Assembly: GCA_050262615.1 (NCBI GenBank)
Contig: JBLNEL010000411.1
Location: 1 to 62,452 of the forward strand
Origin: Bacillota bacterium
GTDB lineage: Bacteria > Bacteroidota > Ignavibacteria > Ignavibacteriales > SURF-24
Length of the DNA: 62,452 nt
Reading direction: 5' to 3'
Below the pieces are notes generated by a model. It had not been told where the DNA came from. It did not search any database and worked only from the letters and a program-made list of their open reading frames with translations. Positions within the stretch are counted from its first letter, which is position 1; every line of letters starts with the position of its first letter. A program made the translations under genes and the position numbers. This document shows, piece after piece, positions 1 through 62,452 of the stretch.

Positions 1-648
1 AATTGTAAGGGCTTTTGAATTAATCTGAAGTCCAAGAGTTTTCAGGCTCAGAATTACTTTTGAAAGAAGAGAGTTAATCTGTGAGTTATCAAATACAGCA
101 TCTTTAAAGCAGATATTACAAATATTTCTGCCGTCGGAATAGCTTTTACCACCTTTTGTTGTTCTTTCGCTAATAATGCGGCCGCAGTTATCGCACCTTG
201 AGAGTTCGCGGTTATGATATGAATGATATTTGTTGTTGTATAGGTCAATTGAGTAATCACCAGTTAAAGCTTTTCCGCATATGCTACATTTGGGGGCAAC
301 GTTGCTTTCATAGCAATCAGGGTGATACTTTTTTCCTGATTCTGTTACATATTCGCTTTTTATTATTTTATTGCAAAAATTGCAGACCAAGCCTTCTGAA
401 ACGGAATAGCAGTCCGGATGAAAGAACTTTCCGTCTTTTTCCATAAAAGAAGCGGTAATAACCTTACGGCATTTTGCGCACAGAAAATGTCTGGGGTGAA
501 AGTATTTGCCTTCAGCTTCAAGGTATTTGCCTGTTATTTCTTTTCCGCAATAACTGCATTCGGGAGCATTTTGGGCCCACAGGTAAAAAGGTAAAAAGAC
601 TAGCAGCAGTAAAACTTTCAGAATAAATTTTCTATCTGGTCTGATCAT
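1..648 (-). CDS. Secreted LIM-domain / DA1-like zinc-finger protein (N-terminal 216 aa; 3' end lies outside the window)
   Basis: Not in the ORF track because no stop codon falls in the window. ATG at 646-648 (minus) stays open in frame to position 1. Translation: MIRPDRKFILKVLLLLVFLPFYLWAQNAPECSYCGKEITGKYLEAEGKYFHPRHFLCAKCRKVITASFMEKDGKFFHPDCY..CNFCNKII..YHPDCY..CSICGKALTGDYSIDLYNNKYHSYHNRELSRCDNCGRII..DGRNICNICFKDAV. It has a hydrophobic signal-like N-terminus and two LIM-type double zinc fingers. These are followed by the LIM-like CxxC..H..RCxxC..DGRxxCxxC block that I recall from DA1-family proteins. Confidence 0.7.
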   Translation of the reverse strand, partial: MIRPDRKFILKVLLLLVFLPFYLWAQNAPECSYCGKEITGKYLEAEGKYFHPRHFLCAKCRKVITASFMEKDGKFFHPDCYSVSEGLVCNFCNKIIKSEYVTESGKKYHPDCYESNVAPKCSICGKALTGDYSIDLYNNKYHSYHNRELSRCDNCGRIISERTTKGGKSYSDGRNICNICFKDAVFDNSQINSLLSKVILSLKTLGLQINSKALTI

Positions 649-743
649 TAGGCAAATAAACTCATAAAATTAAAAATAAAACCATGGCAAATATCCTGAA
701 ATCGTCCTAAAAATTAAATACCGGGAATTTGCCCATAAGGTAT

Positions 744-3161
744 TTACAGGCTTAAGGTAAATCCCAGGCGTCCGGCAAATATTTTATTTGAATTATAAGC
801 ACCGTCTACTCTTATTACGCCATAGATGCCTGTAATTCCCATATAAGCTTCCCAGTAAACGGGTTTATTGCTTTCAGTAAGCTTAAGCTCAGAATCATCC
901 CAGGTTTTCAGAAAACTTGCGCCGGTAGTTATTCCCATATTCATATCTGTCAGTGATTTAAGGCCTATTGACTGAAAAATTATTCCCCGCCAGTTATGTT
1001 CAACGTGAAGCGCTGTCATTTTATCGCCCGTATAGTCATAGGGTTTAATTGCCTTAAAGACGCCGAAGGGTGAAACGAATGTAAGCGCTGCATCTGGTGA
1101 AAGTATATGCTGAAGTCCGAAATTTCCCTTAACAATTCCGCCCTCGAGCCTTATAAGCATAAAAGGGGGGAAGAAAAGTTCTTTAAAGAAAGTATTAAAT
1201 CTAATCTGGCAGGCTGAATAGGTTCTAAGGTAACCGAAATTGCCGCCTAATTCCTTTAGCGACAGATCAGCTGTCAAAGTAAAGCCGCTCTGGGGCATAA
1301 ACTGAAAGTTAAACGGGTCAGAACCTGCAATGAAGTTCAATCTAAGTCTATTATCCATACCTTCTTTAATTGCAGGGTTGATTCTTTTTGCAAAGCGTGA
1401 ATTAAATATCCTGTGATGAATCAGTTGAGTCAATGAGGTTTGTTTTTCCGAAACAAATCCAATTTCAGCAGAAAGACTATCCTTCCAGTTCTGTTTAATA
1501 CTTATATTGTAGCCTTTGGAGCGAAGGTAATTAAAGTTATCCTCGAGACCTAAAGTAACACTAAATGTATTCATCAGTTCAGTGAACTGGGAATTATGGT
1601 TCCATCTGTTAACATAGTCAAAGAAGCCTATATGTATTCCCATGGATTTTTTATTACCGGTATTAAAACCAATGAAACCTTTGCCTTCAGGTTTTTTAAG
1701 TCCAAATGAATATAGTCCCGAAAGTCCGAATGAAAAAAGGCTATCTATGGTGCTGTTATAATTAGCTCCAAGGCTTATGCCTGAGGTGCGTGTATTCTTA
1801 AAGCTGAGATAATTGAATAAATTATCAGCTGCCTTTTCAAGAAAATGGAGAAAAGGCGAGCTATTTCCAGAGGATTTCTTCTGTGTATTAGCAAAGCTTG
1901 ACAGAACGCCTGAGGTCTTTAACATAGTCATAGGCTTTTTTGTACTGTCTAGGTCTTTAAATGCAGCAATTTCATTCTCATTAAGAGGAATAGGTCTTAG
2001 AGAATCGGTTTCAGATCTTACAAGCATAACGGGTTTAAATAACTTTTTAAGAGAGTCCGCATAGGATGAATCCCTAAGTCCAAGATCAAGAAAAGGATTG
2101 TTCTTAAATATTGCAGAGGTATCGATTTCAGAATAATTAATTTTCTGGTTTGAAAAACTTCTGAACTGTTCTAGTTCCATTTTTTCAACTGAAAGAAGTC
2201 CTGCAAGGCTAACTCCGAGTGAAATATGGGACTCGAGGTATTGCGGGAACCAGAGGCTGCCCATTCTGATCTTATTTTCAGTAAATCTGAAGCTAAGGTC
2301 CTTTATAAAAGGTACGGTCATGCCGTTATTACTTTTAAGGTCGACTCCAACAAGGGCAAACGAGCTATCTTCAATAAGCACCAATCCTCTAAAGAGGGGT
2401 CTGATCTCTGAGCGGGGAATAACTTCAATTGAATAGACCATATTGCTTTCAGTATTTCTTGTATTAAGGAGTTTGAAGCGGTAGTAGTCAAATGCAGCAG
2501 GTGAAAGGGGCATATGCACTTTATTGCCGAAAATGATTATGGTATCTTTATAGAAATCCATTTTAAGCTGTTTAAATACATTGATGCTGTTATTATCTTT
2601 TTTGATGTTCTCTGTTTTAAATGAAGCCAGAACAAAGTCACTTTCCTTCTCACCTGACTTAAATCCTTTAATAAAGGATTCTTCTACTGAGGCGATTTGT
2701 CCAGCAGACTTAAAAATCGCCTTCCGGTATTCGTCATACTGAAGGTTATTGAGGATTTTTCTGTTTGCCTCTTTATTTTTAATTGCATTACGGATTATTC
2801 TATAAGCGGGGTCTTCATCATCTGATCCAATTACAATCTCAGGAAGCATTATTGAAAGAGGTTCAAGGAAGAATTCCAGTTTACCCGAATAAGGGATCTT
2901 AAGTCCGACTTCAGCTGATTTGTATCCGATATAGCTTACAATCAGGCTATGTTCTCCGAAGGGCAGGTCGAGAGTAAATTTCCCCTGGTTGTTAGTCGTT
3001 GTACCTGAAGTTGAAGCCTTAAGCTGGACTGTAGCATAGGAAAGCGGCTTTCTGTTTGACTTGTCGTATACAGTGCCTTCAATTCTGAAAGTCTGAGCAA
3101 AAATAAATACTGGAAATAAAGCTGATAGAAAAAAGCAGTATAGCAGACTTGACCTCATCAA
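744..3161 (-). CDS. Carboxypeptidase-regulatory-like domain protein, DUF5686-like (envelope associated)
   Basis: 805-aa ORF with a signal-like N-terminus. FRIEGTVYDKSNRKPLSYATVQLK..GKFTLDLPFGEHSLIVSYIGYKS is the CarboxypepD_reg motif pattern. Size and architecture match DUF5686-type proteins as I remember them; not searched. Confidence 0.6.
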   Translation of the reverse strand: MMRSSLLYCFFLSALFPVFIFAQTFRIEGTVYDKSNRKPLSYATVQLKASTSGTTTNNQGKFTLDLPFGEHSLIVSYIGYKSAEVGLKIPYSGKLEFFLEPLSIMLPEIVIGSDDEDPAYRIIRNAIKNKEANRKILNNLQYDEYRKAIFKSAGQIASVEESFIKGFKSGEKESDFVLASFKTENIKKDNNSINVFKQLKMDFYKDTIIIFGNKVHMPLSPAAFDYYRFKLLNTRNTESNMVYSIEVIPRSEIRPLFRGLVLIEDSSFALVGVDLKSNNGMTVPFIKDLSFRFTENKIRMGSLWFPQYLESHISLGVSLAGLLSVEKMELEQFRSFSNQKINYSEIDTSAIFKNNPFLDLGLRDSSYADSLKKLFKPVMLVRSETDSLRPIPLNENEIAAFKDLDSTKKPMTMLKTSGVLSSFANTQKKSSGNSSPFLHFLEKAADNLFNYLSFKNTRTSGISLGANYNSTIDSLFSFGLSGLYSFGLKKPEGKGFIGFNTGNKKSMGIHIGFFDYVNRWNHNSQFTELMNTFSVTLGLEDNFNYLRSKGYNISIKQNWKDSLSAEIGFVSEKQTSLTQLIHHRIFNSRFAKRINPAIKEGMDNRLRLNFIAGSDPFNFQFMPQSGFTLTADLSLKELGGNFGYLRTYSACQIRFNTFFKELFFPPFMLIRLEGGIVKGNFGLQHILSPDAALTFVSPFGVFKAIKPYDYTGDKMTALHVEHNWRGIIFQSIGLKSLTDMNMGITTGASFLKTWDDSELKLTESNKPVYWEAYMGITGIYGVIRVDGAYNSNKIFAGRLGFTLSL

Positions 3162-3448
3162 TTCTCCGAAAAGTGATTTATTTTCAATAGCTGGTATTTA
3201 TACTAAAATAAGACGCTCATCAAAGTAAAAATGTTACATTGATAAATAATGTGAGTATAAAAGATAAGTCTCACATATTAGCCTTAAAAGGAGAGCTATA
3301 TAATATGGAGAATAGAAAACTTTTCAAAGCAGAAAGTTTAATTAGTACAGGATTTTGTCAGCAGGTAAATGAGATTAAAGAAAAATTTTTTATCTTAATA
3401 TTATTAACCACCATTAAGAAAAGAATGTAAAAATTTGATGAGGGGAAT

Positions 3449-4507
3449 ATGGGAAAAAGCATTCTAAGGTTCATTTCAACAGTCATTTCTATAAGCATCA
3501 TCAGTTTAGCAAGTACAATTAATGCGCAGGAGAAAATTCCTGTAAAGCTAAGCGGGCTAATGTTCGGGGATTATTTTTACAATATTGAACAAAGGGATTC
3601 AACCAAAAAAGACTTAAATGGTTTTCAGTTCAGGAGGATATATCTTACAACTGATTTCGGCATAAGCGAATCATTTGATGTACGCTTCAGGCTTGAGGCC
3701 GACCAGACTGCTGCCTCGAACACATCGGGCGGAAGAATAGGTGTGATGGTAAAGGATGCTTACCTGAGGTGGAAGAATATTTTTAAGGGAAGCGATCTGA
3801 TTTTTGGGCTCTCGCCGGCACCATGGATAGATATTGCAGACCAGGTTTGGGGGTACCGCTCGCTTGAGAAGACGATAATGGATTTTAACGGAATTGTTCC
3901 TTCGCGTGACCTGGGAGTTGACTTAAGAGGAGCCATCAACGAACAATCTACAGTAAAGTATTGGGTAAAGGTTGGGAACAATTCAGCCAATGCTCCTGAA
4001 GTAAATAAGTATAAGAGGTTTTATGGTGCAATTCAGCTGCTTCCAATAAATAACTTTCAGCTTGTACTTTATGGAGATTACTCCCCTTTTGCTCCAAGGT
4101 TAGACCGTTTCGACAGGAAGACAAAGGCTAATGATGCGGCAGTTGGCGCAGTAATACTAAACTTCCTAGAGAAAGAGAGATATTCCTTTGCAGTTGAATC
4201 ATTCTACAGGATGCAGCAGAATAACTTTTCATCTGACAGTCTGAGTGCATTAAAGGATCAGACAGGCTTCGGTTTATCAGTATACGGGTGGTTTGCTTTA
4301 AGTGATATAATAAGGCTTGTTGCAAGGTTTGACAGTTTTGATCCGAACACTGACAGGGATAAAGACAAGTCGGAACTGATTGTAGGAGGAGTAGATTTCA
4401 GAGTCGATAAGAGTGTAAGTATTATACCAAATATTGAATCAGTCAGTTACCAGGGGTCAGATAAAAAAGATCTAATAGGAAGAGTTACATTTTCTTTTCA
4501 GTTTTAA
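3449..4507 (+). CDS. Outer-membrane beta-barrel, porin-like protein
   Basis: 352 aa with a signal peptide (..ASTINAQE). It shows an alternating hydrophobic strand pattern and ends ..RVTFSFQF; a terminal Phe is typical of OM barrels. Confidence 0.5.
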   Translation: MGKSILRFISTVISISIISLASTINAQEKIPVKLSGLMFGDYFYNIEQRDSTKKDLNGFQFRRIYLTTDFGISESFDVRFRLEADQTAASNTSGGRIGVMVKDAYLRWKNIFKGSDLIFGLSPAPWIDIADQVWGYRSLEKTIMDFNGIVPSRDLGVDLRGAINEQSTVKYWVKVGNNSANAPEVNKYKRFYGAIQLLPINNFQLVLYGDYSPFAPRLDRFDRKTKANDAAVGAVILNFLEKERYSFAVESFYRMQQNNFSSDSLSALKDQTGFGLSVYGWFALSDIIRLVARFDSFDPNTDRDKDKSELIVGGVDFRVDKSVSIIPNIESVSYQGSDKKDLIGRVTFSFQF

Positions 4508-4513
4508 GAATAA

Positions 4514-4542
4514 TCCGGACTCCGGGTCAATTGGGGTCCGGA
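4514..4542. terminator. Hairpin between convergent genes (likely bidirectional terminator)
   Basis: The arm tccggac(tcc) pairs with (ggg)gtccgga. It lies between the stop of the porin-like gene (4507) and the stop of the ywbE-like gene (4562). Confidence 0.5.
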
Positions 4543-4561
4543 GGTATTTGTAATTTCAAGC

Positions 4562-4765
4562 TTAATTTTCTTCCGGTAAAATTTCCTTAACCCTTCCGAC
4601 CTGGCCATCCTCAAGGCGGACTTTAATGCCGTGCGGGTGGGAGGAAGATGAAGTCAGTATATCCTTAACTACTCCAATTGTTCTTCTGCCGCTTCTCTGA
4701 TCTTGTTTTAATACAATGGCCACACGAATACCAGGCTGAATATTCTTTCGTTCTATTCGATTCAC
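4562..4765 (-). CDS. YwbE/DUF2196-family small protein
   Basis: 67 aa with a GTG start. GVVKDILTSSSSHPHGIKVRLEDGQVGRVKEI matches the YwbE-family signature as I remember it. Confidence 0.65.
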   Translation of the reverse strand: MNRIERKNIQPGIRVAIVLKQDQRSGRRTIGVVKDILTSSSSHPHGIKVRLEDGQVGRVKEILPEEN

Positions 4766-4910
4766 AAAAGCACTCCTTCAATTCACATTACAATTAAAAT
4801 TTATATACACACAATATAACAAAAACAAGGAGGAGATTACTTATGAATTTTGAAAGTCTCAATTTTCTAAAATAAGAGTTTATACAATGATGCTGTCAAA
4901 GAATAACTAA

Positions 4911-4952
4911 TGAAAAACATCAAGTGAAAAACATCAAATGAAACATATCAAA
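4911..4952. repeat. 14-nt tandem repeat x3 (tgaaaaacatcaag / tgaaaaacatcaaa / tgaaacatatcaaa)
   Basis: Read directly from the sequence. The third, degenerate copy overlaps the TGA stop (4948-4950, minus) of the lipoprotein gene. Confidence 0.8.
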
Positions 4953-6207
4953 GCCGGGGCAGAGCTATACCAATTGAAAATATCCATTCCCGGCTGAAAA
5001 ATGAAATATCCTGAGCGCCCTGTACTCCAAAGTCCTCACGGCTTAAAGGAGTATCGTAATGAAGAGAAAAGCGGCTTGAGATATCGAAGTTATAACGGGC
5101 TTCAAGCATCAGTTCCACGGGCAGGAGTCTACCGGTCGACATGCCTCCCCCAATTGTACCGCCCAAGAGAAGCTTATTATATTTCCCTGAAATATTAACA
5201 TTCCGATCATTATACCTGTTGTTCAGTTCCTGGTAAAACTCTTCTTTTTCTGTCTTTGCAGGCTGCAGGAAATCAAACCTTGGTCCTGCAATCAGGTATG
5301 GAGAGATCATAGTACGTTTAATATTAAGTCTTAGTACAGGAGCCAGCTCGAGCATCAGAGTTTTTTCAACAAAATTTCGTGAGACTGAATTAGACATATA
5401 ATTCCCATAACTAGTCTTCTCGCCAGGCAATTTGACCGTTACTTTTTCATCAGAACCAGCAAATATAAATGAGATTTCATTATTAAGAGAGAATAATCTT
5501 GACAGAGGCTGATTATAATAAAAACTAAATAAAAATCCCTGTCTTCCCTGGGCGTTTATCTGGTTAAACCTTGCAGGGTATCCATCGCCAATAATTTCAG
5601 GGCTGAATCCAGGATGGCTGCCTAGTCTGAAGCCAAATTTTTGGGCTGTATTAAGGTCACCAACTCCCGGCTTAGTGTCATTGAATGTAAAAACATAATC
5701 CTCGCCGAGTATACTTCCGAGAATAGCGCCAGGAATAAAGCCAAATGCAGCACCGATCAATCCGCTAGAGAAGGTATCCGTATGGGATCCAGAATTTGAA
5801 GCTCCGCCGCTTCCCTTGAAAAATATGAGACCCATTATTGTGCCGCCAGTTATACCAAGAGCTATTCCCGGTATAATACTTAAGCTGTGGCGTACAAGAG
5901 AAACGTGCTTTATATCAGATATTGGATAACTATATTCTTTCTCCCATTGACCAACCCAGTTATGGCCTATATACCTATTGCCCGTCAGAGTGCCACGGAG
6001 TGAATCTTCTTCGACCGTTACATTTTCAAGGTCAATAACAGAACTATCTTTAAAGGTAACTTCAGATGATTTTCCATCGGCATACTCATTGAATTGCCGG
6101 ATCAACTGAGGCTCGCTACCTTTAAAATCATCTTTTGAAATACTATTGGCGCAGCCGGCAAGCAATGCAGCAGCGAGAATTGCGAAGGTATAAATAGATG
6201 TTTTCAT
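4948..6207 (-). CDS. Lipoprotein with Gly-rich hydrophobic segments and a beta-rich C-terminal half (function unknown)
   Basis: 419 aa with the lipobox ..AALLAGC. The central segment is IIPGIALGITGGTIMGLIFF..GLIGAAFGFIPGAILGSILG. The C-terminal half shows strand periodicity. Confidence 0.5.
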   Translation of the reverse strand: MKTSIYTFAILAAALLAGCANSISKDDFKGSEPQLIRQFNEYADGKSSEVTFKDSSVIDLENVTVEEDSLRGTLTGNRYIGHNWVGQWEKEYSYPISDIKHVSLVRHSLSIIPGIALGITGGTIMGLIFFKGSGGASNSGSHTDTFSSGLIGAAFGFIPGAILGSILGEDYVFTFNDTKPGVGDLNTAQKFGFRLGSHPGFSPEIIGDGYPARFNQINAQGRQGFLFSFYYNQPLSRLFSLNNEISFIFAGSDEKVTVKLPGEKTSYGNYMSNSVSRNFVEKTLMLELAPVLRLNIKRTMISPYLIAGPRFDFLQPAKTEKEEFYQELNNRYNDRNVNISGKYNKLLLGGTIGGGMSTGRLLPVELMLEARYNFDISSRFSLHYDTPLSREDFGVQGAQDISFFSREWIFSIGIALPRL

Positions 6208-6323
6208 TAGCAGGTTTCCGGATTGTGATATCTATTATACTCTCAACTTAAAATAAAAAATTCCAAGCAGAGTTCGATTACAAAAATACAATATAAAATG
6301 AATAAATGAATGGGAAACAGGAG

Positions 6324-6380
6324 TAAGGAATTAAGAATTATGAATTAAGAATTAAGAATTATGAAGTAAGAATTATGAAT
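6324..6380. repeat. Heptanucleotide tandem repeat tract, unit TAWGAAT, about 8 units
   Basis: Units TAAGAAT 6332, TATGAAT 6339, TAAGAAT 6346, TAAGAAT 6353, TATGAAG 6360, TAAGAAT 6367 and TATGAAT 6374, preceded by TAAGGAAT. An orphan 1.5 units recur at 6445-6458, after the hairpin. Confidence 0.85.
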
Positions 6381-6384
6381 CAAA

Positions 6385-6419
6385 CCAGCCTGCGGCAGGC
6401 AATGCCTTCCGCAGGCTGG
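6385..6419. other. GC-rich near-perfect hairpin embedded in the heptamer tract
   Basis: ccagcctgcgg(c)aggca..tgcct(t)ccgcaggctgg forms an 11-bp perfect stem plus an extension. It sits in a divergent promoter region between the lipoprotein gene (minus) and the MCP gene (plus). Confidence 0.7.
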
Positions 6420-6797
6420 CAGGAATAATAGCTGAGGCAGGGAGTAAGAATTATGCCGGGTGGGATACGGGAGATACTTTGAAGGCAAAAAAAATTCTGA
6501 AAGTATCTTTAAGAAGGGATTAACATAAGATAAAAGGTGCCGATAATAGTTCTATGATTTTGTGTGTCAGAGATTGGATTAATTAGAATTATTTAGATTT
6601 AGATCATGTGAATTGTTAGGAAAATATTGTGAAGCTTCCAGTATTTATTTCTCTTCAGCTGCAGCACAACTCATCAGAAAATGATCTTCCGGAATTTTAA
6701 TCAATCTGTTTACAAAACACCAGATCATTAAAGCATTATATTTGAATGCGTGTGGATTTAATAGATACGGTCTGTTTAAAAATTGCAGGGAGTTTTT

Positions 6798-8888
6798 ATG
6801 AATTGGTTCAGTAGTCTAAAGATCGGTGTAAGGTTGATTTTAAGTTTCTGCGTTGTAGCATTTATCGCCGCAGTAATCGGATTAATAGGCACATATAACT
6901 TAAATAACATTGCAAAGTCGGCAAACTTAATGTGGCACAACAATGCTCTTCCAATAGCCAAGCTGGAAGATGTGCTTCAGCGATATCAGCATGTAAGGCT
7001 TACAACCTTAAAACTTGTAATGGAAAATGACAGGAATAAAATACAGAAATTTATAGATGATATAAGTGAAGACTCAAAAGCAATTTCAGAGGAGATTGAC
7101 TACTGTTCAAAAATAATTTCTACTGAAGAAGAAAAAACTCTTTATAAAAATGCACTCGAGGCCAGAAATGCATACAGAGTATATTTGAAGACTGTTGAAG
7201 AGCTCGGGATGGAAAATAAGGATGAAGAAGCCAGGATTGTTCTGCTTGGTGATATGACTAAAGCTGCTGTTAATTATGAGAAGGCAATAGGAGCTTGGGT
7301 AAAATATAATATAGAGGCAGGCAATGCTACAGCAGATAAAAATTCAGACAGTGCTGATAGTGCAATAAAGACAATGTTCTTATTTATGCTAATAGGAGTT
7401 GGAGCCAGTGTTGGTTTTGGAATATTTATTTCAAATATGATCAAACGCCCAGTAAACAAAGTACTTCTAATGGCGCAGGAGCTTCAGAAAGGGCATGTTA
7501 ATGCAAGAGCACATGTTGAAAGTAATGATGAGATAGGAATAATGGCTAAAACGCTTGATCAATTTGCAGTTCAGTTAGAAGGGCTGGCAGACGGCATGCT
7601 TGCTGTTTCTAAAGGAGATGTCTCACTTGAGCTTCCGAGCTATGATACAATGGACAGGTTGTCTCCATCTATGAATGCAATTACAAAGACACTCAGAAAC
7701 CTCACTTCAGAAGTTATCGAACTTACCAGGGCAGCAGTTGAGGGGCAATTGTCAAAGCGCGGAAATACTGAAAAGTATGAAGGCGGATTTAAGCAGATAG
7801 TAAAAGGTTTCAATGATACGCTTGATACAATAATGAAAAACATTCGTGACTATGAAGTAGTTGTAGAAAAGGTTGGCAGAGGTGATCTAACAGCCAGGAT
7901 GATTGGAGAATACAAAGGTGACTACCGGCTTTTGCAGCAAAATGCAAATAACTTTGCCGAGTCGCTTAACCAACTTATACTGCAGGTCCATGAAGCAACG
8001 CAGGCCACAGCAAGTTCAGCCAGTGAGATCTCAAGCTCAAGTGAACAAATGGCAGCAGGCAGCCAGGAACAAAGCCAGCAGACAACTGAAGTAGTCAGTG
8101 CAGTAGAAGAAATGACAAAAACAATTTTGGAGAGCACGCAAAATGCAGCCAAGGCATCAGAGAACTCCCGGCTTGCAAGTGAGAGTGCCACAGAAGGACA
8201 GAAAAAAGTAGAAGACACAAAAAGAGGCATGCTAAAGATTGTTCAGTCAACAAAGTCAACAGGAGAAAAGATCACGTCACTAGCAAAGAAGACAGAGCAG
8301 ATAGGCGAGATAGCGCAGGTAATTGATGACATTGCAGATCAGACTAATCTGCTTGCATTAAATGCAGCAATTGAAGCGGCAAGAGCCGGGGAGCAGGGTC
8401 GTGGCTTTGCAGTTGTAGCCGATGAGGTGAGGAAACTTGCAGAGCGGACAACAAAAGCCACAAAAGAAATTGCTGATACGATCAGGCAGATTCAGTCTGA
8501 AGCAAAAGAAGCTGATCAATCAATGAATGAAGCAAATAAAGTAGTAGAAGAAGGAATGAACCTGACCGAAGCAGTAGCCTTGTCGCTTAGTCAGATCTTA
8601 GAGATAAACCAGAGGGTTTCAGACATTGTCTCTCAGGTAGCAGCCGCAAGTGAAGAGCAGTCAAGTGCTGCAGAACAGATAAGCAAGAACATAGAAGGAA
8701 TTTCTTCAGTTACACAGCAGTCAGCTGCAGGCACAGAGCAGATTGCAAAGGCTGCAGAAGACTTAAACAGACTGACAGTGAACCTGCAGGAACTTGTTTC
8801 AAGGTTTAGGCTTAGCAATGAAAACAGCGGCCAGTTTTCGCAGGCAAGCAGAATGATTTCAGAAAATAAAAGGAAACTGATCCATTAA
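6798..8888 (+). CDS. Methyl-accepting chemotaxis protein
   Basis: Canonical signalling hairpin [48 protein letters not shown]. Two TM segments flank a helical periplasmic sensor of roughly 170 aa, with a HAMP region after TM2. I prefer ATG 6798 (GGGAG upstream) over the TTG 6783 used by the track. Confidence 0.9.
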
Positions 8889-8894
8889 ATAAAA

Positions 8895-8918
8895 AGCCCC
8901 CTGTAAAAGAAGGGGGCT
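8895..8918 (+). terminator. Hairpin after the MCP stop
   Basis: agccccct-gtaaaaga-agggggct, starting 7 nt after the stop. The T-tract is weak. Confidence 0.5.
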
Positions 8919-8996
8919 GAACTTGACAATTAAAAATTAATGATTATTTTATACTAAATTTCACTTTTATTTCAGCAATTAAATAATCATTTTTCT

Positions 8997-11357
8997 ATGG
9001 CCAGGAAAGGATTGTCATTAACAGTTTTACTATTAATGCTTATAGTAATATTTACAGTTGACTTATTTACTCCACACGATCTGCCATTTTTGATCTTATA
9101 TATAATTCCATTGTTTTCAGCCTCATGGAAAAGTGACGGAAAATATCTTTCCTTAATCTCATTACTTACGACTTTTTGTCTTATTTCGGGGTCATTTTCT
9201 CCGGTACTAAATTTCGGGTCAGGCGCGCAACTACTTCACCGTTTGATGGAAATTGCCATCCTATGGTTTACATATATTATATTAAAGCAGCGTATAACAA
9301 TTGAGAAAGAGCTAAAAGGGACCAACAGACTTTTAAAGACAATAGTTGATAATACTAATATGTCGCTTGCCTATTTAGATAAGGATTTCAATTTCATAGA
9401 GGTCAACCGGGCTTATGCTGAAGCTGATCAAAAAGACCCATCGTATTTTGCCGGAAAGAACCACTTCGATTTATATCCAAATAAAGAAAATGAAATGATA
9501 TTCCGCCGTGTTGTTTATACCGGGGAAGCTTATTTTGCTGGTGAAAAACCCTTGATTTACATGGATCATCCTGAAAGAGGAGTGACGTATTGGGACTGGA
9601 GTTTAGTTCCGGTAAAAAATCCTTTAGGAGAAACTGAAGGATTATTAATCTCACTTTTCAATGTTACAAGCCAGGTAAAGGCAAGGCAGGAAATAAATCA
9701 TTTCCACAAGTTACTGGAGGCACTATATTCAAGTGTAAATGAGGCAATCTTTTTTGTAAATCCTGAAACGCTGAAAATAGAGAATTGCAACCGGGCTGCT
9801 GAAAAGATATTTGGTTACACAAAAGAAGAGATGATAGGGACTCTGGCTTCTTTACGCCACATAGACTCTAAGCATCATCATTACTTTCATCAGGGAGTAA
9901 TGAGTGCATATAAAAAAGCTGAGCATTTTGAAACTGAATACAAAATGAAGCGTAAGGACGGTACAATTTTTCCCACTGAAAATTTTGTAACACCCATATA
10001 TAATGACACCGGGAATCTTGCTGTTCACGTAAGCATAGTCAGGGATATAACGGAACGAAAATCTACCGAAGAGCAATTAAAGGCTCAGAAAAGAAGAGCG
10101 GAGATACTTTCAGATATTTCGCAGGAGTTTGCCTCGGCAGGGCTTGATTATCCGAAAGTTCTTAAGATTGCTTCAGAAAAGATTTTAGAACTTATTGGAA
10201 GCGGGTGTATTATAAAGCTTTTGTCTGAAGATGCTGATGTGCTGGTACCTGTAGTAAGAGTGCATAAAGATGCAAAGCCGAATGAGTTCCTGATGACCTC
10301 ATGTCCGGATCAGTTACAAAGTATAGATGAAGGTTTATTAGGACGTGTTGCAAGAACTGGTCAGTCTTTGCTGATCAGAAATATTCAGGATGAAGATATA
10401 AGGAATGTAAAGGCATGTTACGGGCCTTTTATTGAGAAATTTAACATAAAAAGTATGCTTATTGTGCCCTTAAAATTTCATTCAAATGTAATTGGAATAA
10501 TCGGGGTATTAAGAGGTTCGACAGAAGCTGAATATACAGTTGATGATCAGCAATTGATGGAAAATCTGGCCGATAGAATATCGCTAGCAATTGCAAATGC
10601 CCGGCTTTATGCAGACAAATTAAAGGAAATAGAAGAACGTAAATTGGCTGAAACGAACCTTAAAAAGACATTGAGGGAGCTGGAGCAATTTACATATGTT
10701 TCCTCACATGATCTTCAGGAGCCGCTTAGAATGGTTTCAGCTTATACAAGTATGCTCAACCGCCGCTATAGCGATTTGTTTGATGAGACCGCAAGACAAT
10801 ATATGGATTTTGTTGTTGATGGTGCAAAGAGAATGCAGCATTTGATAAAGGATCTGCTTAATTACTCCAGAATTTCAAGTAAAGAAAGGATATTTAAAAG
10901 GACAGATTGTTTGTTGATACTTGAAAAAGTGATAGATGATTTAAGTCTGCAGATCCAGGAAAGCCGTGCAAAAGTAAGCTATGAAAATATGCCTGCAGTT
11001 AATGCTGATCCGCTTTTGATAACACAGTTATTTCAAAATCTTATAAGCAATGCATTAAAATTCAGCAAAGATAAAGCCCCAGAAATTCACATCAGCTGCA
11101 CAGAAAGGGATGATGACTATTTATTCTCTGTAAAGGACAATGGGATTGGAATTGACAAAAAATATTTTGATAAAATATTTATAATATTCCAGCGCCTGCA
11201 CACCAGGGATGAATATCCGGGAACCGGCATCGGGCTTACAATATGCAGTAAAATAGTTGATCAGCATGGCGGAAGAATATGGGTCGAATCAGAAAACGGC
11301 AAAGGAAGCACTTTTTATTTTACTCTTCCTAAAATTAACCAACCTTTAGTGGTATAG
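8997..11357 (+). CDS. Membrane sensor histidine kinase (PAS-PAS-GAF-HisKA-HATPase)
   Basis: 786 aa with a multi-TM N-terminus, PAS-like blocks and a GAF-like block. H-box FTYVSSHDLQEPLRMV. ATPase boxes NLISNALKF, KDNGIGI and GTGIGL. Confidence 0.85.
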   Translation: MARKGLSLTVLLLMLIVIFTVDLFTPHDLPFLILYIIPLFSASWKSDGKYLSLISLLTTFCLISGSFSPVLNFGSGAQLLHRLMEIAILWFTYIILKQRITIEKELKGTNRLLKTIVDNTNMSLAYLDKDFNFIEVNRAYAEADQKDPSYFAGKNHFDLYPNKENEMIFRRVVYTGEAYFAGEKPLIYMDHPERGVTYWDWSLVPVKNPLGETEGLLISLFNVTSQVKARQEINHFHKLLEALYSSVNEAIFFVNPETLKIENCNRAAEKIFGYTKEEMIGTLASLRHIDSKHHHYFHQGVMSAYKKAEHFETEYKMKRKDGTIFPTENFVTPIYNDTGNLAVHVSIVRDITERKSTEEQLKAQKRRAEILSDISQEFASAGLDYPKVLKIASEKILELIGSGCIIKLLSEDADVLVPVVRVHKDAKPNEFLMTSCPDQLQSIDEGLLGRVARTGQSLLIRNIQDEDIRNVKACYGPFIEKFNIKSMLIVPLKFHSNVIGIIGVLRGSTEAEYTVDDQQLMENLADRISLAIANARLYADKLKEIEERKLAETNLKKTLRELEQFTYVSSHDLQEPLRMVSAYTSMLNRRYSDLFDETARQYMDFVVDGAKRMQHLIKDLLNYSRISSKERIFKRTDCLLILEKVIDDLSLQIQESRAKVSYENMPAVNADPLLITQLFQNLISNALKFSKDKAPEIHISCTERDDDYLFSVKDNGIGIDKKYFDKIFIIFQRLHTRDEYPGTGIGLTICSKIVDQHGGRIWVESENGKGSTFYFTLPKINQPLVV

Positions 11358-11479
11358 AGCAGTTCCTGAAATATTTGTCCTGTTTAATTCAGATCAGCAT
11401 TAAACGGTAGTGAACTATTATTATATTCAGCCGATAATAGTTTCTGAAAACAAAACAACTGCTTACAGGAAAAAATAAG

Positions 11480-13279
11480 TTGATAACAAAGCAATTAACA
11501 ATTCTGGTCATTGAGGATAATCGGGCCGATTATAATTTACTCCTAGAGTACATTAATCTTTCAGGAAACAGACTTATAAAGTTAGAATGGTGTCAGAGCA
11601 TTAAAGAGGGATTAAGTTTCTTAGAGAAACGGCATATTGATCTGGTGCTTTTGGATCTGGGGTTGCCTGATTCGGCTGGGTTAGGGACTTTAGTAAAGCT
11701 AAGGGAATTACATCCAACGATCCCTGTAATTGTACTGACCGGAAACACAGATGAATCTACAGGCATAAAGGCCATAAGTTCAGGTGCACAGGATTATCTG
11801 GTAAAAGATACAATTAATGAACATCTTCTCATACGTTCTATTTATTATTCAATAGTAAGGAGAAATTTTGAGGATTCAATACGAGAAACCTCAGAGAAGT
11901 ACAAGCTTTTATATGAAAACATGGCAGAAGGGGCACTGCTTTTTGATTCATATGGCAGAGTAATTTTTGGTAACCCTGCAGCGCAGAAAATTTTAGGAAT
12001 AAGCGAGAAGGAGTTATTAACTAAAAGTTTCGGAAACTTTAACTGGAGAACTATACACGAAGATGGAACGCCGTTCCCAGAAGAATCTTATCCTGCAGTT
12101 ATAGCACTAAATGAAGGTAAAGCGGTTACCAATGTTGTTATGGGGATATTTAATTACAAGGAAGCAATTTACAAGTGGATCAATATTTCTGCTGTTCCTA
12201 TTTTTAAGTCTGGCAAACAGGAAGTAAGCGAGATAATATTAACATTCAGAGATATTACAGAAAGTAAGGTAATATTAAATAATCTGACTCAAAGTGAAAA
12301 CAGGTTCAGGACCTTGTTTGAAGAATCTCCACTTGGAATATCAATGACAATAGGCTATAGAATATTTCAGGTAAACAAGGCTTATTCAGATATGTTCGGA
12401 TTTGAAACTCCGGAGGAATTAAGAAACACTTCACTTCTTGAAAGAATATCTCCTGAAGAAAGGGAAAAAGTAGTTGAGAAGATAAAAAGCAGGGTTCCCG
12501 GATTAAGAAGAAACCGGTCATACGATTATACAGGGATAAAAAAAGACGGAACAAGGTTTCCAATTCATATGGAAGTTGAATATGTTCAGATATTAGAAGG
12601 GGAAGCGGCAATTGCATTTGTTAATGATGTTACTGAAACCATTAAAAATGAAGAAAGAATAAAAGCATCATTAAAAGAAAAAGAAATATTATTAAAGGAG
12701 ATCCACCACAGAGTAAAAAACAATCTGCAGATAATAACAAGTCTTCTAAGTCTGCAGACTGACTTTGTAAATACAGGTAATTACCTACAGGCATTCGAAG
12801 AAAGCAGGAACAGAATAAGAGCAATGGCTCTTGTACATGAGAAACTATATAGTTCAAAGGATCTCTCTAAAATAGACTTTGGGGAATATATAGAGGAGTT
12901 TCTGCATATTTTAGGGAATAATTTTGCTTTTGCAAATCCCCGGCAGGTGTCAATTGAACATGAGTTGGACAGTATAGAAGTTGGAATAGATAAAGCTATT
13001 CCATGCGGGCTGATATTAAATGAACTGGTAACCAATGCTTATAAATATGCTTTCCCTGAAGGAAGCGCGGGGATTATAAAAGTAAGTCTTAAGGATTTGG
13101 GGCAAGAGACCATGATTTGTGTAAAAGACAATGGTATTGGTTTCAAAAAAGATTTTGACATTGCCAGCACAAACACTCTGGGTTTTATGATTGTCGATAG
13201 TCTTTCTAAACAACTGCATGGAAAGATTAAGATCAATTCAGATAACGGAGCTGAAGTTCAGATCTGTTTTCCCAAATAG
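11480..13279 (+). CDS. Hybrid response-regulator / PAS / HWE-HisKA_2-type histidine kinase
   Basis: REC motifs (LVIEDN, DLVLLDLGLPD, VLTGN). Two PAS blocks. H-box EIHHRVKNNLQIITSLLSLQ. ATPase boxes NELVTNAYKYAF and KDNGIGF. TTG start. Confidence 0.85.
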   Translation: MITKQLTILVIEDNRADYNLLLEYINLSGNRLIKLEWCQSIKEGLSFLEKRHIDLVLLDLGLPDSAGLGTLVKLRELHPTIPVIVLTGNTDESTGIKAISSGAQDYLVKDTINEHLLIRSIYYSIVRRNFEDSIRETSEKYKLLYENMAEGALLFDSYGRVIFGNPAAQKILGISEKELLTKSFGNFNWRTIHEDGTPFPEESYPAVIALNEGKAVTNVVMGIFNYKEAIYKWINISAVPIFKSGKQEVSEIILTFRDITESKVILNNLTQSENRFRTLFEESPLGISMTIGYRIFQVNKAYSDMFGFETPEELRNTSLLERISPEEREKVVEKIKSRVPGLRRNRSYDYTGIKKDGTRFPIHMEVEYVQILEGEAAIAFVNDVTETIKNEERIKASLKEKEILLKEIHHRVKNNLQIITSLLSLQTDFVNTGNYLQAFEESRNRIRAMALVHEKLYSSKDLSKIDFGEYIEEFLHILGNNFAFANPRQVSIEHELDSIEVGIDKAIPCGLILNELVTNAYKYAFPEGSAGIIKVSLKDLGQETMICVKDNGIGFKKDFDIASTNTLGFMIVDSLSKQLHGKIKINSDNGAEVQICFPK

Positions 13280-13337
13280 TATTCCAAATATAGAGTAAGA
13301 TACTTGTGAAATCTATTTTCCGTTTACTCTTTTTATG

Positions 13338-14033
13338 TTAGACGGCAAAGTAATCTTCGAGCACTTTCAAGTTATCCGGGCCATGTTCAAGATCCTGAAC
13401 TACCAGTCCATTATCCAGTATCACGATCCTTTCGCAGACATCGGTGATATGGTTTAAGTCATGGCTTGAGATAAGAATAGTGGTTTTATGTTCTTCCTTC
13501 AGCTCCTGGAGCATTTTTTTCAGGCGGAATACGGTTGTCGGGTCAAGATTTGTAAATGGTTCATCTAATATAAGAACTTTCGGTTTAGTCAGCATTGCGG
13601 CAGCAATTCCTACCTTTTTCTGATTACCTTTAGAAAGGTCGCGAATAAACTTTTTCTGATCAAGAATAGCGCCGTTAAAGAAATCATTAAACGGAGCAAT
13701 TATCTGCTGAAAACTGCTTTTAGTGATATTATTTATATCGCAGATAAATTTGAAATACTCCTCAGGGTATAGAAATTCAATCAGATATTTTTCATCCAGG
13801 AATGCGCCGGTGTAACTTTTCCAGTGATCGCTTCCTGCAACTGTAATGCCGTCTGAAAGCACCTGGCCTTTTGCTGCTTCAATAAGATCCAGCATCAGGC
13901 TGAAAAAAGTGGTCTTTCCAGCTCCATTATTACCTACAAGTCCGAAGCTTTCCCCGGAATTTATTTTTATATAAGGTATATTCAGAACTTCAGTGTTGCC
14001 GTATGATTTAACAAGATCTTTTGCTTCTATCAT
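13338..14033 (-). CDS. ABC transporter ATP-binding protein
   Basis: Walker A GNNGAGKTT, signature LSKGNQKKV, Walker B LILDEP, H-loop SSHD. Confidence 0.88.
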   Translation of the reverse strand: MIEAKDLVKSYGNTEVLNIPYIKINSGESFGLVGNNGAGKTTFFSLMLDLIEAAKGQVLSDGITVAGSDHWKSYTGAFLDEKYLIEFLYPEEYFKFICDINNITKSSFQQIIAPFNDFFNGAILDQKKFIRDLSKGNQKKVGIAAAMLTKPKVLILDEPFTNLDPTTVFRLKKMLQELKEEHKTTILISSHDLNHITDVCERIVILDNGLVVQDLEHGPDNLKVLEDYFAV

Positions 14034-14061
14034 GATTTAATTCCTATTAAAATTATTCTTA

Positions 14062-15558
14062 TTAGCTTTGTCTGAAACCCATAGCCATTTTGTAGCGGCG
14101 TTTCTGAAACTGATCAACTGCAATATTAATTGCGATATTCTTTAAAAGAAAAGCAACGAGTCCCAAAAAAGCTATAACATGGAATAAATACTGAGTACAG
14201 CCGGTAAGTTTGACTATCAGATAGATCAGAGCCATTGGTATAATAACCGGAAGCCCTTTTAAGAACTGTGTCCAGCCGTCTCTTCCCTGCTGGGACATCA
14301 TTCCTGTGTTAAGCTCAAATCTTTTTTTGTTCAAAGGGCCCATTATAAGCAGTATCAAAGAATTCAGGCCAATGCTATAGAGAGTGCCTGCGGCATTAAA
14401 CCAGAAGATCTCTTTACCGAAAATAAGAGCATAGGGTGTCAGCAGTAAAAACGATAATAATGCTGCGATGACCATAACACAGTATTTTGCATAAATATAT
14501 TTTTTTATATTAGTAACTCTTGAGCAGATAAGGTCAAAGTAGCTTCCATCCCATGCATAGATATTCTGTCCGTATGATAACATAGCCAGTGAGGGAGCCA
14601 GAATGCTCCAGAGATAAATATTAAATAGATTTTTCATATTTTCAATGCCCGAGCCGCCAAGATATGATCTATAGGTTAATGCCGGATAAAGTAAAAAAAG
14701 CAGAGAATAATAGAATAATGAACGAGTACGTCTGTTTCTGAAGATCAGTTTAAGCTCAAGAGCAATATAAGAGCCAAGTTCACCGTACCTTTCAAATGAT
14801 CTGTAGCTCCGGAAGACCTTATTATTTGCTTTTTTGTTTTTCTGCAGATCTTCGGCATAGAAATGGTTTTGAAGAAAATAATAATTTAAGAAATACATGG
14901 CTGACAGCAGCAAAACCGGAAGAATGCAAAATGCAGGTACAGATAGTAATGTTCCTGCCACTGCAGCTGAAAGGTTATGAAGTCCTTTTGAAGTGATTAT
15001 TTCAAAAGCAATAAGAAGAATCAGGCCGGAGATTAAAGGAATAATCAGACCGGATTTTAAGGACATCTTCTTCTGCAGGTAAAAGACCAGATAGCTGTTT
15101 GCAAACTCAAGAGAAAGAACCGATATAAGCCATGAAACTGAAGTAAAGAAAGAATATTCCTTTATTACGCCGTTAAAAGTAAAGCCGGTGAAAAAAAGCA
15201 GTGCAAAGAAATTAAAAACGTTAAAAGCTGATTTTATAAGGAGTAAAACAACAAGTGTGATCCTCTTTACCGGCAGCATCCTATAGTAATCAACTTCCTG
15301 TGCCGGAATCTCCTGAAATACCCAGCGGACTAAGAACGATAAAATAATGTAATAGAGTAAAGCCTGATTAATGAGCAGAACCGGACTTTTATCCGGCAGA
15401 AGCTTTTTTAATGCCTCAGGAAGAAATAGTCCTGCCAGGAGTGCATAACAGGCAACAATAAAAAGCAGAAAGCTAACGGTAATAACGCTAAAAAGCTTTT
15501 GTCCTTTATCAGGAGAGCGCCAGAAGCTTTTCCACTGGTGATCTATTAAACTCTTCAT
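14062..15558 (-). CDS. Polytopic membrane protein, probable permease partner of the ABC ATPase (DUF5687-like)
   Basis: 498 aa with many hydrophobic helices. It lies 28 nt upstream of the ATPase gene on the same strand. The family name is from memory only. Confidence 0.55.
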   Translation of the reverse strand: MKSLIDHQWKSFWRSPDKGQKLFSVITVSFLLFIVACYALLAGLFLPEALKKLLPDKSPVLLINQALLYYIILSFLVRWVFQEIPAQEVDYYRMLPVKRITLVVLLLIKSAFNVFNFFALLFFTGFTFNGVIKEYSFFTSVSWLISVLSLEFANSYLVFYLQKKMSLKSGLIIPLISGLILLIAFEIITSKGLHNLSAAVAGTLLSVPAFCILPVLLLSAMYFLNYYFLQNHFYAEDLQKNKKANNKVFRSYRSFERYGELGSYIALELKLIFRNRRTRSLFYYSLLFLLYPALTYRSYLGGSGIENMKNLFNIYLWSILAPSLAMLSYGQNIYAWDGSYFDLICSRVTNIKKYIYAKYCVMVIAALLSFLLLTPYALIFGKEIFWFNAAGTLYSIGLNSLILLIMGPLNKKRFELNTGMMSQQGRDGWTQFLKGLPVIIPMALIYLIVKLTGCTQYLFHVIAFLGLVAFLLKNIAINIAVDQFQKRRYKMAMGFRQS

Positions 15559-15703
15559 AATTTAAATTCTTCTTTCCTGAAAGCCATGATATTATGATCA
15601 GCCCGAAAAAACAATTTTTATAAAATTTAAAATGAGTGTTCAAAATAAATAAAAGTTGATAATTTTGCATTAGGAATAACTTTGATCAAAGGGCTTCAGG
15701 ATC

Positions 15704-18688
15704 ATGAAATATTTAAGCGGATTTGTTTTACTACTGCTGTTAGTCTCAAGGCTTAATTCACAAAACCTGCTAAGCAATCCGGGTTTTGAGGATGGAATGA
15801 ACGGGTGGGATAACTTATGGGTAAGGACGCCTGGCACCGGGCAGGCACTTGCCGTAGACAGTCCGGTAAATTCAGGTAAAAAAGCTGCATATATTCTGCA
15901 TAAAGGGAGCAGTGACGACTGGTCGTTTAAGCATTCTGGTAATTATTATGTTAAGCCGGGGGAAGTATATGAGTTTTCTGTTTATGTAAATGTTATTGCT
16001 CCTGGAAATAATTCATGTATTTCCATAGCTGCTTTTGATTCATCAGGAGGAGTAATAAGCTGGGGGCTGGCATCTCAGGCTTTTGATACAACAAGCAATT
16101 CTTACAGAAAATACCTGGTGAGGTTTATAATCCCAAGAAAATGTGCCTGGATATGGGCAAGGTTTACAGGTGCAGATAGTTGTGAACTTTATCTGGATGA
16201 TTGCGAACTGAAGAAAACAGGCAGCGGGATAGAGAGAACTTTCACGCTGGATAATGAAAAACTTCATGCGGAGATCTTTTTGCCGGCTCTTAATATGAGT
16301 GTAAAAGACAAATTAAGCGGGAAGATATACGGTACTAACTCCCCTGCCAGCTTTATAATAACATCTTTTGATTCCTCAGTTTTATCGTATACTTTCCACA
16401 CAGGTCCAGAAACTGATTCTACAAAGATCAGTTATAAAATATCACTCATAGGTGACGGACTAAAGTTTGAAGTAATTCCTCAGTCTGTAAATACAATTTC
16501 TAAAGGATTCTTTTTCCCGGACTATATTGAAAGCTCTCCAGAGGATTACCTGATAGTTCCATATGCAACAGGTCTTATGATACCTGTCACAGAAGATTTC
16601 CCTGTCTATACACTGCCTTTAGGGGGGTATAAGGCGACGATGGCGTTTGCAGGCGTGACAAATCTTAATTCAGGTTATATGCTTATTACTGAAGACCCAT
16701 GGGATAGTGAAATCCAATTTTCAAAAAGAATGGGCAGCAAATATAATTCATTCAGAATATTCCATATGCCTTCGAAGGGAAAAACAGCCTACAGACGTGT
16801 GTTTTATATGTTCTTTTTTCAATCGGGCGGATACATTGAAATGGCAAACAGGTACAGAGATCACGCAGCAAAACATGGTTATATTAAGACATTTGAAGAA
16901 AAACTAAGTGATAATCCCAATATGCTGAAACTAAAGGGAGCTATTGATTTCTGGTTAATGGACAGGGATTTTTACAAGCAGCAGTTTATTGATTCGCTAT
17001 ATTTTTCAGGAGTAGACCGGGCAATATTTTCGCTCTCTGAGGAAAGCTTAAGCGGAGATGCTTATGCTGCCTTTATTGACTCAATTAACTCCAAGGGTTA
17101 TCTTTCGTCCAGATATGATATCTATACTGATATTTTTCCTCCTACGCACCCTGAATACTCCTGGTATAGGACCAAAGGGTATCCTGAGGATTTAATAGTT
17201 AATAAAGACGGCACTTATAAGACCGGCTGGGTATCTTATCTTCCTGATAAGACTCCATTTCAGGGATACTATTCATGTTCAGCCACACATTCAGCCTATG
17301 CAAGGCAATGGATTACAGAGGATCTGGTAAAAAAACATTATAACTGCAGGTTTATTGATGTGGAGCTCTCCTCTGTGCTTACAGAGTGTTATTCACCGCT
17401 TCATCCAGAGTCGCGGCATGATGATGCCCTTAAGAGAATAGAGCTATTAAATACAGTAAAAAACAAGTTTCAGCTTGTAACAGGCAGTGAAGAGGCCAAA
17501 GACTGGGCATTTCCAATGGCAGACTATGGAGAGGGAACGATGACAATTTATGCCGCGGTAAATGCCGGCTATGACTGGTCAACACCGGTTGATACTCCAG
17601 GAGCGAATTATATTAACTATACTGTAAGTGCAAGTCGCAGAATACCTTTGCATGGACTTGTTTATCACGATGTTCACGTGCCCACCTGGTACACAGGTGA
17701 TGGTCAGTCAAAGGTCCCGGCCTACTGGGATGATAAAGATCTCTTTAATATACTTTATGCCTCGATGCCTCTTTTTATGCCATTAAATAAAAATCACTGG
17801 AGGCTAAACGAGGAGAAGTTTTTAAACAGTGCAAATCTTGTTTCAGGAGTTTTCAGATGTGCGGGATTTTCTAAAATGACGGCCCACAGGTTTTTAAGTG
17901 ATGATAAGGAAATTCAGCAAACTGAATTTAGTAATGGCTGGAAGTCTACGGTAAACTTCGGCAAAACCGACTATTCTTTTAACAATATACTGCTTCCTCC
18001 AAAAGGATTTTATGCTGGTGATGGAATTTCGTATGTATACAGGATAAAAAATGGTGTCAGCACTTCATCTGTATGCTCGCTTCCCGACCGGTTATTTATA
18101 AATCCCAATGGAAGCAATTTAGTACATAAAGGCATAAGGACCAGCAGCAGTGTTCTGCTTCAGAAGTCCGGCAGCAGTTTAAGTCTTGTCTTTATTGGTT
18201 CCGGGACTTATGCAGATATAAATCCCACTGAGATTCCCTGGCCATTAAAAAACATAAAGATCAGGTCAAGGTTTCATCCGGAAATTTCAGTTTCACTTCA
18301 GGATATAGGAGGCGGCTGGAAACGTCTGAACAGTCAGTCCGGCGAGAAGTTTTACATTCTTGAAGGTGATTTTACTTCACCGGTTGAACAAATAAATGAG
18401 AGTAGTATTTACAGTTACCGGCTAAGTCAGAATTATCCAAATCCCTTTAACATGTCTACAAAAATTTCCTATTCATTAAAGGAATCGGGAATGACTAAGC
18501 TTATCATATTTGATATTCTGGGACGGGAAGTTAAACTGCTAAGAAATAGTGAGATGCAGAAAGGCAATTATTCAATAGAATGGGATGGTACAAACAATGA
18601 AGGACTCGCCGTTTCAAGCGGGACATATCTGCTTAGAATCAGTTCAGGCAATTTTAATAAAGCAATTAAAATGCAGGTATTTAAGTAG
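15704..18688 (+). CDS. Secreted CBM-containing putative glycoside hydrolase with a T9SS C-terminal sorting domain
   Basis: 994 aa with a signal peptide. CBM4/9-like N-terminal block NLLSNPGFEDGMNGWDN. The large central domain is of unrecognised family. The C-terminus YRLSQNYPNPFNMSTKISYSL..YLLRISSGNFNKAIKMQVFK is a T9SS type-A CTD. Confidence 0.65.
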   Translation: MKYLSGFVLLLLLVSRLNSQNLLSNPGFEDGMNGWDNLWVRTPGTGQALAVDSPVNSGKKAAYILHKGSSDDWSFKHSGNYYVKPGEVYEFSVYVNVIAPGNNSCISIAAFDSSGGVISWGLASQAFDTTSNSYRKYLVRFIIPRKCAWIWARFTGADSCELYLDDCELKKTGSGIERTFTLDNEKLHAEIFLPALNMSVKDKLSGKIYGTNSPASFIITSFDSSVLSYTFHTGPETDSTKISYKISLIGDGLKFEVIPQSVNTISKGFFFPDYIESSPEDYLIVPYATGLMIPVTEDFPVYTLPLGGYKATMAFAGVTNLNSGYMLITEDPWDSEIQFSKRMGSKYNSFRIFHMPSKGKTAYRRVFYMFFFQSGGYIEMANRYRDHAAKHGYIKTFEEKLSDNPNMLKLKGAIDFWLMDRDFYKQQFIDSLYFSGVDRAIFSLSEESLSGDAYAAFIDSINSKGYLSSRYDIYTDIFPPTHPEYSWYRTKGYPEDLIVNKDGTYKTGWVSYLPDKTPFQGYYSCSATHSAYARQWITEDLVKKHYNCRFIDVELSSVLTECYSPLHPESRHDDALKRIELLNTVKNKFQLVTGSEEAKDWAFPMADYGEGTMTIYAAVNAGYDWSTPVDTPGANYINYTVSASRRIPLHGLVYHDVHVPTWYTGDGQSKVPAYWDDKDLFNILYASMPLFMPLNKNHWRLNEEKFLNSANLVSGVFRCAGFSKMTAHRFLSDDKEIQQTEFSNGWKSTVNFGKTDYSFNNILLPPKGFYAGDGISYVYRIKNGVSTSSVCSLPDRLFINPNGSNLVHKGIRTSSSVLLQKSGSSLSLVFIGSGTYADINPTEIPWPLKNIKIRSRFHPEISVSLQDIGGGWKRLNSQSGEKFYILEGDFTSPVEQINESSIYSYRLSQNYPNPFNMSTKISYSLKESGMTKLIIFDILGREVKLLRNSEMQKGNYSIEWDGTNNEGLAVSSGTYLLRISSGNFNKAIKMQVFK

Positions 18689-18690
18689 GT

Positions 18691-19404
18691 CTATGGTCTG
18701 AAACCTTCAAAAATAATATTATCACAGTATTGCATTGCCTGGCTGAATTCTTCTTTGCTTCTGGCAGTATATCCTATAACAGGGTAACCTTTCTGTCTAA
18801 GCTTTGTAATTGAGCGGGCGGGCAGATATCGTACATCAAAAGCAATAAAATCAGGTTTAGCGATACGTGAAAGGAAAGTGGCTCGAAGCAGAGTATTTCT
18901 AAGAGGAAGTCTGCCTGCTCCAAAGCCGCTTGAAAGCTGTCCGCGTTTAATTTCAGGAGCATTAAGTCTGAACCATTTTACAGAAAGCGGATTAAACGAT
19001 TCAATTGCATATTGTCCATTATAACCCTTTAGGACGTGAAGCAGTCTAGCCTCAAGGCGGCCAATATTTTTCCGGTTCTTAATCTCAAGAAGAAGAGGTA
19101 CTTTACCGTCGACTAAATTTAGCACATCTTCTAAAAGCGGTATCTGTTCATTTGTGCCTAAGAGTTTAAGGCTTTTTAGTTCCCTTAAAGTAATTCCAAG
19201 GATCGAGCCGCGGCTGCCTGTCATTCTCAGAAGTGAAGAATCGTGAAAGACAACAAGATGTCCGTCATGCAGTATTCTTATATCGAGTTCGATCGGATAG
19301 CCGGCATCTACCGAGGCCTTAAAAGCAGCAAGCGAGTTCTCGGGTATTTTTTTATTATCAAACAGTCCCCGGTGAGTAATCGGGGTTTTAAGAAGAAAGT
19401 CCAC
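18691..19404 (-). CDS. Glycerophosphodiester phosphodiesterase family protein
   Basis: HRG..ENSLAAFKASVDAGYPIELDIRILHDGHLVVFHD is the GDPD active-site region. GTG start. Confidence 0.8.
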   Translation of the reverse strand: MDFLLKTPITHRGLFDNKKIPENSLAAFKASVDAGYPIELDIRILHDGHLVVFHDSSLLRMTGSRGSILGITLRELKSLKLLGTNEQIPLLEDVLNLVDGKVPLLLEIKNRKNIGRLEARLLHVLKGYNGQYAIESFNPLSVKWFRLNAPEIKRGQLSSGFGAGRLPLRNTLLRATFLSRIAKPDFIAFDVRYLPARSITKLRQKGYPVIGYTARSKEEFSQAMQYCDNIIFEGFRP

Positions 19405-19452
19405 TTACACCTCAAAAAAACGAAACAGCACAGATAATATATGAGTACAAAT

Positions 19453-19489
19453 AAAAAAACACAGCTGCAAGACAGGCGCAGCTGTGTTT
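19453..19489 (-). terminator. Rho-independent terminator of fba
   Basis: A 12-bp stem, aaacacagctgc / gcagctgtgttt. An A-run on the plus strand gives a U-run after the hairpin on the minus strand. Confidence 0.7.
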
Positions 19490-19553
19490 AATATTAAAAG
19501 TCACTTAGATTGCCGCAAAGGCAGTTAAAGTGTTAAAAAGCACAATACAATAA

Positions 19554-20585
19554 TTATTTACCTAAAGTTGTGCCTTCTCCGCGGAGGTCCTTAATAGCCT
19601 GCATAACTCTTTCTTTCATTGAAGTTTCAGCTTTTTTAAGGTAAGTGCGCGGGTCATACAATTTCTTATTACCGACTTCGCCTTCTACTTTAAGGACGCC
19701 GTCATAGTTTTTGAAGAAGTGATCAACCATTGGGCGTGTAAAAGCGTACTGTGTATCAGTATCGACGTTCATTTTAATAACGCCATATTCAAGAGTTTCT
19801 CTGATTTCTTCTAAAGAAGAGCCGCTTCCGCCGTGGAAAACGAGGTCGAAAGAAGCATCCTTTCCGAATTTTTCTTTCAAAGCGTCCTGTCCTTCTTTAA
19901 GAATAATCGGGCGGAGTTTTACGTTTCCTGGTTTATAAACGCCATGAACGTTGCCGAAAGTAGCTGCAAACATAAAGCGTCCGTTCTTTACTTCAGAAAG
20001 TCTTTTATATACTTCCACCATATCTTCAGGTGTTGTATAAAGTTTTTCAGCCGGAGCGCCTTCGTTATTAACGCCGTCTTCCTCACCGCCTACAACGCCG
20101 GCTTCAACTTCAAGGATGATACCCAGTTCAGCGCATTCTTTGAGCAGTCCGACTGCTATATCCATATTTTCCTTTAATGGAAGTTCACTGCCGTCGAACA
20201 TATGTGAATTAAACAATGGCTTCATTCCTGCTGCAACTCTTTTGCGTGATTCTTCAATCAGAGGTTTTAAGAATGAGTCGATTTTTTTAGCCGGGCAATG
20301 GTCTGTATGCAGAGCAACGTTTATATCATATCTTTCTGCAACCAAATGAACGTGCTGAGCAATAGAGATTGCGCCTAAGGCTGCATCTTTAACAGCCTGG
20401 CCAGAGGCGAACTCACCGCCGCCAGTAGAAACCTGGATAATACCATCGCTTTTTAATTCAGCCAAAGCTGCCAAAACAGCGTTTGCAGTAGCTTCACTTG
20501 TAACGTTTATTGCCGGGTAAGCAAATTTGTTTTTCTTTGCATTGTCAATCATCTGACAATATTTCTTATAATCTACAACAGGCAT
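19554..20585 (-). CDS. fba: Class II fructose-1,6-bisphosphate aldolase
   Basis: HTDHC, GVVGGEEDGV, ATFGNVHGVYKPGNV, FHGGSGS and KMNVDTDTQYA are collinear with enterobacterial FbaA. I start at ATG 20585 (AGGAGA 10 nt upstream), not at the TTG 20648 used by the track. Confidence 0.93.
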   Translation of the reverse strand: MPVVDYKKYCQMIDNAKKNKFAYPAINVTSEATANAVLAALAELKSDGIIQVSTGGGEFASGQAVKDAALGAISIAQHVHLVAERYDINVALHTDHCPAKKIDSFLKPLIEESRKRVAAGMKPLFNSHMFDGSELPLKENMDIAVGLLKECAELGIILEVEAGVVGGEEDGVNNEGAPAEKLYTTPEDMVEVYKRLSEVKNGRFMFAATFGNVHGVYKPGNVKLRPIILKEGQDALKEKFGKDASFDLVFHGGSGSSLEEIRETLEYGVIKMNVDTDTQYAFTRPMVDHFFKNYDGVLKVEGEVGNKKLYDPRTYLKKAETSMKERVMQAIKDLRGEGTTLGK

Positions 20586-20872
20586 ACTATTTAATTCTCC
20601 TAATGATTTATATATTTTTTGTGCTGTACTACTAATATAATCCGACAAACTTAGCTATTATTTGTTTTTTTTTCAAGATTTGAATTACCGGAGGAGCCAT
20701 AATAGGTGTGTTTTATCGATTTATGGGGATTTTTGGCAAATATTTTCTTATCAATAAATCGTAAAGCTTTATATCCGGCCAAGTAAGTAGTATATTTCTC
20801 CGGTTCATTAAAAATTTTATCGACTAAACTTTTTATCACAGATAAACCTTAAACAAAGAATCATTACGCAAT

Positions 20873-21523
20873 ATGGATCAGATCAAAAATGTTGTATTCG
20901 ACCTTGACGGGACATTGATGAGTTCAAACTCAACTATTTATAAATGTACGCTCAGGACATTTAAGGAATTCAATATAATTGCAGAAATGCCAGAAGAGGA
21001 GTTCAACAATAAAATCGGGCACCATTTCGGAGACATTTTCAGGGAGTTCAATATAGATGTTCCCGATCTGGAAGGTTTTATCGACAAGTATAAATCGCTT
21101 TATTTTGATTTCATTGATGATTCCTATGTTTTCCCGAACGTAACCGATATGCTAAAGGCATTAAAGGAAAGGATGATACCGGTTTCACTATTGACAACAA
21201 AGGCTCAGGATCAGGCTGAGAAGATATTAGGGCATTTCAAGCTTGACCAGTATTTCAACATGATCGTAGGCAGGCGGCCTGGTGTGGCAATAAAGCCGGC
21301 TCCGGATGCACTTCTTAAAATATGTAATGAGATCGGTGTACCGGCCGATTATACTTTGATGGTAGGCGATTCGGAACTGGATATAAAGTGCGGAAAAAAC
21401 GCAGGTGCTTTGACCTGCGCAGTAACATTCGGCTACAGGACTGAAGAGGATTTAAGAAAGCAGAATCCTGACTTTGTCATTTCAGATATGATGGAGCTGG
21501 TAAATATCGTTTCGAATCACTAA
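20873..21523 (+). CDS. HAD-superfamily hydrolase (phosphoglycolate phosphatase-like)
   Basis: Motif I VVFDLDGTL, motif II LLTTK, motif IV GDSELD. Confidence 0.8.
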   Translation: MDQIKNVVFDLDGTLMSSNSTIYKCTLRTFKEFNIIAEMPEEEFNNKIGHHFGDIFREFNIDVPDLEGFIDKYKSLYFDFIDDSYVFPNVTDMLKALKERMIPVSLLTTKAQDQAEKILGHFKLDQYFNMIVGRRPGVAIKPAPDALLKICNEIGVPADYTLMVGDSELDIKCGKNAGALTCAVTFGYRTEEDLRKQNPDFVISDMMELVNIVSNH

Positions 21524-21596
21524 TTTATATTTATACGTCCAGATTGCAAGCAGGAGATATCGGACGTGAATATAAAGTTTAATTCGAGAGGGCTTT

Positions 21597-22361
21597 ATGA
21601 ATACCGAGATATTTGAAAGCATAACTGTAGAGATAAAGAACCATATAGCAACGGTTAATTTTTATCATCCTAAGAGCAATTCACTTCCAAAAGTACTTCT
21701 TAAAAATCTTACAGATGAGTTCAACCAGCTTTCTATAAATCAGGATGTAAATGTTATTGTTCTGCGCAGCTATGGTGATACGACGTTCTGTGCCGGGGCT
21801 TCATTTTCCGAGCTTCAGGCAGTAGCGAGTTATTCTGAAGGGAAGGAATTCTTTATGGGTTTTGCTAACCTGATACTTGCAATGAAGAACTGTCAGAAAA
21901 TCATAATTACGCGTGTACAAGGAAAGGCTGTTGGCGGAGGTGTTGGACTTATTGCCGCAAGTGATTACGTGCTGGCACATAATACTGCTTCAGTAAAGCT
22001 TAGCGAACTGGATCTGGGAATAGGGCCTTTTGTAGTAGGTCCTGCTATAGAGAGGAAGATAGGGAAAAGTGCCTTTAGTGCTTTAGCGATAGACACATAC
22101 TGGCGTGAAGCTTCGTGGGCTAAAGAGCACGGATTATATGTTGAGGTCTATGCTACGATTGAAGAACTTGACAATGCAGTACAGTCGCTTGCTGAAAAAC
22201 TTTCGAAAAACAGTCAGGAAGCCATGGCAGAGCTTAAAACAGTCCTTTGGGAAGGCACTGAAGAGTGGAATAATCTGCTTCCAGGCAGGGCGAAGATAAG
22301 CGGAAGGCTGGTTTTATCCGACTTTTCAAGCAATTTTATTGCTGCCTTTAAGAATGGATGA
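21597..22361 (+). CDS. Enoyl-CoA hydratase/isomerase (crotonase) family protein
   Basis: Oxyanion-hole blocks FCAGASFSEL and GKAVGGGVGLIAASD. Confidence 0.8.
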   Translation: MNTEIFESITVEIKNHIATVNFYHPKSNSLPKVLLKNLTDEFNQLSINQDVNVIVLRSYGDTTFCAGASFSELQAVASYSEGKEFFMGFANLILAMKNCQKIIITRVQGKAVGGGVGLIAASDYVLAHNTASVKLSELDLGIGPFVVGPAIERKIGKSAFSALAIDTYWREASWAKEHGLYVEVYATIEELDNAVQSLAEKLSKNSQEAMAELKTVLWEGTEEWNNLLPGRAKISGRLVLSDFSSNFIAAFKNG

Positions 22362-22410
22362 AGCTCTCAAAATTATTTATACACAGAAGAAGTCTGTGTA
22401 TGGGGAAAGC

Positions 22411-22797
22411 CTATTTTGCCGTAACTTCAATTACTTCAACCTTTGGAGGGATAATCGGGATAGGTTCAAACTTGTAATCGCCTGATCTTGCAAGCGGCAG
22501 AGGTATAAATCTGAATTTATTTTGACTTAGATCTTTTCTTAAGCGGGGTGTTTCTTTAATTATGCCAGAATCATTCAGTGCGGAGCCTGGGTTATCCTCA
22601 GCTATCCGGATATTGTGATTTCCGAGGTCATTGAGAGTCACTATGCCGGTAGTGCGTGTATATGGGTTCTGAAATATAGTTTTCTGCTTATAATCGGATA
22701 ATTTAACAGAGTTCTGTGATACTGCAATCTTATTTATCTGAGCAAATGCTGAAAAAGTAAAAGTGACAAAAAAGACAGCCAGCAGAAAAGCTTTCAT
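22411..22797 (-). CDS. Small secreted hypothetical protein
   Basis: 128 aa with a signal peptide (..FSAFAQ). No motif recognised. Confidence 0.4.
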   Translation of the reverse strand: MKAFLLAVFFVTFTFSAFAQINKIAVSQNSVKLSDYKQKTIFQNPYTRTTGIVTLNDLGNHNIRIAEDNPGSALNDSGIIKETPRLRKDLSQNKFRFIPLPLARSGDYKFEPIPIIPPKVEVIEVTAK

Positions 22798-23101
22798 CAG
22801 ATATTCTCCCGAATTGTAAAATTAAGCTTATTTTTCCATAAAGAATTTATAGAGAATGAGTTTTATTGTCAATCTTAAATTGGAGAATATTTTCAAGGGA
22901 AGGGGAAGGCGGGTTCTAGAATTTAAACAGGCTTATTTTCCATAAATATATATAATGTAAAGCGTAGAGCTAATGCCTTGCAAAGTATTGAAAAAAACTT
23001 AAATATGGATGCGGGCGGAGGTTTAAGATTTTATATTAAATTGCTAAATTGCACTCCTAATATCTTCACTTTAATTGTGTACTTCTCTGTTGCTTAGACT
23101 A

Positions 23102-25252
23102 ATGAAAAAAATAACACTGTTTTATATAGTTATATTAATCTGCATTTGTTTTTTTTGTGTTTTGTACGGAAATATTTCTGCACAGCACAAAAGCAAGCCG
23201 GAACTAAGCCATGTGGAATTCAACGGGAATAAATACTTCTCATCCTCAATGCTTGCAGATGTTATAGTTTCCAAACAAACTCCAAACTGGTTTTCCAAGT
23301 CATTATATACTATTTACACTAAATTCGGCAAGAAGCCCACTTATTTTGATTCACTTCTTATACGGCAGGATATAAATTCATTAAATAATTTTTATAAAGA
23401 TAATGGTTTTTTTGAATCCAGGGTGTACAGCTCTTATAATTGTCAGGAAACTGATCAGGCAGCGAGTTTGTCTTTTAGTATTGATGAAGGTCCACATTTC
23501 ATAGTAAGAGGTCACAGTATATTATGTCCTGACAGCAGTCTTTCGGCCGAATTATATGCGGCACTTAAAGAGTTCAGAATAGACAGTGCTGAGGCATTTT
23601 CAAAAGCACTTCTGCAGGAAAAAAACACTGCGCTTTTAAGCTACTTAAGAGATAATGGCTATATGTTAGCCAGGGTCGATGTTCCGGTTGTAAATATTGA
23701 TACTTTGTGTGATGCAGTTGATATTACAGTGAAGTTCTATGCTGGGATAAGATATATTGTAGATACGCTAAGAGTCGAAAAGACAGGTCAAGGAAAAGAA
23801 TACGTAGATGAGGTTTTGATAAAGAAAGTAACAGGGTTAAACACTGACCGATATTATAGTGCTGTCGAAAAACAGAAAGCGCAGACCAGGCTATACAGGA
23901 CTCATTTGTTTTCATCTGTTCTTATAAGTGCCGCTCTTGATGATACAATAAATAATTATGTACCACTTGTAGTTAATGCTGATGTAAGGCCAATGCAGGA
24001 GCTTTCGCCCGAGGTCATATTTACCAATATTGATAACTCATTTAATCTTGGGCTTGGGGCAAACTTTTCAAATAAAAATTTTTTTGGCGGAGCACGGACC
24101 CTAACATTATCAGGAAATATGGCTGTAGAGGATGTATTTGCAAACGGGAGTTTCAGCAATATTTATAAAATATTTAACTCGTCGAATGATGCAGTGCCGG
24201 GATTTATAGATGTGCGGGCATCCTTAGAGCAGCCATACTTATTTAATGAGCTTACCACAGGGAGACTAGAAGCATACTGGACCAAAACAAATAAAGATGA
24301 TTACCTTTCATATTCAATAGGTTCAAAACTGAGCTTCGATTTTGAACTTCCCAAATATGTTTATTTAAGCAGTCTGAGGCTTTATTATTCAATAGACGGC
24401 TCAAGGTATGATTTCCGGAAAGCCTACACAGAAAAACTATTTGGTATGTTAAGAAAAATTGACAGCACAAAAGATTTCAGGAATGAAATTACATTTGATA
24501 AAAACTGGGAGCTAACATCAATTATCGGCGGTGATATCGGAATAAATAAAACAGATGATTTATTATTCCCGAAGAAAGGATATAATCTTCAGTTTACATT
24601 AGAGGAAGCCAATTTAATTCCTGAGATTTTCGGCAGTCTTGGAATCGGTGTCAAACCAAAGACACAATTTTACAGGATAACCGGGACAATAGCATTTTTC
24701 CCAAACCTATACAGGTCACAGTTATCAGCCTTTGGAATTAAGCTAAAGGCGGGTTTTCTTAAAGCCTATGCAGGTGAAATGAATATGGTGCCAATAAACA
24801 AGAGGTTTACCTCAGGCGGCAGCAACTCTGTGCGCGGATGGAGAGCCAGGGACCTCAAACCCAAAATTGCAGTTGATGCAGAAATGTTAATGAACTCAAT
24901 TAAGTCAAATAATAATGTAGCCGATATTTTATTAAAAGGATCTCCGCTAGGCGGGACTCTTCTTTTTGAAGGATCTATAGAAACCAGGAACAGACTGTTT
25001 AGTAATTTTGGTATGGCCGCGTTTGTTGATTATGGAAATGTTTTTGACGGACACAAGGAGTTCTCATTTAATAAAATTGCAGTTGCTGCCGGATTTGGAT
25101 TCAGGGTATACGACTATTTTGCGCCGATAAGGGTCGATATTGGATTTCAGCTCTGGGATCCATCTGAGCAAAAAACTATTTTTCAGAGAAACCAAAACAC
25201 GGAACTATGGAAGATGATGGCGCTGCATCTAGGTATAGGAGAGGCATTTTAA
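23102..25252 (+). CDS. Omp85/BamA-family outer-membrane protein
   Basis: POTRA-like N-terminal repeats and the barrel motif NKRFTSGGSNSVRGW. Ends ..GIGEAF. I start at ATG 23102 (MKKITLFY, signal-like) rather than TTG 23075. Confidence 0.75.
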   Translation: MKKITLFYIVILICICFFCVLYGNISAQHKSKPELSHVEFNGNKYFSSSMLADVIVSKQTPNWFSKSLYTIYTKFGKKPTYFDSLLIRQDINSLNNFYKDNGFFESRVYSSYNCQETDQAASLSFSIDEGPHFIVRGHSILCPDSSLSAELYAALKEFRIDSAEAFSKALLQEKNTALLSYLRDNGYMLARVDVPVVNIDTLCDAVDITVKFYAGIRYIVDTLRVEKTGQGKEYVDEVLIKKVTGLNTDRYYSAVEKQKAQTRLYRTHLFSSVLISAALDDTINNYVPLVVNADVRPMQELSPEVIFTNIDNSFNLGLGANFSNKNFFGGARTLTLSGNMAVEDVFANGSFSNIYKIFNSSNDAVPGFIDVRASLEQPYLFNELTTGRLEAYWTKTNKDDYLSYSIGSKLSFDFELPKYVYLSSLRLYYSIDGSRYDFRKAYTEKLFGMLRKIDSTKDFRNEITFDKNWELTSIIGGDIGINKTDDLLFPKKGYNLQFTLEEANLIPEIFGSLGIGVKPKTQFYRITGTIAFFPNLYRSQLSAFGIKLKAGFLKAYAGEMNMVPINKRFTSGGSNSVRGWRARDLKPKIAVDAEMLMNSIKSNNNVADILLKGSPLGGTLLFEGSIETRNRLFSNFGMAAFVDYGNVFDGHKEFSFNKIAVAAGFGFRVYDYFAPIRVDIGFQLWDPSEQKTIFQRNQNTELWKMMALHLGIGEAF

Positions 25253-25254
25253 GA

Positions 25255-25288
25255 AAAAAGGACAGAGATACTATCTGCTGTCCTTTTT
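25255..25288. terminator. Bidirectional terminator hairpin between convergent genes
   Basis: aaaaaggacag / ctgtccttttt forms an 11-bp stem with A and T runs on both sides. Confidence 0.6.
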
Positions 25289-25307
25289 GCATGATTAGAT
25301 TAATCAA

Positions 25308-25673
25308 CTAACGTCTCTGACCCCATCTTTCTTCTCTTTCCTGGACAATTTTTTTATACTCTTCTTTCTGTTTATTATCCAGCAAAGCGGTAATTTTCTT
25401 GTCTGTTTCCTGTGCACGGGTCATCATATTTTTTCTCATTTCTTCACGGTTGCCCATTAACTCAGCACGCTCTTTCTGAGCTTGTTCCTGCTGTGCAACT
25501 AAAATCTTCTTTACTTCAGCAGTCTGTTTATCACTGAGAGACAACTTTTCCTTTAAATAATTGACCCTGGTATCAACATCCATTCTCCTTCCCTGAGCAT
25601 AGATCGTTGCTGAGAAGGATAAAATTACTCCCAATACAAATAAAAGGAGCCATTTGCCAGTGTGTGCTCGCAT
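25308..25673 (-). CDS. Spy/CpxP-like periplasmic chaperone family protein
   Basis: 121 aa with a signal peptide. LTxxQ-like LSLSDKQTAEVKKIL. The sequence is highly charged and helical. Confidence 0.55.
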   Translation of the reverse strand: MRAHTGKWLLLFVLGVILSFSATIYAQGRRMDVDTRVNYLKEKLSLSDKQTAEVKKILVAQQEQAQKERAELMGNREEMRKNMMTRAQETDKKITALLDNKQKEEYKKIVQEREERWGQRR

Positions 25674-25792
25674 AACTATTTCCTTATAACATTTAGATAA
25701 TTGTTAAATGAACAATATATAGACATCTTAAAATAAAAAATGGTTTAATTAAAAAGAACTCAAAGAAAAATGCATTATTCAGCGATATTTCA

Positions 25793-26971
25793 CTACAATT
25801 TCATTTTTTGAGCAATTTCCCTGGGGACAGCATTCTTATGAACCATAATGGCAACGGTTTTCAGCTTAACGTATGGTTCTGACAAATATATATACCCGCC
25901 ATTTGTCTGTTCGGTTCCCCAGGAATTTTTAGTGTAATAGAATTTCGTATTGTTCTGGTCGTGAGCAATACCTGTAATATGCATCAGATGGTCGTCAGTT
26001 GTAGTTAAATTATTAAAAGTAAGCTGTCTTAATTCCTGAGTAATTGTTTTTTCAGCTTCAGGTTTTGTTATCTTTTCTTCTTTTTCAGAAGGAGTCTTAT
26101 CGTCCCAGTCCTTGAGGGGGATGACAGCATAACCGTTTTTCTGAGAGAATTCATGTTCACTTACATCGCCGTCCCAGACAACAGAATATCCGTTTTTCAG
26201 GGCATAATCGATAATTGCTTCCAGTTCATTCATTGGCACATTATAATAATCCTGACCAGTCCAGTTATCCGGGATTTCGAGGCGGAATTTTTCATAGAAT
26301 GGATGGTGTGAATAAGATGTAATTTCAATATAATCATCCTGATTTATTCCCAGGGATTGATAAAAACTTTTAGGGGAATATTTTGTGCCCTTATAGGTAA
26401 ATTCGACTGGTGGTTTGCCTAAATAGACATCAAGCACTGACTGATAGGCATCCATCCATTTAGGCGTAAGTTTTCCGGCTTTATTGGCTACAAAAGCATC
26501 TAGCATACCTTTTGTAACGTTTTTCATTTCTGAATGGTTATGCTTTTCCTCGCCGTTATTTCTTCCTGAATATGCTTCTTCAGGGGCAATGCCATATTTA
26601 CTGATAAGGTTAAAAACGTCATGTGCCTGTCCGCCTTCGCCGTAGTTTGCCATTGCCTGGTAACGCACGTAATTTTCAGCTTTGAGCGGGTAGTTGTTTC
26701 TGATAAGGTACATTTCAGAAAGGTCAAATTCACCTTTCCCCATTCTTAAAAGCTCAGTTTCAAGGAAAGAAACTGTTGCAAAGCACCAGCATGTGCCAGT
26801 CCTTGCCTGATTTTTTACAGGAGTGGTCTTTACCTGGGTGTCCATTGTAAAGATATGAACGTTCTTGTTTTCTTCGCCGGCTTTTGGTTTATCCTGCTGA
26901 GCAAATTTTACTGATACAGATAAGAAGGCAATAAGGATACTTAGCGCGAAAATTCTTGTAAAATGTTTCAA
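25793..26971 (-). CDS. C1-family cysteine peptidase (aminopeptidase C / bleomycin hydrolase-like), secreted
   Basis: Catalytic Cys block QARTGTCWCFATVSFLE and His region DDHLMHITG. TTG start preceded by GGGAGGA. Signal-like N-terminus. Confidence 0.78.
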   Translation of the reverse strand: MKHFTRIFALSILIAFLSVSVKFAQQDKPKAGEENKNVHIFTMDTQVKTTPVKNQARTGTCWCFATVSFLETELLRMGKGEFDLSEMYLIRNNYPLKAENYVRYQAMANYGEGGQAHDVFNLISKYGIAPEEAYSGRNNGEEKHNHSEMKNVTKGMLDAFVANKAGKLTPKWMDAYQSVLDVYLGKPPVEFTYKGTKYSPKSFYQSLGINQDDYIEITSYSHHPFYEKFRLEIPDNWTGQDYYNVPMNELEAIIDYALKNGYSVVWDGDVSEHEFSQKNGYAVIPLKDWDDKTPSEKEEKITKPEAEKTITQELRQLTFNNLTTTDDHLMHITGIAHDQNNTKFYYTKNSWGTEQTNGGYIYLSEPYVKLKTVAIMVHKNAVPREIAQKMKL

Positions 26972-27102
26972 AGCGGTCCTCCCTGAAATTAAGAATGTTT
27001 TTTTAAGATGAGGGGAATATTATCACTTTCGTAAACAAGATGCAATTGAAGAAGAACATTTATATGAAGCTATTTTTATAGATTGAGTTTGAAAAGAAAT
27101 AA

Positions 27103-27141
27103 TAAATGCAGCGTTCCTTATATACCGGAGCGCTGCATTTA
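27103..27141 (-). terminator. Terminator after the 1204-aa T9SS cargo gene
   Basis: taaatgcagcg / cgctgcattta stem, followed on the minus strand by ttatttcttttc. Confidence 0.55.
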
Positions 27142-27199
27142 TTAAAGTATCTTAAGATTTTACAAAAAAGTTATAAACTCTTACAGAAGTAACAAGAAA

Positions 27200-30100
27200 T
27201 TATTTAAGCAGCATCAATTTGCGGCTGGAAGTAAAATCTCCGGCTTTAATTCTATAAATATAAATTCCGCTTGGAAGTGCAGATGCATCGAAATCAACCT
27301 TATAAGTACCTGCTGCTTCCTCCCTGTTTACCAGAGTTGTTACTTCCCTGCCCAGCATATCGAAGATCTTTAACTCCACGTTTGATCTTTTTGAGAGCGC
27401 GTAAGTTATGGTTGTTGAAGGGTTAAACGGATTCGGGTAATTCTGCGCTAAACTGTATTGTTCTGGTAAACTTATTGGGTCGTTAACCTCTGTCAAGTTA
27501 CCTTGAATTGAGAAGTTATCTATAGCCCAGCCCCAACCAAAAGAACCTTCATCTGAGAATAATCTTAATCTTAAGAGAATAACATCGCCAGCATTAAACT
27601 TACTTAGCAGGTTTATTTTGTGGTGAATAAATGCAGTTGAATCGGGAGATGAACCGTTATCCCATAGTTTTCTCCAGTAATCATTGTAATTACAGTCATA
27701 GCCATTTTCCAAGGGGACCCAGGTAAATCCATTTGTGCTTGCTTCAACTACAACATAATCCCAGAAAGCCTCATCACCGAACTTAGTGCCAGGATCTCCC
27801 GGCTCTACGATAGCTATATCATCATATTCGACAAAAGCATTTTCTGCAGCTACTTTCAGAGGAAAGTTAAGTGAATACAAATAGTTAACATTTGTTGTAT
27901 ATGGATGCGGTGAATGAATTGCAGAGGAGGAAAACCCTGCAGGTCTTTTCACGCTGAAATTACCGCTGAAATCATTAGATATTTTATTAAAGTCATTATA
28001 ATAAGATAATCTATATGGCTGAACAGTTACCATCTGAAGGTCTTTTGTCATCGTCTGGTATTTTTTTTCATTTTTATATGCAATTATTGAAGCTCTTACA
28101 TAAGCCGGAGCTGAAACAGGGAAGCGCAATACAGGCTGAACAGGAGTTGTATTTGTCTGCCTTAATACACAAGTGCTGTCAATTACATAGAGAACCGAAT
28201 CATAGGCAGAGCGCAGGTCAGCCTGAACAACGAGCTGTCCATCAGGAGCCTGAGCAAGGTTTAACAAAAGCGGAGAGAGTGTAACTACAGGGAGCGAATA
28301 GCCTTTAAGTTCAGTTAAAGTCACACTATAGATTCCCCTTCCATGAGTTGCAAGTATGACCTGGTCGTCTACGATCTTCATATCCCAGATACAAACAGCA
28401 GGCAGGCCGTTTTGTGCATAGTGCCAGCTTAGTCCATTATCTGTAGATTCAAAAAGTCCTATTTCCGTTCCTGCCCATATAATATTTGTATTAAAAGGCA
28501 TTTGAAGGACGCAGTAAGTTGCCACGTTTGGAAAACCGTTAGATGAAACTCCAGCAGATCCGAACCCTGTTATATCCTGCCAGGAGTTTCCAAGGTCAGT
28601 AGTTCTGAGTATCTTTGGGGAGCCGGAGATAGAGAATGTAAGGTACGCTGTTTTAGGGTCAGCCGGGTGCGTATTAATTCCAGTAATGGTACCAAGAGAT
28701 ACGCCGCCATATGGGCTGACCAGATTAAAAGTAAGACCGGCATCAGTTGAAAGGAAAAGTCTGCTAGAAAGATTAGAAAAGCTTGAACCGCTCCAAACTA
28801 TCTGCGGGTCGGCAAGTGAAATTGAAATTGGTGTAGCTCCTGAATTAAAAGCCCAGGTGCCTGATGAGATGGTGCTTAGATTCCAGCTGTCGCCGAAATT
28901 TTCCGATCTCCAGATTCCTTTAGATCCTGTAGTATAGATTATATCAGGGTCGATATTTGATTTTGCTATTTTAGAAATAAATTGTCCTTTTCCAGAGCCG
29001 ACGTCACTTAAGCCTGAAGTGGCCGAAAACCAGCTTTCTCCCCCGTCGGTTGATTTCCTGAAATTATTATACTGAGAGGAGCCGATAATTTTAAGAGGGT
29101 TTTTATAATGCCATGCTGCTTCAAAGCCATCTCCTCCAATGACACTTTTATATTCTGTTTTACCATCGGCATCAGCGCCTAAAGGAGAAAGCCAAGTACC
29201 GTTATCCTGAGTTCCGCCAATATACTCATTAGCGCCGTGTTTTTTATCGACGCCATAGAATTGGGTCGTATTATAACCGCCTGAGAGAGTCGCTCTCCAG
29301 GAAGTGCCGTTATCAGTTGATACGTAAACTCCGCCATCGTTTCCATTTACAATCCAGAATATTCCATTTGCAGGGTCTTTAGGGAAAATAACCAGGCTGT
29401 GCTGATCCGGGTGGATATAAGGTTTTGGGGCAGCTCCATAAGCATCTGTAACGGGGCTAAAGTTAGCTGTAAAGTTTTGGGTAGAGACAATTTCAGCCTG
29501 CCAGATATCGATTCCCGCGATGTAAACAATATTTTCGTTATAAGGGTTAACTGTAATTACATTATCATACCAGCCCTGGCCGCCGAGCCAGTTTGGATTT
29601 GAACCAGAGGCTGCGTTTACTTTATTCCAATTCTGTCCAGCATTAGTAGACATATATAAAGCCGAGCCGCCAGAAATTTCAGCGCCTGCATATAAATACT
29701 GGCTGTTTTTACCTGAAACTGCAATTTCAATTCTGCCGCTAGTGCTTAAGCCGGTTCCGGTGTTGCTCCAGCTTAAGCCAGAATTAGTTGATTTGATTAC
29801 TCCGATGCTATGAACCGAGGCATATTGTATCTGGAAATTAGACGGATCTGCCTGCAAGTCCTGTACGCCTCTGACAGCTGAAGTTGTATAGACTTTTGTC
29901 CAGCTAGTTCCGCCGTCAGTTGATCTTAATATTCCGCCCGGATATTTTGAAGCATCAGGTCCTGAACGTGTGCATGCAAGAAGTATATCAGGGTTCTGAG
30001 GGTCTACGATAATACGGTTAACGCAATAAAAATTAAAATTTACTGTAGATGGAAGCTGACTCCAGGAGTTGCCATGATCAGTCGATTTAAAGATACCGCT

Positions 30101-30814
30101 GCCTTTAACGGCGTCTATGTTAGAAAAGCCTTCGCCTGTACCGCAATAGATAATATCGGGATTAGAAGCTGACTGGCTAAGGACAGTTGTAGCAAGGTTT
30201 GGAAGTTCCGGAGTTTTATTCACCCAGTTATAGCCCATATCTGTAGTTTTCCATACTCCGCCGCTTGCAGAGCCGACAAACCAGGTTTTTCCAGATTTAT
30301 CTGATGGATCGATCAGTATTCCTCTTGTTCTTCCGCTTACATTTCCAGGACCGCGCTCAATCCAGTTTAATGACTGAGCAGCAACAGCAGACTTTGAAAG
30401 CCTGGCGGAATTAATAGCCTTATTAAGTTCTGTTACCTGATAGTTAGGCAGATACTGAGGTTCCGACTGACCCTCGCCAAGACGTATCATTCTGTCATAT
30501 TCAAAGAATTTTCCAGGCTCATCAAATCTTTCTTTTTCCTCCTGTTCATCTTCATTTTCATATTCATCCAGGTCTTTTATGTTTTCTTTTTCTCTCATTT
30601 CCTCCTTTTCTTTCATTTTCTCTTTTTCTCTCATTTCCTCTTTCAGAGATTTTTCCTGCCTGGTCAGTGCAGTTCCTTTAAAGGGGGCTTTGGGATTTTT
30701 GTGAAATAAGAGGTCATCTTTTCTGCCTGCAATTATGCTCTGTGCTAAAGAAAATGAGGAAAAGATCACAATTATCAGTACAATAAAGCCAGGGATTTTC
30801 CTGTTAATGGTCAT
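27200..30814 (-). CDS. Large secreted BNR/Asp-box (sortilin/Vps10-like beta-propeller) protein with a T9SS CTD
   Basis: 1204 aa with about 10 Asp-boxes (STDHGNSW, STDGGTSW, STNSGLSW, STNAGQNW, STDNGTSW, STDGGESW, TTDLGNSW, STDNGLSW..). Charged in-frame repeat KEEMREKEKMKEKEEMREKE near the N-terminus. The C-terminus YSLAQNYPNPFNPSTTITYAL..IYRIKAGDFTSSRKLMLLK is a T9SS CTD. Confidence 0.72.
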   Translation of the reverse strand: MTINRKIPGFIVLIIVIFSSFSLAQSIIAGRKDDLLFHKNPKAPFKGTALTRQEKSLKEEMREKEKMKEKEEMREKENIKDLDEYENEDEQEEKERFDEPGKFFEYDRMIRLGEGQSEPQYLPNYQVTELNKAINSARLSKSAVAAQSLNWIERGPGNVSGRTRGILIDPSDKSGKTWFVGSASGGVWKTTDMGYNWVNKTPELPNLATTVLSQSASNPDIIYCGTGEGFSNIDAVKGSGIFKSTDHGNSWSQLPSTVNFNFYCVNRIIVDPQNPDILLACTRSGPDASKYPGGILRSTDGGTSWTKVYTTSAVRGVQDLQADPSNFQIQYASVHSIGVIKSTNSGLSWSNTGTGLSTSGRIEIAVSGKNSQYLYAGAEISGGSALYMSTNAGQNWNKVNAASGSNPNWLGGQGWYDNVITVNPYNENIVYIAGIDIWQAEIVSTQNFTANFSPVTDAYGAAPKPYIHPDQHSLVIFPKDPANGIFWIVNGNDGGVYVSTDNGTSWRATLSGGYNTTQFYGVDKKHGANEYIGGTQDNGTWLSPLGADADGKTEYKSVIGGDGFEAAWHYKNPLKIIGSSQYNNFRKSTDGGESWFSATSGLSDVGSGKGQFISKIAKSNIDPDIIYTTGSKGIWRSENFGDSWNLSTISSGTWAFNSGATPISISLADPQIVWSGSSFSNLSSRLFLSTDAGLTFNLVSPYGGVSLGTITGINTHPADPKTAYLTFSISGSPKILRTTDLGNSWQDITGFGSAGVSSNGFPNVATYCVLQMPFNTNIIWAGTEIGLFESTDNGLSWHYAQNGLPAVCIWDMKIVDDQVILATHGRGIYSVTLTELKGYSLPVVTLSPLLLNLAQAPDGQLVVQADLRSAYDSVLYVIDSTCVLRQTNTTPVQPVLRFPVSAPAYVRASIIAYKNEKKYQTMTKDLQMVTVQPYRLSYYNDFNKISNDFSGNFSVKRPAGFSSSAIHSPHPYTTNVNYLYSLNFPLKVAAENAFVEYDDIAIVEPGDPGTKFGDEAFWDYVVVEASTNGFTWVPLENGYDCNYNDYWRKLWDNGSSPDSTAFIHHKINLLSKFNAGDVILLRLRLFSDEGSFGWGWAIDNFSIQGNLTEVNDPISLPEQYSLAQNYPNPFNPSTTITYALSKRSNVELKIFDMLGREVTTLVNREEAAGTYKVDFDASALPSGIYIYRIKAGDFTSSRKLMLLK

Positions 30815-30864
30815 GCGGAGTCCTGTTAATTAGTTGATTTATATATTTTATTGCAAATCTTAGT

Positions 30865-30912
30865 CTTAAAAGGTCTTAATCTTAAAAGGTCTTAATCTTA
30901 AAGGGCGGTCTT
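30865..30912. repeat. 16-nt tandem repeat x3 (cttaaaaggtcttaat x2 plus a degenerate copy)
   Basis: Read directly from the sequence. The third copy overlaps the TAA stop (30898-30900) and the last codons of the 155-aa lipoprotein gene. Confidence 0.8.
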
Positions 30913-31365
30913 TTGATGTTTATCTATGTCAAAAATATAGCCCTGGGGCTTATCCTGTTCATCGGTTGAGATTATTGCCGGAGTAACAATTACTTCCACC
31001 TGGTGATCATTTTTCCAGGATACAGTTGCCTTTGGTACCACATCTTCGAAAATGATCATATTTTTTTTAATATCGAAAACAAAAAAGTGAATTGCCGGAT
31101 AAGGGTTATTGCTAGATTCCTTTTCCCGGCTTAATGCCAGGACGAAACTTTTTTCCGGCGAATTATACAGGTACTCAACATTATCACCATATCTGGAGAG
31201 GGCAAGCTGAATATAGCTTTTCAGGGTCTGATTATTTTCAGAGCCGGACTGCTGTTTTTCAACCGAAGATGAACAACAGCCTGTCAGAATTAAGGCAGGT
31301 AAAAAAAATACAAAAACAAAGTGCTTAGTTATACTATTTACAAACCGTTTTGCTATATTATTCAT
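30898..31365 (-). CDS. Small lipoprotein, function unknown
   Basis: 155 aa with the lipobox-like segment LILTGCCSSS. Confidence 0.45.
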   Translation of the reverse strand: MNNIAKRFVNSITKHFVFVFFLPALILTGCCSSSVEKQQSGSENNQTLKSYIQLALSRYGDNVEYLYNSPEKSFVLALSREKESSNNPYPAIHFFVFDIKKNMIIFEDVVPKATVSWKNDHQVEVIVTPAIISTDEQDKPQGYIFDIDKHQKTAL

Positions 31366-31570
31366 GTTTATGATTGCCGGAATTTTCGTCTGTAAAATAA
31401 CAGGAAAAGTTTTAATATAAATATTTGTCCGGATTAAAATATTGAAAATAATCTTCAGATGTTATTTTAATAAAAAAGTAAAGAAAATAAAAGTTTTAAT
31501 GTTTAATACTTAAAATGCCGGAACTATTCACGTGCGTTTTTTGTATTCAATAAAAAATTATGGAGAATGA

Positions 31571-32515
31571 ATGAAAGTTGGAATTATAGGTGCCGGGTTA
31601 GTTGGCGCGACATCAGCCTATGCAATTGTAATGTCGAAGGCTGCAAGTGAAGTTGTTTTAATAGATGCAAATCAAAAGCGAGCAATAGCAGAGGCAGCTG
31701 ATATTCAGCATGCAGTTCCCTTTACACATCCGACAGATGTATATGCCGGAACTTATAGTGATCTTAAAGATGCAAAGATAGTAATTATTGCTGCCGGGGC
31801 AAGTCAGAAGCCAGGGGAGACAAGGCTGGAGCTTTTTGAGAGGAATGCAGCGATATTAAATCAGATCATTCCGCAGGCACTTGAAGCTGCACCAAACACG
31901 ATCTTTCTGATAGCAACAAATCCAGTTGACGTAATAACACACATCAGCTATAAAATTGCATCAGAGCATGGAGTTCCATCTTCAAGAGTAATCGGGTCAG
32001 GCACAACCTTAGATACTGCGCGTTTCAGGTCACTTTTGGGAGCCCATCTTGGAGTTGACTCGCAGCATGTGCATGGTTATGTAATAGGCGAGCATGGGGA
32101 TTCTGAAGTGCTTACCTGGTCCAATATAGATATTGGGGGCGTTCCGCTTGAAGACTATATAGAATACAGAAAGATTGAATTTACTGATAAGGTAAGGCAG
32201 GAGATTGACGACAGTGTACGGAATGCTGCTTATAAGATAATAGAAGGAAAGGGATCAACATATTATGGTATTGGTGCGGCAATAGCAAGAATAGTTGATG
32301 CTATAAATCGTGATAACCGGGCTGTTCTTACTGTTTGCGGGGTTAATGAAGATGTAGAAGGTGTAAAGGATGTAACCCTAGCGCTTCCAAACCTTATTTC
32401 CGGTGCTGGTAATTTATGTACGCTGCCATTAAGGTTAAGTGCAAGAGAAAAAGCTCTGTTAAGAAAAAGTGCCGAGATAATCCGTGAGAAAATAGATGAG
32501 TATGAAAGGAAGTAA
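31571..32515 (+). CDS. ldh: L-lactate dehydrogenase
   Basis: Rossmann MKVGIIGAGLVGATSAYA, the substrate/catalytic block IGEHGDSEV and TNPVDV. Length 314 aa. Confidence 0.9.
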   Translation: MKVGIIGAGLVGATSAYAIVMSKAASEVVLIDANQKRAIAEAADIQHAVPFTHPTDVYAGTYSDLKDAKIVIIAAGASQKPGETRLELFERNAAILNQIIPQALEAAPNTIFLIATNPVDVITHISYKIASEHGVPSSRVIGSGTTLDTARFRSLLGAHLGVDSQHVHGYVIGEHGDSEVLTWSNIDIGGVPLEDYIEYRKIEFTDKVRQEIDDSVRNAAYKIIEGKGSTYYGIGAAIARIVDAINRDNRAVLTVCGVNEDVEGVKDVTLALPNLISGAGNLCTLPLRLSAREKALLRKSAEIIREKIDEYERK

Positions 32516-32570
32516 ATGAATATGAAAAGAAGCAGGTGTTGAGGATTAAATTTAGTCATTAAATAAAGAA

Positions 32571-32603
32571 GCCTCCCTTTTTCTTTTTAAGTCAAAGGGA
32601 GGC
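32571..32603. terminator. Bidirectional terminator between ldh and the convergent T9SS cargo gene
   Basis: gcctcccttt / aaagggaggc forms a 10-bp stem with T-rich flanks on both strands. Confidence 0.65.
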
Positions 32604-32682
32604 AAGTTGTATATTTTTTTACCTAATTAAAGGCCCATGTAATAGACTAATCAGCAGACTAATCAGCTGATCTTAATAATGT

Positions 32683-34848
32683 TTATTTGAGTATTACCAT
32701 TTTGCGGCTTATCTTATTGCCTGAGCCAGAGAGCTCATAGAGATATATACCGCTTGAAAGTGCAGATGCGTCAAATTTCACTGAATAACTGCCTGCATTC
32801 TGGAATGAATTAACCAAAGTTGTCACTTCCCTGCCCAGGATGTTATAGATCTTAAGAGTGACCATACCGCTTTTAGCAATGCTATAGCTGATATTTGTAG
32901 AAGGATTAAACGGATTAGGGTAATTTTGCTCAAGAGCAAACTTTTCAGGTGAAGTCAGTCTATCATTCTGAAGAGTAGTTTTTGCAGGTTTCTTTTCCCA
33001 AATTTTATAAACACTACCTGAATAACCGCTTATAACAATAGTTGAATCATTAAGCCTTGCAATTGCCGAGAGGTCTTCGCCGAAGTTTGCCGAGTCAACT
33101 TTTACCATTTTATTTGGGCCTGAAGAGCGCAGTATAACTCCGCCGGTACCTACTGCCCAGACGGTAGAGTCGTTAAAAGCAAAAACGCTGCGCATAACAG
33201 ATCCGTTTAATGAAGATGTATCTGTAAGCAGAGTGACAGATCTGAAGCCGTCGTCCGTCTTATAAACAGCGCCTCGTTCACCGGCAATAAAGCCTAAGGA
33301 TTCATTAAGCATATATATGCTTGTAATTTGTCCAGATGGGCTTGAAAGCACGCCATGGACCCAGTTATTGGAGTCATAAGTTTCATAAAGTCTGTCAGCT
33401 GAACCCACAGTAAATCCGCGCACGGCTGAGGTCATTTTAATATCGTAGAGTGTTGCAGGGATCTGCTGGACCAGGTACCATGATTGTCCGTGATTGCCTG
33501 TGCGGAGAATTTTACCTTCGCTTGTTACCATATAGCCGTTTTCCTTATCTAGGAAAAAGAGTTTATAGTTTTTGGCAGTAGTAGCAGGCAGGCTGTAGTT
33601 TAGCCAGTTCTGTCCGTTATCAGTCGATACATAATAAGCACCGTCGCGTCCGCAGGTATAGATCCTATTGCCGAACTTAACAGCGTCATGCAGAAGGCTG
33701 CCGATAACAAGAGGCGATTTATCCCAGGTTTTTCCGCCATCGGTTGTAAGGTTTATTTCGCCCCTGTAAGTTGAGGCCGACCCTCCAGCAATAACAATAT
33801 TGAGTGAATCTTCAGCATAAATGCTATAAAAGTCACGGTTTGTATTGGCAAGTGACTTCCAGTTGGTGCCGTAGTCAGAAGTAATGAACATATTGCTTCT
33901 ATATCCGCCTAAGAGCATAGTTTTATTGTCGAGTCTGATCTGAGTTCTAAGAACTTCAGAAGTAAATGAATTTCTTACACTCCAAGTAGTCCCTTTATCC
34001 GAAGTCAGGAAGACAACTCCGTTAGTGCCGACAACGCAGCCGTGTGAATCATCAAAGAATTTTATACTATATAAAGTAAGTGTAGCATCGATATTCGGGG
34101 TAGAAAGGAGAGTAAATGTAGCGCCGTGATCAGTACTTTTAAGAATGCATCCTTTTCCGCAAGTAAAGTAAGTGCTGTCGTTAAGTCTTGCTATATCATA
34201 AAAAGTAACGCTGCTGCCCGGTACAGTTGAGTAAGTCTGATTTGTCCAGGTAGTTCCGCCGTCGGTTGTGAGGTAAATTTTCTTTGAGGAGCCGACTGCG
34301 ATACCTCTTGATTTACTTTCCCAGTACATTTTTTCGAGTGAATTTGTTGTTCCAGTAGATACTGTATTCCAGGTTTTGCCGCCATTAGTGGTCTTAAGCA
34401 TATTGGAAGTAACGCTATAGCTTCCGCAGACAAAGCCGGTATCAGCATTTAAGAAGAAGATGTCGCTAAGCTGTCCGTTATGCAGGAGAGTGTCTCTTTG
34501 GGATGTCCAGGATTTACCCCCATCGGTAGTTTTATAGATTGAGCCTTCGCTGCCAGCAACCCAGCCGATGTTTTCGCTGACAAATGAAACAGCAGTAAGT
34601 TTATCTGTATCTTTGACTAAATTCAGTGGGAGCATCTCCCATTTTTGTCCCATGTTGGTTGATTTTGCAACAAAGCTCATTTCGCCTGTTGAATAAATAT
34701 CATAACCCAGTACGTATATAGTGTTACCAGCCATGCTGAAATTTCTTACATCACCCGGAAAACCAGGTGTTCTAATAAGAGTCTTAGTATGCTGCGGGAA
34801 TAACAAATTAGTGAAAATGAAAAGGGAAAAAAGTAAAAATTGCTTCAC
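32683..34848 (-). CDS. Secreted BNR/Asp-box, Ycf48-like beta-propeller repeat protein with a T9SS CTD
   Basis: 721 aa with Asp-boxes STNMGQKW, TTDGGKSW, TTNGGKTW, TTDGGTTW, TSDKGTTW, TTDGGKTW and STDNGQNW. The C-terminus LEQNYPNPFNPSTNISYSI..LYELSGSGNKISRKMVILK is a T9SS CTD. GTG start. Confidence 0.72.
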   Translation of the reverse strand: MKQFLLFSLFIFTNLLFPQHTKTLIRTPGFPGDVRNFSMAGNTIYVLGYDIYSTGEMSFVAKSTNMGQKWEMLPLNLVKDTDKLTAVSFVSENIGWVAGSEGSIYKTTDGGKSWTSQRDTLLHNGQLSDIFFLNADTGFVCGSYSVTSNMLKTTNGGKTWNTVSTGTTNSLEKMYWESKSRGIAVGSSKKIYLTTDGGTTWTNQTYSTVPGSSVTFYDIARLNDSTYFTCGKGCILKSTDHGATFTLLSTPNIDATLTLYSIKFFDDSHGCVVGTNGVVFLTSDKGTTWSVRNSFTSEVLRTQIRLDNKTMLLGGYRSNMFITSDYGTNWKSLANTNRDFYSIYAEDSLNIVIAGGSASTYRGEINLTTDGGKTWDKSPLVIGSLLHDAVKFGNRIYTCGRDGAYYVSTDNGQNWLNYSLPATTAKNYKLFFLDKENGYMVTSEGKILRTGNHGQSWYLVQQIPATLYDIKMTSAVRGFTVGSADRLYETYDSNNWVHGVLSSPSGQITSIYMLNESLGFIAGERGAVYKTDDGFRSVTLLTDTSSLNGSVMRSVFAFNDSTVWAVGTGGVILRSSGPNKMVKVDSANFGEDLSAIARLNDSTIVISGYSGSVYKIWEKKPAKTTLQNDRLTSPEKFALEQNYPNPFNPSTNISYSIAKSGMVTLKIYNILGREVTTLVNSFQNAGSYSVKFDASALSSGIYLYELSGSGNKISRKMVILK

Positions 34849-34922
34849 TGCGTCTCTCCAATTGTATTTAATTCATCTATTGTGGGCGAAGATAGATAAA
34901 TATTTTATTACATCAAACTACA

Positions 34923-36677
34923 TCATTCAGCAGTAATCACGCTACTTTTTCCCCCGATCCCATTTTCATTAAAAGCTTCTATCTGGAAATAATATTTACG
35001 ATCCTTGTCCATAGCTGTAAAATAATATTCATTTCTGCCATAGACTGTAATACTATTATATAATTTATCAGGGGCGATGCCCGAATAGATCGTATATCCG
35101 TAAGCAGAATCATTCATCTGCCATTTAAGCCATGCATTTCTTGGTTCACTTTTTCCTCTGAGGGCGATAAAATCTTTAACAGTATCGGGGACTTTGCCTG
35201 AACCAGCACCGAAAACGCGAAAACCGCTTAAGGCGAATTTTCCAGTTGGCACATGAACATTTTCTATTTTCACATAGCGGGTTTTAACTGGTTTATCCAG
35301 TTCAATATAATCATGAGGGACATCGGTCTTATTTTCAGACTTATCGACAAGAGTTTTCCAATCCAGAGCATCATCTGAGTAACAGATCTTATACTGGTGG
35401 AAAATTCCGGACTGTTTTCCTCTGAATTCCGCATTCTGATCGGCATAATTTACCTGGATGGCAAATACAGAGCATACCGAGCCCAGGTCAGTTTGAAGCC
35501 ATTCACCTTTATTGCCTGTAGAAGCGCTCCAGTATGTTTTTATATTTTCATCCACTGCATAGTTAGCCTGGTAACCTCCAAAAGAAGAAGAAACCTGGAC
35601 AGGTTTATTGAAATTAAGTATCATCCATCCAGTAAAGCCTCGATTTTCGGGTCCTGTACCCGGAAGGTAATGCGGGTAATCACCATATGAAGTATTGCAG
35701 TAAAGAATACCGTCTTTATCGAATCCGGCAGGCCAGTATGCGATTCTTCTTTCGAAATTATTTTTTACTGAAATGGAGATTGTAGAAATATGCCACCAGT
35801 TGCCAAGTTTGTCTTTGTAAGTAGAGCCATGACCTGCGCCAGAGATAAATCCTCCGGGTTTATATGAAAACGGGTTATGATCCTGATAAGTAAAAGGTCC
35901 CAACGGGATATCTCCAATATAAACCCCATCGGCATAGCCGCTGAATTCAGTGCCTGGAGCAGCGTACTGAAGGTAATATTTACCGTTATATTTTGTCATC
36001 CAGGCTCCTTCGATAAATGGATCCAGGAATGTATTATCTGCATGCTCGCCGAAGCGTTCCCAGCCATGGATCTGATCATGCAGACTGATCAGTTCTTTTC
36101 TTTCGCCTACCGGCTGAAAAGTCTTCCGGTTAAGCTCCTGCCCATAAATTGGGAAAGTGTTGCTTGAACCGAAGTAGATATATAAGCGGTTATCATCATC
36201 TAAAAACAAGTCAGGATCCCAGGCGCCGACCTGAAAAGAATCCACTGCCTCCTTCCAGCTGTCAACAGTCGGATCAGTGCTCATATAAAGAGGAAAGTCC
36301 TTAGTATAAGTTGACCCAATAAGAAGTAATGTATCGCCTAGTGAAACAGCTGCCGGAGCGCAGAGTTCGTCGTAGACCTTATGGAAGGGTTTCAGAAATT
36401 CGCGGTGCACGAATTTCCAGTTATACATATCCTCGCTCCACCAGTAGCCGTATTGATTAGTAGAGAACAGGAAGTATTTGTTTTTGAAGGTAAGGATAAC
36501 AGGGTCAGCTGTTGCCCGGTGTTTCTGCTGGCTGAAGTTAGGAATGGCAACGTATGCATAATCGATATTCAGCGGGTTGCAATAAGTTTTCTGCTGTGCA
36601 CGAGAGACAACGGAAGAAAAAAAGGCAGAAGAGAAAATGATAACAGATAACAAGAATGCCGAGGTAAAATGCCGCAT
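34923..36677 (-). CDS. Glycoside hydrolase family 43 with a C-terminal F5/8 type C (discoidin) domain and an FN3-like domain
   Basis: The GH43 catalytic triad context is ADPVILTF (Asp), GAWDPDLF (Asp) and IEGAWMTKYNGKYYLQY (Glu). The discoidin-like block is YAVDENIKTYWSASTGNKGEWLQTDLG. It has a signal peptide and no T9SS CTD. Confidence 0.8.
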   Translation of the reverse strand: MRHFTSAFLLSVIIFSSAFFSSVVSRAQQKTYCNPLNIDYAYVAIPNFSQQKHRATADPVILTFKNKYFLFSTNQYGYWWSEDMYNWKFVHREFLKPFHKVYDELCAPAAVSLGDTLLLIGSTYTKDFPLYMSTDPTVDSWKEAVDSFQVGAWDPDLFLDDDNRLYIYFGSSNTFPIYGQELNRKTFQPVGERKELISLHDQIHGWERFGEHADNTFLDPFIEGAWMTKYNGKYYLQYAAPGTEFSGYADGVYIGDIPLGPFTYQDHNPFSYKPGGFISGAGHGSTYKDKLGNWWHISTISISVKNNFERRIAYWPAGFDKDGILYCNTSYGDYPHYLPGTGPENRGFTGWMILNFNKPVQVSSSFGGYQANYAVDENIKTYWSASTGNKGEWLQTDLGSVCSVFAIQVNYADQNAEFRGKQSGIFHQYKICYSDDALDWKTLVDKSENKTDVPHDYIELDKPVKTRYVKIENVHVPTGKFALSGFRVFGAGSGKVPDTVKDFIALRGKSEPRNAWLKWQMNDSAYGYTIYSGIAPDKLYNSITVYGRNEYYFTAMDKDRKYYFQIEAFNENGIGGKSSVITAE

Positions 36678-36864
36678 AACTTCCTCTTATCTTTTTTCAG
36701 TTATGCTCAATTTAAGGAAATTCCGGAAAAGAAAAACCTTGTAAGAGAATCCTTGAAAAAGAAACATAAAAAGATATTCAGGAGAAGTTAAAAGGACTCT
36801 GATTTTAAGTCAAGTAAGATGAGTCAGGCGAACGGGAGAGAGGATTAAAGTGGGGACAAAAGCA

Positions 36865-36901
36865 GGCATTCCGTTCTTCTCTTTAAGAGGAGCGGAATGC
36901 C
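36865..36901 (-). terminator. Terminator after the 914-aa T9SS cargo gene
   Basis: ggcattccg / cggaatgcc stem, 13 nt beyond the stop. Confidence 0.55.
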
Positions 36902-36913
36902 AGTGAAGAATTG

Positions 36914-39649
36914 TTATTTTAAGTAAAGCATTTTAATCGTATTTATATAAGCTTCTTTGCCATTTAGAGGAACGGCATTAATAGTATAGAAGTATATACC
37001 GCTTGAGATTACTCTGCCAGACTTTTGTGCATTAAATCTGAGGTTATACTCTCCCGGATCCTGAATGCCGTTATAAAGAGTTTCTATTTCACTACCCAAG
37101 ATATCATATATCTTCAGTGTTACGCGGCATGCCTCAGGCAATGCGTACTGAATTAAGGTCGAAGGGTTAAACGGATTAGGATAATTCTGTTTAAGAGAGA
37201 AGTTTACAGGAACAGAATTCCCGTTAATCTTATCTGATACATTGGATGTAGTAACCAGGTTAAATCTTACGGCATCACTTCTTAATACAGAATTAGGGTT
37301 TGTATTTCCGCCGTTATCAATAACTGAAACAGAGACCAAAGAGCCGCTTTTCAGGTAACGAGTAGCCAGTTTGCACCAGTCTCCGCTTCCTATATTCTGA
37401 TCGATATAAAACGAATCTTTAACACCAGTGCCTGAATTCAAAACATAAAGAGCATGATTAGAAGCATTTACAGTAACAGGAACGATATAGAGTATGTCAT
37501 AAGTACCGGATTTTTCAAGTATTTTGGAAAATGTAGCGCTTGCTCCGGGTTTTTGTCCAAAGGAGGCATAGCGGCTTGTAGCGCCGAAAGCCTTTGCAAC
37601 GCTGTAAGACCAGGTACCGGTTTCCTTATAGAATTCTGGTTCCTCATTGTCGATAGCAGTGAAATAATTAACAGAAGTAGCTTTAATTACAGTTCTTGCT
37701 ATTGGTTTTGCCGGGTCGTTGCTTGCAATAAGAAGTGTATCTGAAATACTGCCAAGGTTTTTAGGCAGCACAACTACAGGGAGCTGAATAGTCTGCATGC
37801 TGCCGATAGTTAAAGGCATGCTGATGTTTACAGAAGTCTGATCACCTGTTGATTTGATATTTGTTATCTGAAGCGGGTCGGTACCCCTGTTCTGGACCTC
37901 GAGCATGTAATTTGTCTCTTTTTCGACAATAATATCTCCCAGTTCTGAAAAGTCAGCACGGATAAAGATATCTTTATCTCTTACCAGCGGAGTAATTTTA
38001 AGGGCATCAAAAGCAATTACTTTACCAGACTGGAGGTTTCCGCCTGAGGATATTTTGACCTCAACAGAGGAGTTATCCAAAGATGAGACAGTTGCAAGAT
38101 ATATCCAGCTGCGCAGTTTTGATGTTCCTTTTATTATAACCGTGTCAACTGATTTATCAGGCTTAGTAACCAGTACCTGAAGGCTGTCGGCGTGTTTATC
38201 AATTTTAGCAAACTGAGCAAACAGATTATATTTGCCAGCCTTTGGAAGAGCAGCTGAAATGCTAATAGAAGATGAGTTAACCGGGTCGACTGAAGCTCCC
38301 AGGTAAGCAATATCGAAGCATGAGTGATCAGTTGTTTTTGTCCAGTTTCCAGAATTTATTTTAACAGCTGAAGAGTCGCTGTCGATAAAGATATCATCAG
38401 GCAGAAAGTTTATAAGTTTCTTTGTAAGGTTGCCTGATAGATCAGTAACAGCAAGTCCTGCCTTAGCCAGAGTTGGTCGACTGGTAAATTCAGTGCGCCA
38501 GGCGAGGCTGCCTGTTTTCTGGCAATTAAGGATAGTATATCTTTCATAAATATCTTTTACGGCAAAGAAGGGCTGTTCCTGGAAGATTTCTTCAGATGTT
38601 GTAATATCAAAAGCTATTTTGCCGTTTTCTTCGACCTGTGCTATCTGGACTTCAGGGGCTTTAAAGTCGGTGGTTTTAAGCCATCTCTGATAAGCCTCAA
38701 CACCAGTGCAGTAGCGGAAAGGGGCTTTAGGATATTTTTTAGCAGAGATATGAGCAATTGAATCGACTCTTTTGAGGTTTGTCAGAAAGTCTTCTTCAGG
38801 CAAATGTCCCCAGAGGCAGGCTACCTGGTCAATTCCGCGTGAAGCCCTGGCGAATATGGAGTCCATTTCCTTCTGCTGAATAGAGCCTATATGTTTAGAG
38901 CGAACGTTCCAGCCTTTTGAGTTGCCGGGTATCTGATAATTTGATGGTGAAGGGTGATAAGGCACCCATTCAGCAGGGGCCAGAGACCAGTCGATAACGT
39001 TATCCAGAGGTTCTTCAAGGTCAATAAGTTTTTTCGAAGGATAGTCACTATGCAGGCTGTAAGGGAGCAGTTTGTTCAGGTAATTCTGCCAGTCATTATC
39101 CATAAAATGCCAGCCGCTTCGGAAAGAAACCGGGAACATATTTTCATCGATCAGGTTTTGTGCAAGTGTAAAATCAAAGTCCTTGCGGCTTTCGTTAAAT
39201 GTTTTAGCCTGGTTCCAGAAAAACTTTCCATCCAGGTCATAATCGCTCCAGAAGAAAGTATGATAATGGAGAGTCAGTTCATCGCCGAACTGAGCAATCT
39301 TATCTCCGTGGTATTTTTTCATCAGGTATGGAGCCATTGAGTTTGGCACTGGTGTATTGGCATTAATTGAGAGGTAGAACATATTGCCAGACATCATCCA
39401 CCATGTAAGTTTCATTACACCGCCGTAGGAGTCTTTAAGCTGATTGCGGAAGGCATCTTCCATTACCTGGTAGCCGTTACGCGAAGGGACTGTATAGAGG
39501 TCACCTTTTATATAGCAGTTGTAATTAGTGGTAGAAAGGCCTTCCCACATTCCAGTATCGCTGCCTAAGACAAGGTAAACATTGCCCTGGGCCTTTAATG
39601 AAGTGAAAGAACACAAAATAACAAAAAACAGTAATCTTAAGCTTTTCAT
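36914..39649 (-). CDS. Large secreted multidomain protein of unknown catalytic family with a T9SS CTD
   Basis: About 911 aa from ATG 39649 (the track uses GTG 39658). Signal peptide. The N-terminal domain of about 330 aa is unrecognised. Ig/ASH-like block LEVQNRGTDPLQITNIKSTGD. The C-terminus LKQNYPNPFNPSTLIQYAL..YFYTINAV is a T9SS CTD. Confidence 0.6.
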   Translation of the reverse strand: MKSLRLLFFVILCSFTSLKAQGNVYLVLGSDTGMWEGLSTTNYNCYIKGDLYTVPSRNGYQVMEDAFRNQLKDSYGGVMKLTWWMMSGNMFYLSINANTPVPNSMAPYLMKKYHGDKIAQFGDELTLHYHTFFWSDYDLDGKFFWNQAKTFNESRKDFDFTLAQNLIDENMFPVSFRSGWHFMDNDWQNYLNKLLPYSLHSDYPSKKLIDLEEPLDNVIDWSLAPAEWVPYHPSPSNYQIPGNSKGWNVRSKHIGSIQQKEMDSIFARASRGIDQVACLWGHLPEEDFLTNLKRVDSIAHISAKKYPKAPFRYCTGVEAYQRWLKTTDFKAPEVQIAQVEENGKIAFDITTSEEIFQEQPFFAVKDIYERYTILNCQKTGSLAWRTEFTSRPTLAKAGLAVTDLSGNLTKKLINFLPDDIFIDSDSSAVKINSGNWTKTTDHSCFDIAYLGASVDPVNSSSISISAALPKAGKYNLFAQFAKIDKHADSLQVLVTKPDKSVDTVIIKGTSKLRSWIYLATVSSLDNSSVEVKISSGGNLQSGKVIAFDALKITPLVRDKDIFIRADFSELGDIIVEKETNYMLEVQNRGTDPLQITNIKSTGDQTSVNISMPLTIGSMQTIQLPVVVLPKNLGSISDTLLIASNDPAKPIARTVIKATSVNYFTAIDNEEPEFYKETGTWSYSVAKAFGATSRYASFGQKPGASATFSKILEKSGTYDILYIVPVTVNASNHALYVLNSGTGVKDSFYIDQNIGSGDWCKLATRYLKSGSLVSVSVIDNGGNTNPNSVLRSDAVRFNLVTTSNVSDKINGNSVPVNFSLKQNYPNPFNPSTLIQYALPEACRVTLKIYDILGSEIETLYNGIQDPGEYNLRFNAQKSGRVISSGIYFYTINAVPLNGKEAYINTIKMLYLK

Positions 39650-39928
39650 GGCACTCACTAGTTTTTGTGAATATTACGTTTACGTTAAGTATATCACAAA
39701 GTTAATGAATTCCTAATATTATTATGACTAAAGTTTTTTTAAAAAAAATATGTTTCTTTTTTATAAAAAACTCTCCATCATATATCTTCAAAATATAAAT
39801 TTAAGCATAAATTCAACTTAGGGGTTATTGGCATAAAATATTGAAGTTTATACATAAATATACCAGAAGCCTGTTTTTATAAAAAAGTTTCAAGATAGCC
39901 GGGATACAATTAAATTTTTTCAAGTAAA

Positions 39929-41770
39929 TTACTTCAAGAGAACCATGGATTTTGTTTCCATCTTATCGCCTGCACTCAGGCGGAAGTAATATACGCCGCT
40001 GGCCAAATCTGCGGCATTAAAAGAGACCTCATAGGTTCCCTGGCTTTTATAGTCATCGACGAGTGTATTAACTAATTGTCCTAAGGAATTAAAGACGTTC
40101 AGTTTAACATTTTCAGGATTTTGTATCCTGAATTTTATTACAGTCTGTGAGTTAAAAGGGTTAGGATAATTCTGGTAGAGTTCAAAAGAGCGTGCTGAGG
40201 TCAGTTCAGCTTCAACGCTTACCACCGGTATACCTGAATAGATGACACGGAAGGCGTTTGCAACAATTTTATTACTGCTGCCAGAGCCATTTACTGAGAT
40301 TACAACCTCGCCGCTGTTAGCCAGGGATAATGATCCAAGGAGGTTCCATTTTGCGCCGTCAATTCTCTGATCAACAACTTTTTCAAGCACATTTCCTCCG
40401 CCTTTAAGTGTAACTCTTGCATCAGAGGCATTGCCTGAATTTGCCGGCCACCAGGCGTAGATATCATACTTGCCTTTTCCAATCATAGAAGTCGAATAGA
40501 CAGCATCTCCGGCTCCGCTGTTTGCAGAAGTAAAGCGGAAGCTATTTCCGAAGAAGTCATTTCCTGAACTGTCCTTAGTCCAGAGTAAAGAGGTCTGAGG
40601 GTCATTCAGTATTACTCTTTTAGGATGTGAAATTTGCAGGTATTCAGCAATCGAGTAGACTGTTCTTTCGCCAAGTTTTGCAAGGTTCAGGCTATCGACG
40701 AGGCTTCCGGTAGAATAATAGTCATATGGTGTTTCATACGTCAGAGCTATGGTCTTATCGTTCCAGTTCTTCCATTGCCAACCTTCAGGATAAACTGGAG
40801 AGAGGTTTGAGTAGCTGAAGTCGCTGGATTTAAAGTAATCAATATCAGAAATATTAATGTTTGAAAACTGCAATTGCTTTCTATAAAACAAGTTAGAAGT
40901 AGAAAGGGCAGTATGTATCCAGAAAGTGCAGAACTGGGCAGCCTGCGAGTGCAGGTTCAGTAAAACCTTAATTGGTTTTTGTAAATTTATACTATTCATT
41001 CTCTGTTTTAGTAAAACCACTTCCCTGCTTGAAGCTGAGTCCGGTCTGTTCCAGTCAGATTCAAGATCAACGTAATCAAAATTTGTGCGGGATCTGCCGT
41101 AAAATACTCCATCCGGGTTAGTAAAGGGAACGCAGTGGAATACAAGGTTTTTCAGGTAATAGTTTATTACATCGTCATTACTAAGGAGAGTCTTCATTAT
41201 TCCGTCAAAATGCCAGGATGAGGGAGTCTCACCAGGGTGAGTGCGTGCATGAATCCATATATGTTCTTTAAGAGAGTCTGGTACCGAGCGGTCAGTTACT
41301 TTTATTTCATATAGCGGGAGGTTTCGTTTTGTATAGCCAATAGTATCTAAGGAGACCATAGGGTTAGCCTTCCATTCCGAAACTCTTTTATTCAGGCAGC
41401 TTAATGTATAAGGCGTATAGTATGCCACATAAACTGAGTCTTCAGTGTAGGTTTTTTCAAAAGTGTTTCTCAAAGGGCTTTCCTGGAGGGTATACCGCTG
41501 GAAGTTCATATTATCAAATGAATACATTGCGCGCAGAACATCGCTATTGGATATCTTAACCCTGACAAATTTATTTTTTATACCTTTCATTTTGAAATAA
41601 AACCATCTGCCTCCAATATCAGTCCGGGTTTTCACAGTGTAGGTAACAGAGTCAGTTGCGGTGACAGATTCGATATTTCCGCTTTCGAAGTCAGAACTGA
41701 ATTCTACCTGTGAAAAGCAAAGTGAAGATAAAACAGCAAGCAAAAGAAGTGGCCGTAAGATACACATCAT
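39929..41770 (-). CDS. M14-family zinc carboxypeptidase with a CBM-like domain and a T9SS CTD
   Basis: The HxxE zinc motif occurs in IHARTHPGETPSS. I start at ATG 41770 (MMCILRPLLLL, signal-like) rather than the upstream 41836 of the track. The C-terminus LYQNYPNPFNSQTVIKFRI..YYFRLSAGDKMETKSMVLLK is a T9SS CTD. Confidence 0.72.
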   Translation of the reverse strand: MMCILRPLLLLAVLSSLCFSQVEFSSDFESGNIESVTATDSVTYTVKTRTDIGGRWFYFKMKGIKNKFVRVKISNSDVLRAMYSFDNMNFQRYTLQESPLRNTFEKTYTEDSVYVAYYTPYTLSCLNKRVSEWKANPMVSLDTIGYTKRNLPLYEIKVTDRSVPDSLKEHIWIHARTHPGETPSSWHFDGIMKTLLSNDDVINYYLKNLVFHCVPFTNPDGVFYGRSRTNFDYVDLESDWNRPDSASSREVVLLKQRMNSINLQKPIKVLLNLHSQAAQFCTFWIHTALSTSNLFYRKQLQFSNINISDIDYFKSSDFSYSNLSPVYPEGWQWKNWNDKTIALTYETPYDYYSTGSLVDSLNLAKLGERTVYSIAEYLQISHPKRVILNDPQTSLLWTKDSSGNDFFGNSFRFTSANSGAGDAVYSTSMIGKGKYDIYAWWPANSGNASDARVTLKGGGNVLEKVVDQRIDGAKWNLLGSLSLANSGEVVISVNGSGSSNKIVANAFRVIYSGIPVVSVEAELTSARSFELYQNYPNPFNSQTVIKFRIQNPENVKLNVFNSLGQLVNTLVDDYKSQGTYEVSFNAADLASGVYYFRLSAGDKMETKSMVLLK

Positions 41771-41884
41771 GATTTCCGCATAAATTGTATTAAAACTGGG
41801 ATAAATATAATAAAAATCTTTGTAGAAGTATTTCAACTTTAGAAAGGAAAGTTTAATTTAGTTGACCTTAAATAAAATGGAATA

Positions 41885-43438
41885 ATGATGTCTGCATTAG
41901 AGAGTTATTTTGAAAAATTCCGAAGGAATATTGCAGGTATTGACCAGGGTTTTATTTCGCCCTACGGTAATAAAAATATAATTTATGCCGATTGGGTAGC
42001 CAGCGGCAGGATATACAGGCCGATCGAGGAGAAGATGATCTCGGAGTTCTATCCGTTTGTGGGCAATACTCATTCGGAGTCCAGTGTTACCGGAAAGATG
42101 ATGACAGTAGCTTACCGTGAAGCTCAGAGGATTATCAAAGAGCATGTAAATGCTTCTTCAGAAGATGTAATTATAATGGCTGGAACGGGGATGACGGCAG
42201 TTGTAAACAAATTCCAGAGAATACTGGGGCTTACTATTCCGGAGCAGCTGTCGAATTATATTCATATTCCGGAAGAAGAAAGGCCGGTTGTATTTATCAC
42301 GCACATGGAGCATCATTCGAACCATACCACATGGCTTGAAACAATTGCTGAAGTAAGGATCATAGAGCCTGATGAAAGGGGGCTTATATGTCTTGAGCAC
42401 CTCGAATATCTGCTTAATGAGTACAAATCAAGGAAATATAAGATAGGGGCATTTACAGCCTGTTCAAATGTAACCGGCATACAGACGCCATATCACAAGA
42501 TGGCAAAGCTTATGCATAAGTATGGCGGGGTATGTTTTGTAGATTTTGCGGCCTCAGCTCCTTATGTAAGGATTGATATGCATCCTGAAGATGCAGCAGA
42601 AAAGCTTGACGGAATATTTTTCTCGCCTCACAAATTCTTAGGCGGGCCTGGTACACCGGGAGTGCTGATATTTGATTCAAAGCTTTATTCAAGGAAAGTT
42701 CCCGATCAGCCAGGCGGGGGCACAGTTGACTGGACTAATCCCTGGGGCGAGCACAAATTCATCAGCAACATTGAAGTCAGGGAAGACGGCGGGACGCCGG
42801 GATTTCTGCAGGCAATAAAAGCTGCGTTGTGTATAAGACTGAAAGAAGAAATGGGTGTTGAAAACATAAAGAAAAGGGAAGATGAGCTGCTCAAAAAAGC
42901 ATTCAGCATTCTTTCTAAGATACCAAAGGTTCATATACTTGCCCAGTCAGAGCAGGAGAGACTTGGAGTTATATCGTTTTATGTAGAAGATATCCATTAC
43001 AATCTGATGGTAAATCTATTAAACGACAGGTTCGGCATTCAGGTTCGCGGCGGCTGTTCATGTGCAGGTACATACGGGCATTATCTGCTTCATGTTGATC
43101 CGACACGTTCGCACAGAATAACAGAGAAGATAAATAACGGTGATTTTTCAGAAAAGCCAGGCTGGGTAAGACTTTCGCTGCATCAGACAATGACCGATGA
43201 AGAACTTGATTTCATATTATCTGCTATTGGTGAGACAGTTGAAAAAGCAGGTGAATGGTCTAAAGATTATACATATTCATCAAAGACAAATGAATTTTCA
43301 AACAATAACACCGGCGGCAGTTTATATAGTCCTGAGAACTGGTTTAAGATTAGTGAGTCAGATTATTATCCCGGATCAATTGACGAAGGAGATGATACAG
43401 ATCTGAACTATTTTTTACGTAATGAGACAGAACTATAA
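41885..43438 (+). CDS. Class V aminotransferase-fold PLP enzyme (cysteine desulfurase / selenocysteine lyase-like)
   Basis: 517 aa. PLP-Lys context FFSPHKFLGGPGTPGVL. Also has an ITHMEHHSN block. Confidence 0.72.
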   Translation: MMSALESYFEKFRRNIAGIDQGFISPYGNKNIIYADWVASGRIYRPIEEKMISEFYPFVGNTHSESSVTGKMMTVAYREAQRIIKEHVNASSEDVIIMAGTGMTAVVNKFQRILGLTIPEQLSNYIHIPEEERPVVFITHMEHHSNHTTWLETIAEVRIIEPDERGLICLEHLEYLLNEYKSRKYKIGAFTACSNVTGIQTPYHKMAKLMHKYGGVCFVDFAASAPYVRIDMHPEDAAEKLDGIFFSPHKFLGGPGTPGVLIFDSKLYSRKVPDQPGGGTVDWTNPWGEHKFISNIEVREDGGTPGFLQAIKAALCIRLKEEMGVENIKKREDELLKKAFSILSKIPKVHILAQSEQERLGVISFYVEDIHYNLMVNLLNDRFGIQVRGGCSCAGTYGHYLLHVDPTRSHRITEKINNGDFSEKPGWVRLSLHQTMTDEELDFILSAIGETVEKAGEWSKDYTYSSKTNEFSNNNTGGSLYSPENWFKISESDYYPGSIDEGDDTDLNYFLRNETEL

Positions 43439-43482
43439 TCAGCAAAAAAGTGTAGAAGCCAAAAACTACTGAAAAGAATAAT

Positions 43483-43513
43483 ATGGGTGAAGTTAACTTT
43501 CAACTTCACCCAT
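43483..43513. terminator. Bidirectional terminator hairpin between convergent genes
   Basis: atgggtgaagtt / aacttcacccat forms a 12-bp stem. Confidence 0.6.
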
Positions 43514-43547
43514 ATGATTATCAGATCATTTTAAGGTCTGTTCCAAA

Positions 43548-45995
43548 TTACTTCAGCAGGATCATTTTCTGAGCAGATACATATTCTCCAGCTTTGATCT
43601 GATAGATATACATACCTGAAGGCAGATCGCTGCCAGAGAATTCCACCTTATACTGTCCCTGAGACTGTTCCATATTGACAAGTGATCTAATAAAACGCCC
43701 AAGCATATCATAAACATTTAATTCAACGTAAGACTGCTTAGGGATATTATAAGTAATGGTGGTAACCGGATTAAACGGATTAGGATAATTCTGTTTAAGG
43801 TCATAAGAAGTAATTACATCTGATGATCTCTTAATTCCTGTAGCTGAAGTCATTACGAATTTATGTATATCAGAATATTCAGAGAGCTCTCCTTTTGAGC
43901 TTTTACTGCGTACACGCCAGTAATATTCTCCGTTATTATTCAGTTCAACTGAGAGTGAATTTGATTGAGCAGTTTTAACAGAAGGCATATACATATCAGG
44001 GCTGGAAGAATATTCTATCTGATAGCTTTCGACGTCACCTTCGGTAGGAATAAACCATGAGAGCAGAGGTGAGCGATCTAAAATTTCAGTTCCGTCAACT
44101 GGGCTAGCGGCAATTGGAGCGACCGGACAGAATCCGCCATAAATGACGAAGCTTGCAATATCAGAATAGCAGGAATAAACCGAGCCATCAAATGAACGTA
44201 CCCGCCAATAATAAGTCTGCCCTAACTTCAGTGCGGGGGTAGTATATTGAGTTAGGGTAAGGCCGGAAATTGTTACCGGGTCGCACATACAAGGTGAAGT
44301 AGAATACTGCAGCTCATACTTCAAGCCTAATGAATAAGAGTTCATGAACCAGAATAAAGCAGGTGTTTGGGTATAGACCGTATTTCTGCCAATTGGCCAG
44401 GATAATACAGGTTTTGCGGCAAAGCCTATACCGCTAATTGTCTTAAATGTCTGAATTTCAGACCAGGCTGAATAAGAAGATCCTAGCTTTGAGCGGATTC
44501 TCCACTTATAAGTCATATCAGGATGAAGTCCTGTAAGGAAAGTATACAGGCTGGTAATGCCGGTCAAAGTCGGCATTCCGGTAAGCTGTCCGGTACCGAA
44601 CTCAATTTCAAAAGTCATTCCATAAGGGACGGCGCCTAAGATGTACCAGTAGAGGCCAGCATAAGAGCAATAGACCAAAGCTCCGCCTACAGGCCATGAT
44701 GGAGCAGGAATGACAGGAGAAGTTACAATATAGTCGTTGATCCTAAAACTTGCAGGCTCAGACCAGGCAGAAAAAGCAGAGCCATAGACAGAGCGGACGC
44801 GCCACTTATAGCTTTTACCTGGAATAAGTCCACTTAATGCAGTCGAAAGTCCAATTATATTAGTAATATTAGGAACACCCGTAAAGGCAGTGTTCAACCC
44901 TTCAACATATTCGACCTGAAAAGTTAAGCAAGCGCAGGAGGCTCCTGTATACCAGTAAAGTGTAGGTGAAGCAGTATAAATAGTTGGGTATCCGACCGGC
45001 CAGGAAGCGACCGGAACGACTGTCTGAACCAAGCCTGGCGTCATAAAACTTACGGGTGTTGACCAATCAGAATATCCAAACAGGGACTTTGATCTTACAG
45101 ACCAGGAGTACTGTTTATCAGGAAGCAGGCTTGAAATTGTAAGAAACTGACTAGTAATGTTTAACACAGTAGGAGTACCTGTAAGTGCCGAAGGCGGTCC
45201 CTGTCTCAGCTCAAGTTCATAAGTAAGTCCAATACTTAAGTCATTAAGATACCAATAAAGTGTAGGTGACAGATTATTAATTACTGTATTTCCCAAAGGC
45301 CAGGAAGCAACCGGCACCAATGATCTTCCGTAGGAAATAAAACTCTCTATGTTCGAATATGAGATTACATTACCAGCTGAATTTCTGAGTTTAATTCTCC
45401 AGTAGTATTTTACTCCAGGCTGAAGACCTGTCAGCACATATATGTTAGATGTAAGGTTAGAGATAACAGCAGGCGAAGACAAACCGGCATTAGTAGAATA
45501 GATAAGGTCATATTTCCAGCCAGTTCCTCCTTCGGGCACGTACCATGAAAGTTGCGGACAAGCTATATAAAGCGATGCTCCGCCAGTTGGCCAGGAGAGA
45601 ACAATATTGGTTAATTTAACCGTATTAAACTTAAACGGTGATGAAAATCCGCTGGAAGAGCCTGACTGTTCAGCACTTACCCTCCAGTAATATGTCTTGT
45701 TGTTCCACAATTCAATTAATGAATAGGAAGTCGTAGTAAGATTAGGACGGACCAGGACAATATTAGTAAAAGCCTGGTCGTAAGCCAGCTGCAATGTATA
45801 TGAAGCAGCTCCAGGTACAGCCGACCAGCTGAGAGTCTGTTCAATTGGAATATCAACTGCGTTATTTGCAGGAGAGACTAAAGTTGGGATTTGGATTGTA
45901 AAAGCTGCATTATTAGGATAAATAGCAGAAACCGATAGGACAATTAAAACAGCAAGCAAATATCTCAACATGGCAAAATGCGTGTCGCACTTCAT
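43548..45995 (-). CDS. Secreted protein built of seven FN3-like modules of about 90 aa, plus a T9SS CTD
   Basis: Each module carries SWP.G, LYWY and Y.WRVRS, for example PVASWPVGYPTIYTASPTLYWY..SYKWRVRS. The C-terminus LKQNYPNPFNPVTTITYNI..IYQIKAGEYVSAQKMILLK is a T9SS CTD. An alternative start is ATG 45971 (MLRYLLAVLIV). Confidence 0.7.
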   Translation of the reverse strand: MKCDTHFAMLRYLLAVLIVLSVSAIYPNNAAFTIQIPTLVSPANNAVDIPIEQTLSWSAVPGAASYTLQLAYDQAFTNIVLVRPNLTTTSYSLIELWNNKTYYWRVSAEQSGSSSGFSSPFKFNTVKLTNIVLSWPTGGASLYIACPQLSWYVPEGGTGWKYDLIYSTNAGLSSPAVISNLTSNIYVLTGLQPGVKYYWRIKLRNSAGNVISYSNIESFISYGRSLVPVASWPLGNTVINNLSPTLYWYLNDLSIGLTYELELRQGPPSALTGTPTVLNITSQFLTISSLLPDKQYSWSVRSKSLFGYSDWSTPVSFMTPGLVQTVVPVASWPVGYPTIYTASPTLYWYTGASCACLTFQVEYVEGLNTAFTGVPNITNIIGLSTALSGLIPGKSYKWRVRSVYGSAFSAWSEPASFRINDYIVTSPVIPAPSWPVGGALVYCSYAGLYWYILGAVPYGMTFEIEFGTGQLTGMPTLTGITSLYTFLTGLHPDMTYKWRIRSKLGSSYSAWSEIQTFKTISGIGFAAKPVLSWPIGRNTVYTQTPALFWFMNSYSLGLKYELQYSTSPCMCDPVTISGLTLTQYTTPALKLGQTYYWRVRSFDGSVYSCYSDIASFVIYGGFCPVAPIAASPVDGTEILDRSPLLSWFIPTEGDVESYQIEYSSSPDMYMPSVKTAQSNSLSVELNNNGEYYWRVRSKSSKGELSEYSDIHKFVMTSATGIKRSSDVITSYDLKQNYPNPFNPVTTITYNIPKQSYVELNVYDMLGRFIRSLVNMEQSQGQYKVEFSGSDLPSGMYIYQIKAGEYVSAQKMILLK

Positions 45996-46189
45996 ATAAC
46001 CCCCTCAATCGATTGTTTAATATATTGGTGTCAGAAAAAACAGATAATCATCATTGCATAAACATATAATCATATAGTCATAGCCTAATACACCTTCGGA
46101 GCAGTAAGGGGCTCTTCTGATAGTTTAATATATTCAGCTGTTTTATCAAAGCAAATAAGAGATTAAAATTTAATTAATGTAAATGATGA

Positions 46190-46209
46190 AGGTCACAAAT
46201 TTGTGACCT
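46190..46209. other. Perfect 20-bp palindrome aggtcacaaatttgtgacct (hairpin or dimeric operator)
   Basis: Read directly from the sequence. It lies 58 nt downstream of the radical SAM stop and has no adjacent T-run. Confidence 0.5.
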
Positions 46210-46266
46210 AATAAGAAGACTGTGATACTTATATGAAGTAATGTGAAAGGAAATAAATCAGAGGGA

Positions 46267-47799
46267 TCATAAATGTTTAAGCTGACGTTTATTTATTTTA
46301 GTATGATCATTTTTCTTTATTTCAGGACAAGCTGATGCATATTCTTTCAGAAAACCGGGAAGAGGTCTGTCATTTATCTTTAGTATATCAGAGGCAATTG
46401 TATCTGCTGTTAAAGTTTTATTAAGAAGTTTTACCTCAGTAAGGTACCTGAAGAACAATTCTGCAAGGCGTAGAAGTGAGATCTGCCAGGTTGATTCAGT
46501 CTGCAAATAAATCCATTCAGAAAACAAGAAGAAGCTCTTAAAAACATCTGAGTCTTTCCAGAGGAGCCTGACTGTATGATTAAAGTTTCCGCTGTTATAG
46601 CACAAATCCCAGAAGCGTGCAAAGCGTTTCATTTTCTGCATCAGATTAAAAGGAATAAGATCATTCTGAAGGATTTCATAAGGAGGGGTATCAGAATAAA
46701 TCATTCCAAAGGTCTTATCATGTCGGGAAATTGAAGTGCCGGAGAGTTTCTTCAGTATACCAATCTGTATTTCAGAATTAGTTAAGGATGTAAGAGTATT
46801 AAGGTTATCAGCAAAGCTTTCTACCGGTTCACCGGGAAGGCCAGTAATAAGATCGACATGAAGATGAACGTTAGTATATTTTTCGAGAAATTCCAGGTTC
46901 TCTTTTATTTTATCAAAATTCATTCTGCGGCTGATATTTTCTGCTGTTCTATCGTTTAATGTCTGAATACCTATTTCAAGCTGCACAGATGCAGGTGGAA
47001 AAAGTTTTAGCCTTTCCTTAATACTTTCATGCAGGTTGTCGGGAATAACCTCAAAGTGAATAAGATAAGGAGGCTTTTTCATTAAGAAATAATCAAGTAT
47101 CCGGTTTGTATTTTCAAGCTGAAGGTTAAACGTACGGTCAACAAACTTAAACTTTCTTGCACCTCTTATCCAGAGTTTTTCAATCTCGGAGAGAATAGTA
47201 TCAGTTGAAAAATACCTTACTGATTTGTCGATTGAAGAAAGGCAGAATTCGCATGTAAAAGGACAACCGCGGGAGGATTCAACATATAGGACACGGTTTT
47301 TAATATCAATTTCATCATAATACTCATATGGCAGACATATTGAGCTGGTATCAGCAGGCAGTGACCGAATGACTTTTTCATCAGGAATATTTTCCTTACA
47401 GAGAAGTGAGCTTATAAGTTGGTAGAATGAGGTATCGGCTTCGCCCCGAATAATATAATCTGCCTGGCTGAAATCTACTCTATGGGGGAAATGGCTAACT
47501 TCGGGGCCTCCCAGGATAATAACAGAGCGGGGAGATATTTTTTTTATCAGGCTGATCAAGTTCTTTACTTCGAGGGCATTCCAGATATAGACCCCGATAC
47601 CAATAAAAGATGGATTTAAGAGAAGTATTCTTTCAGCAATTTCCGGAATGCTTTCGTTTATCCCGAACTCAAGAATCTTTGTTTTACTTTTAAGCTCATT
47701 TAAGTTTGCGTAAATATACCTTAAGCCGAGTGCAGTATGAATATATCTTGCATTTAAAGTAGTCAAAACAATATTTACATCTTTTATATTTTCAGGCAT
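46267..47799 (-). CDS. B12-binding-domain radical SAM protein (DUF4080-type C-terminus)
   Basis: Radical SAM motif SSRGCPFTCEFC (CxxxCxxC). The N-terminal flavodoxin-like B12-binding region is LNPSFIGIGVYIWN. 510 aa. Confidence 0.8.
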   Translation of the reverse strand: MPENIKDVNIVLTTLNARYIHTALGLRYIYANLNELKSKTKILEFGINESIPEIAERILLLNPSFIGIGVYIWNALEVKNLISLIKKISPRSVIILGGPEVSHFPHRVDFSQADYIIRGEADTSFYQLISSLLCKENIPDEKVIRSLPADTSSICLPYEYYDEIDIKNRVLYVESSRGCPFTCEFCLSSIDKSVRYFSTDTILSEIEKLWIRGARKFKFVDRTFNLQLENTNRILDYFLMKKPPYLIHFEVIPDNLHESIKERLKLFPPASVQLEIGIQTLNDRTAENISRRMNFDKIKENLEFLEKYTNVHLHVDLITGLPGEPVESFADNLNTLTSLTNSEIQIGILKKLSGTSISRHDKTFGMIYSDTPPYEILQNDLIPFNLMQKMKRFARFWDLCYNSGNFNHTVRLLWKDSDVFKSFFLFSEWIYLQTESTWQISLLRLAELFFRYLTEVKLLNKTLTADTIASDILKINDRPLPGFLKEYASACPEIKKNDHTKINKRQLKHL

Positions 47800-47900
47800 T
47801 TGCCGATAGTCTCACAATTTCTTAAACTTAAATTTTTCAGGTCAAAGATAGCTAAATCCAAGATAATATAAACCGGAGAAATTAAACCGGAGGGAAACGG

Positions 47901-47951
47901 CAGAAGAAAAATTCCAGCAGAAGAAAAATTCCAGCAGAAGAAATATTTCAG
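47901..47951. repeat. 17-nt tandem repeat x3 (cagaagaaaaattccag x2 plus cagaagaaatatttcag)
   Basis: Read directly from the sequence, in the 560-nt divergent intergenic region between the radical SAM gene and ord. Confidence 0.8.
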
Positions 47952-48360
47952 AAGGCTGCTTGATTTTGCAATATATGAATATTATTTTAATAGCAACTTT
48001 AATAAAACATTATGTTACCCAATAAAGTAAATAATTTCTATTTCCAGAAATTAAATCTTCTTTTACTCAGGCACTGCCCTGATTTGTAAATCACTTCTTT
48101 CAATTTGAAAGGGCCCAGGGCTTCTTTCAATTGCTTATCTATATTTAAACTTTAGTTTAGTTCCAGGCTTAGTTCCAGAGAAGAATTTAAGAATTCTAAT
48201 TTTCGTATTCTGTTTCGTTTGCTTATTTGAGGTATTCTGCCTGCTAAAAGCAATAGAAATTTATTCTATGATCATTTGAGTAATTAATTATATCCGGGAA
48301 AATTCTGTTCCAAAGGAAACAAAAAAAGTATTAATAAAATCATTCCAGGAGATAAAACAA

Positions 48361-49410
48361 ATGGAAAACGTCAAAGTTGTTATTTGGGGTTTCGGCGCTA
48401 TGGGAAGCGGTATGGCCAGAATGCTTCTTACAAAAAAAGGTGTTGAGATAGTTGGGGTCTGCGACCTTCATCCGGAAAGAGTAAATAAAAGTGTCTTTGA
48501 AGTTTTAGGGGTTGAAAGAGGTCAAAGGAAAGAAGTTATAATAAAAGATGACATAAATGAAGTTCTTACCGAGAAATGCTGTGACGTATGTCTGTGTGCA
48601 ACAGACTCATTTACAAAGAAAGCATTCCCACGCTTAAAGCTGGCTCTTGAGAAAAAAGTAAATGTAATATCGACTGCCGAAGAAATGGCATATCCGAAAG
48701 CGCAGGCACCTGAGCTTGCATGTGAACTTGACAGGATAGCAAAAGAAAATGGTGTTACAATCTTAGGCACCGGAATTAATCCCGGATTTATAATGGATCT
48801 GCTTGTTATCTGCATGACAGGCTGCATGACAGAAGTTAAAGAAATTGAAGCTAAAAGAGTAAACAGTCTCTCTCCATTTGGTCCTGCTGTGATGGAAGAG
48901 CAGGGAGTAGGAATAGCAGTTGACAAATTCAATGAAGGTGTCAGGAGCGGTTCACTTGCCGGGCATGTTGGTTTTGCCGAGTCGATCAATATGATTGGAG
49001 ATGCAATTGGCTGGAAGGTAGAGAAATATGAGACGCAGATGAGTCCAATAGTAACAGATGTAGACAGAAAGTCGCCATATGGTTTTGCAAAAGCAGGAAA
49101 CGTAGCCGGAGTCAATATGACAGGACAGGGGTATGTTGATGGAAAGCCAATAATCAACATGATCCATCCTCAGCAGATAGAGCCTGAAATGGCAGGTGTT
49201 CATACAGGTGATTACGTAACAATAAAAGGCACTCCAGAGGTTAATCTTTCGATAAAGCCGGAGGTGCAGGGTGGTCTTGGAACAATTGCAATGTGTGTAA
49301 ACATGATACCGCATGTAATAAATGCAAAGCCGGGTTTAAAGACAATGATAGATCTTCCGGTGCCGAGGGCTATCATGGGTGATATGAGAGAGATGGTCGA
49401 AAGAAATTAA
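48361..49410 (+). CDS. ord: 2,4-diaminopentanoate dehydrogenase
   Basis: 349 aa. N-terminal Rossmann VKVVIWGFGAMGSGMARML, DapB-like. It is the first gene of an operon whose order and sizes match the Clostridium sticklandii ornithine-degradation cluster. AGGAGA RBS. Confidence 0.8.
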   Translation: MENVKVVIWGFGAMGSGMARMLLTKKGVEIVGVCDLHPERVNKSVFEVLGVERGQRKEVIIKDDINEVLTEKCCDVCLCATDSFTKKAFPRLKLALEKKVNVISTAEEMAYPKAQAPELACELDRIAKENGVTILGTGINPGFIMDLLVICMTGCMTEVKEIEAKRVNSLSPFGPAVMEEQGVGIAVDKFNEGVRSGSLAGHVGFAESINMIGDAIGWKVEKYETQMSPIVTDVDRKSPYGFAKAGNVAGVNMTGQGYVDGKPIINMIHPQQIEPEMAGVHTGDYVTIKGTPEVNLSIKPEVQGGLGTIAMCVNMIPHVINAKPGLKTMIDLPVPRAIMGDMREMVERN

Positions 49411-49432
49411 ACCGGATTAAAAGGGAACAATA

Positions 49433-49738
49433 ATGTTTAAGGCTAAAAAAGGTGACTGGGTACAGATCCATCAGATAGTTCTTGACGCAAGTCAAAGGGC
49501 TCCGCATCTTCCTGAGGATACAAAGCAGGTGCCTCTGGAACTATGGGTTAAAGGGGTTCTGCTTCAGGATGCAGGAGAGGGTGATGAAGTTGAAATTGAG
49601 ACTCTCACAGGCAGAAAAGTCAGAGGAAGATTAGTGCAAGTAAATCCCGGTTACACACATGATTACGGAAGCTTTGTCGAGGAACTTCAGAAGGTTGGTC
49701 CAAAGCTAAGGGCAATACTTTACGGAGGTGAAAAATGA
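49433..49738 (+). CDS. ortA: 2-amino-4-ketopentanoate thiolase, alpha subunit
   Basis: 101 aa. KKGDWVQIHQIVL..VPLELWVKG..VNPGYTHDYGSFV. It overlaps ortB by 4 nt (ATGA coupling). Confidence 0.8.
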   Translation: MFKAKKGDWVQIHQIVLDASQRAPHLPEDTKQVPLELWVKGVLLQDAGEGDEVEIETLTGRKVRGRLVQVNPGYTHDYGSFVEELQKVGPKLRAILYGGEK

Positions 49739-51153
49739 AAGACCGTTCATATCAAGCCGTAATGAGCCGTAAGAATGAGATAATGAAGAAGGCAATTGGC
49801 ATTGATTACGCGAAGTTTGAGTCAGGCAGCATAGCATTTGATTATGAAACGATGATGTGTGAAGCCGGATATTGCTTAGAAGAGATACAAAAAATTCAGG
49901 AGAGCGTAAGTGTCGGCAATACTCCGCTTATAGAGCTGAAGAACATTACGGCACTTGCAAGGAAATATTCTGCAAAAGGAAAGGGCGGAAGAATATTTAT
50001 AAAAGATGAAGCATGCAATCCATCGGGAAGTTTCAAGGCAAGGCGAGCTGCGACTGCAGTATATCATGCAAAAAAGCTTGGATATAAGGGAGTAATTGCA
50101 GCTACAAGCGGAAACTATGGAGCTGCGGTTGCATCACAGGCGGCAATGCAGGGATTAAAATGTATAATTGTTCAGGAGTGTTACGACAGTAAGATGACCG
50201 GGCAGCCTGAAATTCTTGAAAAGCAAAGGGCCTGTGAGGCTTACGGTGCCGAGGTAGTGCAGCTAACAGTTGGTCCGGAGCTATTTTACACATTCTTATG
50301 TCTTTTAGAAGATACGGGATACTTTAATGCCTCGCTTTACACGCCCTTTGGAATTGCAGGAGTTGAGACACTGGGATACGAACTGGCAATCCAGGTAAGA
50401 TCCAAGTATGGGAAATTCCCAGACAAGGTTGTAATAACACATGCAGGCGGCGGAAACGTTACCGGTACAGCAAGGGGGCTTATAAAAGCAGGAAGCGATA
50501 AAACCGAAGTAATCGGAGCAAGTGTGGATCTGTCCGGTCTTCATATGGCTTCAGACAAGGCATTTAATTTAAAGTCATTTACAACCGGGCATACGGGTTT
50601 CGGAATTCCTTTTGCGACATGGCCTGACAGGGCAGACGTTCCAAGGAATGCAGCCAGGCCATTGCGATACATGGACCGTTATGTGCTTATAAGGCAGGGT
50701 GAAGTTTTCTATATGACAGAAGCTTTAGCGCAGTTAGAGGGATTAGAAAGAGGTCCGGCCGGCAACACTTCACTTACGGCTGCCTTCAGTCTTGCGCAGC
50801 AAATGAATGAGGATGAAATAATTGTTGTGCAGGAAACAGAATATACTGGTGCCGGAAAGCATCCATTGCCGCAGCTAAGCTTTGCAAGGAGAAACGGAAT
50901 TGAAATTTTAACTGGCAATCCTGAGGAGGAAATTCCCGGGAAGAATATTGTACTTCCGGAAGACCCATCGATGATAAAGCTAAGGGATTTTGATCTTCAG
51001 AAAGCCAGAGCTTCATATCTTAAGAACTGCATTGCAAATTATAATATAAAACAGATCACAGAAGAAGATCTGGAGTTCATTGCAAAAGATATTAAGACGG
51101 ATAATCAGACAATCCTAAGTATGCTGAATGAATTGGAGATAAGCATTCAGTAA
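49735..51153 (+). CDS. ortB: 2-amino-4-ketopentanoate thiolase, beta subunit (PLP-dependent, Trp-synthase-beta fold)
   Basis: 472 aa. PLP-Lys context NPSGSFKARRA and Gly-rich loop THAGGGNVTG. The operon position is consistent. Confidence 0.8.
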   Translation: MKDRSYQAVMSRKNEIMKKAIGIDYAKFESGSIAFDYETMMCEAGYCLEEIQKIQESVSVGNTPLIELKNITALARKYSAKGKGGRIFIKDEACNPSGSFKARRAATAVYHAKKLGYKGVIAATSGNYGAAVASQAAMQGLKCIIVQECYDSKMTGQPEILEKQRACEAYGAEVVQLTVGPELFYTFLCLLEDTGYFNASLYTPFGIAGVETLGYELAIQVRSKYGKFPDKVVITHAGGGNVTGTARGLIKAGSDKTEVIGASVDLSGLHMASDKAFNLKSFTTGHTGFGIPFATWPDRADVPRNAARPLRYMDRYVLIRQGEVFYMTEALAQLEGLERGPAGNTSLTAAFSLAQQMNEDEIIVVQETEYTGAGKHPLPQLSFARRNGIEILTGNPEEEIPGKNIVLPEDPSMIKLRDFDLQKARASYLKNCIANYNIKQITEEDLEFIAKDIKTDNQTILSMLNELEISIQ

Positions 51154-51157
51154 ACTC

Positions 51158-51200
51158 AATCCCCTGAGCTTTTAATAAAAGTCAGGGGATTTTCTATTTT
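51158..51200 (+). terminator. Intra-operon terminator-like hairpin between ortB and oraS
   Basis: aatcccctga / tcaggggatt forms a 10-bp stem with a 14-nt loop, followed by ttctatttt. It starts 5 nt after the ortB stop. Confidence 0.5.
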
Positions 51201-51231
51201 AAGACAAAATTATTAAAGAAGGATAAAGCAG

Positions 51232-51606
51232 ATGAAACGTTCAGATGACTTTGAAGTCAGAAGAAAACATTTAGCCACTCTGACAGATGAAGAATTAAAG
51301 GAAAGGTTCTGGAAACTGGCAGAAAAAATTGTTGAGCCTATGTTAGAATTAGGCTACAGGAACACTACTCCAGCAATCGAAAGAAGTATTCTTTTAAGAA
51401 TGGGTTTTTCAAGTCTTGAAGTTAAACCGATTGTTGAAGGTGTAATAAATAAAGGTCTTATTAAGTATGGTGCCGGAAATGTCATCTGGAGGCTTTCGAA
51501 AAAGCTGGGCATAAGTGTAAGACAAGCAGGCCTGGAGTTAGCAGAAGGAAAGCATTGGGAAGACTTAGAAGAGCTTTTTCAGCCCAGTTACACACACAAT
51601 AGTTAA
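51232..51606 (+). CDS. oraS: D-ornithine 4,5-aminomutase, small (S) subunit
   Basis: 124 aa, directly upstream of the large B12 subunit. RSDDFEVRRKHLATLTDEELKERFW is typical of the OraS N-terminus as I recall it. Confidence 0.82.
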   Translation: MKRSDDFEVRRKHLATLTDEELKERFWKLAEKIVEPMLELGYRNTTPAIERSILLRMGFSSLEVKPIVEGVINKGLIKYGAGNVIWRLSKKLGISVRQAGLELAEGKHWEDLEELFQPSYTHNS

Positions 51607-51630
51607 AATATACTTTCGGGAGATAAGACA

Positions 51631-53832
51631 ATGAAATTAGATATAAATAAAAAGATCGATATCAAAGAGCTTCTAGAGGGGCTTGAAAAATATGAACCGC
51701 GCAGGCGCGGGTGGCACTGGAGAGAAGGAAGAAACGAAAAGAGAGTAATAGGAGACTTTGAGTTTCATGAGACTTCAGAGGGGTTAAAAAACTATGTGCC
51801 TCTTCCAGGCTCCAGAGGATTTAATTACATTGATCCGCAGCCTGATTGTGTAATCACAACTGAAATAGCTTCAGGGCGTTTTGAGGACGATATACGCCGA
51901 ATGAGGATGGCTGCATGGCATGGTGCTGATCATATAATGGTAATCAGAACTGCAGGTCAGTCTCACATAGACTCACTGCTTGAAGGCACAACACAAGGCA
52001 TCGGCGGAATAGCTGTTACACGTAAACAGGTAAGGGCCAGCCGTAAGGCGCTTGATATGATTGAAGACGAAGTAGGGCGTCCGATAAACTTTCATTCATA
52101 CATCTCCGGAGTTGCAGGGCCTGATATAGCTGTGATGTTTGCAGAAGAAGGTGTTAACGGTGCACACCAGGATCCACAGTATAATGTACTCTACAGAAAT
52201 GTCAATATGGTAAGAAGCTTTGCCGATGCATGTGAGGCAAAAAAAATCATGGCATGGGCTGACATGCTTCAGATAGATGGGGCACATAATGCAAATGCAA
52301 CTGCAATGAAGGCCTGGAAAGTAAGACCTGAACTTATGGTTCAGCATGCAATCAATTGTATGTTTTCAAAGAAAGTAGGAATTAAGCCTGAGAATATTGC
52401 GCTTTCAACTGTGCCGCCTACAGCGCCGCCTGCTCCATGTATGAGACTTGATCTTGCATATGCGGTTGCGCTGCGTGACTTATTTACAGAATATAAAATG
52501 CGTGCTCAGCAGAATACAAAGTATATGGAATCAGATATGAGGGAAGCAACTGTCTCTCATACACTTAACCTTATGATATCGAGGCTTACCAGTGCTGATA
52601 TTCAGTCGACCATTACGCCTGATGAAGGGCGCAATGTTCCATGGCATTACAACAATATTGCAGCTATCAGCACGGCCAAGCAGGCATTAAACGGAATGGA
52701 TGGTCTGCGTGAGATGGTTAAGCTTGATATGGAAGGTCCTTTAGGCAGTGATGTACGTGAGCTTAAGGAGAGGGCTGTTCTTTTTATGGAAGAGATACTC
52801 GAAACCGGCGGGTACTTCAATGCTGTCGAGAATGGTTTCTTTATTGACAGCGGTTATTATCCTGAAAGAAATGGCGATGGCATTCCCAGGAAGATCGAAG
52901 GCGGTATAGGTTATGGATATGTATTTGAAAGAGATCCTGAATATTTTGCCCCGGTATCAGTACACTACGGATATAACAACATTCCGAAGGAATATCAAAA
53001 AGCAAGCGATGCAATAGGCGGTGATACATTCGAAGACCGTTCAAAGATACAATATATTGATGAGCTTGACGAAACAGATAATGTTAATACAAGGTTGAAG
53101 GACGTTGAGAAGTATGATGATCCAAAATTACTTAAGCCTGAAGTAGAGTGGAAAGCTGACGGGATAGTTTCAACGACAATATTCCTTCCATGCGATGAGC
53201 GCACAGCTGAGTTTGCAGCCATTAAGTGCGGTGAAAAAATGGGACTTGAAGATGTAACGGTTGTACACAAGCAGTCGATTCACCCATCAGAAGGCACATT
53301 AGTAGAGATAAAAGGGAGAGTAAAGTTCGATATAAACGTAAATGAACTTATAATTCCTGAAAAGATATCTGTTTTATCGGATCAGGAGATACGAGAAGCA
53401 ATAAGTGAAAGGCCGATGTTTATAGTTGCAGCTACAGTAGGGCAGGATGAGCATTCGGTAGGATTAAAAGAGACTCTGGATATAAAGCATGGCGGGATAG
53501 AGAAGTTCGGTATAAAATATCTATATCTTGGCACTTCATGTTCGATTGAAAAGCTGGTAGATGCGGCAATTGAAACAAATGCAGATGCAATTTTGGCAAG
53601 TACAATTATCACTCATGATGATGTACACATAAAGAACATGAAGAAATTGAATGAGCTTTGCATTGAAAAAGGCATAAGAGAGAGGATAATGCTGGTATGC
53701 GGCGGAACGCAGGTTACAAATGAAATTGCTGTGGAAGCCGGAATGGATGCAGGTTTTGGACGCGGAAGTCATGGAAATGATGTTGCAAGTTTTCTGGTTA
53801 AGAGAAGGAAGGAAATATTAAATGCACATTGA
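51631..53832 (+). CDS. oraE: D-ornithine 4,5-aminomutase, large (E) subunit (PLP and adenosylcobalamin dependent)
   Basis: 733 aa. A TIM-barrel N-terminal part is followed by a C-terminal Rossmann-like B12-binding domain (VAATVGQDEHSVGLKE with the DxHxxG-type base-off motif, then LVCGGTQV). Confidence 0.88.
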   Translation: MKLDINKKIDIKELLEGLEKYEPRRRGWHWREGRNEKRVIGDFEFHETSEGLKNYVPLPGSRGFNYIDPQPDCVITTEIASGRFEDDIRRMRMAAWHGADHIMVIRTAGQSHIDSLLEGTTQGIGGIAVTRKQVRASRKALDMIEDEVGRPINFHSYISGVAGPDIAVMFAEEGVNGAHQDPQYNVLYRNVNMVRSFADACEAKKIMAWADMLQIDGAHNANATAMKAWKVRPELMVQHAINCMFSKKVGIKPENIALSTVPPTAPPAPCMRLDLAYAVALRDLFTEYKMRAQQNTKYMESDMREATVSHTLNLMISRLTSADIQSTITPDEGRNVPWHYNNIAAISTAKQALNGMDGLREMVKLDMEGPLGSDVRELKERAVLFMEEILETGGYFNAVENGFFIDSGYYPERNGDGIPRKIEGGIGYGYVFERDPEYFAPVSVHYGYNNIPKEYQKASDAIGGDTFEDRSKIQYIDELDETDNVNTRLKDVEKYDDPKLLKPEVEWKADGIVSTTIFLPCDERTAEFAAIKCGEKMGLEDVTVVHKQSIHPSEGTLVEIKGRVKFDINVNELIIPEKISVLSDQEIREAISERPMFIVAATVGQDEHSVGLKETLDIKHGGIEKFGIKYLYLGTSCSIEKLVDAAIETNADAILASTIITHDDVHIKNMKKLNELCIEKGIRERIMLVCGGTQVTNEIAVEAGMDAGFGRGSHGNDVASFLVKRRKEILNAH

Positions 53833-55195
53833 TGTATTGGTAGCCGAGATAGGCAGCACTACAACTATAGTAAATGCATTTGATAAGATAAAGGAGTCCG
53901 CAAACGGCGGATCTGGTATGCCGGTATTTTTAGGACAGGGACAGGCGCCTACAAGTGTCCTTCAGGGAGATGTAAGGGTTGGATTAAAAGGGGCTATCGA
54001 AAGTCTTAAGAAGAATCTTAATACTGATGATATCACCTGGGAAGAGATGCTCGCAACAAGCAGTGCCGCAGGCGGCTTAAGAATGTCTGTACATGGATTA
54101 GTTTACGATATGACTGTCCGTGCAGCCAAGGAAGCGGCCTTAGGTGCAGGAGCAATAGTAAAACTTATTACAGCCGGAAAGATGCGAAGAAGCGATCTGA
54201 AGAAAGTCCAGGAATTAAATCCCAATATAATCCTGGTAGCAGGCGGAGTAGATTTTGGAGAGAGAGAGACTGCGCTTAGTAACTTTGAGCAGATTGCCAC
54301 TTTAAGGCTTAATGTCCCTGTAATTTATGCCGGCAATATTGAAAATCACGAAGAAATAAAAGCAATTGCAGAAGAATCGGCAATAAAGCTCTACATAGTA
54401 GAGAATGTATATCCAAAAGTAGACATGCTGAATGTTGAGCCTGCAAGGAAAGTTATACAGCAGGTATTTGAAGAGCATATAACTCATGCTCCGGGAATGT
54501 CGAAAGTGAGGGAAATGGTAGACGGGCCTATTATTCCTACTCCCGGATCAGTAATGCAGGCAGCAAGATTGTTAAAAGAAACAATTGGAGACCTGGTTGT
54601 TTTTGATGTAGGCGGGGCAACAACAGATGTTCATTCAGTAACAGAAGATTCAGAAGAAATCAGCCGAATACTAGTGAATCCTGAGCCAACAGCCAAAAGG
54701 ACCGTAGAAGGGGATCTAGGGGTATTTGTCAATATGAGACATGTAGTAGAAAAGATTGGCATAGATGAGCTTATAAGAGAATTTCCAGATGTAAATGAAT
54801 TAATTGAAAATATAAAAGCTATTCCTGAGTCCATAAGGGAGAAAGAATTTATTGAAAGGCTTACAAAAGAAGCCGTATTAACATCACTTGAGCGTCATGC
54901 AGGAAGCCTGCGGAATTACTATGGTCTTTCGGGAAAGAAGACAGTTGCAGAAGGAAAAGATCTGACGAATGTAAAGAATATAATAGGTACCGGCGGCGCA
55001 CTTACAAGGCTGCCTAAAAGAGAAGAGATATTAAAGCAGGTAAGGACATATGGAAAAGGAGAGCAGCTATTTCCGAAGCATGAAGCGAGAATACTTATTG
55101 ATAATCATTACATAATGGCCTCACTCGGAGTCTTATCAAAAAGATATCCCGAGGCGGCAGTAATGTTGTTAAAAAGGAGTCTGGAGGTTATTTAG
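53822..55195 (+). CDS. GlmL/MutL-family protein (putative aminomutase reactivase/chaperone)
   Basis: 457 aa. ASKHA-like N-terminus VLVAEIGSTTTIVNAF and a second phosphate motif VFDVGGATTDVHS. It overlaps oraE by 11 nt. This position corresponds to the glutamate-mutase MutL-like gene of ornithine clusters. Confidence 0.7.
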   Translation: MHIDVLVAEIGSTTTIVNAFDKIKESANGGSGMPVFLGQGQAPTSVLQGDVRVGLKGAIESLKKNLNTDDITWEEMLATSSAAGGLRMSVHGLVYDMTVRAAKEAALGAGAIVKLITAGKMRRSDLKKVQELNPNIILVAGGVDFGERETALSNFEQIATLRLNVPVIYAGNIENHEEIKAIAEESAIKLYIVENVYPKVDMLNVEPARKVIQQVFEEHITHAPGMSKVREMVDGPIIPTPGSVMQAARLLKETIGDLVVFDVGGATTDVHSVTEDSEEISRILVNPEPTAKRTVEGDLGVFVNMRHVVEKIGIDELIREFPDVNELIENIKAIPESIREKEFIERLTKEAVLTSLERHAGSLRNYYGLSGKKTVAEGKDLTNVKNIIGTGGALTRLPKREEILKQVRTYGKGEQLFPKHEARILIDNHYIMASLGVLSKRYPEAAVMLLKRSLEVI

Positions 55196-55262
55196 TCCAT
55201 AGTCCAAGGTCCAAAGTCCATAGTCCAAAGTCCATAGTCCATAGTCCAAGGTCGAAAGGTTA
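55193..55262. repeat. Heptanucleotide tandem repeat tract, unit WRGTCCA, 8 good plus 2 degenerate units
   Basis: TAGTCCA TAGTCCA AGGTCCA AAGTCCA TAGTCCA AAGTCCA TAGTCCA TAGTCCA AGGTCGA AAGGTTA. The first TAG is the stop codon of the GlmL-like gene. Confidence 0.9.
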
Positions 55263-55338
55263 AGATCTGGATAGTTAAAGGGTGGGGAGTTGTTTTGGTT
55301 CAATGAAATTAATGGGGTAAAACAGGTAGAAAATAATT

Positions 55339-56400
55339 ATGAGTTATCCTGCACTGATTATAGACAAAGAAAAAGTCAGACATAATACTGCACTGCTTGT
55401 TGATAAGTGTAAAGAACATGGGGTCAGTGTTGCAGCAGTAAGCAAGGTTTTCTGCGGAATTGCAGAAGTTGCCCAGGCCATGGTTGATGGGGGCGCTGCT
55501 ATGATAGCAGATTCAAGGCTTGAGAACCTGAAAAAGCTGCAGTCGATAAAAGTGCCAAAGATGCTTCTTCGGATTCCGATGAAGTCTCAGGCAGGTCAGA
55601 TTATTAAATATGCTGATATAAGTCTTAATTCAGAAATTGAAACGATAAGAGCAATCTCAGAAGAAGCCATAAAGCAGGGGAAAGTTCATAATATTATTTT
55701 AATGACTGATCTGGGAGATCTGCGTGAAGGCGTGTGGAGTGAGAACATCGTGGAATTTGCAGGCGAGGTGCTTTGCTTAAAAGGCATAAGGCTCAAAGGT
55801 TTAGGAACAAATCTTACCTGCTATGGCGGAGTAATTCCAAATCAGGACAATCTGTGCAAGCTTATAGCGCTTGCCAGGCAGATAGAAGAAAGGTATAATA
55901 TAAAGCTTGATATTATTTCAGGCGGAAATTCAAGCAGCCTTCACCTTATTTTTAAAGATCAGATGCCAGAGGGGATAAACCAGCTAAGGCTGGGCGAGTC
56001 GATAGTGCTTGGCCTGGAGACTGCATTTGGTGAGAGGATAGAAGGCACATACCGGGATGCATTTACCTTTGCTGCAGAGATAGTAGAAATAAAAGAAAAG
56101 CCAACTGTGCCTGTTGGAGAAATAGGGATGGATGCATTTGGTCAGAAGCCTGTATTTGAAGATAAAGGAAAGCGCAGGCGAGGGATTTTAGCTGCAGGGC
56201 GACAGGATATAAATATTAATGGCATTATTCCAAGAGACAAATGCATCAGCATTTTCGGCGGGAGCAGTGATCATCTTTTAGTTGACTTTACAGACTGCAG
56301 AAGCTGTTATAAAATAGGTGATATAATTGAATTTGATCTTACCTACGGCGGACTACTGGCAGCTGCTACATCAGAATATGTGGAAAAAATCATAATCTAA
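55339..56400 (+). CDS. orr: Ornithine racemase (alanine-racemase-fold PLP enzyme)
   Basis: 353 aa. PLP-Lys context VAAVSKVFCG in an alanine-racemase-like N-terminal barrel. It is the last gene of the ornithine cluster. Specificity is inferred from context. Confidence 0.65.
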   Translation: MSYPALIIDKEKVRHNTALLVDKCKEHGVSVAAVSKVFCGIAEVAQAMVDGGAAMIADSRLENLKKLQSIKVPKMLLRIPMKSQAGQIIKYADISLNSEIETIRAISEEAIKQGKVHNIILMTDLGDLREGVWSENIVEFAGEVLCLKGIRLKGLGTNLTCYGGVIPNQDNLCKLIALARQIEERYNIKLDIISGGNSSSLHLIFKDQMPEGINQLRLGESIVLGLETAFGERIEGTYRDAFTFAAEIVEIKEKPTVPVGEIGMDAFGQKPVFEDKGKRRRGILAAGRQDININGIIPRDKCISIFGGSSDHLLVDFTDCRSCYKIGDIIEFDLTYGGLLAAATSEYVEKIII

Positions 56401-56549
56401 AAAAGTTAATTAATATAATGTTAAAAAATTTATCAGTAAAACCTTTGAAATAGCACTAAAATTCAAGAGTGCTAAAATTCTGAACAGTTTAAAAAGTCTT
56501 ACAAACCTAAATCCTCTTAAAATCCTTCCGAAAAAGCATATTATTTATC

Positions 56550-56565
56550 TGGCATATTCCTTGCA
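56550..56565 (+). promoter_or_regulatory. Sigma-54 (RpoN) -24/-12 promoter
   Basis: TGGCAT-attcc-TTGCA matches the consensus TGGCAC-N5-TTGCW with exact spacing and one mismatch. It lies 35 nt upstream of ATG 56600, with the RBS AGGGGAG in between. Confidence 0.55.
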
Positions 56566-56599
56566 TTACCAGTTATAATCAGCATTAGGGGAGAATAGT

Positions 56600-57595
56600 A
56601 TGCAAAAGAGAATATTACTTATCGACGATGAATCTTCAATAAGAAGATCTCTTTCTTTAAGTCTCAATCAGGCAGGATATGATGTTGAACCCTGTGAAAG
56701 CGGTCTGACGGCACTCAACAAAATTGATCTTTACCAAAAGAATTCAGTTAATCTTGATACGGTTGTGGTGGATCTGAATCTTCCGGATATTGATGGAATA
56801 AAGCTTGGAAAGATAATAAAATCAAAGTATCCGGATATTCCAATGATGTATATAACAGGCTATGCTGATAAATTGCAGATAACAGAAATTGATGAGCTTA
56901 AGACAGCAGGCCTACTTGAAAAGCCCTTTACATCAGATGATCTGGTAAAACAAATAAACAAACTCCTTCAGCCGCAGCTTAAGCGGGCAGAGAAAAAAGA
57001 AGAAGAAAAAGCAGCTGCAAAGGCAACCTCGGCCTATATACTTATAAAAACCAAAGAGGGTTCAGATTACCTTTCGCTTTACAGAAAACTTTACTTTATG
57101 GATAATGTGCTTTATTGTGATGCCACAAGCGGGGAGATTGATATTTTTCTTTTAATTCAGGCCTCTTCAGAGGAAGAATGCAAAAAAGTTTATGAAAACA
57201 GTGTTAAAAATCTTGAAGGAATAAAAGAATCATTATTTCTTCAGGTTGATGTTCCAGTAATGGATGACAGTATAAGAGACATTGTTCAATCTGCAGGCAT
57301 TTCACTTTTTGATGACACATCCGGAGCAGGGAAACTGAGGGATTCAAAGAAAGCCGTATACTCCTATCTGCTATTAGATATAGACCGGGAGAAGCTGGAT
57401 AAAATCTATCCGGTGCTCAGGCTTACAGATAACGTACTATATTGTGATTATGCAGAAGGTAAGTACAATCTGATATTAATGCTTTATGCGACTCAGTTCA
57501 GCGAGATAAACAGGATAATTGAAAATAAAATACTAACACTAGACGGAGTACTGAAGGTTAGGAAGTATCCGGTTGTCAATATGTTTGAAATATAG
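56600..57595 (+). CDS. Response-regulator receiver fused to two Lrp/AsnC-type ligand-binding (RAM) domains, with no DNA-binding domain
   Basis: The REC domain has all conserved residues (DD in LLIDDES, phospho-Asp in VVVDLNLPD, T in MYITGY, K in LEKPF). A charged linker follows (KRAEKKEEEKAAAKA). Two repeats of about 75 aa come next (AYILIKTKEG..VLYCDATSGEIDIFLLIQ and SYLLLDIDRE..VLYCDYAEGKYNLILMLY) with a beta-alpha-beta-beta-alpha-beta RAM-like pattern. No HTH is visible. Confidence 0.7.
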   Translation: MQKRILLIDDESSIRRSLSLSLNQAGYDVEPCESGLTALNKIDLYQKNSVNLDTVVVDLNLPDIDGIKLGKIIKSKYPDIPMMYITGYADKLQITEIDELKTAGLLEKPFTSDDLVKQINKLLQPQLKRAEKKEEEKAAAKATSAYILIKTKEGSDYLSLYRKLYFMDNVLYCDATSGEIDIFLLIQASSEEECKKVYENSVKNLEGIKESLFLQVDVPVMDDSIRDIVQSAGISLFDDTSGAGKLRDSKKAVYSYLLLDIDREKLDKIYPVLRLTDNVLYCDYAEGKYNLILMLYATQFSEINRIIENKILTLDGVLKVRKYPVVNMFEI

Positions 57596-57621
57596 ACCTG
57601 GTTTTCTAAAAAGGAGAGCAT

Positions 57622-58158
57622 ATGGCAGAAACTGAAATTGATGATAAAGCTGAAATTGTTGGTAAAGCAGAATATGCTGAAACTACAGATGTGTTACAGG
57701 CGGAAATATTAAATTTTAAGATAGACCTGATAAGCCGTCATCATAAAAGTGACTCACTGATTCCTCTTTTGCAGTCGGCGCAGGACTGCTATGGTTACAT
57801 ACCTGAAAAGGTCATCTATTATATAAGTGAGATCGTAGGGATTCCGGCCTCAGAGATATATGGGGTTATTACATTCTATGCACAGTTTCGCCTGAAGCCT
57901 CTAGGAAAAAACATAATAAAAGTCTGTCAGGGCACGGCATGTCATGTCAACGGTGCAAAAACTGTTCTCTCGGCGCTTGAGGATGAACTTGGTATAACGA
58001 TAGGTGAAACGACAGATGAGGGATTATTTTCTTTAGAATCTGTTGCATGCTTAGGCTGTTGTTCTTTAGCTCCGGTAATGATGATTAACGATGAGACATA
58101 TGGAAACCTTACATCAGATAAGATCAAAAGGACAATTAAAAAATTCCGATCAGCATAA
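57622..58158 (+). CDS. NuoE/HydC/HndA-like thioredoxin-fold [2Fe-2S] subunit
   Basis: CQGTACHVNG and ACLGCCSLAPVMMIND cluster motifs. The acidic N-terminal extension is about 40 aa. AAGGAGA RBS. Confidence 0.85.
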   Translation: MAETEIDDKAEIVGKAEYAETTDVLQAEILNFKIDLISRHHKSDSLIPLLQSAQDCYGYIPEKVIYYISEIVGIPASEIYGVITFYAQFRLKPLGKNIIKVCQGTACHVNGAKTVLSALEDELGITIGETTDEGLFSLESVACLGCCSLAPVMMINDETYGNLTSDKIKRTIKKFRSA

Positions 58159-58178
58159 TAAGCTCGCGGGAATCAGAA

Positions 58179-59942
58179 ATGAAAAAAATTAAAGTAGGTT
58201 TAGGTACATGCGGCATTTCAGCCGGTGGTATCCAGGTATTTGAAAAAATCAAATCGGAGTTAGTAAATAAAGGTCTGGATTATGAACTCTCAGAGACCGG
58301 CTGCATGGGTATGTGTTATGAAGAAGTCCTGGTAGAAGTTGAAGATGATCTTAGCAGTTCACTTTATTCAAAAGTAACGGTTGACAAAGCAGGGCGAATA
58401 GTAAATGAGCATCTTATAAACAACAATCCAATAAAGGAATGGATAATAAAAACAGGGGATTATTGCAAGGAAGAGTCTTTTCTCAAAAAACAGACAAGGA
58501 TTGTCTTAAGGAACTGCGGAGCAATTAATCCTTCATCAATTGAAGATTACATTGAAAAAGGGGGCTATAAGGCAATAGAGAAAGTGTTAAGGGAGTATTC
58601 ACCTGAAAGAGTAATAGATGAGGTAACACGTTCAGGTTTAAGGGGGCGCGGCGGCGGAGGTTTTCTTACAGGGCAGAAGTGGAGATTTGCATTCAGTGAA
58701 AATTCAGATCAAAAGTATTTAATCTGCAATGCTGATGAAGGTGATCCGGGTGCATTTATGGACCGGAGTGTACTTGAGGGGGATCCTCATTCGGTACTGG
58801 AAGGGATGATGATTGCAGCCTATGCAATCGGAGCAGATAAGGCTTTTATTTATGTAAGAGCTGAGTATCCGTGGGCTATTAAAAGGCTAAGGAATGCATT
58901 AGTGCAGATGAAAGAAAAAGGGCTTTCAGGTGAAAATATTTTTGGAAGCAGTTTCAGTCTGGAGATAAAGATAAAAGAAGGAGCCGGAGCATTTGTCTGC
59001 GGAGAGGAAACTGCGCTTATGCAGTCTATTGAAGGCAAAAGAGGAGTACCAAGATTAAGGCCGCCGTTTCCTACGCATAAAGGATTATGGGAGAAGCCGA
59101 CAGTAATAAACAATGTAGAGACATATGCAAATCTTCCATGGATAATAGTCAATGGTTATGAAAAGTATGCAGCCTTAGGAACAGAAAAAAGCAAAGGCAG
59201 CAAAGTTTTCGCTTTAGCAGGCAGGATAAAAAGGACAGGGCTTGTAGAAGTTCCGATGGGAATAACCATAAATGAGATCGTTTATGATATAGGCGGAGGA
59301 ATAAAGGATAACAAAAAATTTAAGGCTGTACAGATAGGAGGTCCTTCGGGCGGGTGTATACCCTCGAGCATGGGAGACTTAAAAATAGATTATGATGAGA
59401 TCACCCGTACCGGTGCAATAATGGGTTCAGGCGGGCTTATTGTAATTGATGAGACAACCTGCATGGTTGATTTTGCCAGGTTCTTCTTAAACTTCACTCA
59501 GCATGAATCATGCGGCAAGTGCACTTTCTGCCGTATCGGGACAAAGAGAATGCTTGAAATATTAGAAAGGATAACTGAAGGCAAGGGAAAAGAAACTGAT
59601 ATTGAGCTGCTTGAAGACCTTGCAAAGAAAGTAAGCAGGGGCAGTCTCTGCGGGCTTGGACAGACAGCGCCAAATCCAGTACTGACAACCTTAAAGTATT
59701 TCAGGGATGAATACGAGGCCCACATCATTCATAAGAAATGTCCGGCTCACAGCTGTTCATCGCTTATTACATACAGTATAATCGATGAAATGTGCAAAGG
59801 CTGCGGAGTATGTATAAAGCAATGTCCAACAGGTGCTATAACCGGGAGTAAAAAGGAAGTTCATAAAATTAACAATGATCTGTGCATTAAGTGCGGAAAG
59901 TGTTTTGAAGTATGCAGATTAGATGCAGTAAAAGTCACTTAG
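58179..59942 (+). CDS. NuoF/HydB/HndC-like NADH-binding FMN flavoprotein with an extra N-terminal 2Fe-2S-like domain and two C-terminal [4Fe-4S] motifs
   Basis: GLRGRGGGGFLTGQKW, CNADEGDPGAFMDR, ESCGKCTFCRIGT, CKGCGVCIKQCPTGAI and CIKCGKCFEVC. The N-terminal region is GLGTCGISAGG..CMGMCYEE. Confidence 0.9.
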   Translation: MKKIKVGLGTCGISAGGIQVFEKIKSELVNKGLDYELSETGCMGMCYEEVLVEVEDDLSSSLYSKVTVDKAGRIVNEHLINNNPIKEWIIKTGDYCKEESFLKKQTRIVLRNCGAINPSSIEDYIEKGGYKAIEKVLREYSPERVIDEVTRSGLRGRGGGGFLTGQKWRFAFSENSDQKYLICNADEGDPGAFMDRSVLEGDPHSVLEGMMIAAYAIGADKAFIYVRAEYPWAIKRLRNALVQMKEKGLSGENIFGSSFSLEIKIKEGAGAFVCGEETALMQSIEGKRGVPRLRPPFPTHKGLWEKPTVINNVETYANLPWIIVNGYEKYAALGTEKSKGSKVFALAGRIKRTGLVEVPMGITINEIVYDIGGGIKDNKKFKAVQIGGPSGGCIPSSMGDLKIDYDEITRTGAIMGSGGLIVIDETTCMVDFARFFLNFTQHESCGKCTFCRIGTKRMLEILERITEGKGKETDIELLEDLAKKVSRGSLCGLGQTAPNPVLTTLKYFRDEYEAHIIHKKCPAHSCSSLITYSIIDEMCKGCGVCIKQCPTGAITGSKKEVHKINNDLCIKCGKCFEVCRLDAVKVT

Positions 59943-60005
59943 TCCAAAGTCCATCACGCCGGAGGCGGGAGTCCGAGGTCCATAGTTCATAGTCCAAAGT
60001 CATGA
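59940..60005. repeat. Second WRGTCCA heptamer tract, interrupted by a GC-rich insert
   Basis: TAGTCCA AAGTCCA [tcacgccggaggcggg] AGTCCG AGGTCCA TAGTTCA TAGTCCA AAGTCAT. The first TAG is the stop codon of the NuoF-like gene. Confidence 0.8.
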
Positions 60006-60013
60006 AAAGTAAA

Positions 60014-60043
60014 AAGGTCGTCTGGTCCAAGGTCGTCTAGTCT
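60014..60043. repeat. 15-nt direct repeat x2 (aaggtcgtctggtcc / aaggtcgtctagtct)
   Basis: Read directly from the sequence, immediately downstream of the heptamer tract. Confidence 0.6.
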
Positions 60044-60158
60044 AAACTGACGCACGGACTGATTATTTATTACGGACGGATTTGGGGGCAGAGAGAGTAC
60101 AAGGTTATTTAGTCTGTTTACGGGGGATTTGCTGGTTTAAGAATAAAGCAGGTGGTAT

Positions 60159-62452
60159 ATGGAAGAGGTCAAAATAGTAATTAATGGAGTAGAAGTTATA
60201 GCCTCAGAAGAGGATACGATCCTGGAAGCCGTGCATAAAAGCGGGCTTGACCAAATTCCTACTCTATGTCACGATAAAAGACTTGAACATTATACATCCT
60301 GTTATATGTGTGTTGTTGAAGTAGAAGGTTTAAACAAGCTTATTCCATCCTGCTCGACAATAGTCAGAAGCGGTATGAAGATATCGACCAGAAGTAAAGA
60401 TGTAATTGAAACAAGGAAAGCTGCTCTTGAGCTGCTGATGTCAAACCATTATGCAGACTGTATCGGACCATGCCGGAATAATTGTCCTGCCGGAGTAGAT
60501 GCACAGGCATACATTGCTTTAATATCAATGGGGAAATATAAAGACGCCTTAAGGCTGGTAAAAGAGAAGAATCCGCTTCCGCTCTCCATCGGGCGAGTAT
60601 GCGTAAGGGATTGTGAAGCTGCCTGCAGGAGAAAGTATGTAGATGAGCCGGTATCAGTTAATGCATTAAAAAGATTTATTGCCGATCTGGATAATATAAA
60701 CAAATGGACTCCGGAGGTAAAAAAGGATAAGGGGAAAAAAGCTGCAGTCATAGGGAGCGGGCCGGCGGGATTATCATGTGCTTACTACTTAAGGATTGAA
60801 GGATATCAGGTTACAATATTTGAAAAATATCCAAAGCCAGGCGGCATGTTAAGGTACGGGATTCCGGAATACAGGCTGCCGAAGGAAATACTTGATTCGG
60901 AGATAAACTGGATACTTGATCTTGGTATTGAATTAAAAACCAACGTGGAGCTTGGCCGTGATTTCAGTATAAAAAGTTTAATGGAAGGTAATTACGATGC
61001 TGTATTTATTGGAGTAGGAGCTCATAAGGCTACTAAGCTTGGGCTTGAAGGGGAAGATAATACAGAAGGCATATACAGAGGAATTGAATTTTTAAAAGAC
61101 GTAGAAACAGGAAAAATGCCGGGATTAAATGGGAAGGTCGTTGTTGTCGGCGGGGGGAATACAGCAATTGATGCTGCCAGAACGGCCTTAAGGTGCGGAG
61201 CAGATGAGGTTAAAATAGTTTACAGAAGAAGCATAAACGAAATGCCTGCAAACCGTGAAGAAATTGAAGCAGTAATAAAAGAAGGAATTGAAATTCTTTT
61301 TCTTACAAATCCAAAGGCTTTAATTTCAGAAAACAGCAGACTAAAAGCAGTTGAATGTTTAAGGATGCAGCTTATAGAAGGCAAGTCAGGTGAAAGGCCA
61401 AAACCTGTTGCCCTTGCAGGTTCGGAATTTATAATTGACTGCGACTATCTGATAAGTGCAATTGGGCAGGCGGTTGATATCAGTTTCAGTGGGCTGGATA
61501 ATGAATGCAGTCTTGAAAAGTGGGGTACATTAAAAATTAATAAAGAGAGCTTTCAGACAACTATTCCCGGAGTATTTGCCGGTGGTGATGATGTAACAGG
61601 TCCGCTTACAGCTATAAGTGCAATTGCGCAGGGGAAAAAAGCAGCAGAATCTATAATGAACTATTTTCAAACCGGAAAGGCAGGAAATCAAAACGGCAGT
61701 TTTATAAGCTTAAAACATAATCTGGCAGAACTGTCAGAACGTGAATTTGCACTTTATAAAAAAATGCCTAGAGAAAAGTCTGAGGAGCTTCCGGCAGAAG
61801 AAAGGATACATTCATTTAATGAAGTTGAAAAGAGTATAGGTGAGGCACAGGCACACAATGAAGCAGCGCGGTGCCTTGAATGCGGATGTTCAGAGTACTA
61901 CGACTGCAGCTTAAGGCGGTACTGTGATGAATACAAAATAGATATTTCATCATATAAAGGGGAGACAAAGAAATACACTCCTGACTTAAGGCATCCTTTT
62001 ATCTTACTTGATCCTAATAAATGCATAAACTGCGGCAGGTGTGTAAGAACATGTACAGAGGTTCTAAAAGTCTCAGCCCTGGGATTTGTTTACCGCGGTT
62101 TTAAGTCAGTTGTAAAGCCTGCAATGGAGAAGCCCTTACTTGATACAAACTGCATAAGCTGTGGAAATTGTATTGACAGCTGTCCAACAGGAGCTATAAG
62201 TGAAAAGCTGCCATTTAAGGCACCGGGAACACTTCCAAGAGAGAACTTTGAGACTACGTGCAGTTTCTGTTCATTGGGCTGCAAAGTAAACTTCAAAAAA
62301 ATAAGCAATGACCTATTTTACATATCAAATACAACAGACGAAGTAAAGGAGAGTCAAAACAAGGGATATCTCTGTACAAAGGGAAGGTTCGGCTACAGAT
62401 ACTTATTGAGCAGAAACAGGATATTATTTTCAGCAATAAAGACTAATGGGGT
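60159..62452 (+). CDS. Fusion protein: NuoG/FdhA-type 2Fe-2S N-terminus, then a GltD/NfnB-like FAD/NAD(P)H module, then 4Fe-4S ferredoxin motifs, then a molybdopterin-oxidoreductase 4Fe-4S domain (3' end outside the window)
   Basis: Not in the ORF track because no stop codon falls in the window. ATG 60159 follows AGGTGG, and the frame stays open for 764 codons to the window end. Motifs in order: CHDKRLEHYTSCYMCVVEV..PSC; LLMSNHYADCIGPCRNNCPAGVDAQAYI..GRVCVRDCEAAC; AAVIGSGPAGLSCAYYL; VVVVGGGNTAIDAARTA; VFAGGD; RCLECGCSEYYDC; CINCGRCVRTC; CISCGNCIDSCPTGAI; TTCSFCSLGCKVN. Confidence 0.8.
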   Translation, partial: MEEVKIVINGVEVIASEEDTILEAVHKSGLDQIPTLCHDKRLEHYTSCYMCVVEVEGLNKLIPSCSTIVRSGMKISTRSKDVIETRKAALELLMSNHYADCIGPCRNNCPAGVDAQAYIALISMGKYKDALRLVKEKNPLPLSIGRVCVRDCEAACRRKYVDEPVSVNALKRFIADLDNINKWTPEVKKDKGKKAAVIGSGPAGLSCAYYLRIEGYQVTIFEKYPKPGGMLRYGIPEYRLPKEILDSEINWILDLGIELKTNVELGRDFSIKSLMEGNYDAVFIGVGAHKATKLGLEGEDNTEGIYRGIEFLKDVETGKMPGLNGKVVVVGGGNTAIDAARTALRCGADEVKIVYRRSINEMPANREEIEAVIKEGIEILFLTNPKALISENSRLKAVECLRMQLIEGKSGERPKPVALAGSEFIIDCDYLISAIGQAVDISFSGLDNECSLEKWGTLKINKESFQTTIPGVFAGGDDVTGPLTAISAIAQGKKAAESIMNYFQTGKAGNQNGSFISLKHNLAELSEREFALYKKMPREKSEELPAEERIHSFNEVEKSIGEAQAHNEAARCLECGCSEYYDCSLRRYCDEYKIDISSYKGETKKYTPDLRHPFILLDPNKCINCGRCVRTCTEVLKVSALGFVYRGFKSVVKPAMEKPLLDTNCISCGNCIDSCPTGAISEKLPFKAPGTLPRENFETTCSFCSLGCKVNFKKISNDLFYISNTTDEVKESQNKGYLCTKGRFGYRYLLSRNRILFSAIKTNG

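Follow-up and report, generated by a model that had tools for sequence, protein, structure and literature searches.

A predicted Stn/NfnABC-type electron-bifurcating transhydrogenase operon with a conserved, putative sigma-54, two-component and REC-RAM control module

Two characterized enzymes, Stn of Sporomusa ovata and NfnABC of Caldicellulosiruptor saccharolyticus (Csac), are the closest described relatives of the operon analysed here. In both, a formate dehydrogenase (Fdh)-like domain contributes to subunit contacts and tetramer formation. StnC (1172 aa) is composed of a [2Fe-2S] domain (aa 1-101), a GltD module (aa 102-565), NuoG-type clusters and a catalytically inactive FdhF-like domain (aa 683-1172) (PMC10482914), and purified Stn shows no formate:methyl viologen activity (PMC7483475). 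The pterin site of Csac NfnA is incomplete and devoid of pterin density (PMC11829005).

In the window, by which we mean the whole 62,452-nucleotide stretch of DNA analysed, four co-directional genes on the forward strand follow a sigma-54 -24/-12 element: gene 1 (56600-57595), gene 2 (57622-58158), gene 3 (58179-59942) and gene 4 (60159-62452, cut by the window end), separated by gaps of 26, 20 and 216 nt. The last of these is an open frame running from the ATG at 60159 to the window end through 764 codons and zero stops. ORF, Pfam and sequence inspection recovered this arrangement and all the motifs quoted in an earlier sequence-only reading, which had proposed an undescribed NADH- and NADPH-linked bifurcating oxidoreductase. 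The bifurcating class stands, given the NuoE- and NuoF-type genes 2 and 3 and the GltD-type FAD/NADPH site of gene 4, whereas the claim of a novel architecture does not, as StnC and NfnA already have it. The best solved-structure matches of the three subunits are 9BOV/9BP5, 8OH5 and 9N5U, of which 9BOV and 9BP5 were confirmed to be Csac NfnABC, so that homologues with the same fusion have already been characterized. On the strength of this analogy, the operon, which belongs to an uncultured Ignavibacteria-like bacterium, very probably encodes an electron-bifurcating transhydrogenase of the Stn/NfnABC type, an enzyme that keeps NADH, NADPH and ferredoxin in balance.

Pfam confirmed the NuoE type of gene 2 and the NuoF type of gene 3. 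Gene 2 (2Fe-2S_thioredx, E 4e-53) finds its best PDB matches in 9n5u_C, 9bov_C and 8oh5_A (E 1e-49 to 4e-51) and possesses the cysteines C102, C107, C143 and C147; it is assigned to StnA / NfnC (BfuC), a NuoE-like thioredoxin-fold subunit predicted to hold the C1 [2Fe-2S] cluster. Gene 3 combines Complex1_51K, NADH_4Fe-4S and two Fer4 motifs with an N-terminal extension, is collinear end to end with 9bov_B at 62% identity and also with 8oh5_B, and reaches E 4e-251 against the PDB. Its ligands (C445/448/451/491; C428, H515, C521 and C526; and those at 539-549 and 569-579) identify it as a predicted StnB / NfnB (BfuB) subunit with an FMN/NADH site, a B1 [4Fe-4S] cluster, a B2 Cys3His site, an N-terminal thioredoxin fold with a B5 site, and a C-terminal domain whose two [4Fe-4S] clusters (B3/B4) would deliver electrons to ferredoxin. 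In a ligand check, genes 2 and 3 carried the residues that bind the clusters and the flavin in the BfuBC core.

These features also bear on whether the enzyme might be non-bifurcating, that is, either a simple NADPH:NAD+ transhydrogenase or a reductase of the NAD(P)H:acceptor type resembling SfrAB or the glutamate synthase small subunit, with NuoEF serving as NADH dehydrogenase only. SfrB is GltD-like, and SfrAB keeps GltD as a separate subunit and is not known to include a NuoEF module. Such a reading would agree with the top NCBIfam model for gene 4, PRK12814 ('putative NADPH-dependent glutamate synthase small subunit'), whose score lies under the cut-off; we nevertheless regard it as very unlikely, since gene 3 has features specific to BfuB, namely the predicted thioredoxin fold at its N terminus, a Cys3His B2 site in which the His is conserved, and the B3/B4 dicluster at its C terminus, and since the enzymes nearest to it (62% identity) have been proven to bifurcate. 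The features that separate bifurcating BfuB from non-bifurcating NuoF homologues have been described previously (PMC9304861, PMC11829005).

Gene 4 (stnC/nfnA, BfuA) had been recognized in the earlier reading as a fourth frame with 2Fe-2S, GltD and molybdopterin parts, and the open frame, Pfam and a motif check bear this out. Its Pfam domains occur in the order Fer2_4 (aa 2-79), Fer4_20 (103-179), Pyr_redox_2 (194-492), Fer4_Nqo3 (613-680) and Molybdop_Fe4S4 (698-749), its domain map equals that published for StnC, and a single collinear alignment joins its aa 3-764 to aa 3-749 of NfnA (E 1e-209, 45% identity). For comparison we used 117 full-length homologues of about 1250 aa that are 61-73% identical. 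The N-terminal [2Fe-2S] domain (aa 1-101; 60159..60461, Fer2_4), whose C37, C48, C51 and C65 are invariant in the 117 homologues, ends with the His97/Cys101 motif (LLMSNHYADC). Inserted behind it is a GltD/NfnL-like module (aa 102-565; 60462..61853; Fer4_20 and Pyr_redox_2, collinear with 9bov_A) that comprises two [4Fe-4S] clusters, the FAD site GSGPAG at 199 and the NADPH site GGGNTA at 331 followed by VYRRS, and that matches the NfnB/NfnL structures 4ylf_B and 5jca_L; Csac NfnA shares with gene 4 the GxGxxA motif of NADPH type and the YRR behind it. The NuoG/HydA-type cluster chain (aa 566-696; 61854..62246, Fer4_Nqo3) contains CxxCxC...C at 572-583 and then two CxxCxxCxxxC motifs at 622-632 and 665-675, all cysteines again being invariant in the 117 homologues. 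The remaining residues (aa 697-764; 62247..62452), cut by the window end, form the start of an Fdh/NuoG-like domain with the Molybdop_Fe4S4 cluster cysteines C701, C704, C708 (CxxCxxxC at 701-708) and C739.

It is at this domain that the sequence-only reading placed an active Mo/W-pterin site oxidizing formate or another substrate and wired to the NADH and NADPH sites, giving a new three-site (con)furcating oxidoreductase. Besides the Molybdop_Fe4S4 match in the window, the homologues cover the full Molybdopterin profile (PF00384), automatic annotation names many of them 'formate dehydrogenase major subunit', and the clade's domain is closer to genuine formate dehydrogenases (9t1s_L, E 3e-68) than to its counterparts in Stn (E 3e-49) and NfnA (E 1e-37) and retains an Arg equivalent to FdhH R333. 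However, where FdhH has Sec140 to ligate the metal, the 117 homologues carry L, F, I, V, M or S and never Cys, and in place of His141 they carry Y, Q, N, D or K, with Cys in 4. The homologues are continuous over their ~1250 aa, hence without a Sec stop, and end about 60 aa past the region aligned to FdhH residue 509; the Molydop_binding cap domain was not found in the three rescanned with Pfam, and full-length homologues lack a pterin-binding catalytic domain downstream. The Fdh-like domain is moreover their least conserved region (53% mean identity vs 68-78% elsewhere), and the equivalent architecture of Stn and Csac NfnABC functions without pterin and without formate activity. With the Sec/Cys-His pair replaced and the domain inactive in the published relatives, an enzyme with a third active site is extremely improbable; the earlier statement that Stn has no pterin domain was itself mistaken, for StnC carries the inactive FdhF-like domain at aa 683-1172 (PMC10482914). 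The Sec/Cys site of gene 4 lies past the window end, and its state as read from homologues 61-73% identical suggests that the Fdh-like domain is an inactive relic, one that, from its likeness to formate dehydrogenases and the R333-equivalent Arg, would be younger or less decayed than in the characterized enzymes.

An Fdh-like domain with a replaced catalytic pair, and without pterin in relatives, makes a reversible NADH-dependent ferredoxin:NADP+ oxidoreductase the most likely function by analogy; we infer both the activity and its physiological direction. The reaction would be 2 NADPH + NAD+ + 2 Fd(ox) <-> 2 NADP+ + NADH + 2 Fd(red) + H+, reversible. By homology to the solved enzymes, NADPH would be oxidized at the FAD of the GltD-like insertion of gene 4. 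The Fe-S chain of the same subunit would carry electrons singly to the core made up of the gene 2 and gene 3 products, in which FMN, B1 and C1 would split the flow: one branch would lead to NAD+ at the FMN site, the other through B3/B4 of gene 3 to ferredoxin. The Fdh-like domain would act as a cofactor-less scaffold rather than as a third catalytic site.

The only fresh aspect of the operon is its conserved sigma-54, two-component and REC-RAM control module, of which the published accounts of Stn/NfnABC that were consulted give no description. The element TGGCATATTCCTTGCA (56550..56565, forward strand), 35 nt 5' of the gene 1 ATG, matches the consensus exactly and is the sole exact TGGYAY-N5-TTGCW match within the window. 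With one mismatch allowed, the window holds 7 matches against 8.3 expected, and in view of this lack of enrichment a single site by itself proves little. Nevertheless, each of the 13 related loci with upstream sequence has TGGYAY-N5-TTG at a distance of 47-70 nt 5' of the start codon of the orthologue, which upholds the sigma-54-headed operon of the earlier reading. About 75 nt 5' of the -24 element, sequence reading and an inverted-repeat scan revealed TAGCACT-N10-AGTGCTA (56451..56474, forward strand), possibly an activator-binding site although a weak candidate; the upstream regions of the 13 loci yielded no common motif that could represent a shared activator-binding site.

Gene 1 matches Response_reg and two AsnC_trans_reg (RAM) stretches in Pfam, and its AlphaFold2 model comprises REC (1-123), RAM1 (143-218) and RAM2 (253-326), the latter two being beta-alpha-beta-beta-alpha-beta modules of the AsnC-type ligand-binding kind. 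The phospho-acceptor set D9/D10, D58, T86 and K108 is complete, and there is no DNA-binding domain. The top-listed homologues are annotated solely as 'response regulator', 'CheY-like chemotaxis protein' or 'hypothetical protein'. These generic annotations of proteins without known function, together with the unenriched sigma-54 pattern, would be compatible with gene 1 being an unrelated response regulator upstream by accident and the promoter motif a chance match. We consider this very unlikely: in 13 loci, drawn from Ignavibacteriales, Melioribacter and Kapaibacterium, an orthologue with 55-68% identity occupies the place ahead of stnA, the promoter element is kept in 13/13, the kinase and activator described below are also visible in 11 of the 13, and a paralogous operon has a stand-alone 2xRAM protein at the equivalent position in 4/4 loci with upstream sequence. 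The distance from the REC-RAM gene to stnA varies, from 17 nt between called genes in locus L001 and 26 nt in the window up to ~240 nt by tblastn coordinates.

Genes for a histidine kinase and a REC-AAA+-HTH_8 activator lie immediately 3' of the operon in 12 related loci, and 11 of these, Ignavibacteriota loci with both flanks, show the full order REC-2xRAM, stnA, stnB, stnC, histidine kinase, NtrC-type sigma-54 activator; orthologous operons thus end with the activator gene. By synteny, the present operon would continue past the window into genes for a cytoplasmic histidine kinase and for an activator of the NtrC type, which would turn on the operon, their own genes included, from the promoter at 56550-56565. 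Gene 1 may be a second phospho-acceptor of the kinase. Through it, control of either the enzyme or the signalling pathway would respond to a small molecule as well, probably an amino acid.

The stnB-stnC spacer (59943..60158, forward strand), noted on sequence reading, is unusually long at 216 nt; in 16 of the related loci that have the two genes, tblastn coordinates put the gap at 8-32 nt (12 nt between called genes in L001), and the tblastn match across this region is interrupted in locus L022. Its 5' end consists of degenerate (A/G)GTCCA(A/T) heptamer repeats starting at the TAG stop codon. An Rfam search of the spacer gave zero matches, its folding was no better than that of shuffled sequence (z = -0.05), and no terminator was found within it.

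Among known systems, the NAD+-dependent Mo/W formate dehydrogenases (FdsABG; R. capsulatus FDH, 6TG9) likewise join a NuoE/NuoF module to a NuoG/Fdh-type subunit but keep the Cys/Sec-His site, pterin and cap domain, whereas the gene 4 homologues are without the Cys/Sec-His pair and, in the three rescanned, without a detected cap. HydABC and Bfu-type [FeFe]- and [NiFe]-hydrogenases have a homologous HydB/HydC core (gene 3 vs 7q4v_B, 7t2r_B and 8a6t_B at E < 1e-210), but here the H-cluster domain is missing and the A subunit has a GltD/NADPH module instead. NfnAB (NfnSL) catalyses an equal overall reaction with a homologous GltD/NfnL-like FAD-NADPH module (4ylf_B, 5jca_L); there, however, the FAD itself bifurcates and the NuoEF core is absent, whereas the GltD module of Stn/NfnABC only feeds electrons in. 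The archaeal Nfn-Bfu of the Thermococcus sibiricus type (9N5U) shares the BC core and a GltD-bearing A subunit, which at 963 aa is ~200 residues shorter and without the A4 cluster cysteines, gene 4 being of the long bacterial type.

Csac NfnABC (Nfn-Bfu; 9BOV/9BP5) is the best overall structural relative, collinear with gene 3 (62%) and gene 4 aa 1-764 (45%) and having in common with genes 2-4 the B1-FMN-C1 flavobicluster core and the B3/B4 ferredoxin arm. Its B5 site binds Zn, and in gene 3 the conserved C11, C42 and C46 form a candidate site with three ligands assigned; its regulatory context differs. Stn (StnABC; PDB 8OH5/8OH9; Kremp 2020, Kumar 2023) has the identical gene order of NuoE-like, NuoF-like and fusion genes, and all three subunits align end to end with genes 2-4. 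StnC and gene 4 share the [2Fe-2S] domain, the GltD insertion after the His/Cys motif, the NuoG-type clusters and an Fdh-like domain, inactive in StnC and predicted to be so in gene 4, although the gene 4 homologues are longer (~1250 aa vs 1172 aa) and their Fdh-like domain is nearer real formate dehydrogenases. In S. ovata, the genes flanking stn are metVF and pabAB, and none of the REC-RAM or two-component type is reported next to it; Stn belongs to the Firmicutes whereas the operon described here is Ignavibacteriota-like.

ORF and motif scans found the four genes of the operon where a sequence-only reading of this DNA had placed them, with all the motifs that it had quoted, and each of its domain calls was borne out by Pfam and NCBIfam profile scans. 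All four lie on the forward strand (+). Gene 1 (56600-57595) encodes a receiver domain and, after it, two AsnC-type RAM stretches (Pfam; hereafter REC-2xRAM), gene 2 (57622-58158) a NuoE-type thioredoxin-like [2Fe-2S] protein (Pfam 2Fe-2S_thioredx, E 4e-53), and gene 3 (58179-59942) a NuoF-like subunit in which Complex1_51K and NADH_4Fe-4S domains are accompanied by an extension at the N-terminus and, at the C-terminus, a ferredoxin domain with two clusters. Gene 4 starts at an ATG at 60159 and stays open for 764 codons, with no stop, up to the window end; its domains follow in the order Fer2_4, Fer4_20, Pyr_redox_2, Fer4_Nqo3 and Molybdop_Fe4S4 (Pfam/NCBIfam). The label 'glutamate synthase small subunit' for gene 4 was rejected because the match to NCBIfam PRK12814 (aa 1-635) scores 665 bits, under the cut-off of 916. 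In the part of gene 2 coding for the N-terminal 40 aa, an 18-nt tandem repeat (57632-57672, 2.3 copies) encodes an acidic, repetitive extension outside the Pfam domain of this NuoE-like subunit.

A sequence search of the PDB returned the same three top entries for all three enzyme subunits, namely NfnABC of Caldicellulosiruptor saccharolyticus (Csac; 9BOV/9BP5, entry identity checked), StnABC of Sporomusa ovata (8OH5/8OH9) and an archaeal Nfn-Bfu (9N5U). Gene 4 (aa 3-764) gave a single collinear alignment with aa 3-749 of NfnA (9bov_A; E 1e-209, 45% identity) and is also collinear with aa 1-750 of 8oh5_C; gene 3 aligned end to end with NfnB (E 4e-251, 62% identity), and the top PDB matches of gene 2 were the NfnC and StnA chains. 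Cryo-EM has mapped StnC as a [2Fe-2S] domain (aa 1-101), a GltD fold (aa 102-565), NuoG-type clusters and an Fdh-like domain (aa 683-1172) (PMC10482914). Gene 4 carries the same fusion, with its junctions at matching places: like the Nfn-Bfu/Stn A subunit, it joins in one polypeptide a [2Fe-2S] domain, an inserted GltD/NfnL-like FAD/NADPH module, NuoG-type clusters and an Fdh/NuoG-like domain. Nfn-Bfu is a class within the Bfu family (PMC9304861), and NAD+-dependent ferredoxin reduction by NADPH, like the reverse reaction, has been demonstrated for the enzymes of S. ovata, T. sibiricus and Csac (PMC9304861, PMC11829005, PMC7483475). By homology, we identify the enzyme of this operon as the known Stn/NfnABC (Nfn-Bfu) transhydrogenase, in a new phylum. 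The sequence-only reading was thus right about the class, a bifurcating-type enzyme linked to both NADH and NADPH, and wrong about its novelty: the fusion that it took to be undescribed is the architecture of StnC and NfnA, and close homologues sharing it have already been characterised.

Criteria for telling BfuB apart from non-bifurcating NuoF homologues were taken from PMC9304861 and PMC11829005. Gene 3 has the FMN/NADH fold (GRGGGG at 156), the B1 [4Fe-4S] cysteines (C445, C448, C451 and C491) and a B2 site (C428, T466, H515, C521 and C526) spaced exactly as in NiFe-Bfu (C438, C476, H525, C531 and C536). The B2 site, with its conserved His and Cys ligands, is missing in non-bifurcating homologues and holds Zn in most structures. 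The C-terminal dicluster domain of gene 3 is collinear with those of NfnB and StnB and contains the B3/B4 motifs (CxxCxxCxxxC at 539-549 and 569-579, with Fer4 matches); the N-terminal thioredoxin fold aligns from residue 3 and shares C11, C42 and C46, three candidate ligands of a B5 site that would hold either [2Fe-2S] or Zn, with Csac and S. ovata. In gene 2 all four C1 [2Fe-2S] cysteines are present (C102, C107, C143 and C147). In gene 4 the FAD motif reads GSGPAG, and the NADPH-type motif GGGNTA precedes VYRRS, as it does in Csac NfnA. Taken together, the BfuB features of gene 3, the C1 site of gene 2 and the FAD/NADPH motifs of gene 4 make the published Nfn-Bfu mechanism the best-supported proposal for genes 2-4. 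In the A subunit (gene 4), NADPH would give up its electrons to the FAD, and the cluster chain of that subunit would carry them to the B1-FMN-C1 hub, which would split them between NAD+ and, via B3/B4, ferredoxin; the overall reaction would be reversible.

The sequence-only reading had further proposed an active Mo/W-pterin domain in gene 4. Since the window ends at aa 764, about 65 residues into the Fdh-like domain and ahead of the active-site position, we examined full-length homologues instead. A metagenome_contigs search with an exact 44-mer taken at the window end gave no match, and for the same organism only three short Logan contigs came up, all ending within genes 2-3. Gene 4 homologues number in the thousands, and the 117 full-length proteins among the best 120 (1236-1279 aa, 61-73% identical) were used. 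The homologues have PF00384. The Molydop_binding cap (PF01568, domain IV) was found neither in Pfam scans of three full-length homologues (P0002, P0004 and P0010) nor in the precomputed domain lists of the matches listed. Alignment to E. coli formate dehydrogenase FdhH placed Val-Tyr of P0004, which is 72% identical to the window protein, at the Sec140-His141 active-site pair. Among the 117 homologues the Sec/Cys column holds L, F, I, V, M or S and Cys in none, and the His141 column holds Y, Q, N, D or K, with Cys in four. The Fdh-like domain is the least conserved part of these proteins (mean identity 53%, against 68-78% in the other three regions), and the Fe-S cysteines are all invariant. 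A working pterin site thus appears very unlikely, judged from homologues that have lost the metal ligand and, in the three that were rescanned, the cap domain. The Fdh-like domain of the clade matches genuine formate dehydrogenases at E 3e-68, a closer resemblance than for the Stn and NfnA domains (E 1e-37 to 3e-49), and it keeps an Arg equivalent to R333, which points to a relic less decayed than its Stn/NfnA counterparts. In StnC the corresponding domain "is catalytically inactive" (PMC10482914), in Csac NfnABC the pterin site is incomplete and pterin density is absent (PMC11829005), and purified Stn was assayed for formate:methyl viologen activity and none was detected (PMC7483475).

With these assignments, the known range of the Stn/NfnABC transhydrogenase comes to include Ignavibacteriota-like bacteria, whose phylum is missing from the published distribution tables that we consulted. 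In these genomes, a record named 'formate dehydrogenase major subunit' or 'FAD-dependent oxidoreductase' is better understood as the Nfn-Bfu A subunit, and this relabelling would change metabolic reconstructions, which would place at the locus a valve balancing NADPH, NADH and ferredoxin instead of formate oxidation.

Directly upstream of the transhydrogenase operon lies a complete cluster for oxidative (Stickland-type) ornithine degradation (48361-56400), with ord, ortB, oraE, or-4 (GlmL-related) and orr (ornithine racemase) all above NCBIfam cut-offs. The same adjacency is seen on three short contigs of the same organism, and homologues of Ord, OrtB, OraE, Or-4 and Orr were absent within 10 kb in the 22 related loci; the adjacency is specific to this organism. 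The ornithine-fermentation cluster produces NAD(P)H, and the model organism for the oxidative pathway is Acetoanaerobium sticklandii (Clostridia). This species is listed among the carriers of Stn (PMC7483475).

Tandem repeats of the heptamer (A/G)GTCCA(A/T) occur at 55193-55253, where eight copies start exactly at the or-4 TAG stop, and at 59940-60045, where a looser array starts at the TAG stop of gene 3. Searched as a 17-mer, this repeat has 10 matches against 0.08 expected; among the fetched loci, contigs of the same organism are the only others to have it. About 7.6 copies of another heptamer (AAGAATT/GAATTAA) form an intergenic array at 6322-6420; behind it comes a perfect hairpin rich in GC, CAGCCTGCGG...CCGCAGGCTG, and this layout of heptamer array and then GC-rich segment resembles the stnB-stnC spacer. 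On the reverse strand (-), two large proteins (39929-41836 and 43548-45995) carry C-terminal T9SS type A sorting domains, which support an FCB-group (Bacteroidota/Ignavibacteriota) origin of the window and fit the lineage of the related loci (Ignavibacteriales and kin).

A locus scan with one genome per species returned 22 loci, 21 of them from Ignavibacteriales, Melioribacter, Stygiobacter and Kapaibacterium MAGs (64-73% identity). The remaining one (L023, 42% identity) was dropped as a distant comparator because its third gene, of only 588 aa, is too short for the fusion; this gene is probably a hydrogenase-type A subunit. Fourteen loci, including partial ones, make up type 1, with the gene order REC-2xRAM, stnA, stnB, stnC, kinase and REC-Sigma54_activat-HTH_8 activator. 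All six genes are visible in 11 of these, and the kinase gene followed by the REC-Sigma54_activat-HTH_8 gene comes after stnC in 12 related loci. Genes 1-4 of the window fit this order, and their four-gene synteny, sought elsewhere, recurs in the type-1 loci of related genomes; no sigma-54 activator gene is visible within the window, past whose end the operon runs. The sole exact match to the sigma-54 -24/-12 consensus in the window, TGGCATATTCCTTGCA at 56550-56565, heads the operon, as had been proposed from the sequence, and TGGYAY-N5-TTG stands 47-70 nt ahead of the REC-RAM start codon in 13 of the 13 type-1 loci having upstream sequence. Together with the activator encoded at the operon end, this conservation makes the predicted sigma-54 promoter a solid call. 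A search for an activator-binding inverted repeat upstream of the promoter gave no common motif across 14 loci, an Rfam scan of 56300-60300 (E <= 1) gave no family, the 216-nt stnB-stnC spacer folded as RNA no better than shuffled sequence (z = -0.05), and sigma-70 and terminator scans stayed at background level.

Pfam assigns the type-1 kinase (622 aa; L001, 11762-13630) no domains besides HisKA and HATPase_c, both C-terminal, and no membrane segment was obvious on reading the L001 translation. Its N-terminal stretch of about 370 aa matches no Pfam family and holds a CH-x11-C-x2-C motif, which may be a metal or redox-sensing site. Type 2, a paralogous stnABC operon free of two-component genes, is found in seven loci (L011-L016 and L018; for instance L016, 7020-13744) of Melioribacteraceae and Ignavibacteria MAGs. 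Between the Fdh-like domains of the two types identity is only 41-47%. In all four type-2 loci whose upstream sequence reaches far enough, the operon is preceded by a stand-alone RAM protein of 193 aa, which shares 28-30% identity with the RAM portion of gene 1.

The phospho-acceptor set of gene 1 is complete (D9, D10, D58, T86 and K108). Across 34 homologues D10, D58 and K108 do not vary, and conservation of D9 and T86 is at least 90%. Foldseek searches of its model against the PDB returned receiver domains only (CheY, PhoP and Spo0F), with no match for the RAM pair. Neither Pfam nor the structure model revealed an HTH or other DNA-binding domain; gene 1 shares with Lrp/AsnC transcription factors only the RAM ligand-binding fold, since its N-terminus is a REC domain in place of their HTH. 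The family comprises several hundred proteins of the same lineage, labelled, among the top matches listed, only 'response regulator', 'CheY-like chemotaxis protein' or 'hypothetical protein'. A Y-C-D triplet (residues 172-174 and 281-283) is invariant in both RAM modules, C173 and C282 being invariant in the 34 homologues; to our knowledge, a conserved Cys at this position is unusual among AsnC-type RAM domains. RAM domains typically bind amino acids, and gene 1 could serve as a second receiver adding ligand sensing.

The enzyme itself is not new, and what stands out modestly is a conserved module that may regulate it: in type-1 loci a conserved sigma-54 promoter, a predicted cytoplasmic kinase, an NtrC-type activator and the REC-2xRAM protein accompany the enzyme genes. 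A literature search found no paper on this module, and PMC9304861, PMC11829005 and PMC7483475 state nothing on the control of Stn/Nfn-Bfu transhydrogenases. Of mild interest are this module and the fact that the paralogous operon, too, has kept a 2xRAM protein. It is conceivable, if on balance unlikely, that the 2xRAM protein is a dedicated Ignavibacteriota partner of Nfn-Bfu that couples a small-molecule signal and phosphorylation to enzyme expression or activity; if so, no dedicated regulator or fourth subunit would have been described before it for any transhydrogenase of the Bfu family. The stn genes of S. ovata have no reported REC-RAM, kinase or activator neighbours (PMC7483475).
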